Origin: Eledone cirrhosa
Lineage: Eukaryota
DNA: 64,000 nt
Direction: 5' to 3'
Assembly (NCBI GenBank): GCA_964016885.1
Contig: OZ024740.1
Coordinates: 30,690,001-30,754,000, forward strand
The position numbers were made by a program, and so were the translations under genes. Shown piece by piece: positions 1 to 64,000 of the stretch; position 1 is the stretch's first letter; every line of letters begins with the position of its first letter. The notes beneath the pieces were generated by a model. The model was not told where the DNA came from. It saw only the letters and a list, made by a program, of their open reading frames with translations, and ran no database searches.

Positions 1-87
1 GGAGCATGCGAGAATGAAGAGGATATACAGGCAAGAAAGGAATATACAGGCTACTATATGAAGTAGTATATATATATATATATATAT

Positions 88-288
88 ATAACGAAGGAAT
101 TGTGGTAAGGAACCAGATGGACCATAACGCACCAGAGTACTCAATACTTAGGGTAGTAGAGTGGTAAATAGGAAAAGGTATGACCCCGACGGCAGAGTTC
201 AAGCCGTTTCGACGGCTATTTCTGGACTATTTAGTCCAGAAATAGCTGTCGAATGGCTTGAGCTCTGCCTTCGGGGGTCATACCTTTT

Positions 289-292
<4 letters not shown>
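88..292 (-). mobile_element. Short (TA)n-flanked repeat family F2 with ~60-bp-arm hairpin; carries the 3' half of a hammerhead
   Basis: Hairpin 167-292; family consensus on the minus strand reads GAAA-CGGC..GCCG-TC-GGGGTC; six other copies in window. Confidence 0.7.
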
Positions 293-370
<78 letters not shown>

Positions 371-636
371 TATATATATGTAAACAAGAACTAAGGGTTT
401 GTGAGCTGTATCACGCTTGGAAAACCCGGCGGTAGTTTATCGTGTCGGTAAAGGGATTGTCTGGTTCTGGACGGTATGTGTAAGACATTTTTAGACGTAC
501 AGACGCGCACATACATGTATATATATATATACATACCCCAAACTCAGGAGCACGCGCACGCATATAAGTGTGTACACACTCACACATAGATCACACATAT
601 ATATAAACCCACCCACTTTCATATATACACATGTAC

Positions 637-688
<52 letters not shown>

Positions 689-900
689 TATAGTTAGAGA
701 AGCAAAAATTGTCTGGGTTTTCTCTTTTATACTTTATACTCCAAGATTGAATGGAATTCTTACAAACTTGTGGAGTTACCCATAACCGTACGTTCAAACC
801 ATCCATAAAACTGGCTTCGTTCAAACCATCCATAAAACTTTGCTTCGCTAACTACAGGCTCCTTATCGGTCGAGCAACCACCTAAACATACGGTACTGCT

Positions 901-3257
901 ATGGAAAAGTACTACATAGGTATGTCCCTAAAGAACATTCCTATACCTCGGAGAAAGGATTATACCCTCGGGATGATACAGCGAACAAACGACTTTATAC
1001 GCAGGGTTAGATGGAAAACTTTCCATTTCGACAAAGGACGTAATGGTCGCACCGTGGAATACAACAAGGAAACATACGGCTTCAAATCGTGTAAGAACCC
1101 ACCTACCAACCCTCAACTGGATACCTTTGAACAGGACTTACTGAAGATTATTATGAATATCAAATTCAAAAAGCGGAGGAATAATAAACTCCAGAATGAC
1201 ATAAATACATTCCTAAAAAACTGCGAACAAACCAATGGAATTATTGTCTTAGCGGACAAAACATCAAATGTGTATACGATGGATGTTAATACATAAAATA
1301 GCTTCATACGGAAGGAATTACATAGGAAATACAAAAACACTAATGAGGCGGCACTGATAAACATCAACAACGAGGCACACAATATATTCAAACACCTAGA
1401 AATAGACGACAGAACGGAGCCACTTAGGCCATGTACCCCCACATTTAACCTCAAGGACCACAAGGTAAATTTTGATTATAACCCCACAATTAGACTTATA
1501 TGCCCGTCCAAATCGGACATCGGGAAAATTATAAACATATATTAGACAGAGTGATAGCACAAATGAAGAATAAACTAGTGATTAAACTATGGGGTAACGC
1601 TACCGAAACAATTAAGTGGTTTAACAATATAGCTAACAAAGAAGTATCCAAATTTATACAATTTGACATTAACGATTATTACTCATCTATATCCCCCAAC
1701 ACCTTGGATAAAGCCTTAGCATTCGCCAAAGCCAATTCTGATATAACAGACAACGAGATAAAAATCATATTAGCTGCTAGGAAAACAATAAATAAATTTG
1801 AAAACGCCTATTGGGAACGTAAGGATAGATTAAATAACTTTGGCATCACGATGGGGGCTAACGACTCGGCTCAAGTCACAGATTTAGTAGGTATTTACAT
1901 AGCCCATAGTTTACAAAGTTAGTTTAGCGACCTTCACGGTGGAATCTACAGAGACGACGCCCTTCTCCTAGTTAAGAACCTAAATAACCAGAGCATAGAA
2001 AGACTCCGTAAGAATATTAGAAAGACTCTCGGGAAACTAGGCCTTAGCATAACGTATGAGTATAGCACTAAAACAGTTAACTTTCTAGACGCAACGCTTA
2101 ACCTAAATACGGGACTTATAAGACCTTTTCACAAGATTAATGAAAACTTAGCATACATCAACTGTAACTCAAACCACCCACTATCCATAATTAAATCCAT
2201 TCCACGCAGCATATCCCTTAGGATCTCCCGCCTCTCGTCTAACCGACAAATCTTCGAAAAACATGCAGAATACTACAATACCGCATTAGACAAGGCAGGC
2301 CACTTAGATAGAGTAGAATATATAGATGAAAGCCTCCGTGAAGCGCACACGAACACGCATAACACAAACTCCGGTAACACACGCACACACGCACTTACGC
2401 ATAGAACTGCGAAGTATACGGCAAATAGAAATACAACATCGAAATCAAACAAGTCACGCAGTAGAAAATATATTTGGTATAACCCCATATTTAACACCTC
2501 TATTAGTACTAACCTACCCTCTACCTTCTTTAGAATAATAAATAAGCACTTTCCAGATTCACATAGATACAGCAAAATCCTTAACACTAAATCTATTAGA
2601 CTATCTTATTCCACGGCACCAAATATAGAGGCACACATTAAAATGTTTAACGCTAAAAAGATACATAACAACACCAGAACACAAATTTACAACAAAAACA
2701 ATACAATCACCACCGAACACAACAGAATATCTAATACACAACCACCCGCTAATAGACAAACAAAATGTAACACACTTGTACAGGCATCGCAGCCCACCAA
2801 TAATGCCAAAGTTGCCCATGACAAGAATTGTAACTGCCACCTACCTGAAACCTGTCCATTACATAATGAATGTATGCAGTCTAACCTGGTTTACCAATGC
2901 ACAGTGGAATCAGACAACCAGAAATGGTATTACATCGGAGCGACTGGGAATAGATTTAAAGCCCGTTGGTATACACACCGTTACGCATTGAAACATTCCC
3001 AGCATCGTTATGTAACTACCCTTGCAAACAAGACCTGGCAACTGAGAGAAAGTAACCATCAATGCACCCTGAAGTGGAAAAAATTATCGAACGCGCCCCC
3101 ATATCGGAGTGGTATGAGCAGCTGTCGATGATGCGACCTTGAGCTGTTCCACATCTTGAGTTCGAAGAATAAGTTACTCAACAATAAAATCGAAAGATCA
3201 ATTTATTGTAACCATAGACTCAAAGAGAAGTTTTCGCACTACAAATCGAACCCTTAA
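901..3257 (+). pseudogene. Penelope-like element A, full-length RT + GIY-YIG ORF, disrupted (stops at 1294, 1920, 3129; frameshift near 1530)
   Basis: ADKT, FIQFDINDYYSSI, ITMGA, GGIYRDD (~1938-1958), VNFLD, SNHP, WYNP, CNCHLPETCPL linker, LVY...YIG, RFKARWYTH, LLN. Confidence 0.93.
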
Positions 3258-3489
3258 CCTCTTACTACCAACTGACAAACTGCATATACTTAGACTTTAT
3301 ACCCTCTTGTTGTATCTAAACCCTTTTAATTACCCACTAAACCAATACATATATCCCCCTCTCCTCCCTCATTCCTCTTCTATTTCTTCGTTTTCTTCCT
3401 TCCTTCCCTCCCCTTCTTGGCTATCTTTTCTTTTCTTCTTTCTCACCCCCTTCTTTGCTTTTATTTTTGTCATTATTATCTTTATCTTT

Positions 3490-3547
<58 letters not shown>

Positions 3548-3600
3548 TAAACAAATAATGAATAAACAATGAGACAGTTCCTTATATTAAACAAAAAAAG

Positions 3601-3754
3601 TTCATTATTTAACGATCGTTTCTAGGATATATATGTGTTAGAATTGGCATGCATATTCAACAGATCTATGTACAAAATTATACAAAATTATACAAACTAT
3701 CAAGATTAAATATACATACCAACACATATATACGCCGTCTTCAGAAATAATGAA
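3601..3754 (-). ncRNA. Mirror copy of the long-stem-II hammerhead
   Basis: Reverse complement of 14872-15025. Confidence 0.75.
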
Positions 3755-4402
3755 GTATATTTATTGATAATAACAACAATTCAAAATTTCAGGTCCGTTT
3801 GGGAACAAAATTGACCAATGAAAACACAAAAGGTTAAAAGCAGTTCGGTGTGTGTATATACATGTAAAACCCTTACACATATTTTACAAAAATGTATGCA
3901 TAATTTGTATACGCATACTAAAAGGATGGATGCAAATACAAAATTTCAAGGTTAATGTCTCTGTAAGTTTATAATGCACAGATAAGATGCGTATAGACAC
4001 ACAAATATGAAATAAGTATATAAATATATTTTTTCATACTCACACATATCCGTACAATCACACATACACGCGCGTATATGCATAAATATACACATAACCA
4101 CGAACATACAAACACACACACACCCCCACTCACATTTATATATGTGGATATAAAATCATAAGCACATGGATATTAATTCACTCACGTAAACACTGGCACA
4201 CACGTTTAGATCAAGATACAGAAATTAGGTGGGAGGGGGGGGAAGAGGTCAGTATTCAACGGTCTGGGCAGACTGCTTAATATAGATGTATCTATAAACT
4301 AAGAAAATAAAAAATAATAAATAATAAATAAACATTAAAGAGGAAAGAATAGAAAAAGAAAAAAGAAACAAGAAATATATCAAGAAAATATATATATATA
4401 TA

Positions 4403-4673
4403 AATATAGACATAGAATATTCGAAAATATTCTGTATGTTTATAATAAACATTTTGAAGACCTAATCGCTATAGAATAGAATACGTCACGTATTACAATT
4501 AGATTCTCGATAAAAGCAAGGGAAGTAATCTACGCGTTTCATTCTTGTTAGAATTCATCAGGACTACATATCCAGTGCTTTTATCGAGAATGACACAGCT
4601 AGAGACTTATAGAATACTTAGCTGTGTACAGGAACTGGTTTGAAAGAGCGGTTGCCGGTCCGGCAGAAATTAG
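4403..4673 (-). mobile_element. ~270-bp non-coding hammerhead-carrying element (retrozyme-like family F1) in (TA)n, present in left arm only
   Basis: Absent from mirror position ~14135-14237, which is essentially (TA)n; homologous to 37428-37790 and 43615-43910. Confidence 0.8.
4525..4567 (-). ncRNA. Minimal type I hammerhead ribozyme
   Basis: GTAGTC-CTGATGA-ATTCT aaca AGAAT-GAAA-CGCG-TA-GATTAC; enclosed by a 15-bp inverted repeat (4504-4518/4576-4590). Confidence 0.9.
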
Positions 4674-4726
<53 letters not shown>

Positions 4727-4878
4727 TACATACACACACACACACACATACATATATATACACATATACAAACACATACATACATATACACACATCCACA
4801 CTAAGAACATACATACACACACATATATAAACATATACATATACACACATACATACATATACACACACACATATAAAT

Positions 4879-4957
<79 letters not shown>

Positions 4958-5246
4958 CATACACACATACATACACATATAATCACACATACTATATAGA
5001 CACACATATATATACACACACATACACGCACATATACAACACTTACATACTTATATACATACAGATATACACGTACATAGCTATATATACACACAAATAT
5101 ATACAGACATACATACATACATACAGACAAATACTTACGCATCTATATATCGGTATATACATACAAACACCACTACACTATCACACAACTTAGACACACA
5201 AAGAGAAAGGTATATACCTATACACACATACATATACAAATAGAAA

Positions 5247-5308
<62 letters not shown>

Positions 5309-5559
5309 TATATATATATATATACACATACATATATACATACATATACACATACACACACATACACATACATACACATACATACATGTACACACACATA
5401 GAAATATATACGCATACACACATACACACATACATATAAAGTCATACACACACATACACCTACACGAACATACACATACACATATATAAAGATATATATA
5501 TACACACACACACACACACATACACACACACACATATATATAAAAAATAAATAATAAAG

Positions 5560-5608
<49 letters not shown>

Positions 5609-5955
5609 TATATACATACATACACATACATACACACATACATAGACATACATGTACATACATACACATACATAGATACATACACACACATACATACATA
5701 TATATATACACACATAGACATATACATACATACACACACAACTTACATACACACATATATATTCATACATAGAATTAGATATATAATCATACATACATAT
5801 GCACTTACATATACTCATATATACAAATACATACGCATCCATATATGCGTATATACATAGAAACACCACTACAACCTCACCCAACTCAGACATACAAATA
5901 AAAATAAAAAGGCATATGCATATACATATATACACGCATTAATAGAGATATATAT

Positions 5956-6053
<98 letters not shown>

Positions 6054-6296
6054 ATTCATATATATATATACATACCCACACACACATACCACCATAAATA
6101 CACATATAAACACCCACATATACATATATATACACACATATATATATATATATACACACACATAAAAAACAGACATGCACATATATATTTTTTTACACAT
6201 ATATATACACATATTATATACATATACACACTCTCACATATACACACATACACATAAGTTATATTATAATAATAAATAATATATATATATATATAT

Positions 6297-6345
<49 letters not shown>

Positions 6346-6389
6346 CATACACACATACGAATATAGACATATATACACACATAGACACC

Positions 6390-6423
<34 letters not shown>

Positions 6424-6622
6424 TACATATACACAGACACATATACACACTCACATATATATGTGTGTGCACACACACATATATACACATACACACATAT
6501 ACACATAAACACATATATGTGTATACATGCACACACACACATATATCCAAATAGATACGAAGATAGACATATAAATAGAGAGACATACATATATATACAA
6601 CCACACATACACACACATACAT

Positions 6623-6723
<101 letters not shown>

Positions 6724-8047
6724 CACATACACACATATACATACACACACACATACACATGCATATATACACATATACACATACATACACACACACATAT
6801 ATACACACACAATCTTACATTCATATTTGCGTGCGCATATATGTATTTTTATATTCAGATATAAATACCCAAACATATATACACACCTACCTACATATAT
6901 ATTCATACATACACGCTTACAAACACAGATGATAATAGTATGGGGGAAGGGGTGGGGGGGGTTGGAGAAGGGGATTATAGTAAATATATGTTTCAAGAAA
7001 CATAGAATATTATCCGTATCTGGATCCAATGTATGTTTTTACATAGTTTCAGTGTTAGGAAATACAATAAACAAGAAATAAGGCAAAATCTATGCATCTC
7101 AAAATAAACAAGTATACCATTAATTATATGTTAACTAAGCTAAAGATAGTTAACATATTGATTTCTAAGGTGTAAATTAGTTAGGTTTATAATATTTGAA
7201 GCAGAATTTTGAAGTTAAATAGTAGTAGAGTATTAATTATAGTATAACTAAATTAAAGTTAATAACGTTATGGTATCAATATTAGGAAATGAATTTAGTA
7301 ATAGGGAAAAAACAAATAAAGTATTACATCGGTAGTAGAATATAAATTATAGGTTAACTAAATTAAAAATTATATATTTATTTCTATAGTATATGTTAAT
7401 TAGGTATATAATAAATAAAACAGATATTGTATTTTATCAATAGCAGAATATAATTATATGCAAATAGAAATCAAAATTAATACATATACATATACATATA
7501 CATACACATACATATATACATATATATACATATACATATACACATACATACACACACACATACACATACACATATACATATACATATTTTTTTCAAAAAA
7601 TTGCATAGAATATATTAACTAGGTATATATCCAAAACACATCCCATTCTATGATTACATGACATTCTGCAATTCGTCTGTATAAGGATACTAATTTTAAG
7701 CAAATTAAATTAAATTTTTAGGTTGATTAAAATTAAAACCAAATTATAAATATATTTCTAAAATGTATATTAATTAGGTCTATAATACTAAAAATTATTT
7801 CTCTGTCATTGGATACACGATATTATTTTGTTATATTTTATCTGTAAAAGAATTATAATAAAAGGTTTAAATAAATTAAAATTAATCTATAAATTAAATT
7901 ACTAAGTATATATTAGTAATATTTAAAGGTTTTTCACAATTTATGATTACATAATATTTTATATTCTCATCTGTAATAAAATTTTAATTAAATTAAATTT
8001 ATAGGTTAACCAACATTTAAATTAAATTAATTTCTAAAATAATGTTA

Positions 8048-9510
8048 TTAATTAGGTTTATAATATTTAAATGTTTTTTTTAGTTTATGATTACACGATA
8101 TAATTAATTCCTGTCGTTTATTTAATAAGATATCCTTAGATTTCATTATTTCAAATAGTTCTTGGGAACATAATCTACATTCATTTCTATTATTTTGATA
8201 AGGGGTGGCTCTTTTGAGCACACTCCAGGTCAAATCATATTCTATATTCTTATTTTTATAACTATTGATTTTTTCTGCTAGAGATGTTGTATTAGCCAGT
8301 GCGGCATTTTTAAAACTATGCTTGTGGGTATTAAACCTTGTCTTAAAATTGTTAGAGGTAGCTCCTATATATGAGCAAATAGAATCTTTAGTTTTAACAT
8401 TACATTTATAGACTATGTTGTTAACAAGACAATTCCCTTTTAATGGGCAGTTTGCTTTGTTTCTACAGTTACATCCTTTCGTTAATTCTGTATTTGAGGA
8501 GATATTATGGTTAATTTGATGTACTGGTGGTATACTTATGGTTTTCTTACATTTATATGCATTATAGGCACTTATATTTTGTTTTATGTTATTTGTTGTA
8601 GAGTATGAGAATTTAACTGTAGACCTATTTAAGATTTGATGGTATTTGTGGTTTGGCGGGAAGTTTTTCTCTAGGATATAAAAAAATTTTTTAGCAATAT
8701 TATCCTTAACTTGTAAATTAAATGGAGCATTATACCAAGTAACCCGTCTATTACGGTTTCTATGTTGTTTATTATTTTTATTATTTTTATAGGTTGTATC
8801 GTGATTTTTACTAGGAGGATTAATGTTAATGATCTCACCACAACCATTTTTAGTTATATTTGTAGATTTAGGTGTTTTATCCTTTTTATTAGGAGTTTTA
8901 TTATTAATATTTATTAGAGTTGTATGATGAGTAGTTTTTTGAGAGTTACTATACTTTATATTAGAAGATTTGGTATTTTGGGGTATAGTGTGGGTGGCAT
9001 TTAGGTGTGTACTTTTCATTTGGTGTTTGTTGGTAATATTAGGTTGTATGCTTTCAGTATTTTTAGTAGAAGGTATATATTCTAATCTATTTTTGTGGCC
9101 ACTTCTATCTAGAGCTTCGTTATAGAAGGTCGCATTTTTATCAAATACATCTTGGTTAGAAGAAAGGTTAGAAATTCTAAATGATATATTATATGCAAGG
9201 TTTTTAAGGATAGATTTAGGGTGATTAGATTGTGAGTGTATGTAATGTAAGTTTTGGTTAGGTTTATGGTAAGGTTGGTAGATACCCGTAGCTAAATCTA
9301 AAGTTATATCTAGGAAATTTACTACTTTACTTGTTTTTTCAAAAGTAATATTAAGATTATAATAGTCTTTAAGGAAAGTTCTAATATGTTTTTTGTTTTT
9401 TTTCAATTTCTGAAAGGCTAAGGTTGTTAGAAAGAAGAAGACAGTCATCACGATATAAACCACCTTTGAGGTGGGGAAAAGAGGCATTTATGTTGAAAAG
9501 GAGAAATAAA
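8048..9510 (-). mobile_element. Penelope-like element B ORF, 5'-truncated just upstream of YRDD (RT C-half, thumb, linker, GIY-YIG)
   Basis: Spacer reads LFLLFNINASFPHLKGGLYRDDCLLL on the minus strand (YRDD 9444-9455). After an A-run frameshift the frame is open: VNFLDITLDL, SNHP, WYNAPF, CNCRNKANCPL, IVY..YIG, CRLC..E, LLN. Confidence 0.93.
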
Positions 9511-10830
9511 GACTATTATAATCTTAATATTACTTTTGAAAAAACAAGTAAAGTAGTAAATTTCCTAGATATAACTTTAGATTTAGCTACGGGTATCTAC
9601 CAACCTTACCATAAACCTAACCAAAACTTACATTACATACACTCACAATCTAATCACCCTAAATCTATCCTTAAAAACCTTGCATATAATATATCATTTA
9701 GAATTTCTAACCTTTCTTCTAACCAAGATGTATTTGATAAAAATGCGACCTTCTATAACGAAGCTCTAGATAGAAGTGGCCACAAAAATAGATTAGAATA
9801 TATACCTTCTACTAAAAATACTGAAAGCATACAACCTAATATTACCAACAAACACCAAATGAAAAGTACACACCTAAATGCCACCCACACTATACCCCAA
9901 AATACCAAATCTTCTAATATAAAGTATAGTAACTCTCAAAAAACTACTCATCATACAACTCTAATAAATATTAATAATAAAACTCCTAATAAAAAGGATA
10001 AAACACCTAAATCTACAAATATAACTAAAAATGGTTGTGGTGAGATCATTAACATTAATCCTCCTAGTAAAAATCACGATACAACCTATAAAAATAATAA
10101 AAATAATAAACAACATAGAAACCGTAATAGACGGGTTACTTGGTATAATGCTCCATTTAATTTACAAGTTAAGGATAATATTGCTAAAAAATTTTTTTAT
10201 ATCCTAGAGAAAAACTTCCCGCCAAACCACAAATACCATCAAATCTTAAATAGGTCTACAGTTAAATTCTCATACTCTACAACAAATAACATAAAACAAA
10301 ATATAAGTGCCTATAATGCATATAAATGTAAGAAAACCATAAGTATACCACCAGTACATCAAATTAACCATAATATCTCCTCAAATACAGAATTAACGAA
10401 AGGATGTAACTGTAGAAACAAAGCAAACTGCCCATTAAAAGGGAATTGTCTTGTTAACAACATAGTCTATAAATGTAATGTTAAAACTAAAGATTCTATT
10501 TGCTCATATATAGGAGCTACCTCTAACAATTTTAAGACAAGGTTTAATACCCACAAGCATAGTTTTAAAAATGCCGCACTGGCTAATACAACATCTCTAG
10601 CAGAAAAAATCAATAGTTATAAAAATAAGAATATAGAATATGATTTGACCTGGAGTGTGCTCAAAAGAGCCACCCCTTATCAAAATAATAGAAATGAATG
10701 TAGATTATGTTCCCAAGAACTATTTGAAATAATGAAATCTAAGGATATCTTATTAAATAAACGACAGGAATTAATTATATCGTGTAATCATAAACTAAAA
10801 AAAACATTTAAATATTATAAACCTAATTAA
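9507..10830 (+). mobile_element. Penelope-like element B ORF, fold-back mirror copy (starts downstream of YRDD)
   Basis: Identical protein from KDYYNL to YYKPN*; the N-terminal residues of the 468-aa ORF are antisense spacer read-through. Confidence 0.93.
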
Positions 10831-15148
<4,318 letters not shown>

Positions 15149-15380
15149 AAAGATAAAGATAATAATGACAAAAATAAAAGCAAAGAAGGGGGTGAGAAAG
15201 AAGAAAAGAAAAGATAGCCAAGAAGGGGAGGGAAGGAAGGAAGAAAACGAAGAAATAGAAGAGGAATGAGGGAGGAGAGGGGGATATATGTATTGGTTTA
15301 GTGGGTAATTAAAAGGGTTTAGATACAACAAGAGGGTATAAAGTCTAAGTATATGCAGTTTGTCAGTTGGTAGTAAGAGG

Positions 15381-17737
15381 TTAAGGGTTCGATTTGTAGT
15401 GCGAAAACTTCTCTTTGAGTCTATGGTTACAATAAATTGATCTTTCGATTTTATTGTTGAGTAACTTATTCTTCGAACTCAAGATGTGGAACAGCTCAAG
15501 GTCGCATCATCGACAGCTGCTCATACCACTCCGATATGGGGGCGCGTTCGATAATTTTTTCCACTTCAGGGTGCATTGATGGTTACTTTCTCTCAGTTGC
15601 CAGGTCTTGTTTGCAAGGGTAGTTACATAACGATGCTGGGAATGTTTCAATGCGTAACGGTGTGTATACCAACGGGCTTTAAATCTATTCCCAGTCGCTC
15701 CGATGTAATACCATTTCTGGTTGTCTGATTCCACTGTGCATTGGTAAACCAGGTTAGACTGCATACATTCATTATGTAATGGACAGGTTTCAGGTAGGTG
15801 GCAGTTACAATTCTTGTCATGGGCAACTTTGGCATTATTGGTGGGCTGCGATGCCTGTACAAGTGTGTTACATTTTGTTTGTCTATTAGCGGGTGGTTGT
15901 GTATTAGATATTCTGTTGTGTTCGGTGGTGATTGTATTGTTTTTGTTGTAAATTTGTGTTCTGGTGTTGTTATGTATCTTTTTAGCGTTAAACATTTTAA
16001 TGTGTGCCTCTATATTTGGTGCCGTGGAATAAGATAGTCTAATAGATTTAGTGTTAAGGATTTTGCTGTATCTATGTGAATCTGGAAAGTGCTTATTTAT
16101 TATTCTAAAGAAGGTAGAGGGTAGGTTAGTACTAATAGAGGTGTTAAATATGGGGTTATACCAAATATATTTTCTACTGCGTGACTTGTTTGATTTCGAT
16201 GTTGTATTTCTATTTGCCGTATACTTCGCAGTTCTATGCGTAAGTGCGTGTGTGCGTGTGTTACCGGAGTTTGTGTTATGCGTGTTCGTGTGCGCTTCAC
16301 GGAGGCTTTCATCTATATATTCTACTCTATCTAAGTGGCCTGCCTTGTCTAATGCGGTATTGTAGTATTCTGCATGTTTTTCGAAGATTTGTCGGTTAGA
16401 CGAGAGGCGGGAGATCCTAAGGGATATGCTGCGTGGAATGGATTTAATTATGGATAGTGGGTGGTTTGAGTTACAGTTGATGTATGCTAAGTTTTCATTA
16501 ATCTTGTGAAAAGGTCTTATAAGTCCCGTATTTAGGTTAAGCGTTGCGTCTAGAAAGTTAACTGTTTTAGTGCTATACTCATACGTTATGCTAAGGCCTA
16601 GTTTCCCGAGAGTCTTTCTAATATTCTTACGGAGTCTTTCTATGCTCTGGTTATTTAGGTTCTTAACTAGGAGAAGGGCGTCGTCTCTGTAGATTCCACC
16701 GTGAAGGTCGCTAAACTAACTTTGTAAACTATGGGCTATGTAAATACCTACTAAATCTGTGACTTGAGCCGAGTCGTTAGCCCCCATCGTGATGCCAAAG
16801 TTATTTAATCTATCCTTACGTTCCCAATAGGCGTTTTCAAATTTATTTATTGTTTTCCTAGCAGCTAATATGATTTTTATCTCGTTGTCTGTTATGTCAG
16901 AATTGGCTTTGGCGAATGCTAAGGCTTTATCCAAGGTGTTGGGGGATATAGATGAGTAATAATCGTTAATGTCAAATTGTATAAATTTGGATACTTCTTT
17001 GTTAGCTATATTGTTAAACCACTTAATTGTTTCGGTAGCGTTACCCCATAGTTTAATCACTAGTTTATTCTTCATTTGTGCTATCACTCTGTCTAATATA
17101 TGTTTATAATTTTCCCGATGTCCGATTTGGACGGGCATATAAGTCTAATTGTGGGGTTATAATCAAAATTTACCTTGTGGTCCTTGAGGTTAAATGTGGG
17201 GGTACATGGCCTAAGTGGCTCCGTTCTGTCGTCTATTTCTAGGTGTTTGAATATATTGTGTGCCTCGTTGTTGATGTTTATCAGTGCCGCCTCATTAGTG
17301 TTTTTGTATTTCCTATGTAATTCCTTCCGTATGAAGCTATTTTATGTATTAACATCCATCGTATACACATTTGATGTTTTGTCCGCTAAGACAATAATTC
17401 CATTGGTTTGTTCGCAGTTTTTTAGGAATGTATTTATGTCATTCTGGAGTTTATTATTCCTCCGCTTTTTGAATTTGATATTCATAATAATCTTCAGTAA
17501 GTCCTGTTCAAAGGTATCCAGTTGAGGGTTGGTAGGTGGGTTCTTACACGATTTGAAGCCGTATGTTTCCTTGTTGTATTCCACGGTGCGACCATTACGT
17601 CCTTTGTCGAAATGGAAAGTTTTCCATCTAACCCTGCATATAAAGTCGTTTGTTCGCTGTATCATCCCGAGGGTATAATCCTTTCTCCGAGGTATAGGAA
17701 TGTTCTTTAGGGACATACCTATGTAGTACTTTTCCAT
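15381..17737 (-). pseudogene. Penelope-like element A, mirror copy with the same disabling lesions
   Basis: Reverse complement of 901-3257; identical ORF fragments except R>C at 1000/17638. Confidence 0.93.
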
Positions 17738-17759
17738 AGCAGTACCGTATGTTTAGGTG

Positions 17760-18049
17760 GTTTGTATAATTTTGTATAATTTTGTACATAGATCTGTTGA
17801 ATATGCATGCCAATTCTAACACATATATATCCTAGAAACGATCGTTAAATAATGAACTTTTTTTGTTTAATATAAGGAACTGTCTCATTGTTTATTCATT
17901 ATTTGTTTAATATTTTATCTTGACTCTGTATACCGTTTATCTTTCACCGAAAGTGATTTTTCATTACATCTCTTCTTTCCATGATATCCGGAATACATTG
18001 AGTTCTTCATACGGATTGGACACTACCGTAAACTCTTGGTAGATTTATC

Positions 18050-18052
<3 letters not shown>
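17760..18052 (+). mobile_element. Partial pLTR of PLE B family (3' half of hammerhead plus downstream sequence) capping the palindrome
   Basis: 17760-17917 is a direct repeat of ~14930-15088; the continuation 17918-18052 is homologous to 26400-26541 (TGACTCTG ... ACATTGAGTTCTTCA). Confidence 0.75.
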
Positions 18053-18092
<40 letters not shown>

Positions 18093-18577
18093 TTATATCT
18101 CCCACCCTCTCTCTCCCTCTCTATCCATCCCTCCCACTATGATCAATTTAATTCTCTTTAACTCAATACATTCCACGACATGAAGTCTGCTATCAAAACT
18201 GACCAAGGAATCCTTCCACCTCTACCCCTCCCTCCATCTCAGTTTGTCACTCTACTTCCTACCTCTTCCCCCTTCCTTTCTCTCTATACTATTCCATTTG
18301 TCCCCTCACCTTCTGATTCCTCTCTCTATATACTAGTAAATACAATTCCAAATAAATGTTTTTCTCTATATATTAAGAATTATTTCAAGAGTAACTTTCT
18401 CACTATTTTGAACATTTGGACTGTGAACAACAATTATAATTGAGTGGCTGCTATTTGCAGTATAGCAATATAAGGTTGCACTTACCAATGAAACGGTCGT
18501 AAATACCTGGATAAAATCCTTCTCTTAATGCTTACCTGTGTTTTCTCTTTTATACTATATATATATATATATATATA

Positions 18578-18640
18578 TAGGAATGAGTAGGACCCCGACG
18601 GCTGAGCTCAAGCTGTTTCGACGGCTAATTCTGGACTAAA
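18578..18640 (-). mobile_element. F2 fragment
   Basis: GACCCCGACGGCTGAGCTCAAGC..CTGGACTA matches 183-230. Confidence 0.65.
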
Positions 18641-19336
18641 TGAACATTTTTATCCTGTTAAATGAATAGCGCCGAACTTCTCAGGAGGTAATTCCTTATA
18701 TGGTAAAAGTGATTGTCACAAGGATTGGTCAAAAGTTTGTTGTTGAGACACATGATTCTATCATGGCATTTTGTGGAAGGTAGGGGTTGCTGAACTTGTC
18801 AGTAGAAGAAAGATGGAGAGGGAGTGGAGGAAACCCAGTCGAGCGTTGAAAGTGACAACTACAGCAGATTCAAAGGATAGGAGGTTGAAAGAAGTATACT
18901 AGAGAAGGGGAGGGGGAGAAAGTCGAAACAATAAGTAAATCTATATGGAGAAAATATATAGAAAAATATTTAAAATATTAAAAATATTTTAAAAAAACAA
19001 TTTCTGGTTACTATTCCCCTTCCACAATCATCAAATCTCTCACTGGTACTGCTAAGCTATAAAAAAAAGTTTAATAGGTGGGACGGAATACTAAATGGCA
19101 GGTCAACAAGTAGGGGGCCAAAATACGAAAAAAAAGAAAAACTAATACGAAAAAATAATTCAGAGTCCCGAAACTAATACGAAATATTAATTCAGAATCC
19201 CGAAACATGAATACTAATACGATATATATGAGTACTGCTACAATACATAAATTCTAATACAAACTACATAAATGCTCGTACAATATATATGAAAAACTAA
19301 TACGAAAAATTAATTCAGAATCCACCCCCCAAAAAT

Positions 19337-19442
19337 AAATAGCCGTCGGGTCATACTCGTTCCTATTACCCACTCTACTACCCTAAGTATTGAGTACTTT
19401 GGTGCGTTATGGTCCATCTGGTTCCTTACCACATTTCCTTCG

Positions 19443-19446
<4 letters not shown>
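19337..19446 (+). mobile_element. F2 fragment, opposite orientation
   Basis: Reverse complement of ~88-195, with internal deletion. Confidence 0.7.
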
Positions 19447-19526
<80 letters not shown>

Positions 19527-19636
19527 ATATATATACATATATATACATATATATATATATATATGCACACATATGTATATACACACATATATATAGACAC
19601 ACATACATATATGTGAATATTATATATATATATATA

Positions 19637-19708
<72 letters not shown>

Positions 19709-19773
19709 TCACACACACATACATATATGTAAAGATTATATATATATAAATATATATATACAAATATCATATA

Positions 19774-19879
<106 letters not shown>

Positions 19880-19977
19880 TATTTATATGTAAGTATGCAT
19901 GTATAGTGCCATACTAAGAGTGAGAAATGAAATTTCGTTTTCATTTTGTTTCAATTATATTTATATATATATATATA

Positions 19978-20540
19978 TTAGAAAGTGAGGGTTTTTTTAC
20001 AAAATGAAAAATAACCGAGGTGTCCAACACGAGTGAAAGTATAAAGAAAAAGAGATGAAATCGAAAATGCAACTGAAGTCTTATTTTTTAAAAAAATATA
20101 TATATTTATTTGGTTCCTTTACCGGTTTCGCAGTTCTTCTGCTTTTCAAAAGGTGAGTTGAGATGGAGGGTCTGTGGTTTTTCTCACATCTGGTTGGTCT
20201 CTGAATGTTACTTGTTTTATATGGAAAAAGTGGCTCGAAATTCCAGGTTTTTCGAGAAGTAATTTGATTGGTTTGTCAATAATTATAATAAATTTCGCGC
20301 CAGTTCGCGTTACAATAGTTCTTCAAATAAGAGAGGGGAGAGGGGTTGTCACAGGTTCTTTTTTCATATATGAGTGTTTGAATTTCTTTTTACTTGAAAA
20401 AATGAGGCTCACGAAGGCCTTTTTTTGGTTGGTTATAAATGAAATTTGGCTGTCACGTGAACAAGTTTTTATTACATTTTTGCGCCCTTATTTGGAAAAC
20501 TATTCTGTAGTCTTTATAGTGAATGTTATGACAATGGAGA
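19978..20540. repeat. Dispersed (TA)n-anchored repeat family F3
   Basis: Copies at 27053-27300 and, as an inverted pair, at 42822-43567. Confidence 0.8.
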
Positions 20541-20677
20541 GATAGTGGTCAAGAGAAAAGGGATTGGGAGAAATGTTCTGGTTCAGTGAATATGGCCAGC
20601 TGTCAGAGTTCAGGTGTCAGAGTTCAGATTTTCTATTGAGACTGAAGATATGTATGTTTATTTGTGTGCTTGTGTGT

Positions 20678-20719
<42 letters not shown>

Positions 20720-21075
20720 TGGAAGATGATTCTATTAGTAGAGATTGGGGAGGGAGTTGTGTGTGTGTGTATATGGGTGTTATGTGTGTGTGTGCGAGTA
20801 TGTTAAGATGGAGAGAATATATATTTTGTGTGTGTGTATATATATATATGTGTGTAGGAAAGTGGTTCTATTAGTAGAAATGGGGAGGGAGTTGTAGGTG
20901 TGGGGGTTGTTATGTGTGTGTATGGGTGTTATGTGTGTGGGAGTATGGTTAGCATGTTAAGATGAAGAGAATATATATATATATATTGTGTGTGTGTGTA
21001 TTTGTGTGTGTAGGAAAGTGATTCCTTTAGTAGGAATATTTTTTAATGAACATATTTTCCTTACTTTTTCGTTTT

Positions 21076-21125
<50 letters not shown>

Positions 21126-21129
<4 letters not shown>

Positions 21130-21268
21130 CGAAGGAAATGTGGTAAGGAACCAGATGGACCATAACGCACCAAAGTACTCAATACTTAGGGTAGTAGAGT
21201 GGGTAATATGAACGAGTAGGACCCCGACGGCTGTGCTCAAGCCGTTTCGACGGCTAATTCTGGACTAA
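21126..21268 (-). mobile_element. F2 copy
   Basis: AACGAAGGAAATGTGGTAAGG...CTGGACTA. Confidence 0.75.
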
Positions 21269-21325
21269 AAATTATTAATATTAATTCAAAATATTAACAA
21301 AATAGATATTCTTGTGATCAATTAT

Positions 21326-21402
21326 ATTTTATTATACATATTTCAGAGGCACTGAGTTAAGTTTAACAGTAAGTTTAACAGTACGTCCTCATCAGATAAA
21401 AT
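21326..21402 (-). ncRNA. Type I hammerhead ribozyme (mirror, 12-nt duplication in loop II)
   Basis: Reverse complement of 21418-21482 with 2 substitutions and a small duplication. Confidence 0.65.
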
Positions 21403-21417
21403 AGGATGCATCATCCT

Positions 21418-21482
21418 ATTTTATCTGATGAGGTCGTACTGTTAAACTTAACTCAGTACCTCTGAAATATGTATAATAAAAT
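21418..21482 (+). ncRNA. Type I hammerhead ribozyme
   Basis: ATTTTAT-CTGATGA-[GGTCGTACTG..CAGTACCTCT]-GAAA-TATGTA-TA-ATAAAAT; weak A/U stem III. Confidence 0.7.
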
Positions 21483-21634
21483 ATAATTGATCACAAGAAT
21501 ATCTATTTTGTTAATATTTTGAATTAATATTAATAACTCTGGAAAACAGACTGTTGAGTGGTTCCAATCTATTGTAAAACTCATTCTTTGATATATTCAT
21601 TGAACCTTGTTTAACTTTTAAATATATATATATA

Positions 21635-21920
<286 letters not shown>

Positions 21921-21937
21921 ATATATATATATATATA

Positions 21938-22033
<96 letters not shown>

Positions 22034-22074
22034 TTAAAACAATGATATAAAAATTCAAGTCATTAGAAATATAC

Positions 22075-22220
22075 TTCACTGCTTTACGATCGTTTCTAGG
22101 TAATAATAATACATCGTGCGCATATTTCGTTATCAATCTATGTAGGGTTAGTTACAAAATATCAAATAAGGAATATATTTACCTACATGTATATCATCAG
22201 CCGTTGTCAAAAGCAATGAA
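22075..22220 (-). ncRNA. Long-stem-II hammerhead with U3-A8 core variant, 3' end of PLE C
   Basis: TTCATTGCTT-TTGACAA-CGG...CCTA-GAAA-CGATCG-TA-AAGCAGTGAA; stem I covaries with the B copy. Confidence 0.7.
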
Positions 22221-22950
22221 AATTTATTCAAAATCAATAGTAAATTGAATTCTATGACCTTATTTGGAGGTAACTGAAGAACAACAAATCAAATTGTTTT
22301 TTGCCATATGATGTTAAGATGAAATATAACTCACTTTAGTTGAGGTCATGACCCTTTGAAAGGAATGGTTGAATGGTGTTAAAAATAGAATTACTATAAA
22401 GAACCTATGAAGAAAAGGGATTGTTATATTGATATTGGAATGTAGATGGTGGAGTGAAGTTTAGAAAGGAATGTAAAAATAAATGTTGAGTTGTGTTGTA
22501 TGGAGTTTTTAGGTGAATATAAATAAGTATATATAAAATATACAGAAATAACTGGGAAAAATATAGATAGGTATAGTAATGGTCATAACTAGGACGGATA
22601 GTATATTAAAAGATGAAAATTATAATAAGATAATAAATATAATAATATAATAATATAATATAATGTAATATAATATAGTACAGTATGATACATTGTATAT
22701 AGTATAATGTAGCGTATGATGTATCATAAAATATAAAATAGTAAATATTTTCAAATGGGTCAATGTATAAGTAATCAATCCCAGATAAATGCATGTTGAC
22801 ATATAGTCAAAGCGCATAATTTTCTTAGATCACAAAAGTAAATATATTCACATATATAGATAGAGGTGTAATTACATTGATACTCCATTAAAAGCATACA
22901 TACGCATAGATAGATATAGACATATACATACACATACACAAACGCACACA

Positions 22951-22995
<45 letters not shown>

Positions 22996-23000
<5 letters not shown>

Positions 23001-23176
23001 TCTACTATTGGCACAAGGCCAGAAATTACCCAGTACATTACTGGTACTTTATTTTATCGACCCCGTAAGGATGAAAGGCAAAGTTAACCTCGGCGGGATT
23101 TGAACTCAGAATGGCAATGGTCGTAACTCTATGCGTCAAAGCATGGCGTCCGACCCTCTACCGATACTGCCAATCC
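22996..23176 (-). mobile_element. tRNA-derived SINE (octopus-type)
   Basis: B-box GAGTTCAAATCC, core TTTGCCTTTCATCCTTACGGGGTCGATAAAATAAA..GTACCAGT; multiple copies in window. Confidence 0.8.
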
Positions 23177-23514
23177 ACTATATATAGATAGATAAATATA
23201 CACGGGTGTGTATGATTGTGTATAGAAGATTATATTAATAAGAGGAATTCCAACTTTGTCTGATTTACTCGTTTTATTTACAATCCTTTAAAATTTATAA
23301 TGATATTATAATGAAATAGTATGCTAGAATATTAAATGTTAAGTGTTAATTGAACAAGTACTGTCATGCTTTCGCAATCTTCAGGTTAATAATGTGTGGT
23401 GACAGTGAAGTTTGCAATTTTCAACAGTTGAAAATTGCAAACTTCACTGTCAAGTACACACACATAGATGTGCATACACACACATAAACATATACACATA
23501 TATATATGTACACA

Positions 23515-23585
<71 letters not shown>

Positions 23586-26197
23586 TCTTATCATACATAC
23601 ATAGATACATGTATACCCATGCAATTACAGGTGGTTATGTACCTTGATGCCCTTAGTCAGTAACACATGAATCTATGGAAGCTAAAAAAATTAAAAGGTT
23701 AAAAAATAAAAAAATAAACAGGAAGGCATATAATTAGAGGAAAGGGATACTAACAAATGGTACGTCACATAGCTCTATAGTGAGTTGTTATTTAGAGTGT
23801 TTAATTAGGTTTATAGTACTTAAATGCTTTTCTTATACGGTGATTACAAGCTATAATCAGTTCCTGTCTTTTATTCAATAAATCGTCCTTAGATTTAGTC
23901 ATTTCCAAGATCTCCCCGGAACATAATCTGCATTTTCTTCTGTTCCCAAGATATGGAGTTCTTTGCAGAATGGTATCCCACGATAGCTTGACATCTATTT
24001 TTTTTTCTTTTTATAGTTATTTACTGCTTCAGCTGAAGATGTGGTGTTAGCTAGTTTAGTATTGTTAAAGCTATTGGAGTGTGCATAATATCTTTTCTTA
24101 AATGTGTTCGATGTAGATCCTATATATGATTTGTTTGAGTCAGTAGTAGACACAGTGCATTTATATATTACATTATTAATCAAACAGTTGCCATTTAAGG
24201 GGCAAGCGCTTCTATTTCTGCAATTACAACCATACGTAAGATGGTTGTTGGGGGTACCTATATAATTCTCATTAATCCTTGAGCTATTTTTATTGTAATT
24301 AATGTTAGAGAGAGAATGAGTGCTGCTTTGTGGGTGATTTAGTGCAGGGGTTGTATTGTGATTTTGTGTTATGTTGTTTTTGTGTTGGTGATTTGGGTGG
24401 TTGTGTTTTCCAGGTTGAGGGATTGTATTATTTGTCTTTTTAAAAGATGCAGTCTTATTTAAATTATGTTGTGGTGATGTGGTCATATTATTTTTAAATT
24501 TATAAATGTTGTAGCTGCTTATTTTTTGCTGGAGATTGTTTGATGTAGAGTATGAGAATTTAATAGTATACCTGTTAAATATTTGGTGGTATCTGTGGTT
24601 TGGTGGAAAATGTTTATGTAGAATTTCGAAGAATTTTGGGGGGATTTGTCCAATAGTTTGCAGGTTGAAGGGTGCGTTGTACCATGGTATGTTTCATTTG
24701 CGGTTTTTAGTTAAGTTCTTATTCACACTTATATGAATGTGCTGTGTTCTAGAAAAGTTCTTATGGTTAGTATTTGTATTCGTGGAATTTTGTAAATTGC
24801 AGTGATTGTATTTGGTGTTATTATTGGGTAGATTATGAGAGGTTGAATGCTTGGTAGTCATATGTGAGTTGTTAACATTGGTCATAGATCGTGTAGTAAT
24901 AGTTGTTGTGGTTTTTCGGTTGTTTGATGTGATAGGAATGACCCCATTAGGCATTTGTTTCGATGGTATTTTTTGGTGTTTGTAGTTTTTGCTAGGTTTT
25001 GTAGTATGGTCCATAATAGTGTTGGGGATATATGAAATTTTTTATTTATATCCACTTCTAGTTAGGGCCTCGTTGTAGAAGGGTGCATTTTTATAAAATA
25101 TATCCTCATTGGAAGATAATTTAGAAAGTCTAAGAGATATGTTATATACTAAGTTTTTGAGTATAGAGCCAGGGTGGTTAGAGCATGAATGTACATAGTG
25201 TAGATTCTGGTCGGGTTTGTGGTAAGGTTGATAAATATTAGTAGAGAGGTCTAAGGTAACGTCAAGGAAGTTAGCTACTTTTGAGGTGTTTTCAAAGGTG
25301 ATGTTAAGGTTGTAATAGTCCTTGAGGAATTTTCTAATTTGTTTTTTTTTTGTTTTTCTCTATATTAGAATTGCTAAGATTGTTAGATATCAATAGACAA
25401 TCATCCCGATAAAGACCACCTTTAAGGTGGGGAAAAAAGGAATGAATATTATAGAGGAGAAATAGTCCAACGAAGTCCGTAACTTGAGCAGAGTCCATGG
25501 ATCCCATCGTTATATCGAATAAGTTGTTATATGTGTTTCTTGTCCAGTGTTCTTGGAAGTTTAGTAAGGTCTTTCTAGCGTGAGTTATGATGTTGATTTC
25601 CTCAGTAGATAAATCCGATCTATTTCTGGCAAAGATCAGTGCTTTGTTTAAGAGAATTGGAGAAATCAAAAAATAGTAAGAATCGATGTCGAATTGTATG
25701 AATGAAGCTGAGTTTTTATTCTCGATGTTAGTGAACCATTCAATAACCTGGGAAGTGTTATCCCATAATGGAAGTGTTACAAATTTTCTAATCTGTGGAA
25801 TGATTCGATCAATAATTTTCTTGCTGATAGTATCAATATCAGATTTTGATGGGCATATCAATCTAATGGATGGGTTCGAATTAAAGTCATATTTGTGGTC
25901 CTTCAGGTTGAAGTGCGGGCTTTTAGGTGTGAAAGGCTCCGTCCTATCTTCAATATGGAGTTTTTTTTACTATAACACATGATATGTTGTTCAAGGATGT
26001 CAGTGCGGTGGTGCTGGTTTTCTTATAATTTTTTCTAAGTTCTTTATAAACGAACTGGTTATATTTATCGATGTCCATATGGTACAGATTACCAGTTTTG
26101 TCAGAATGGACATGGACCTTGTTTGAATTTTTCAGTTGCAGAAGGGTAAAGTCTAATCCCTTTTGGAATTCAGATTTATGTTTCCTGAACTTTATGT

Positions 26198-26541
26198 ATG
26201 CAGAATAGACCCCACAACTAAGCGTGGATATTTCTGTGCATCTTGCTCCTTCAATATATTTTTTCATAATTGTCTCCACTTCTGTGATTATAATATTTAG
26301 TCGAGCTCTTCTTTTATCTAATTCCTGCATCACAATGGAAAAACAATATTTGGGTACTTCGTTGAAGAATATTCCGATTCCACCTAAAGATTTCATTGTT
26401 TTAACTTATAACATGACTCTGTTTTCCTTTTGATGTTCTATTGTTTTCCGGGATTTATTTTAACCTACAACATTTTCAACATGTGGATTACATTGAGTTC
26501 TTCATGCAGAATAGATCCCACAACTAACCGTGGATATTTTT
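26198..26541 (+). mobile_element. Inverted 5' cap of PLE C: pLTR end + 5'UTR + ORF start (ATG 26335) + second pLTR piece
   Basis: MEKQYLGTSLKNIPIPPK is homologous to the A N-terminus MEKYYIGMSLKNIPIPRR; 26198-26240 repeats at 26503-26541; 26393-26410 matches the C 3' terminus. Confidence 0.75.
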
Positions 26542-26565
26542 GTATATATATATATATATATATAA

Positions 26566-26638
<73 letters not shown>

Positions 26639-26747
26639 TGTATATATGTATAAATATTATATATTTATAATACTTATACATACATACGACTGCGAGTACA
26701 AAACTCCCTCCTGGATAGGACGCCAGCTGAGTATACTGGAGCAACGT

Positions 26748-26803
26748 GAAATAGCCGTCGAAACGGCTTGAGCTCTGCCGTCGGGGTCCTGAACCTTTTC
26801 CTA
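26748..26803 (+). mobile_element. F2 fragment joined to an inverted SINE piece
   Basis: AAATAGCCGTCGAAACGGCTTGAGCTCTGCCGTCGGGGTCC. Confidence 0.65.
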
Positions 26804-26828
26804 TATACATATATATATTTATATATAT

Positions 26829-26946
26829 GGAGGTACGTGGCCTAGCGGTAAGAGTGTTGGACTTACGATCGTAATGTCGTGGGTTCGATTCCTGGGTTGT
26901 ATGTTGTGTTCTTGAGTAAAACACTTCATTTCACGTTGCTCCAGTA
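26829..26946 (+). mobile_element. tRNA-derived SINE head (second family)
   Basis: A box TGGCCTAGCGG, B box GGTTCGATTCC; related to 44580-44797. Confidence 0.7.
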
Positions 26947-26968
26947 TACATATATTTATATATATATG

Positions 26969-27023
<55 letters not shown>

Positions 27024-27029
27024 ACATAT

Positions 27030-27052
<23 letters not shown>

Positions 27053-27060
<8 letters not shown>

Positions 27061-27300
27061 GTGAGGTTTTTTTACAAAATGAAAAATAACCGAGGTGTCC
27101 TACACGAGTGAAAGTATAGAGAAAAAAAGATGAAATTGAAAATGCAACTGGAGTTTTATTTTTTTTTAAATATATATATTTATTTGGTTCCTTTACCGAT
27201 TTCGCAGTTCTTCTGCTTTTCAAAAGTAGAGTTGAGATGGAGGGTCTGGGGTTTTTCTCACATCTGATGTGAGAAAAACCACAGACCTTCCATCTCAACT
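27053..27300. repeat. F3 copy with short fold-back (27255-27300)
   Basis: Matches 19978-20192, then inverts. Confidence 0.75.
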
Positions 27301-27627
27301 AGATCTCCCGGTAGATAACCCCCTTTAACTACTTCCTTGGAGTCGACTGAAGAACTGCAGTGCAATGCAACACAACGTCATAACTTCTGGAGTTCGCAAC
27401 CGATTTTCACAAAACTTGACACATGGGCTACGTTTGTCCTACAGATGAATGTGAACTACAGAATTGGCACATATTGAGTAGGGGACCCCTGGGGGCAGGA
27501 ACCCTCTTTTGGAAAAAGCCGATGATTTTGTAAAAGTATAGTTTTCGAAGTAGCACTGAAGTATTAACATAAATGGTATACACAACTGCTATTTAATACC
27601 CGAGCAACGCCGGGTACCTCTGCTAGT
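27301..27627 (+). mobile_element. Non-autonomous Helitron-like 3' portion
   Basis: Subterminal hairpin ACCCGAGCAACGCCGGGT followed by CTAG|T. Confidence 0.55.
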
Positions 27628-28159
27628 CTACTATATAAATATTATATTAGTGTAGATGTTCCTATCATTGGTGAAGTTATATTTACTGTTATGTTACATG
27701 TAAACTGAAGATTGTTGTTGTAAGTTAACCCTTTTCATACCAAACTGCCTGAAGTTGCCCTTCTTTAATACAAAGTAAAGTATTTATACTTATCTTAAAC
27801 CCCTCCGTCATAAAATTAGGTAAGACCTTTGTTAAGTTATGTTCCAAACATCAACTGAATAATGAGACATTTAAATACTTCCAAATTCTTGATTGTGTTC
27901 ATAATTAATTGAAAATAATAGGCATGACATTAACTAAAAACTGTTGCCACAAATTAACTAGATTCTATTGTTACAAGCTAACTTGACACGAATATAAGAA
28001 TGAGGAAAAGACATCATCCATTAACTCATTTATTTGCTAACATTCTACCTTCTTGTGTGTCCCTCTCCATGCACCCCCTTCTTTTCTCTCTTGTCTTCTG
28101 ACGCCTCTATATCTGATGTAGGTGAGCTATGAGGCCCTCTTACCAGCACTTTCCCTTCC

Positions 28160-30895
28160 ACCTACACACGCCAGCCACTCACCCCCGATGCCGCGCTGTG
28201 CCCCAGTCCCTGGCCACTAACCCCATCCTCCATCCCCTGAAGCCAACACCTGCAGCACTTACAGCACCACTAACAGACGGAAGAGGGGCCGGAACTGTTC
28301 GGGGTGCGGCTGCTTCCACCTCCTCACCTGTGTTGGCTTGACACGTCGAGCCTCCAGTGCACTCGCCAGGTGAAGATGCAGGAACTGCCTCTTCCCCTTG
28401 TCTTCCAAGCGTGCCCAGGGACGCCACACACCCCACCCTCGGGTACCCCCAATCCTCCACCCCTGAGGCCAGCGTCAAGCATTTGCGCGACCGCGTAAAT
28501 GCTAAATTAATCATGGGTGATGTCTCGGCCGCAGTCAGTGTGGTTGCCTCAGAGGACACTGTCCTCCAACCCACCGAGGGGGTCCTGATTTCCCTGTGAC
28601 TCAAGCACCCTGAGCCACCTGCTGATCTCAGACCCATACTCCAACCCGACCCCCACTTGCTCTTTGTGGCTTCTGATGCAGACATCATGTCCGCCATCAG
28701 GTCCTTCCCAGCTAGCAGCAGCGGAGGTGTTGATGGTCTCCGCCCAGGCCACCTCAAGGAGCTCCTATACCCCTCTCCGTTGAGGCCGGGCGCCGCCTTC
28801 TGAGTGCAATTGTGACGCTCACCAATAGGCTCATCCATGGCACCCTAGACCCTTACGCCCGAGGCCTGTTTTTTTCGGCTAGCCTCACCGCTCTCAGGAA
28901 GAAAGAGAGTGGCATACGCCCCATCGTCGTGGGCAACATCTTCCGGAGGTTGGCTGCCGAGGTGGTCTGCAGGTCCATAACACTCGAACTGGGTAAGGAG
29001 TTCAGTCCGGTGCAACTGGGTGTCAGCGTGTCCGGTGGCTGTGAGGGAGCCGCACATGCAACCAGGCAGTTCTTCAACAGCTGCCCACCGGAACTGGCAT
29101 CCTGGGACTCCAGGCACCTCATTGTCAAGCTTGACATGAGGAATGCCTTCAACTGCTTACGCCTGGACCATCTGCTCGAAGACTGCCTCAGCCAGGCCCC
29201 CTCTTCCTACCCGCTGGCCCTCCTGTCGTATGGAGCCCCGAGCATGCTCCTTGCTGCTGATACGATCAGACCTTCGGCCACTGGGGTCCAACAGGGCGAC
29301 CCTTTGGAACCCCTAATGTTTGCCCTTGGTATAGACCACATCGCACGGAGTATCACGGCTCCTCTCAACGTTAGGTATCTGGATGATGCTACGTTGGGCG
29401 GGCCCGTACTGACCGTCTGCCATGACCTACAATCGGTGGTTCCTTCCCCGGCAGGAATCGGCCTCCAGGTCAACTCGGCCAAGTCAGAGGTGGTGAATGT
29501 TAGTCACGGTGCTGAGAGTTTTGCAGCCTCCGTCTCGGACGTGCGGTCCATTCTCCACCAGGTACAGGTGACCACCAAAGAGGATGTTCTCATCCTCAGG
29601 TCACCGATCCACCCACCGGCCACCAGCTCCACTATCAGGTCCAGGCTTCAACAATCCAGACTCTCACGAGCTGACTGGGCCTGATCAATGGCCACCCAGC
29701 CCTCTTTCTATTGAGGAACTGCTTCGCCATGCCGAAGTTCCGCTATACCCTTCGCAGCGCTCCGTGCTACACTCACACATCTCTCCTCACTGACCTCGAT
29801 ACTTGTATCCGAGAAGCAGCCGAGGAGATATGCAACGTCAAGTTTGACGACATTGGCTGGCAACAGGCCACTTTACCTGTCAGGTATGGCGGCCTTGGTC
29901 ACCGATCTCACTGGCTTTTCCGGCGTATCTTTCGTCGGTAACCTCGTGTCACGTCCACGTCAGCAGGTTTCTGCTAAACACAATAGAACCCTATGTGTTC
30001 AGGGAACGTGAGGCCGCCTGTGAGACGTGGGACCGGCTGGGACTTAGCCCAGTAGACGTTCCTCCTCCTTCTCCCCCTGTTGGCGTAAAGTCCCCCCAAA
30101 GCACTTGGGATGCCATCCAGTGCAGCCTGGCCTCAGACAGGCTCACGCGCCAGCTCGACCAGCACCGCCTTGCCTGTTTTCGTGCGGCCTCCAAACCCCA
30201 CAGTGGTGCCTGGCTCCATGCCCTGCTCTCCTTCTCCACTGGCACGCAGCTAGACAATAATAGCCTGCGCATTGGCGTTTCCTTGAGGCTCGGCCTTCGG
30301 ATCTGCGAGCCACACCAATGTCGCTGCGGATTCACCGTGGACCCTTTCGACCTCCACCCGCTTTCCTGTCACCACAATGCCGGCCACCTTCCTCGCCATC
30401 CTGCTCTCAACGAAGTCATAAAGCATGGATTGGACGCTGCAGGCTTCCCTTCCCAGCTCGAGCCGGTGGAACTGGACCGAGGGGACGGCAAAAGGCCAGA
30501 TGGCATGGCCATCTTCCCGTTCCGCGGTGGGTGGCAAACCCCTCGTCTGGCATATCACTTGCACCGACACTTTCTGCAGCTGCAACCTGGTGCAGTCTGC
30601 GATTAACCCGGGTTCTGCTGCACATCGGGCTGAGGAGGCTAAAATCCTCAAATACCGGTCGCTCTCCGACAGGTTTGCAGTTGTACCCCTGGCAGTGGAG
30701 ACTTCTGGTGTCCTCGGCCCTAGGGCTACCTCCCTACTCACCACCATAGGCGCTGAGCTGGCCAGCCGCAGGTGTGAGCCCCGCGAGTTGGAGTGGCTTT
30801 TCCAGCGCGTCTCCCTTGCCGTCCTCCGGGGAAACGCCTTCTCCATTCTGACCGCCGGTGCTGTGGGGCGCCCCATCGCGTATCATTCCATATTT
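28160..30895 (+). mobile_element. CRE-clade (RLE) non-LTR retrotransposon, decayed
   Basis: GGVDGLRPGHL, GIRPIVVG, QLGV, KLDMRNAFN, GVQQGDPL, YLDD; CRCG..H..SC knuckle; KRPDG and AVETSGVLG restriction-like endonuclease; several frameshifts/stops. Confidence 0.88.
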
Positions 30896-30917
30896 AATTA
30901 TGGTCGGTATGTGTATG

Positions 30918-31033
<116 letters not shown>

Positions 31034-32106
31034 TTACGGTTTTCTACACTTTGGAGCCAGAGTCAGTGATCAGGCTGCTATTTTTAGCACATTCAGCACC
31101 TAATGACTTAATGCTTGAATTGTTAAATTTGTTAACACTATCTTTTCTAAAGTTTATTGTGTCTTTAGAAATAGTTATTTTGTATCATTGAAGTCACCGT
31201 TGAAGCAGTTAAAAAGGAATGTTGTGGCAAATATCATCATAAGGCATTACGACGTTTTTTGATATATAATTTATTTACAAAGATGAGAAGTTGAGTTAGC
31301 TGTGTTGACATGTCATAAGAAATAAAATAAAACAAATTAAGATGCTGTAAAAGAATACGCAGACCGGTGGCTAATATGGGGCCACGGCGCGGTAATTGTT
31401 TGATAGCTACATTTTGGAAAGTTTGTTGAGCAAAATCAAGAGATGTTTACCTTCATGGTATCGAGCGGCAAGAGAGATTTTCGAAGCGAAGCGGGAATTT
31501 TTCCCTTTCGGCGAAAGTTGAAATACATCTCCCTACGCTGGTAGCGATTGGCTGATCTGAGCCAAACAACGTACGGAGAATGTATTCAAGAGCCGTCAGA
31601 ATGTAGGTCACTACATGTCTTTGAAAAATTTTGCTTCATTATTTATTTTTTACAAGCAACTCAAGCATTACCACTTTAAAATAACTAAACACTCACCGTT
31701 TAAAAAATATTTCTACTTTTTAAAATTGATTTCGAACCATTTAACCTTTTAACTAGATATCATAAAGTCTTTGTTGATTACATATTGTAATCAGAAAATT
31801 TCATCAACACAGTCATAATGTACACCATCGAAAATATATCTGCAGAATATGCTTTATTAAAATAAAGTTATGAACAAATAAATTGGGAGTCACTAAACTC
31901 TATTTATGTAGTTTCATTTATATCGTGAAAGAAGTATAAAACAGATGTTGATGCTTTTCTTATGTATATGACATGACGGGAGAGACACCAGTGACAAAAC
32001 CTATCTATTAATTTTGAAAACAAAAATATACTATTTGATGTGTATGTGTATTTGTTTATACATAATAAGCAGTCTGTGTCATGACAAATAGTTTGGTGCA
32101 ATACTC

Positions 32107-32285
32107 AGTAAACGTCCTAACAATTAGTTATACATAATAAACAGTAAACGTTCCTAACAATTAGTTATACATAATAAACAGTAAACGTTCCTAACAATTA
32201 GTTATACATAATAAACAGTAAACGTTCCTAACAATTAGTTATACATAATAAACAGTAAACGTTCCAAACAATTGCAATAAACAGA
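32107..32285. repeat. 37-bp minisatellite, ~4.5 copies
   Basis: CAGTAAACGTTCCTAACAATTAGTTATACATAATAAA. Confidence 0.9.
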
Positions 32286-32365
32286 GAACGTCCACAGAAA
32301 TAGTTTAATGAGATAAATAACTTTCTTCATAAATAGTTATATGTAATAAACAATCGGTTTCTCAT

Positions 32366-32642
32366 AAACAGCGTATGTCTTAACAAACAGATGTAAGCAA
32401 CAGCGTATGTCTTAACAAACAGATGTAAGCAACAGCGTATGTCTTAACAAATAGATGTAAGCAACGGTGTATGTCTTAACAAACAGATGTAAGCAACGGT
32501 GTATGTCTTAACATACAGATGTAAGCAACGGCGTATGTCTTAACAAGCAGATGTAATAAACAATGTATGTCTAAACAAACCGATGTAACAAACATTGTAT
32601 GTTTTAACAAACAGATTTAATTAATAGTGTATGTCCTAACAA
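32366..32642. repeat. 32-bp minisatellite, ~8 copies
   Basis: AACAGCGTATGTCTTAACAAACAGATGTAAGC. Confidence 0.9.
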
Positions 32643-33150
32643 ATATGATAGCTTAAAGAAGAGTTCAATTCCAACTTTTCTGGCCCTTCCCTTGAAGAGA
32701 AAAAAATTGTGTTGTCACCTTAGTGACCAGGTAAGTAAAAATAAATTACAACAGTTTCTTTTTCCTCATAACTCCAAGACGAATTATAAGGGCTTGGGAA
32801 AATAGATTTATTACTCCACACAACAATAGAATGTTTTCAACTCTTCTCTTCTATCAAGCTCTTATATAGACTATGTGCTGTCAGTGCAACCCTCACCCGT
32901 TTCCTTGAATTGCGGATTATATTTTAATAGATAGTTTGATAAAAATAAGTGTCTATGTCAAAACAAATAGTTTGATATGAGTAACACCCTGTGTTCTAAG
33001 AAATACTTTGATGTAATAAATAGCTGCTGACCTGAAAAATAATTATGTAGCTTAGACATTGATATTGTTCTAACAAGAAAATATAACAACAGCTAAAGCA
33101 ACAAAACCTGATGACATAAAGACAGACTTCTTTTCGTTACTCTTATTTCC

Positions 33151-33192
<42 letters not shown>

Positions 33193-33496
33193 TATAAATA
33201 AATACATAAACATTAATTGTTAGAGAATACAATATTGTATTCTCTAACAATTTCTATATTAATGCTCTGACTATACACTTTTTGCTTGACATATCTCTCG
33301 CTTACTTTCACTGTTCGCTTGTCTTGTACTTTATACGCATTGAGCACACTGTCCTTTTCACTACTGGCTTATAATTCTCACAACTAATCTCCTATCTCTC
33401 CTTCTTGATTGGTTAGTACAAATACTTTTGATATATTTCGTTTCTGAATTTGTTTAGCAAGATTCTTTATCTGAAATCGTGTGTTGAAACCGATAT

Positions 33497-33585
33497 TGTT
33501 ATACTTTGGGAGGGTCATGTTGCCAATAAGAAACACACGTGCGTGTGTTTCTTATTGGCAACATGACCCTCCCAAAGTATAACAA
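33497..33585. repeat. Near-perfect ~89-bp palindrome formed from a dispersed repeat (non-inverted copy at ~35013-35085)
   Basis: TTGTTATACTTTGGGAGGGTCATG...CATGACCCTCCCAAAGTATAACAA. Confidence 0.85.
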
Positions 33586-33988
33586 CTTTTGATATAAATA
33601 AGTATATATGTGTGAGTGTGTGTGTACATCTGTATTTTTTATGCTCCTAATTTAGTCGAGCAGCTTTTGTGAGGCAGTGTGTGAGCTATTTCTAGCGTTA
33701 CCACCTACCACTTTCATCCTATCGAACATTGTCGTTTTACTTTTATTCTACACGTGGTCTGAGCAATGGCTGGCCTTTTGTTCTCTGGGATTTAATATTT
33801 TTCTGGAATTACAAGATGCCTACTGATGATTGGTGATTCTTGGCTTCACCATTTATCGATGTTAAGTTAATCAATGGTAAATGATACCATATAGGCCGTG
33901 TAAAAACTTGGTCTCTTTCTCTGCTTTTTAGCCTAATTATATTGTTCTCTGTAAAATATTAGATATGTGGCAGTGTGCAGGCGATCAG

Positions 33989-34037
<49 letters not shown>

Positions 34038-34199
34038 CTTCAATACTCCCTCGTTCTTCTTTCCGCTCTCCCCAGCTTTCTCTTTTTATCTCTCTCTCTC
34101 AATCTCTCCTTCTCTTTTCCTCCCCTCTTTCTTTCTCAATTTTACTCATTTTCCCCTATCCTTCTCTTTCTTTCTTTCTCTCTTTTCCTCTCATAACTT

Positions 34200-34335
34200 C
34201 CATCCCTACCGGCGCTGAGCTGGCCAGCCGCAGGTGTGAGCCTCGCGAGCTGGTATGGCTTTTCCAGCGCGTCTCCCTTGCTGTCCTCCGGGGAAATGCC
34301 TTCTCCATTCTGTCCGCCGGGGCTGTGGGGAGGCC
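34200..34335 (+). mobile_element. 3' fragment of the same CRE element
   Basis: GAELASRRCEPRELVWLFQRVSLAVLRGNAF. Confidence 0.85.
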
Positions 34336-34888
34336 ACCAATATGATTGACTGACTTGTCATTTTATCAGTCAGATGTTTTTAGACATCACCCAGTTAATT
34401 ATGATTCATTCTGTGCTGTATAGATGCAAATATGTTGCCAATATGCCCACACATTTGGAGGTTATCGTGCCTGTACTTCCATCCCTGTTTTAGGAACTGA
34501 CCACCTGCTAATTAATTCATAGCCACCGAACTCGAATATCATTCAGCTAGACACCTGTCACCAAAACAACAGACTTTAAGTAGCACCAAGAGAACAAGAG
34601 AACTAGAATACACCCAACAATTGTTCTCAACAACAGAAACATACCACACGCATAGAAGACAAAAATATTAGGAAATATGTACAACACTTCAACAACATTC
34701 ACAGCACGCATGTATGACTGTAAATAAAACAAAACGACACGTAAGTATACTTAGATTGCTAGATAGAGTTATCACATTTTGGCCAACAGAAAGTAACATC
34801 AACACTAACGTACATTATATAAAACGTACAAGGACTGCGGAACTTCACTTTAGCTGGTATGGGGGGAGGGTAATAAAAAAGCTACCAT

Positions 34889-35012
<124 letters not shown>

Positions 35013-35539
35013 GTTTTGCGAGGTTTTTGATATGAAATCGTGTGTCGAAACAAATATTTTTATACTTGGGGAGGGTCATATTTGTGTAATAGTATTGCCA
35101 GAATTAATAACAGAACACACTCACTGTTTGGTTGGTTTTCGCTTCTGTGTCTTTTATATCGGTTAATTTAATTTTTTTTTATTCGGTCCTCAATGTTACC
35201 ATTGACTGACCAACGGTCAAAAATACAGATATAATATAGACACAAACACATATATATAGTCTAACAAAATTCTTTCTTTGCACATCTGCAACATCGTCAG
35301 TGGTGCTATTATGTTTCCTCCCGTTGTATTATATGCCTACGCCATCTTTATTTAGTCTGTTTATTTATTTATTTTTTTGTCTTCTCTGCGCATGCGTTTG
35401 CGTGTGTGTATAGTGTTTGATGTGTGTTCGTGTTTGGGTGACTGTGTATTGGTTATTGTATTCTATCTTAGTTTACTAGTGTGTGTTTATATGTGTTTGT
35501 TGTTTGTTGTATGTATTTATTTATTTATTTATACTTCTT

Positions 35540-36110
35540 ATTTATACTTCTCTTAGGTCAGTATTGTTTGTTTGGGTGTTGTTGTTATTCCATTCATTTT
35601 TTCTGTTTAGCCTTGGCCTTCTAAGTTCTATTTCGCTGGCCTCTCTGATTTGCCTATCTGCTGGGTCATTTCTATGTTTAGATATTATTCTAATTTCTAT
35701 GTTGTCTATGTTACCGTCGTGTTGTTGTCTGGCATGTTCGTATAGTACTGAACCGTTTTTTCGTCCTTTTAGTTCCCCCCCAGTGTTGGTCTATCCTTTC
35801 ACCTATGCTACGAGCTGTCTCGCTTATGTATGTTGTTGTCATGTTTCTGCAAGTACCCTCTGTACATCTTATGCTATATACTACGTTTCTAGTTTTATAG
35901 TTTATCCGGGGGTTTACTTTACATATAATACATTTCCTATTAGTACAGTGGGTTTTCTTAAAAGGGTAGGTTTTGCTGATCAGGGATTTTATGGTGGTTC
36001 CTGACTTTTCTACCACCTTAATCTTTAAGTGGGTCTTTCTCAGGGCCTTTCTACACTGGTTAGCTAATTTCCCTCCAGGAGTAACTGTAACATTAGGACC
36101 CCTTTCAGAA
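35540..36110 (-). mobile_element. Neptune-type Penelope-like element 3' fragment (GIY-YIG)
   Basis: VVEKSG, CTNRKCIIC, NVVYSIRC...YISETARSIGERIDQH; next frame DPADRQIREASEI...LNRKNEW. Confidence 0.8.
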
Positions 36111-37427
36111 CTTCTTACTTAAACATCTCTCTGCATATTATTTACTCACTTCAATCTATATATTTTTTCTACTCACCTCAATCCGGATACTCACTTGAAA
36201 AATCTTTAATTGTTTAGTTTCTATTTGTTAATTTTTAATTTATAATTTCTGATACTTGATTTAGGGTTTTCAATTTTAAATTGTAATTTTTAGTTCTAAT
36301 TTCACTTATAACTTCCAATATGAAACTATGATACATAGAATTAAAAATATATACTCTTAGGGGTTGATGGTCAGTTATTAGTGAGAGGTAGTATAGAGAC
36401 CTGTAAATACTAACACTCTCCCATCCCCACTGGTTTTCGGCTGACTGTCACAGATGGGATGGGTAGCAGTAAACTATGGTGCTGGCTTGAATGGGTCATT
36501 GTCTGGCTGAGAGAGGGAACTGACCAAGCGAATTTCGTTTAAATCTGCGGTAGCTAATGGTCAACTTCCCCCTGGACCTGCGCCTGCGCAGACCAGTGGG
36601 GGTGAATTGGTACTCACAGGGGAACGGATGAAGAACCCAAAAGCACATACTTCGTCCGTTCCCATGTCGATTCAATTTGGATTGCCTCGGAAACATAACC
36701 TTATTATGTAACAAGCTGTCTGACGATGTCACGACACTCGCACACAGAACAGTGTGGCCACTTTTGCCATTGAAATATATATCACAGCATTATTATTAAA
36801 AGACTTGAACATCTAAAACTACTTCGCTTTTCCTTATTCGATATTTACTCCGTCACTCCTATGTGGAATAAGTACGTTGAGTGCTTGATTTGAATTACAT
36901 CAATGTTTACCCTAAGAATATATATATATATATATATATATATGGTTCTTTCTTCCCGTTTGACCTGTGAGTAATTCTTTTCTCTCACATTCTCGGCCAA
37001 GCTGGTCGGAATTTTTTCTCTCTCGTCTACGATTTCACAGAACTTATGTTTACCGAATTCGCAGACCAGACCCCTTCTTCCTCCCGTTAGACCTGTGCGA
37101 AATTCCTTCCTTGCTCACATTTCAACCAGGTTTGATGGTCTTTATTCTCTCGTTCACGATTTCACCGAACTTAAATTCATAGAAATCTGGGACTTGTCTC
37201 CTTCTTCCTCACTTTCTGTTGCTTCACCATTTTGTTTGTTTACCCTCGCGTCCCCTTTATTTACGTGTCCCAACGACTTTCTTTAGCCGTTGCTCGCACC
37301 AACCGGAGGTATATGGTCTTTAAAGCGATGAAATGCCTATGATAGTTGGAAGATCACTGATGAAGGACAAACTTTTTTCATATGTAACCCAATTGCAACT
37401 CCGCAGCGCCCTTATTATTATATATAT

Positions 37428-37790
37428 GGTATTAGTATTGATGCTCTGAAATAGCGATGTATACATGAATGTATGTATAGTATATTTGGCAATATACTGT
37501 ATGTTTAATTAAAAACATTTAGAAGACCATTCGCTATGAATTCTAAAGTAGTGACTATGTCATTACTTAATCTCGGCAAATAACAGACAGTCTGTTTCTC
37601 GCTTGTGAGCATTTATCAAGACCACATTCATGTATACATCGGTATTTCAGAACATCAATCCTAATACCTAATTTTTGCTGGACCGGCAGTCGCTCTATAT
37701 AATCAGGTCCTGATTATTACTGGAATTCTATAAGAATCCAGCTTCTATAATTCTCGGCAAAGCCAACAGAGTGTGTGGTCTTGATAAAGG
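37428..37790. mobile_element. F1 retrozyme-like copy, inverted and circularly permuted; degenerate hammerhead ~37580-37626 (-)
   Basis: Homology to 4403-4673 and 43615-43910; TTGATAA..GAAA-CAGACTG-TC. Confidence 0.65.
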
Positions 37791-37963
37791 CAATATCGGT
37801 AGAGGGTCGGACACCATGCTTTGACGCATAGAGTTACGGCCTTTGCCATTCTGAGTTCAAATCCCGCCGATGTTAACTTGGCCTTTCATCCTTACGGAGT
37901 CGATCAAATAAAGTACCAGTAATGCACTGGGTAATTGCTGGCCTTCTGCCAGAAGTAGAAACA
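37788..37963 (+). mobile_element. tRNA-derived SINE
   Basis: Same family as 22996-23176. Confidence 0.8.
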
Positions 37964-38448
37964 ATTATTTATAGCGTTATCCACCCTCTCTGTCCCTGTC
38001 ATTCAGTGTACTTTTCTCTTAAAATAAAAACCCAGAAACATCTAGAACACTACTACGGTATTATCATAAACTCTTCCTCTCATTCCCGATAAACATTAAA
38101 AACATACATACAAATATAGCTGTAGTTGCATTATTAATAACGCCATACACTTTAAACACTTTGCTGGGATACAATCACACTCCCAATCAATCCAAAATAT
38201 CGAATTATGTTCAATAGTAACTATCTTTAATCTTCGTTTTACTTGTTTTATACCACAATATGATGTGGCTTTGTGGCAAACAACACAAACAGTTTATTGA
38301 CAGCACCACGATATGTTTAAGCCAGCAAAATATGATTAGATGTATGGAAGTGTTTAAACAGAAAGTAGCAGAAATCATGGAGAGTTTTAAAATATTTGGC
38401 TTCAAATCCAGCCAATAGCGATTTTACCTTTCACCACTCCGGAGTCAA

Positions 38449-38606
38449 TGGCGGTGAATTGACAGAGTCGTTAGAATGTCGGATAGAGTGCTTTATGGTA
38501 TTTGTTCCAGCTCTCTGCTCTCTGAGTTCAAATTCTGCCAAAGTCAATTTTGGCTTTCATCCTTTCAAGGTCGATAAAAAATGTACCAGTCAAGTACTAG
38601 GATCGA
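38449..38606 (+). mobile_element. tRNA-derived SINE, diverged
   Basis: CTGAGTTCAAATTCTGCC...CTTTCATCC...GGTCGATAAAA..GTACCAGT. Confidence 0.7.
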
Positions 38607-39786
38607 TTGTTTCTTTATGTCTCTTTTTACTTCATTTCTGTCACTTTCTATCCTTCTCTAGAAGAAATCTGTTGTACTCAGCCTGGAGAGGGATGAGCTC
38701 TGCTAAGCTTAAAATACCCAAGAAACGCCGTATGCCTTTACGGTGCCTCTACGACTCCATCAGGGTTTATGGGGTCATGCCATACCACACCATACCCTCC
38801 GAAGTTAATATATACCAATAATCGGAGTGAATGCAATTTATCATCATTCTTCCCTAAAAATGGGTGTCTGTGTCTCACAAATGAGGGAAAACAATATTGA
38901 GTTTGGTAAAAGTTAACAGGTGTTAACATTGGAATCTCTTTTGTGATATGTCGAGTAAACATAATCGATAAATTATTTTGTATTCGTGTGTATGGGTTGG
39001 TCTAAACCGTTGCACTAACAGATAAAATCAAGCGGATTTTATTTCTTCGAGGTCATATTATTGATCAAAGAGATAAAGACTTAGTAAGTAAATAAACCCA
39101 GAGACAAATAAATCTATATTAATTACTCAGTTGGTAACAGCATTGTTAGACAAAACAGGGCGCAGTGTTTATAATCCCACGCAAGTGTGGTAAATAAAGT
39201 CAATAGTTTGTTTTTCCACACCAAGAAGTTTGTGCTGTTTTCTGATTCTGCCTCTACACGTATTCTGTTTTCCCGTAAGTATAGCTTGGAGGATAATGGG
39301 ATTGCAAGGCTTCTATCTTAGATAGTCTACATGAAGTCTAAATTCTTCAAGTAGTACCGAAAACCCTTGGCTGAAAGGTCATACGTTTTATGTTAGGTTT
39401 TTATCTTTAGTCCGGTCCTGTACATTTGTAATAAAAGGGCTCACAATCGACATTACACTAATATAAATTATATGTTTGCAACTTCCGAAAGACCATACTT
39501 CAAGTGAATAATAAAAGCATAATATGAGTCAAAGGTAGCTTTTTTTTTTAGTGTTTCATTGTAAAGATCATATAGCATTAGAGAATCATGAAGGCCATAA
39601 ATAAGAATACATAACAACAATATTACATCTAGAACTCGGAGGAAATAAAAATCAGTTCACCAAGATAGATGAATGTCAAGGAAAAGCATCTTGAACGCTA
39701 AGGGAAAACAACCAAAAAAATAATATTCAGAATGAATACCAAAACATACTTTTGGTGTACAAAAAATATCAATATAACTATACAAA

Positions 39787-39817
<31 letters not shown>

Positions 39818-39833
39818 CACAGCGCATATATGT

Positions 39834-39865
<32 letters not shown>

Positions 39866-39866
<1 letters not shown>

Positions 39867-40053
39867 GTAAAAGAGTCAGAATCCCGGCGGCAGAAGTCAA
39901 GCCGTTTCGAGTCCAGAAATAGCTGTCGAAACGGCTTGAGCTCTGCCGTCGGGGTTCTGACTCTTTTCCTATTACTCACTCTACTACCAAAAGTATTGAG
40001 TACTCTGGTCCGTTATGGTCCACCTGATTCCTTACCACACTTCCTTCGTTATA
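39866..40053 (+). mobile_element. F2 copy with inverted 5' duplication
   Basis: AGTCCAGAAATAGCTGTCGAAACGGC...CCTTCGTTATAT preceded by its partial reverse complement. Confidence 0.75.
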
Positions 40054-40054
40054 T

Positions 40055-41670
40055 ATAAAGTCAGATATAATAGAATAGATAACCGCACCAAAGATCACGT
40101 CTCCGGCGACGGTGAATACTGTAGATTACTCAAACTATTCCCCTATTACAAAACCAACAAAGGCGACGGCCTACTACCAACGCCTTCCAACCAACATCTT
40201 CGTGTACATAAACATGGAAGAGGTAGAAGGAGTGCACCCGAGCATAAAGTGAAAGGGGCACCGAACGGGCGACAGCGCATTAACACACATAAGAGCGATC
40301 ACTTAGATGGAACCACCCGTAGCAAAAGTACAAGGACACGTAATCGCCACCGTAACGTCCTATGGTTCCACCCCCCCCCCCCCCCTACTCTCGAAGTGTG
40401 GCCTCCAACATACCCCGGATATTCTTCGAAGCCTTAGAGAAGAACTTCCCACCCAACCATAGGTATAGAAAAATTCTTAATAGGAACAATATAAAAATAT
40501 CCTTCTCTACTACTCCTAACCTAGCAGACATCATAGGAACAACGAACCACAGTAAGATCACCAAGACACAGCACCTCGACACAGACGCACCTACACCTGA
40601 CAATAACTATATCGGCCTTAACAACTCCCTGACAGCATCCAATAGTGTTGGCAGCGGCATCCGCAGACGCAACCAGAATGACCGCGAAGTGACTGGGGAA
40701 CATGCAGAACATGACGTGCAGAATAACAATCGCACCATCCCGCGTGCTGTGGGTTGTAATTGTGCTAACGACAGCTGCGGTAGCGTAGGTAACAACGTAG
40801 GCAGCAATAATGATAGCCTTACCGTGGGAAATAGACGGAACCGCGACAGAAATTGCAACTGCCGCGACAGAGGACGCTGCCCCCTTAGAGGATACTGCTT
40901 GACTGATAGGGTTATATATAGATGCACTATTACTAGCCACAATAGCGTTAAACATTATATAGGGGCCACCTCCGGCCCGTTTAAAATTAGGTTTCGAACA
41001 CATCTCCACTCTTTCACAAATAGAAAACTAAGGCACTCCACTTCGCTCGCGGACTACATCACATCACTAAAGGACTTAAACATCAGCTTCTCCACGCACT
41101 GGGAGATTGTCGGCAGGGCTGCACCGTACAACTTCAAGAGGAAATGCGATCTTTGCCTCATGGAGCTCTACCACATCATAACTGCATCCCACGAGCTCAT
41201 CAACAGCAGAGCTGAAACAGCGATAAGTTGTACACATCGCTTAAAAATATCCTTCTTTAGATGGGTTAAGAATGAAGAGTGAAATAGTACAGTGGATCTC
41301 CCTGCAACAAGTCTTAACACCCCGGCGGGCAGGCGCAGCAAAATAACACCCAGAAAACAATCCTTGCATACCAGACCCAGCCTCAGACAAACGGATGCGG
41401 CAAAAAAAAAAAAAAAAATTATCCAGGAAAGACTGCCCTAACACCGGCCAGAGTTACCTCCCTTGACCTGCTGCAAAATCAAAACAAGATATTTTTGCGA
41501 GCAATGAATCTTGATGTAGATTTAACCCCCCAAACTCTTTCCGAACTATATAAGGAACACTTGTGATTATTTATGCCCTTGAGAAGCCCAACTGGGCGAA
41601 ACGTACGTAGGTGATATTTTAAATAAACATGTTTTAACGGTCTATTCTCCGATTTTTTACTTTCCCACGT
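40055..41670 (+). mobile_element. Penelope-like element D, 3' part (linker + GIY-YIG to 41282) and 3' pLTR
   Basis: RNVLWF.PP (C-run frameshift), KNFPPNHRY, CNCRDRGRCPL, VIY..YIG, CDLC..E, LIN. Confidence 0.9.
41573..41616 (+). ncRNA. Minimal hammerhead with U3-A8 core, 3' end of PLE D
   Basis: CC-TTGAGAA-GCCC aact GGGC-GAAA-CGTACG-TA-GG; stem I short/imperfect. Confidence 0.65.
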
Positions 41671-41820
41671 ATATATATATATATATATATATATACGATA
41701 TTAATAAATGGAAACTATATTTATTAATATCGTATATCTACTCCAAATACTTGTCGAGTGCTTTATATCAGTTATAAAAATATTTACTTGTTGTATCCCA
41801 ACAATTTTAAATAGAACTTT

Positions 41821-41908
<88 letters not shown>

Positions 41909-42056
41909 AGTGGGAAATGAAATTTCGTTTCATTTTTTCCGTTTATCGTTTTCGGTGCACCCGGCCGATTAACCCATTCGATATGCAAATTGGGCTACTC
42001 AGCCGTTAATATGCATAAGGTAAGTATATACGTTCAACAATCTGGCAGGAAGGTAT

Positions 42057-42099
42057 ACGTTGCTGACGATAGCTAATAAGCTTGAAACTAGTACAGCGT
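42057..42099 (+). ncRNA. Minimal type I hammerhead
   Basis: ACGTTG-CTGACGA-tAGCT aata AGCTt-GAAA-CTAG-TA-CAGCGT. Confidence 0.88.
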
Positions 42100-42476
42100 T
42101 CCTTTGTCAGTGTTGAACAAACGAGCAACGATGGTTGCTAGACACTACGGCTTAATACGGGATGTTTGTTTACAAACACACCGAGCATTATAATAAATGT
42201 TCGGTGAATCCATACGTACATATATATATGTGTGCATGTATGTATATATATATACATACTACTGTACGTCTGTATACATATATGTATGCACGTGTACATA
42301 CTTATATTTAAGTAACAGCCGTACTAAGAGTGGGAAATGAAATTTCGTTTCATTTTTTCCGTTTATCGTTTTCGGTGCACCCGGCCGATTAACCCACTCG
42401 ATATGCAAATTGGACTACTCAGCCGTTAATATGCATAAGGTAAGTATATACGTTCAACAATCTGGCAGGAAGGTAT

Positions 42477-42519
42477 ACGTTGCTGACGATAGCTAATAAG
42501 CTTGAAACTAGTACAGAGT
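42477..42519 (+). ncRNA. Minimal type I hammerhead, second unit
   Basis: Same as 42057-42099 with one stem I mismatch. Confidence 0.85.
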
Positions 42520-42787
42520 TCCTTTGTCAGTGTTGAACAAACGAGCAACAATGGTTGCTAGACACTACGGCTTAATACGGGATGTTTGTTTACAAACACA
42601 CCGAGCATTATAATAAATGTTCGGTGAATCCATACGTACATATATATATGTGTGCATGTATGTATATATATATGTATACATACTACTGTACGTCTGTATA
42701 CATATATGTATGCACGTGTACATACTTATATTTAAGTAACAGCCGTACTAAGAGTGGGAAATGAAATTTCGTTTCATTTTTTCCGTT

Positions 42788-42821
<34 letters not shown>

Positions 42822-42823
<2 letters not shown>

Positions 42824-43561
42824 AAGAAAAAAAGATGAAATCGAAAATACAACTGGAGTCTTATTTAAAAAAATATATATATATTTATTTGGTCCCTTTT
42901 CCTTTACCGGTTTCGTAGTTCTTCTGCTTTTCAAAAGTAGAGTTGAGATGGGGGGTCTGTGGTTTTTCTTACATCTGGTTGGTCTCTGAATGTTACTTGT
43001 TTTATATGGAAAAGTGGCTCGAAATGCCAGGTTTTTAGAGAAGTATTTGATTGGTTGGTCAATAATTATAATAAATTTGCTTGTCATAAAATTCTCTAAA
43101 AAGGCTACAGAATAGATTTCCAAATAAGGGCGCGAAAATTTAATGAAAACTTGTTCACGTGACAGCCATAATTTGATTTATAACCAATCAAATTACGTTT
43201 ATTTTAAAAAAAGCCTTCGTGAGCCCCCTTTTTTTAAGTAAAAAGAAAAAAACAACCTATACCACCCCTCCACCCCCCTGGTTTGAAGAACTTTGTAACG
43301 CGAACTGGCGCGAAATTTATTATAACTATTGACCAACCAATCAAATTACTTCTCTAAAAACCTGGCATTTCGAGCCACTTTTTTCTATATAAAACAAGTA
43401 ACATTCAGAGACCAACCAGGTGTGAGAAAAACCACAGACCCTCCATCTCAACTCTACTTTTGAAAAGTAGAAGAACTGCGAAACCGGTAAAGGAACCAAA
43501 TAAATATATATATATTTTTTTAAATAAGACTCCAGTTGCATTTTCGATTTCATCTTTTTTT

Positions 43562-43567
<6 letters not shown>
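42822..43567. repeat. Inverted pair of F3 copies
   Basis: 42822-43078 forward; 43081-43567 is the reverse complement of ~20040-20533. Confidence 0.8.
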
Positions 43568-43614
<47 letters not shown>

Positions 43615-43620
<6 letters not shown>

Positions 43621-43910
43621 TTGGTGCTCTGAAATAGCGATGTATATATAAATGTATAGATAGTGTATTTGGTAATACACTGTATGCTTAATTAAAAGCA
43701 TTTTGAAGACCCTACGCTATTGTTTTAAAGTAGTGACTATGTCACTTACTTTTTTCAACAAACAAAGGGAGATAAGCTGACAGATCTCTGTTTCATACTG
43801 TTGGTATTCCTCAGAGCTTAGGACTCCCTTTGTTTGTTGAAATTATTACTGGAATTCTATAAGAATCAATCATTCATAATTTTCAACAAACAAAGGGAGT
43901 GTTAAGCTTA
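43615..43910 (-). mobile_element. F1 retrozyme-like copy with inverted 5' piece
   Basis: Homology to 37428-37790; 19-bp inverted repeat around the hammerhead. Confidence 0.75.
43773..43820 (-). ncRNA. Type I hammerhead ribozyme
   Basis: TAAGCT-CTGAGGA-ATAC caaca GTAT-GAAA-CAGAGATCTG-TC-AGCTTA. Confidence 0.9.
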
Positions 43911-43989
43911 GATGCCAGGGCCTGAAAGGACCGCTTTCTCTTTGCACCGATCTCCGTCAGTTTTTTCCGTGTACAAATGTTCCTCATTG

Positions 43990-45360
43990 TAGCCAACTGA
44001 TTACTGTCGTCAGTTATATCAAGAATGAAGAAATCTTAGAACACATTTTATTTTGTGATCCACTGAAGACCACCATAAAAGCACAGAATGCATTCAACCT
44101 AGTAGAAGAATTTTTGGATTGGCTATAAATGCCATTGGTTCCGGATGACGCTCCTGCTATACTAGGAAATGGATCTTGATTCGCAGCCTCTCTAAAAGGA
44201 ATGTTCCGGAGGTGCGTCATCGACATGCACAAGCAGCGAAAACTTTACTAAAAATTCAGAAGTTTTGTCAGCTTGTGTGAAGATTGTTAACTCAATTAGA
44301 GGAGGTTCCCTGAATCACCGTTTATTTCAAGCATTTTATGAAAGCATTGATTCCGAACACACGGTTCTCCTGTATCACACAGAGGTAAGATGATTATCCC
44401 GTGAACGTGTCTTGCAACGTTTATTTGAGCTTCGTGGGGAGATCAAGGCATTTTTAGATAAGCAAAAAGTAAATCTTCGTTCGCTTCTCCAGAATTTGTG
44501 CAAATGTTGGCATACTTACTGGCATATTTACTCGATTGAATTAACTGAATATTTCCCTCCAAGTAAGTAATATAGTCAGTCGATCGACTTTTGTCAAATC
44601 AATCGGACCGAGGAAACAATGTTTCCGTTGGTCTTTCCAATTGCTAATACTATCTATTGGTCACAACTCCAGGTAGAAGGAGCAACGTGAAATAAAGTGT
44701 CTTGCCCAAGGACATAACGCATCGCCCGGTCCGGGAATCGAACTCACAACCTCACGATTGCGAAACCAATTCTCTAACCACTCAGCCACGCGCCTTCACA
44801 AAGTAATATAAACATTGTTATTGCATATAAAAAGTTGACTTCCTTCAAAAATACGATTCAGCTGTGGATGAGAGATACTGAGAAGGGAAATTTGGTCAGG
44901 TTCCCATCTTTGGAAGAAGTTGTTGAAGAAGATGAGTTACTACTTCCAGACGTTGCTACAGCAATACAGGCACACCTTCAGCAGCTGTTGAATGTTTTTG
45001 ATAGATATTTTTCTGTGGGAAATTTAGAAGCCTACGACCATTGGATAAGGAACCCGTTTCTGTTTCAGTTAAGTGACATTCCTCTGAAGAGTCTTTGAAA
45101 GGGGAGATCATTGACATACAACATAATACAGTTGAAAAATGGTTTTCAAGGTGAAAACATTAGAGAATTTCTGGGCATCACAAATTGCAACATTCCCAAG
45201 CAAATCCAAGAAAGTACTTGATGTACTTGTTCTGTACGTAACAATCTGTCTTTGTGAAGTAGGGTTTTAAACTCTTCTTAATTTCAAAAGCAAGTTTCGA
45301 AACAATCTCGATACTCAGCATGACATACGCCTCGCTCTCAGCAAAATGGAACCCCGTAAA
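43990..45360 (+). pseudogene. hAT (Charlie/Buster-like) transposase fossil
   Basis: ILFCDPL, DDAPAILG, VKIVNSIR..LNHRLF, LLYHTEVR*LSR..VLQR, WIRNPF, LCEVGF, DIRLALSK; many stops. Confidence 0.82.
44580..44797 (-). mobile_element. tRNA-derived SINE inserted in the hAT fossil
   Basis: Minus strand GGCGCGTGGCTGAGTGG...GAGTTCGATTCCCGG. Confidence 0.7.
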
Positions 45361-45787
45361 TTTCGTGGCTGTTCATTAAATATATTTTATTACTTATTTA
45401 AAGATGCACTTCTTCAAAATTTTCAAATGTCAACACTTCCGGTTAGCGATCGTTTAAATAAACATTCATATATTTCCGTCACTAATTTTCTCCTAATGCA
45501 GTTTATATATAATATCGTCTTTTTTTAATGTATCATGGATTACGTTACTGGTTACATAAGAGGGTGTAACGCAGTCTTCGTTCAATTTCTGTGTGTATTG
45601 TCAATTACGATTTTATTTGATGTATCATATCTACATGCATATATACTTGCGTATAATATCAGTATACACACTACACATGCTAGCAGAAAACCACCCAAAA
45701 GGTGGTTTTTCTGCTAGTCACATTACAGATTAAAATATTTTGATTGAATATTTTCTGTGATTTTCAAAAAATTGTATTTATTAATCA

Positions 45788-47004
45788 CTAGCAGTGTATC
45801 CCGGCGTTGCACGGGTAAGAACATTGGTAATAGCACCTCCAATGAGAAACGTTTATTTCTGAGTGCCTGTTAAAAACTCACGAAAATATACCGACAGGAA
45901 ACTTGTTTTATTTGGAGAAAATTAAGAAGTTGAAAGTATAGTTTAGCTGTCTACGTGCATTGTTCATAGAAATATTGTTGAGCCCCTTCTTTTCATATTC
46001 CTCTGTTTTGGCCTTTTGGAGTAAATGTAAAAGAGAAAGTCACAGGTTAAGTTAGCAGAAGGTTCCAGTGTCATAGCAGTAAGGCGTAGGCTACTTACCT
46101 CAAAAGTTCATTCGCACCCTCTCCACTAAGTTACTCTTTCTCTCTATCCCTCTCGGTGCAGTCCCTTGCGAATTTCTCGCGTAGGCCTGGTGTAGATTTG
46201 CACTCGATCCATCTACCCGATGCACATGTCCGCTTTCTACGGCTTTTGAAGGAAGGAGTGACCAGTAGTACGTTGTTCGGTATTATTACGAAAAGGTGTA
46301 GCAGAGAATCCCGCGTGAACTAACAGCTCGGGAGGAAACTGCTTACCTCGAAGATTCATTCGCCATCGTTCTTGTCAATTTTGTAAAAATTATCTCCTGT
46401 GATTATTTATGTTTATATATATGTTAATCAATTTCTAGTTATTATAAAATGCTCAGACCTACTCGATAGAATCTTTGAGCTTATCTTCTGGGCAATATGG
46501 CGCACGCCGTTATGGCATGACACCCATAATTTTGATTTGGATTAAATTCATTTAATTTTATCTTAATTTTGGATATAGATATATAAATACGGCTCCTTAA
46601 TTGTAGAGCTAACTCTGTTGAAAGGAATCGACTGCTGTTTCTAGTTGTCGAATACCTATTCACGCCACTGGGACGAAGCTGCTGTGATGTGTAAACACAA
46701 CACGTGGTAGCAGCCAGTTGCAGATTTGAACTCGTTGTGTAAACATGGATTGCTGGAAATTTTTCTTCCTTGTTGATAATCCAAAAATATCCACTTCCGT
46801 GATTTACCATCTGATTAATTGGTGAAATATATTTCTTTAATGGAATATATACAGTGAAGATTAATCATATTAAAAGGTATCTATTTTTGAAGTTCTGGTC
46901 AACTTTATTTATTTGTTACCTACCTAGCTATGCGTGGTTACACGCTTGTAAAAATTATCTCCTGTGATTATTCATGTTTATATATATGTTAATCAATTTC
47001 TAGT

Positions 47005-47050
<46 letters not shown>

Positions 47051-47087
47051 GTGTATATATGTGTGTGTATATGTATATATGTATATG

Positions 47088-47181
<94 letters not shown>

Positions 47182-48231
47182 AATGTAGCGAAGATAATAC
47201 GTCAGCAATGACGTGTTCGTCAGAATGTCGTAAACCCCACAGTGGTGCCTGGCTCCATGCCCTGCCCTCCTTCTCCACTGGCACGCAGCTAGACAACCAT
47301 AGCCTGCACATCGGCGTTTCCCTGAGGCTCGGCCTCCGGATCTGCCAGCCACACCAACGTCGCTGCGGTTCCACCGTGGACTCTTTCGGCCTCCACCCGT
47401 TTTCCTGTCGCCACAGTGCCGGCCGCATTCCACGCCATGCTGCCCTCAACGAGGTCATAAAGCATGGCTTGGACGCTGCAGGCTTCCCTTCCCAGCTCGA
47501 GCCGGTGGGGATGGATCGAGGGGACGGCAAAAGGCCAGATGGCATGACCATCTTCCCGTTCCGCGGCGGCAAACCCCTCGTCTGGGATGCCACTTGCACC
47601 GACACTTTCTGCAGCCGCAACCTGGTGCAGTCTGAGACTGACCCAGGTTCTGCTGCACGTCGGGCTGAGGAGGCCAAACTCTTCAAATACCGGTCGCTCT
47701 CCGACAGGTTTGCGGTCGTACCCTTGGCAGTGGAGACTTCTGGTGTCCTAGGCCCCAGGGCTACCTCCTTATTCACCACCACAGGCGCTGAGCTGGCCAG
47801 CCGCAGGTATGAGCCCCACGAGTTGGAGTGGCTTTTCCAGCGCGTCTCCCTTGTCATCCTCCGGGGAAACGCCTTCACCATTCTGTCCGCCGGTGCTGTG
47901 GGTGGGCCCATCGCGTATCATTTTTGTAAATATGACAACAGTTTATGATTTTATTTAATTTTTGATGTTATTGTTTTGATTATACGCTATTTCTCTATAT
48001 AAAAAATAAATAAATAAATAAATAAATAAAGTTAATTAGATAGCCAAACATAACCAGTGCCTAACACCCCTTTAATAACAGAAAATTGAAAAATAAAAGC
48101 TGCAGTTAGTATCTTTAAACCGCAAGGAATATATAAATGCAAGTTTGAAGTCGATCGGAGTAGAAATATGGATTTGTATAGACTCTGCAAAAATGAGGAC
48201 ACACACACACACACACACGCACACGCACACG

Positions 48232-48268
<37 letters not shown>

Positions 48269-48294
48269 CAGTTTTATATATATATATGTATAGA
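45788..48294 (-). mobile_element. Possible non-autonomous Helitron (nested CRE fragment inside)
   Basis: Minus strand: A|TCTATAC..ATAAAACTG(GT)n 5' end at 48294; hairpin ACCCGTGCAACGCCGGGA + CTAG|T at 45788. Pairing of the two ends is inferred. Confidence 0.45.
47228..47922 (+). mobile_element. 5'-truncated CRE copy (zinc knuckle + RLE)
   Basis: Highly similar to 30190-30888 and in a single open frame. Confidence 0.88.
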
Positions 48295-48427
48295 TAGTAG
48301 TTAATTAATTAAATAGTAGCGGCTAAGTAGGTGATAATTTGACCTGGAAATTCAAGTTCTTTTGTATTGCGCGCTAGGGGTGCGGAATCGAATTTCAAAA
48401 TCTCAAGGGGTGTCGCGATAGCAAAGA

Positions 48428-48770
48428 GTTAGTTACAATCACGATTATATTTCTGACATCCTTCCATATTTAATTATCATAACTCACTCCACCGGACCCA
48501 GCCTTCCTTTAGGTGTAGTTACAATCACGATTATATTCCTGACATCCGTCCATATTTAAGGTTCATGACTCACTTCATTAGACCAGCGTTCCGGGGTGTA
48601 GTTACAATCACGATTATATTCCTGACATCCTTCTATATTTAAGTTTTATGACTCACTTCACTAGACCAGCGTTCCTTTAGGTGTAGTTACAATTACGATT
48701 ATATCTCTGACATCCTTCCATATTTAAGTTTCGCTTCACTAGACCAGCGTTCCCGGGTGTAGTTACAAAC
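48428..48770. repeat. ~85-bp tandem repeat, ~4 copies (further copy ~49551-49612)
   Basis: GTGTAGTTACAATCACGATTATATT..TGACATCCTTCCATATTTAA. Confidence 0.8.
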
Positions 48771-48807
48771 TATTTTATCTGTTTATAATCCATTATTTAT
48801 ATCTCGT

Positions 48808-48983
48808 TTGGCAGTATCGGTAGAGGGTCGGACGCCATGCTTTCCAGCATAGTTACGTCCCTTTACGATCTGAGTTCAAATCCCGCCGAGGTTGACTTTG
48901 CCTTTCATCCTTACGGGGTCGATAAAATAAAGTACCAGTAATGCACTGGGTAATTGCTGGCCTTGTGCCAAAAGTAGAAACAA
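48808..48983 (+). mobile_element. tRNA-derived SINE
   Basis: Same family as 22996-23176. Confidence 0.8.
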
Positions 48984-49225
48984 TTATTTATATCTCGTCT
49001 CTTATCATTTCTGACTAGAAGTACAAAGTAAGATATACGCCTATAATGAACTCGCAAAATCCAGTTATCACCTCCGAATATTTATCTTGATGTTTATTTC
49101 AGTTTTTATAATTGTTCTAAAATGTTGCCTGGCAGTTGTGTATGGGGTGTGACAATGTAATCACTTGATCGTCACTGTCAACACTGATTCGACATTTAAC
49201 CGGATCCGCGTGATTTGTTGTTGTT

Positions 49226-49545
49226 GTGATTATACGCTATTTCTCTATATAAAAAAAAAAAAATAAATAAATAAAGTTAATTAGATAGCCAAACATACAG
49301 ACAGATATTATAAGGGCTCGACGGAGATCGATAACCAGTGCCTAACACCCCTTTAACAACAGAAAATTGAAAAATAAAAGCTGCAGTTAGTATCTTTAGA
49401 CCGCAAGGAATATATAAATGCAAGTTTGAAGTAGGTGATAATTTTACCTGGAAATTCAAGTTCTTTTGTCTTGCGCGCTAGGGGTGCGGAATCGAATTTC
49501 AAAATCTCAAGGGGTGTCGCGATAACAAAGAGTTAAGAACCACTG
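49226..49545 (+). repeat. Direct duplicate of ~47978-48432 with differing internal deletions; ends in a hAT-like TIR
   Basis: Shared sequence; GTTAAGAACCACTG resembles a Charlie/Buster terminus (CAGTGGTTCT..). Confidence 0.6.
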
Positions 49546-49642
49546 CTTTAAGTGTAGTTACAATCACGATTATATTTCTGACATCCGTCCATATTTAATG
49601 ATCATAACTCACTCTTCTTCTTCTTCTTCTTCTTCTTCTACG

Positions 49643-49813
49643 GTCTGAGTTCAAATCCCGCCGAGGTTAACTGTGCCTTTCATCCTTATGGGGTCGATAA
49701 AATAAAGTACCAGTCGCGCACTGGGGTCGATTTAATCGACTTTCCCCTCCCCCCAAATTACTGGCCTTGTGCCTATATAAGAAACCATTATTAGTATTAT
49801 TATTATTATTATT
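49643..49813 (+). mobile_element. 5'-truncated SINE with (TTA)n tail
   Basis: Same core as the other SINEs. Confidence 0.75.
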
Positions 49814-50022
49814 GGTCTAATCGGACGTATTTTGCTCGCTCCCAGTAAGTCGCTTTATTTGCCTGTTAAAATTATTTGTTGTTAAATATTTCTTGTTGTG
49901 TAAGGGATATAAGCCCTTAGACTTTGCCCTGTGAAGGGGAAAGTATAATATTTGGGCCTTTTGGCCCAAATATTTGAACTTTTTTTTACATGTTAAAAAA
50001 TTTACGGAGAAAAAAAAAAAAC

Positions 50023-51995
50023 ATGGCTGAGCCACGCCCCAGCGATATGTCGGCTGTCGTGCGACAACGACGTAGAAGTTGAGAGGAACGCTACAGCGAA
50101 ATTAACACACATTGATAACACAAACACCACCACAAACAATGTAAACAAAGACACCAATGATACCAATGAGAACTCTAATTTTGAAAAAAATGACAGTAAC
50201 AGCGACAACGAAAATACAGATAACAATAAAAAACAAAAATAACAAATGCACCAACAATATCAACACCACTAATATGAAAACGAATAGCGACAACACCAAC
50301 AGCAACAATACCAACTGCACCGAGAACAACGGTGGCAACAAAGACAACAATGATAACAGCGACAGTGATAACAACAACACCAATAAGGACAACGTCAACA
50401 ACACCCCCAACGAAAACAAGAACACTTTCGCTGCGGCAGCAGCAAAAAAGAGGCCATGCTTCAACATGGACCTCTCAAACAAAGATGAAAAGTTGGCCCA
50501 GGCATGGAAGCTCATCAAGCAAGAGCAAACCTGGGCCAACTTAACTGTCCCGGTAGAAGCTATTGAGGCAGTGGAGCGCAGAACGGTGCATTATAGATGC
50601 ATCTCAGCACAAACCAAAAGGGCAGCTTTAATCACACAAGAAGATGTCGAAGTCGCGCTGAGGTGCATCAGAGAAGACACCGAATACATAGAGAGGAGCA
50701 GACAGTACGGCACCATTTCGGTGTTGTTCAAGTCAGAAGCCCTCGCTATGAAACACGCTATGACTCCTTGCAAAACCAGCAAGGTCATAATGTACCCCTC
50801 CCACATGGGAAAAAGAAAGGCCCGTTTCCGCATTCCCAGAATTCCACCAGGACTTGACATGTGGTGGCTTTGGGATGTGTGATTGTGGAGGGGACGGATA
50901 CCGTCCCTATAGAAGTGACCAGAACGGCCAGCGAGGACTGGTCCGGGGTTGACCTGGAGATCCTTCTCCAGATCAGGCCCGAGAATGTGAAGACAATCCC
51001 GGACCACATCCGCCTTCAGAATGGGACTGTCATTCACATTATGACCGAAGGGAAGAGGCCGCAGTGTTTTGTTTGTGGGGAAAAAACCCATTTGCGAGCC
51101 TTCTGCCCTCAACTGCTGAAAGAGGCAAAGGGTCGAAAAGCTCCATTGCTGCTTACGCCAGGGCGAGGACCACAACCAACACCAGCACCGGCAAAACCAC
51201 CAACAACACCAATAGAAAGACCACCACCAACATTGACCACCCAGGGGGGAAACGAGGAAAGCTGTCAAATTCCCCCTCCCCCCCAAAATACACACACCAA
51301 TAAAACCATAAACATACATACAGACACACTTACAGACACAGACCCCTCATCTATCAGTAGTGAAGATGAGGGAAAACCAAAATCCCCCAAAATACAAAAA
51401 AGGAAACACACAAAAAAAAAAAACTCAACAAAGCACAAAATTACCCACAATAAAAAACGCAGACACCACCTACGCAAACATTTCTCCAATAACACCAACA
51501 TCAACACCACCATCACCATCACCAGAATCCCCCAAACGCAAACAACCTAAACAGACGCAAGAACAAATATACACACAAACATCTGAAACCACAGACACCG
51601 CACTAACAACAAACACAGACACAACCGAAACAACACCACCAAAACCATCACCACCACAGCCACGCAAACAAATAAAATCACACCAACAAAACATACAAAA
51701 CTTCTTGCTCGTCAGGAGGGCCAACAAGGAACTGATGGCCCTCGTAGCACGAAGTGAAAATATACAAAAAGAGGGGGAAATGTTTAAATCGAACACATTT
51801 CGCGTGCTGGAAAATTTGGTTCTGGTGCGAATGTCGATCGATTTATACAAAGAAATACGAGACAGCTTTCCTCGGGACGTGGGAACCCCGAACGTAAAAC
51901 CCACTTCAAGACTTTTAAAGGGGTTCCCAAAAGAAACCCCACCAACTATGGAGGTCGAACAACCCGACATTCACAAGAGCCCGGAAGGTAAGTAA
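50023..51995 (+). pseudogene. LINE ORF1 (gag-like, CFVCGEKTHLRAFC), frameshifted
   Basis: ORF pieces 50157-50882, 50861-51550, 51360-51995; TFAAAA motif; CCHC. Confidence 0.75.
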
Positions 51996-52026
51996 ACCTT
52001 CCTCTCTCTCTTTTTAACCTGCTAAC

Positions 52027-55000
52027 ATGGCTGTATTAAGAGTAGGATGTTTAAATGTTCGAGGCTTGGGATCGTCCTGGAAGCAGGGTCACCTGCTCAA
52101 CGACCTCAGGTCTCTAGAAATGGATGTAATTGCCCTCAGCGAGACCAGGATTTCCGACACGCGCGCACTAGCCCCCATTTTCGACGACTGTCAGATCTTT
52201 GCATCTGTTAGCCGGTCGGGAATGGGAGGCGGGGTGGCAGTGCTGTTTAGGAAAGGCCTGGATCTCGAGGTAAGGTCGATCTTCCGGGACCCGGACGGGA
52301 AGTTGGTGGTCCTGGACGTGAACAATAACGAAGGTGGTGCCTTTAGACTGGTGGCCGTCTATGCTCCTACTGGGGCAGGACGGCCGGACTTCTTTAGACG
52401 CCTGGAAGCCGTTCTGGGCACGTCTCGCCCTTTACTGTTAGCGGGGGAGTGGAACGGCATCTTAGACGCACGCTGGGACTGTGTGGGAGTATCCGATAGG
52501 AGCGGCCGGGGGGGGGGGGGCGTGCAAACGCCTCAAGAACCTGATCAGCCAGTTCCAACTGTCTGACAGGTACCGACTAGATTTCCCTAATGCGCCAGTG
52601 TGGACCTGGGCCAACCGCATATGGTCATCTAGATCGTATATAGACAGGATATTCATTAGGAAAATAGACAGAAATAGTGTAGGCTGTCCACGTTTTGAAA
52701 CGGTCGCCTATTCAGATCACAAGTTTGTGATCTGTATGGTCGACCTAGATAAGACGCGTAGGTTAGGACCTGGTTACTGGAAGCTAAACATGTCATTTCC
52801 GGTACGTAAGGCTTACAGGGACCAGCTCAACAATTTAGTTAAGAAAAAGTTAACAGGGGGAGTCGACAACAATAGATGGTGGGGGGCTCTCAAAAGAGAG
52901 ATTAGATTAATGTCGATAGAGTTTAGCAAAGAAGTAGCGTTAGAGAAAAATAGAAAGGAGGGGGAGTTGGTAGATAAGTTAGACGAGGCTATTGGTAGTG
53001 GCATTGCAACTGACGTGCTAGCGGCGAGAATGGCATTAGACCATTTCTTCAATGCGAAACACGAAGGTTGCATTGTCAGAGCTAAGGCGCGTGCTCTGAG
53101 AAACGAGGGAACCAAAGCTGTTCGATGGGCCCGCGTGGCAGAGGCGCAGCGTGGTAATAAAACCACGATTCATTCTTTGATGGACCGAGACGGACACGAG
53201 CTGAGCGATTCCAAGCGGATGTGTGAGGCCTTTCGCCAACATTTTGCTCGGTTGTTCGGGGGAAGTGGCGGGTCAGAGATGGTGGCGGACTTCAGTCCCT
53301 ACCTCGATGGCTTGCCGCAACTCTCGACGGCTGACGCTGGGCGCTGCGAAAGGCCAATTACTTCAGCCGAGATTCAGGATGCTCTTGTCGGCTGCATGAG
53401 GCGCAAGTCACCCGGTTTGGATGGTCTGCCCTACGAGCTTTACGTAAATATGCCAGACTTGTTCTCCAATCTCCTCGAAGCCCTCTACTGCAACTGGCAG
53501 CAAAACGGGAGTATTCCCAGTTCTGTGAGCCGGGGCGTAGTGACGCTGATAAGGAAAGACGAGAACAAGAGGGACACATTAGACAATTTCAGGCCCATAA
53601 CTCTGCTCAACACAGAGTTTAAGATTTTGGCCAGTGTGTTAGCGAAGAGGTTGGCGCCTGTCGTCGGGGATTTGGTTGGGGAGGCGCAAACTTGCGCAAT
53701 ACCAACCAGGTCCATACACGACAACCTCCACCTAATGCGATACATCATAGAGAGGGTAGGGTGTAAACCTGGCTTCGGTGGGGCTCTGATCAATTTAGAT
53801 CAATCGAAAGCATTCGATAGGTCGACCATCGGTACCTGGAGGCTGTCCTCAAGGCGGCTGGCTTCGGCCCCGTCTTCAGAAGCTGGATCGCTGCAATGCA
53901 CAGCAGCACCTGCTCGATGGTCAAAATTAATGGCCACCTCTCGGAACCGTTTCAGGTCTCCCGATCGGTCCGTCAAGGGTGCCCTCTCTCCTCCCTTGTG
54001 TACGTATTGACTCTCGAGCCTTTACTGCTGAAGCTGTTGCAGGGCATCCCGCTCGAACCGGGACGCGGAAAGGCTGTGTCGGCTTATGCGGACAACATCA
54101 CCGTGATGGTGTCGGACACCTCAGAAATCGAGGTGGTCGGCAACTTATTGGAGGAATATGAAAGGTTGACGGGAGCAAAACTTAACCCGGAAAAGTCAGT
54201 GGGCTTGCAACTCGGCACCTGGAGAGGCAAGTCCATGCCGTCCAACAGCGTCGTTAGGCTCTGGACGGACGGACCGGTAAAGTTGCTAGGGGTTTGGTTC
54301 GGGCCAGACCTCCAGGTGGATAAGAATTGAGACGAGGTGACGGGCAGGGTAGCCAGTCTCACCCAGAAATGGGCTGGGATGAAGCTATCACTGAAAGGTC
54401 GGGCGGAGGTGGCGAACGCGTACATCGCGTCCGTCATCTACTACCGTCTGACCGTCGTCCCTTGCCCCCGTTCGCGCCTCGCCATCTTGGAGCGGCTCCT
54501 CTTCAAATTCTTGTGGAGGGGTCAGGTTCCGCTGGTGAGGCGGTCCATCTGCTGCCAGCACCCTCTACGTGGAGGGCTGGGCATGCCGTGGCTAATGATG
54601 CGCAGGCACGCGCTGAGGCTGCGGCATCTCCAGATATTCTGCCTAAACGGTGAAAAGGTGTGGTCGCCGTTTGTCAGACGGCCCTTTCCGCAGCTCGTTT
54701 CTTTGACTGAGCTGCAGTCCTGGGTCAAGAAGAGACCGAGACTGGGTGACTGGCATCTGGAATGTTGCCAGGCACTCACTTCCCTCAACCAGGCGGGCAA
54801 TGCGGTCAGTGGAACTTCCACTCTCGAGTTCTATAGAGGATTAGTGGACGACGCACTCGGACAGGCTCTGGGAGTCAACGAAGTCGAACTAACCAGTCTG
54901 TACCGGAGGACTTTCGAGCCGGGGACCATGGATAATTTCCAAAAATCCCTCGCTTGGCAGTGCTACCGGGGGGCACTGCCGGTGCGAGATAAACTCTACA

Positions 55001-55443
55001 GGCACGGAAATGCTGCCAGACGGACCTGCCGGAGATGCGCGCAGAGCGACGAAACCGTTCTGCACGCACTCGCCCAGTATCCGTGCATTACTGACTTGTG
55101 GAGTTATGTTGAACAGCTGTTCTCGCGTGTAGAACGGATCCGGCTATCGACCGAGTCCATAGTGAAGTTCGACCCGCCGCCTTCTTTTGGCCAGGAAGGG
55201 CAGGCAATTTTCCTCTGTCTGGTGGCAGTAGCGAAAGAGGTTGTATGGTGGACGAGGTTGAAAGGACTGAAGACAGACACTTTTCTCTTCGGCCAATCCC
55301 TCATCAACTTTTTCAAGTTTCACTTGGAAAAGAAGTTGAGTGTGGAGAGAGAAGTGCTGCCCCCCAGTACATTTGCTGAAAGGTGGGTGAATGTGGCGAG
55401 AATGGCCCGTGTGAGTGGGCCTACTCTGGTCATGCGGCTGTAG
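52027..55443 (+). pseudogene. LINE ORF2 (APE endonuclease + RT), frameshifts ~52510 and ~53820, stop 54328
   Basis: LNVRGL, LSET, VYAP, SYIDR, SDH, YWKLN, KSPGLDGL, FRPITLLN, LDQSKAFD, VRQGCPLS, AYADN, GGLG, CRRC..ETVLH. Confidence 0.92.
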
Positions 55444-56144
55444 GGAGGTAAATCTGAGGAGGAGAGGGGGTGCCCTTCCAGGGTGCTCTCGAAGCGTCGG
55501 GTCATTCAGGACTGGTGGGGTACCTGAGCCAACCCTGGGTGATCATCCTCCCTATTGGGGAATTTTTTTCTTGTAATTTTCTTGTTACTTTATTGTTACT
55601 TTGTTATTGTGATTCATATTGTTTACTCGATTTTTCTGTAAAACCCCACTGTCCCAGTCTTTTGTATTGTCCCCTATATGTTGGCCCTTGTGGCCAATAA
55701 ATGAAATCCTTATTATTATTATTATTGTTGTTGTTGTTAACATCGTCACTTTTGTTGCTGTTTCTGTTGCTTGTTATCATCGTCACCGTTGTTGTTGTTA
55801 TTATCTTTATCGTTGTTCTTGCTCTTGTTGTTGTTGTTTACTATTTTCTTATCACATCGTTGAAATTATCTCTTCTCATGCTGTTGAAAAGTACAATACA
55901 TTATATGTAGTGTGACCAGAGGCAGGGCGTGTTTACACATTATTAATCAGGTAACCCAGATATTTTATAAAATGAATAGCACAAAGTTTAAATAACAGTA
56001 ATTTGTGTCCAGAAATAGTTATGAAAATGAAAAATACATGCAAATGACGTTTGAAATACTAGAGACATTATGTGCTCCACCACCACCACCACACTACCAC
56101 CATCACCACCACCACCACATACATTCTACCAAGCACATAACGGT

Positions 56145-59100
56145 GTTTAGGTGTGATCTGGTGTAGGGTGTTGTGGTGTAGGGTGTTGAGGTGTTGTGTG
56201 GTGTGGTGTGGTGTGGTGTTGTGTGGTGTAGGGTGGTCTGGTGTAGTGTGGTGTAGCGTGTTGTGGTGTAGTGTAGTGTAGTGTGGTCTGGTGTAGTGTT
56301 GTGTGGTGTGGTGTAGTGTGGACTGGTGTAGTGTGGTATAGGGTGTTGTGGTGTAGTGTGGTGTGGCGTGGTGTAGTGTGGTCTGCTTTGGTGTGATGTG
56401 GTGTGGTGTATTGTGGTGTAGTGTGGTGTAGTGTAGTGTGGTGTGCTGTAGTATGGTGTAGTGTGGCGTGGTACGGTGTGGTGTGGTGTGGTGTAGTGTG
56501 GCGTGGTACGGTGTGGTGTGGTGTGGTGTGGTGTGGTGTGGTGTGGTGTGGTGTGGTATGGTGTAGTGTGGTGTAATGTGGTGTAGTATGGTGTGGTGTG
56601 GTTTGGTGTAGTGGTGTAGTGTGGAGTAGTATGGTGTAGTGTGGTGTCGTGTAGTGTGGTCTGGTGTGGTGTAGTGTGGTCCAGTGTGGTGTTGTGTGGT
56701 GTGGTGTGGTCTGGTGTGGTGTAGTGTAGTGTGGTGTGGTGTGATGTGGTGTAGTGTAGTGTGGTGTGGTGTAGTTTGGTGTTGTGGTGTAGGGTGTTGT
56801 GGTGTAGTGTGGTCTAGTGTGGTCAGGTGTAGTGTGGTATAGTGTGGTGCAGTGTGGTCTCGTGTGGTGTGGTGTAGTGTGGCGTAGTGTGGTCTGGTGT
56901 AGTGTAGTGTGGTGTAGTGTGGTGTGGTGTGGTGTGGTGTAGTGTGGTGTGGTGTGGTGTGGTGTGGTGTGGTGTTGTGTGGTCTGGTGCAGTGTGGTGT
57001 AGTGTAATGTGGTGTAGTCTGATGTAGTATGGTGTGTTATGGTCTGGTGTGGTGTGGTGTTGTGTGGTTTAGTGTGGTGTGGTGTAGTGTGGTGTGGTGT
57101 AGTGTAGCGTGGTGTGGAGTGGTGCGGTGTAGTGTGGTGTGATGTAGTGTGGTGTGGTTTAGTGTGGTGTGGTGTAGTGCGGTGTGTTGTAGTGTGGTGT
57201 GGTGTAGTGTGATGTGGTGTGGGGCTGTGTGGTGTAGTGTGGTGTGGTGTGGGGTGGCATAGTGTGGTGTAGTGTAGTGTGGTGTAGTGTGGTGTGGTGT
57301 GGTGTAGTGTAGTGTAGTGTGGAGTGGTGTGGTATAGTGTAGTGTAGTGAAGTGTATAGTGGTGTAGTGTGGTTTAGTGTGGTGTAGTGCGGTGTGGTAT
57401 GGTGTAGTGTAGTGTGGTGTGGTGTACTGTAGTGAAGTGTAGTGTGGTGTAGTGTAGTCTGGTGTAGTGTGGTGTAGTGTAATGTGGTGTGGTGAGGTAT
57501 GGTGTAGTGTGGTGTAGTGCAGTGAGGTGTAATGTGGTGTAGTGTAGTGAGGTGTGGTGTGGTGTGGTGTAGTGTAGTGTGGTGTAGTGTAGTGTGGTGT
57601 GGTGTAGTCTGGTGTGGTGTATTGTGGTGTAGTGTGGTTTAGTGTGGTGTACTGTTGTGTAGTGTGGTGTGGTGTGGTGTGATGTGGTGTATTGTGGTGT
57701 AGTGTGGTTTAGTGTGGTGTAGTGTGGTGTAGTGTGGTGTACTGTTGTGTAGTGTGGTGTGGTGTGGTGTGATGTGGTGTGATGTGTAGTGTAGTGTGGT
57801 GTGGTCTTGTGTGGTATGGTGTGGTGTGGTGTAATGTGGTGTGGTGTAATGTGGTGTGGTGTGGTGTAATGTGGTGTGGTGTGGTGTAGTGTGGTGTAGT
57901 GTAGTGTGGTGAACTGTAGTGTAGTGTGGTGTAGTGTGATGTGGTGTGGTGTGGTGTAGTGTGGTGTGGTGTGGTGTGGTGTGGTGTGGTGTGGTCTGGT
58001 GTGGTGTAATGTGGTGTAGTGTGGTTTTGTGTGGTGTAGTGTGGTGTGGTGTGGTGTAGTGTGGTGTAGTGTGGTGAACTGTTGTGTAATGTGGTGTGGT
58101 GTAATGTGGTGTGGTGTGGTGTGGTGTGGTGTGGTGTAGTGTGGTGTAGTGTGGGGCTGTGTGGTGTGGTTTAGTGTGGTGCGGTGTAGTGTGGTGTGTT
58201 GTAGTGTGGTGTGGTGTGGGGCTGTGTGGTGAAGTGTGGTGTGGTGTGGTGTGGTGTGGTGTGGTGCGGTGTGGTGTGGTGTGATGTAGTGTGGTATGGT
58301 GTGGTGTGGTGTTGTGTGGTGTGGTGTGGTGTAGTGTAATTTAGTGTGATGTAGTGTGGGGAAGTGTGGTGTGGTGTGGTGCGGTGTGTTGTGGTGTGAT
58401 GTAGTGTGGTGTGGTGTGGTGTTGTGTGGTGTGGTGTAGTGTGGTTTAGTGTGGTGTAGTGCGGTGTAGTGTGGTATTGTGTAGTGTAGTGTAGTGTGGT
58501 GTACTGTAGTGAAGTGTAGTGTGGTGTAGTGTAGTGTAGTATAGTGTGGTGTAGTGTGGTATAGTGTAATGTGGTGTGGTGTGGTGTGGTTTGGTGAGGC
58601 ATGGTGTAGTGTGGTGTAGTGTAGTGAGGTGTAGTGTAGTGTGGTGTAGTGAGGTGTGGTGTGGTGTAGTGTGGTGTAGTGTAGTGTAGTGTGGTGTGGT
58701 GTAGTCTGGTGTGGTGTATTGTGGTGTAGTGTGCTTTAGTGTGGTGTACTGTTGTGTAGTGTGGTGTGGTGTGATGTGGTGTGATGTGTAGTGTGGTGTG
58801 TTTAGTGTCGTGTGGTCTGGTGTAGTGTGGTGTAGTGTGGTGTGGTGTGGTGTGGTGTAATGTGGTGGGGTGCAATGTGGTGTGGTGTGGTGTGGTGTAA
58901 TGTGGTGTGGTGTGGTGTGGTGTAGTGTGGTGTAGTGTAGTGTGGTGTACTGTAGTGTAGTGTGGTATAGTATGATTTGGTGTGGTGTAGTGTAGTGTGG
59001 TGTAGTGTGGTGTGGTGTAGTGTAGTGTGGTGTGGTGCGGTGTGGTGTGGTGTGGTGCAGTCTGGTGTGGTGTAATGTGGTGTAGTGTGGTGTAGTGTAG

Positions 59101-62100
59101 TGTGGTGTAGTGTGGTGTGGTGTGGTGTAGTCTGGTGTAGTGTGGTGTACTGTTGTGTAATGTGGTGTGGTGTAATGTGGTGTAGTGTAATGTGGTGTAA
59201 TGTGGTGTGGTGTAGTGTAGTGTGGTTTACTGTAGTGTAGTGTGGTGTGGTGTAGCGTGATGTGGTGTAGTGTAGTGTGGTGTAGTGTAGTGTAGTGTGG
59301 TGTAGTGTGGTGTGGTGTGGTGTAGTGCAGTGTAGTGTGGTCCGGTGTGGTGTGGTGTAGTCTGGTGTGGTGTAATGTGGTGTAGTGTGGTTTAGTGTAG
59401 TGTAGTGTGGTGTGGTGTGGTGTAGTGTGGTGTAGTGTGGTGAACTGTTGTGTAATGTGGTGTGGTGTGGTGTAATGTGGTGTGGTGTAGTGTAGTGTGG
59501 TGTAGTGTAGTGTGGTGTACTGTAGTGTAGTGTAGTGTATTGTGGTGCAGTGTAGTGTGGTGTGTTGTGGTGTGGTGTGGTTTGTTGTGGTGTGGTGTAG
59601 TGTGGTGTAGTTTAGTGTGGTGTAGTGTGGTGTGATGTGGTGTGTTGTAGTGTGGTGTAGTTTGGTGTGGTATCGTGTGGTGTGGTTTAGTGTGGTGTGG
59701 TGTAGTGTGTTGTGTTGTAGTGTGGTGTGGTGTGATGTGGTGTGGGGCTGTGTGATGTGGTGTGGTGTTGTGTTGTGTAGTGTAGTGTGGTGTGGTATGG
59801 TATAGTCTAGTGTAGTGAAGTGTATAGTAGTTTGGTATGGTGTAGTGTAGTGTGGTGTGGTGTAGTGTGGTGTGGTGTAGTGTGTTGTGTTGTAGTGTGG
59901 TGTGGGGCTGTGTGATGTGCTGTGGTGTGGTGTTGTGTTGTGTTGTGTAGTGTAGTGTGGTGTGGTATAGTCTAGTGTAGTGAAGTGTATAGTAGTTTGG
60001 TATGGTGTAGTGTAGTGTGGTGTGGTGTACTGTAGTGAAGTGTAGTGTTGTGTAGTGTAGTATGGTGTGGTGTACTGTAGTGAAGTGTAGTGTGGTGTGG
60101 TGTACTGTAGTGAAGTGTAGTGTGGTGTAGTGTGGTGTAGTGTAGTGTGGTGTACTGTGGTGTAGTGTAATGTGGTGTGGTTTAATGTGGTGTAGTGTAG
60201 TGTAGTGTGGTTTAATGTGGTGTACTGTTGTGTAGTGTGGTGTGGTGTGATGTGTAGTGTAGTGTGGTGTTGTTTAGTGTGGTGTGGTCTTGTGTGCTAA
60301 TGTGTGGTGCGGTGTGGTGTAATGTGGTGTGGTGTAGTGTAGTGTGGTGTAGTGTAGTGTGGTGTACTGTAGTGTAGTGTGGTGTAGTGTGATGTGGTGT
60401 GGTGTAGTGTGGTGTGGTGTGCTGCGGTGTAGTGTGGTGTGGTCTGGTGTGGTGTAATGTGGTGTAGTGTGGTTTTGTGTAGTGTGGTGTGGTGTGGTGT
60501 AGTGTGGTGTAGTGTGGTGAACTGTTGTGTAATGTGGTGTGGTGTAATGTGGTGTAGTGTAGTGTGGTGTACTGTTGTGTAGTGTGGTGTAGTGTGGTGC
60601 AGTGTAGTGTGGTGTGTTGTGGTGTGGTGTGGTGTAGTGTGGTGTAGTGTGGAGTAGTGTTGTGTGGTTTAGCGTGGTGCGGTGTGGTTTGGTGTGTTGT
60701 AGTGTGGTGTGGTGTGGGGCTGTGTGTTGTAGTGTGATGTGGTGTGGGGAAGTGTGGTGAAGTGTGGTTTGGTGTGGTGCGGTGTGGTGTGGTGTGGTGT
60801 GATGTAGTGTGGTATGGTGTGGTGTGGTGTTGTGTGGTGTGGTGTGGTGTGGTGTGGTGTAGTGTAATTTAGTGTGATGTAGTGTGGTGTAGTGTGGTGT
60901 GGTTTGGTGTGGTGTGGCATAGTATGGTGTATTGTAGTGTGGTGTAGTGTGGTGTGGCCTGGTGTTGTGTAGTGTGGTGTGGTGTGGTGTGGTATAGTGT
61001 AGTGTAGTGAAGTGTATAGTGGTGTAGTGCTGTTTAGTGTGGTGTAGTGTAGTGTGGTATGGTGTAGTGTAGTGTGGTGTACTGTAGTGAAGTGTAGTGT
61101 GGTGTAGTGTAGTGTAGTGTAGTGTGGTGTAGTGTGGTGTAGTGTAATGTGGTGTGGTGGGGTTTGGTGTGGTGAGGTATGGTGTAGTGTGGTGTAGTGT
61201 AGTGAGGTGTAGTGTAGTGAGGTGTAGTGTAGTGTGGTGTAGTGTAACAGTAGTGTGGTGTGGTGTAGTCTGGTGTGGTGTATTGTGGTGTAGTGTGGTG
61301 TACTGTAGTGTAGTGTGGTATAGTATTATTTTTTGAAATGTAGTGTGGTGTAGTGTGGTGTGGTGTAGTGTAGTGTGGTGCGGTGTGGTGTGGTGTGGTG
61401 TGGTTTAGTCTGGTGTGGTGTAATGTGGTGTGGTGTAGTGTGGTGTATTGTAGTGTGATGTGGTGTAGTGTGGTGTAGTGTGGTGTACTGTTGTGTAATG
61501 TGGTGTGGTGTAATGTGGTGTGGTGTGGTGTAGTGTGGTGTGGTGTAGTGTGGTGTAGTGTGGTGCAGTGTAGTGTAGTGTGGTGTGTTGTGGTGTGGTG
61601 TGATGTGGTGTGGTGTGATGTGTAGTGTAGTGTTGTTTAGTGTGGTGTGTTCTGGTGTAGTGTATTGTGGTGTAGTGTGGTGTGGTTTAATGTGGTGGGG
61701 TGCAATGTGGTGTGGTGTGGTGTAATGTGGTGTAGTGAGGTGTAGTGTAGTGTGGTGTACTGTAGTGTAGTGTGGTATAGTATGATTTGGTGTAGTGTAG
61801 TGTGGTGTAGTGTGGTGTAGTGTGGTGTGGTGTAGTGTAGTGTGGTGTGGTGCGGTGTGGTGTGGTGTGGTGTAGTCTGGTGTGGTGTAATGTGGTGTAG
61901 TGTGGTTTAGTGGGGTGTAGTGTAGTGTAGTGTGGTGTAGTGTGGTGTAGTGTGGTGTATTGTTGTGTAATGTGGTGTGGTGTAATGTGGTGTGGTGTGC
62001 TGTAGTGTAGTGTGGTGTAGTGTGGTGCAGTGTAGTGTGGTGTGGTGTGGTGTGGTGTAGTGTGGTGTAGTGTGGTGTAGTGTGGTGCGGTGTAGTGTGG

Positions 62101-64000
62101 TGTGGTGTGGTGTGGTGTTGTGTAGTGTGGTGTGGTGTGGTGTGGTGTGGTATAGGGTAGTGTAGTGAGATGTATAGTGGTGTAGTGTGGTTTATTGTGG
62201 TGTAGTGTGGTGTAGTGTGGTAAGGTGTAGTGTAGTGCGTGTGGTGTACTGTAGTGAAGTGTAGTGTGGTGTAGTGTGGTGTAGTGTTGTGTGGTGTAGT
62301 GTAATGTGGTGTGGTGTGGTGAGGTGTGGTGTCATGTGGTGTAGTGTGGTGTAGCGTGATGTGGTGTGGTGTAGTGTGGTGTGGTGTAGTGTAGTGTGGT
62401 GTAGTGTAGTGAGGTGTAGTGTGGTGTACTGTTGTGTAGTGTGGTGTGGTGTAGCGTGATGTGGTGTGATGTGTAGTGTGTTGTGGTGTGGTGTAGTGTG
62501 GTGTGGTGTGGTCTTGTGTAGTGTGGTCTGGTGTAGTGTAGTGTGGTGTGATGTAATGTGGTGTGGTGTAATGTGGTGTGGTGTGGTGTAATGTGGTGTG
62601 GTGTAGTGTAGTGTGGTGTACTGTAGTGTAGTGTGGTATAGTATGATTTGGTGTGGTGTAGTGTAGTGTGGTGTAGTGTGGTGTAGTGTGGTGTGGTGTA
62701 GTGTAGTGTGGTGTGGTGCGGTGTGGTGTAGTCTGGTGTGGTGTAGTCTGGTGTGGTTTAGTGTGGTTTAGTGTGGTGTAGTGTAGTGTGGTGTGGTGTA
62801 ATGTGGTGTAGTGTTGTGTGGTGTAGTGTAATGTGGTGTGGTGTGTTGTGGTGAGGTGTGGTGTAATGTGGTGTAGTGTGGTGTAGCGTGATGTGGTGTG
62901 GTGTAGTGTGGTGTGGTGTAGTGTAGTGTAGTGTGGTGTAGTGTAGTGAGGTGTAGAGTGGTGTAGTGTAGTGAAGTGTAATGTGGTGTACTGTTGTGTA
63001 GTGTTGTGTGGTGTGGTGTAGCGTGATGTGGTGTGGTGCGGTGTGGTGTGTTGTGGTGTAGTCTGGTGTGGTGTAATGTGGTGTAGTGTGGTTTTGTGTG
63101 GTGCAGTGTGGTGTGGTGTGGTGTGGTGTGGTGTAGTGTGGTGTACTGTTGTGTAATGTGGTGTGGTGTAATGTGGTGTGGTGTAGTGTGGTGTAGTGTA
63201 GTGTGGTGTAGTGTGGTGCAGTGTAGTGTAGTGTGGTGTGTTGTGGTGTGGTGTGGTGTGGTGTGGTGTGGTGTAGTGTGGTTTAGTGTGGTGTAGTGTG
63301 GTGTACTGTTGTATGATTTGGTGTAGTGTAGTGTGGTGTAGTGTGGTGTAGTGTGGTGTGGTGTAGTGTAGTGTGGTGTGGTGTAGTCTGGTGTGGTGTG
63401 GTGTAGTCTGGTGTGGTGTAATGTACTGTTGTGTAATGTGGTGTGGTGTGGTGTAATGTGGTGTGGTGTAATGTGGTGTGGTGTAGTGTGGTGTAGTGTA
63501 GTGTGGTGTACTTTAGTGTAGTTTGGTGTATTGTGGTGCAGTGTAGTGTAGTGTAGTGTAGTGTGGTGTGTTGTGGTGTGGTGTGGTGTAGTGTGGTGTA
63601 GTGTGGTGTGGTATCGTGTGGTGTTGTTTAGTGTGGTGTGATGTAGTGTGGTGTATTGTAGTGTGATGTGGTGTGGTGTAGTGTGGTGTGGTTTGGTGTG
63701 GCATAGTGTGGTGTGGTGTGGTGTGGTATAGTGTAGTGTAGTAAAGTGTATAGTGGTGTAGTGTGGTTTAGTGTGGTGTAGTGCGGTGTAGTGTGGTATG
63801 GTGTAGTGTAGTGTAGTGTGGTGTACTGTAGTGAAGTGTAGTGTGGTGTAGTGTATTGTAGTGTAGTGTAGTGTGGTGTAGTGTGGTGTAGTGTAATGTG
63901 GTGTGGTGTGGTTTGGTGTGGTGAGGTATAGTGTAGTGTGGTGTAGTGTAGTGAGGTGTAGTGTAGTGTGGTGTAGTGAGGTGTAGTGTGGTGTAGTGTA
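56145..64000. repeat. Pentameric satellite (TGTGG/TGTAG)n, >7.8 kb, runs off the window
   Basis: Direct reading; short inverted (CAC)n at 56077-56118. Confidence 0.97.

Follow-up and report, generated by a model that had tools for sequence, protein, structure and literature searches.

Why does a non-coding unit stand in one arm of a nearly perfect palindrome and not in the other? The DNA analysed here (the window) is a stretch of 64,000 nucleotides from Eledone cirrhosa with the character of AT-rich, animal-like repeat DNA, its load of tRNA-type SINEs and microsatellites resembling that of cephalopods; its last part, 56070-64000, is ~8 kb of a degenerate satellite with a 5-nt period (GTGTG/GTGTA type) and an extreme strand skew. 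A solo retrozyme-type monomer of 271 bp, here called U1, occupies positions 4403-4673 on the minus strand, within the left arm of the palindrome; an initial annotation had described it as a ~270-bp non-coding unit confined to one arm, and this description holds. Two matters have to be settled: what kind of element the unit is, and whether it entered a palindrome that already existed or was lost from one arm of it. Statements taken from the literature refer throughout to excerpts of the papers cited.

The palindrome and its two arms

The young palindrome spans 876-17762, ~17 kb, with arms of ~8.5 kb. The left arm (876-9371) consists of a degenerate Penelope-like element (PLE; A), a segment that we call C, U1, a CA/TA tract and the 3' part of a second PLE (B). 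A spacer of 135 nt (9372-9506, minus strand) separates it from the right arm (9507-17762), which is without U1. Aligned over ~8,225 nt, the arms differ by three substitutions (at 1000, 1742 and 4186; ~0.04% divergence), by slips in the length of TA runs and homopolymers and by one large block, 4403-4673, which only the left arm has. CpG transitions account for two of the three substitutions, the right arm being the decayed one each time; the two arms have thus been evolving separately to some extent.

Several observations identify the left arm as the template. In translation the spacer is reverse transcriptase (RT) sequence of PLE B, including GLYRDD, and it runs on without a break into the left arm alone; the left-arm copy of A retains its start codon, upstream sequence and TA flank; and the right arm breaks off at 17762 with a switch through 3 nt of microhomology, the outside sequence being met at the border of a TA run. 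The piece at its outer end (17763-17917) is an inverted copy of ~3542-3697, placed there via 3-nt and 2-nt microhomologies as by a template switch. Because of the continuity of the spacer, the intact 5' flank of the left-arm A and the template switch, we infer that the left arm was copied and that the right arm is the foldback copy. The plus-strand end at 9506 is the stop point expected of a cDNA of the minus-strand element B. A cDNA of PLE B ending at 9506 would have folded back over 135 nt and copied its own strand on into ~6 kb of flank. The palindrome is likely to have come from such a foldback of the cDNA of a 5'-truncated PLE with Hydra-clade motifs, ending with a templated jump of 155 nt. 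A young B fits the 446-codon open frame of this element, set against the several stops of A. The palindrome with its jump (876-17917) is possibly more unusual than U1 itself. Short foldback (inverted) duplications also lie at 42824-43564, 33496-33585, 27230-27300, 23400-23452 and 33215-33252, and one scan of the masked window returned ten.

The hammerhead ribozyme and the fold of the unit

The minus strand of U1 carries a type I hammerhead at 4525-4567. Helix I has 6 bp (4567-4562 with 4530-4525; five Watson-Crick pairs and one GU) and is followed by the core CUGAUGA (4561-4555), a 4-bp helix II with the 6-nt loop UAACAA (4554-4541), GAAA (4540-4537) and the palindromic loop III CGCG (4536-4533); cleavage is predicted at the GUA site, between 4531 and 4530. 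The position, strand, CTGATGA/GAAA core, CGCG and GUA site had all been read correctly in the initial annotation. The catalytic core is complete (CUGANGA, GAAA, NUH and the C3-G8 pair). In helix III one A-U pair carries the CGCG loop, and a fifth pair, U-A, is able to extend helix II.

Canonical type I hammerheads of metazoans have a helix I of 6 bp, a helix II of 4 bp and a helix III of 1-2 bp with a palindromic loop, and are active as dimers, whereas in the min-HHR of PLEs helix II is longer, helix I is shorter and loop 1 is ill-defined (PMC4209133). The helices of U1 have the canonical lengths and loop; the min-HHR features (helix II of 7-8 bp, helix I of 4-5 bp, poorly defined loop 1, an extra nucleotide after position 9 and G10.1-C11.1) are absent from it. 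Judged by its sequence, the ribozyme is of the canonical metazoan retrozyme type, and the earlier label 'minimal' is wrong by the definitions given in PMC4209133.

Loop 1 is a module (4521-4573) in which a 3x1 internal loop (UAU 4570-4568 opposite U1.7 at 4524) is closed by a 3-bp GGA/UCC helix. The loop lies six pairs from the core with U1.7 unpaired, and the 6-nt loop 2 ends in A. The two contact residues, U1.7 and the terminal A of loop 2, are present in U1, in its relative U2 and in a tandem dimer described below, and by analogy a tertiary contact between loops 1 and 2 is predicted for U1. Residues that make the Hoogsteen contact between these loops have been described, in a paper that also argues that U7 is not essential (PMC11875169).

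Outside this module the arms of an inverted repeat (5' arm 4576-4591, 3' arm 4503-4518, minus strand) extend helix I outwards; the repeat had been noted around the hammerhead at 15 bp and measures 16 bp, with 16 of 16 pairs Watson-Crick. Four hairpins on the minus strand complete the fold: a 5' hairpin (4653-4665, 5/5 Watson-Crick), H1 (4593-4627), whose loop sequence is kept in both relatives of U1, H2 (4480-4494, 7/7) and a 3' hairpin with a UUCG loop (4414-4433, 8/8) inside the conserved 3' region. Reading H1 as a SECIS element was dropped on inspection, there being no GA quartet. The fold of the unit is far more stable than those of shuffled sequences (z = -5.3 on the minus and -5.8 on the plus strand; none of 200 shuffles equally stable on either), and the hammerhead helices form with pairing probabilities of 0.85-1.0 within the whole unit. 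The 54 pairs scored over seven strict helices comprise 53 Watson-Crick pairs and one GU, and U1 is therefore without visible decay. Two cofolded copies give a swapped dimer (-72.7 kcal/mol) with a 6-bp ACGCGU helix, a gain of 7.9 kcal/mol over a pair of separate monomers (2 x -32.4 kcal/mol). The ribozyme is predicted to cleave as a dimer.

A strict type I descriptor gave three matches in the 47,034 unmasked nucleotides, compared with a mean of 0.005 in 200 Markov simulations, of which one had any match. Rfam returned no match at the gathering threshold across the whole window. The only E-value match within 4410-4670 was Hammerhead_HH9 (RF02275; 23 bits, E = 0.0013), and the E-value search of the dimer and U2 region gave 48 matches, none to a hammerhead family. 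RF02275, a type I family with an extended helix I and a loop 1, is the best structural match to U1; helix III of U1 is much shorter, the score is below the gathering score of 52, and U1 is not a member. Nothing hints at a prokaryotic or vector origin: a 29-nt hammerhead stretch had no exact match in GTDB genomes and blastn gave no match in phages or plasmids. A 13-nt conserved motif of the unit is absent from the supplement of PMC8557442.

Relatives of the unit and a tandem dimer

BLAST and profile searches within the window found two relatives, U2 and U3, both on the minus strand and 67% and 69-70% identical to U1, respectively; the window holds no near-identical second copy. U2 (43615-43908) has an intact hammerhead (core at 43814), a 3' tail at TA and an inverted 5' piece. 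U3 (37428-37791) has the U3-A8 variant of the core, a deleted cleavage site, a 3' tail and an inverted piece with a tail-to-start tandem junction at ~37668; UUGAUAA stands in both of its internal hammerhead copies (37600-37791), and covariation of the U3-A8 kind has been described (PMC4209133). SINE-like repeat copies lie at 22996-23190, 37789-37964 and 48794-48992; one adjoins U3 and may have truncated it.

All three copies of the family end at TA. U2 and U3 run ~31 nt beyond the TA-rich motif at which U1 stops, so that this tail is carried by two of the three copies and is missing from U1. As a TATATATA motif belongs to the family's own sequence at this point, the 3' end of U1 grades into the adjoining TA run. 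An inverted 5' piece is likewise found in two of the three, overlapping the direct piece by ~27 nt in U2 and 18 nt in U3. In the inverted piece of U3 the tail runs straight into the start of the unit, and that start is the exact 5' end of U1. This junction indicates that the template was arranged head to tail, with a monomer of ~310 nt and no coding body.

Between U1 and U2, four of the six pairs of helix I have changed on both sides and one on one side, and all still pair; in helix II one of the four pairs has changed on both sides, again with pairing kept, and the 3x1 loop and U1.7 are retained. As far as two sequences can be compared, the structure is one that has been under selection in the history of the family. 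U2 combines its intact core with a perfect 19-bp repeat.

A tandem hammerhead repeat of another family lies at 41905-42790 on the plus strand (2 x 420 nt plus 42 nt), its units 98% identical and TA on both sides. Its cores are at 42063 and 42483, with CUAG as loop III and UAAUAA as loop 2; the UAU/U loop 1 of the first unit is identical to that of U1, and the second unit has a mismatch in helix I. In sequence layout this is the arrangement of a non-LTR retrozyme. U1 itself is solo, U3 has a partial head-to-tail junction, and a full dimer is found only in the other family. A further pair of hammerhead-like motifs, head to head (cores at 21395, minus, and 21425, plus), lies in a 265-nt palindrome (21272-21536) joined to a TA-inserted repeat and is unrelated to U1. 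Another non-coding repeat family, in which no hammerhead was detected, sits mostly in TA runs and has foldback ends, with copies 85-97% identical (91-290, 18581-18641, 19341-19443, 21129-21270, 21755-21917, 26748-26801 and 39869-40049).

Neighbouring PLEs

Three PLEs lie near the family. A (~901-3490, plus strand) is degenerate, with several stops, and has the motifs RWK, DKT, linker and YIG. B (minus strand, ending at 9506) is 5'-truncated with an uninterrupted frame of 446 codons; it has the linker, YIG, CxxC and CxH motifs, and a DKT match in its linker region is a chance one. B2 (~23600-26540, minus strand) is degenerate, with several stops and frameshifts, is 69% identical to B and has DKT, linker and YIG. 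Hydra PLEs are described as having RWK, DKT and CxCX5C motifs, (TA)n targets and 3' hammerheads (PMC8557442). Where their sequence reaches, A, B and B2 agree with the Hydra clade in RWK, DKT, the CxCX5C linker, a C-terminal GIY-YIG domain and the (TA)n target, an assignment made by motifs and not by a tree. Naiad was dropped as an assignment, the endonuclease being C-terminal, and so was a selenocysteine reading of a TGA in A: the residue opposite this codon in B is Leu, and TAA and TAG stops occur in A as well. Pfam named none of seven ORFs of A, B and B2, with one sub-threshold match to DUF7863, and the 76 proteins returned by a homologue search with B are mostly unnamed and do not place its clade. 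The window also holds GC-rich LINE-like RT fragments at 28179-31069, 47000-47948 and 52466-55443 (Pfam RVT_1, zf-RVT).

Two descriptor scans found no hammerhead in the 3' regions of A, B and B2, where decay or truncation is possible. Comparison of U1 with the 3' ends of A, B and B2, with segment C and with the 5' end of A gave TA-type matches only. None of these neighbouring TA-targeting PLEs shares sequence with U1, and we therefore name no mobilizing partner; none of the three family copies in the window is attached to an ORF with RT and GIY-YIG. The family nevertheless has PLE-type traits around it: TA ends in three of three copies, an optional tail, inverted 5' pieces and Hydra-motif PLEs nearby. 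By analogy, U1 was probably moved by PLE machinery. The suggestion that the unit uses TA-targeting PLE machinery is supported indirectly by these traits; the three PLE 3' ends share no sequence with U1.

What kind of element is it?

Metazoan non-LTR retrozymes are, like U1, non-coding, low in GC, 150-450 bp long and highly self-paired, with a canonical type I hammerhead; dispersed monomers are common, and both an origin from PLEs and mobilization by them have been proposed (Cervera & de la Peña, 2020, PMC7229834; 10.64898/2026.07.22.740005). The case for mobilization is argued from co-occurrence, tandem structure and pLTR similarity (10.64898/2026.07.22.740005, PMC7229834). Animal retrozymes have been derived from pLTRs, with dispersed monomers again common and cleavage in vitro in one of nine retrozyme dimers (Li, Clavereau & Pollet, 2026, 10.64898/2026.07.22.740005). 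Further hallmarks of the class are expression as monomer RNAs in linear and circular form and, where there is one, a target-site duplication (TSD) of more than 4 bp. The family of U1 has a non-coding unit of ~310 nt, within the 150-450 nt range, with a type I hammerhead and no LTR. It differs in that U1 is solo, and so not 'active' by the two-unit rule of the preprint (10.64898/2026.07.22.740005), in that its tandem form is a partial junction in a 70%-identical relative, known here from DNA alone, and in that U1 has an empty site in cis. The sequence evidence of a canonical type I hammerhead and a head-to-tail junction without a coding body supports a retrozyme-like class, as the initial annotation had it.

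A close counterpart is the ribozyme of the axolotl and newt HHR_Amex1 type, which also has a single-pair helix III with a palindromic tetraloop and the loop 1-loop 2 architecture (PMC7229834). In U1, by contrast, helix II is closed by A-U where G10.1-C11.1 is usual, the site is GUA and helix I has its 16-bp outer extension. The axolotl HHR_Amex1 monomer reached 6% cleavage within one hour, and the dimer was far more efficient (PMC7229834).

The unit could instead be the solo pLTR of a heavily 5'-truncated autonomous PLE and not a member of a non-autonomous family, which we consider unlikely. The pLTRs of EN+ PLEs, especially of the Hydra clade, resemble the family in having a hammerhead near the 3' end, (TA)n targets and an optional tail of 30-40 nt (PMC8557442, PMC3846280, PMC4209133), and in their overlapping inverted 5' copy, their solo copies and a TATATATA motif followed by an Inr-like motif, with a spacing similar to that in U2. 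Specifically, pLTRs are described as ~200 bp long, with a 31-bp tail that may be absent, with TSDs of 8-10 bp, as solo copies and with an inverted pLTR whose overlap is 15 bp (PMC3846280), and truncated PLEs leave single terminal repeats (10.64898/2026.07.22.740005, PMC4209133). In size (271 bp), in the place of the hammerhead (~130 nt from the 3' end), in the optional tail and in the TA target, the unit agrees with pLTRs of Hydra and other elements, and the tail of 30-40 nt and the inverted 5' copy are each seen in two of the three family copies. Against this, the tail of U3 runs straight into the unit's own start without a coding body, no family copy has an attached ORF, the ribozyme is canonical with a defined loop 1 and not the min-HHR typical of metazoan PLEs, and the unit does not resemble the 3' ends of the window's three PLEs.

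When scored against consensus patterns for TATA/Inr-type motifs, U2 has a TATATATA and an Inr-like match, the A of which lies 28 nt after the first T; in U3 both motifs are mutated. In pLTRs a TATATATA box lies 20 bp from an Inr-like motif (PMC3846280). The pair in the sequence of U2 is suggestive only, hinting at a pLTR-like start.

Filled and empty sites

In the left arm U1 is bounded by a TA tract of 15 nt at its 3' end (4388-4402) and by one of 13 nt at its 5' end, followed by one C and then a 35-nt tract (4674-4722). The mirror site in the right arm (14136-14238), which had been called bare (TA)n, is indeed a 21-nt tract, A(TA)10, with the same C interruption and then an 81-nt AT tract. 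Of the remaining TA tracts no longer than 21 nt, 19 of 19 are the same in both arms, so the length of the empty tract can be relied on. The filled site thus has 15 + 13 - 21 = 7 extra nucleotides of TA, which are inseparable from TA brought by the element and may be derived from its RNA and not a TSD. Seven extra nucleotides fit an insertion without further slip, as a short duplication or RNA-derived TA would give.

On the strength of this arithmetic and of the undecayed helices, we think it probable that U1 inserted after the palindrome had formed. A rather unlikely course is that the flank already contained U1 and that the right arm lost it, either by skipping from TA to TA through slippage during foldback copying or by a later deletion; the class of the element would be unchanged and the asymmetry would say nothing about recent mobility. 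The left arm being the template, by its spacer, its A 5' end and TA flank and the template switch of the right arm, presence on the left only is also what skipping in the foldback copy would give. A later insertion could equally well have struck the other arm, and in this respect the position of U1 counts against it. The template switch further shows that the copying process jumped once. Among the 17 intervals of 30-900 nt that were folded as DNA, none is more structured than U1 (-0.148 kcal/nt); such structure could promote skipping, and TA repeats of 15 and 13 nt flank the unit. The long tract beside the site has the largest length change of the nine long tracts (4688-4722 compared with 14136-14216: 35 and 81 nt, a gap of 46 nt). 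Hammerhead units are common, with five loci in the window, and one in the flank would be unsurprising; U2 too has an intact core, so that the intactness of U1 dates it loosely and need not mean that it is brand new. Yet a deletion or slip at the best overlap, 13 nt, would leave 15 nt and not 21, and short tracts do not slip (19 of 19). Of the 31 inter-tract intervals, 30 are kept in the copy and only that of U1 is missing. U1 is undecayed, whereas U3 has lost its cleavage site and A has several stops. The other piece of flanking sequence in the window (17763-17917) ends short of the site of U1.

Very improbably, the asymmetry or the palindrome itself is a product of assembly, either as a foldback chimera or by joining arms from two haplotypes for which U1 is a heterozygous presence/absence variant. 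Near-identical 8.5-kb arms, a short spacer and microhomology junctions, all seen here, are also typical of amplification chimeras, and the nine long tracts all differ in length between the arms, as they would from read errors. Two of the three substitutions, however, are CpG transitions with the decayed state on the right; a period spent in a methylated genome, or an origin from two haplotypes, accounts for these better than read error. At its centre the palindrome has a PLE truncated at the 5' end together with a shorter inverted copy, a natural structure that has already been described (PMC8557442, PMC3846280). Arms from two haplotypes would imply that U1 is still polymorphic and so recent. 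The weights given here to insertion, loss and assembly or haplotypes, in descending order, are judgements and not computed, and that on the solo pLTR overlaps them.

Proposed mechanism

Our best explanation, which we hold to be probable, is that U1 is a solo monomer from a family of non-coding hammerhead repeats, that this family is likely one of non-LTR retrozymes going back to a PLE terminal repeat, and that U1 was likely retrotransposed in trans into a TA run after the palindrome had formed. A tandem source locus elsewhere would be transcribed, and two hammerheads could pair via their CGCG loops and cut the multimer. A PLE endonuclease, most likely of the Hydra clade, would cut one strand of a (TA)n run, and the end so exposed would pair with the UAUAUAUA motif carried by the RNA itself; annealing there is proposed as the reason why U1 stops at this point without the 31-nt tail. 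Reverse transcription would then proceed to the start of the unit, leaving ~7 extra nucleotides of TA. The ends of U1 lie away from the site of ribozyme cleavage, so the RNA that was copied is likely to have been uncut, multimeric or circular rather than a cleaved linear monomer. With one cleavage site, a solo monomer is unable to yield a ~300-nt circle, and the copy itself is predicted to be a dead end, a single ribozyme with a weak helix III that releases no unit-length RNA.

A more specific account is tentative and on balance doubtful: U1 would be a dated, empty-site-anchored retrotransposition of a retrozyme by a Hydra-clade PLE that is currently active. Its ends, like those of its relatives, would be fixed not by the cleavage site but by an internal UA-rich motif at which TA primes reverse transcription and by a TATA/Inr start like that of pLTRs, and the same RT could fold back and so duplicate ~6 kb of host flank as a palindrome.

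Significance

The kind of element is already known, and the family of U1 appears to be undescribed; a literature search, with most subscription papers outside its scope, found no description of it among the excerpts covered, nor, by title and start of abstract, a paper on polymorphic insertions of metazoan retrozymes. If U1 was skipped during copying, it is an ordinary solo repeat. If the insertion is true, the window would preserve one retrozyme jump almost directly, with both ends readable: the occupied and the empty site stand in cis, in arms that differ by ~0.04%. The window also has candidate partners in its Hydra-motif PLEs, one of them with an uninterrupted 446-codon frame, and the tandem repeat at 41905-42790 is a ready retrozyme dimer for an assay of cleavage and circles. 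The value of U1 lies in its being a testable, dated pair of empty and filled sites.
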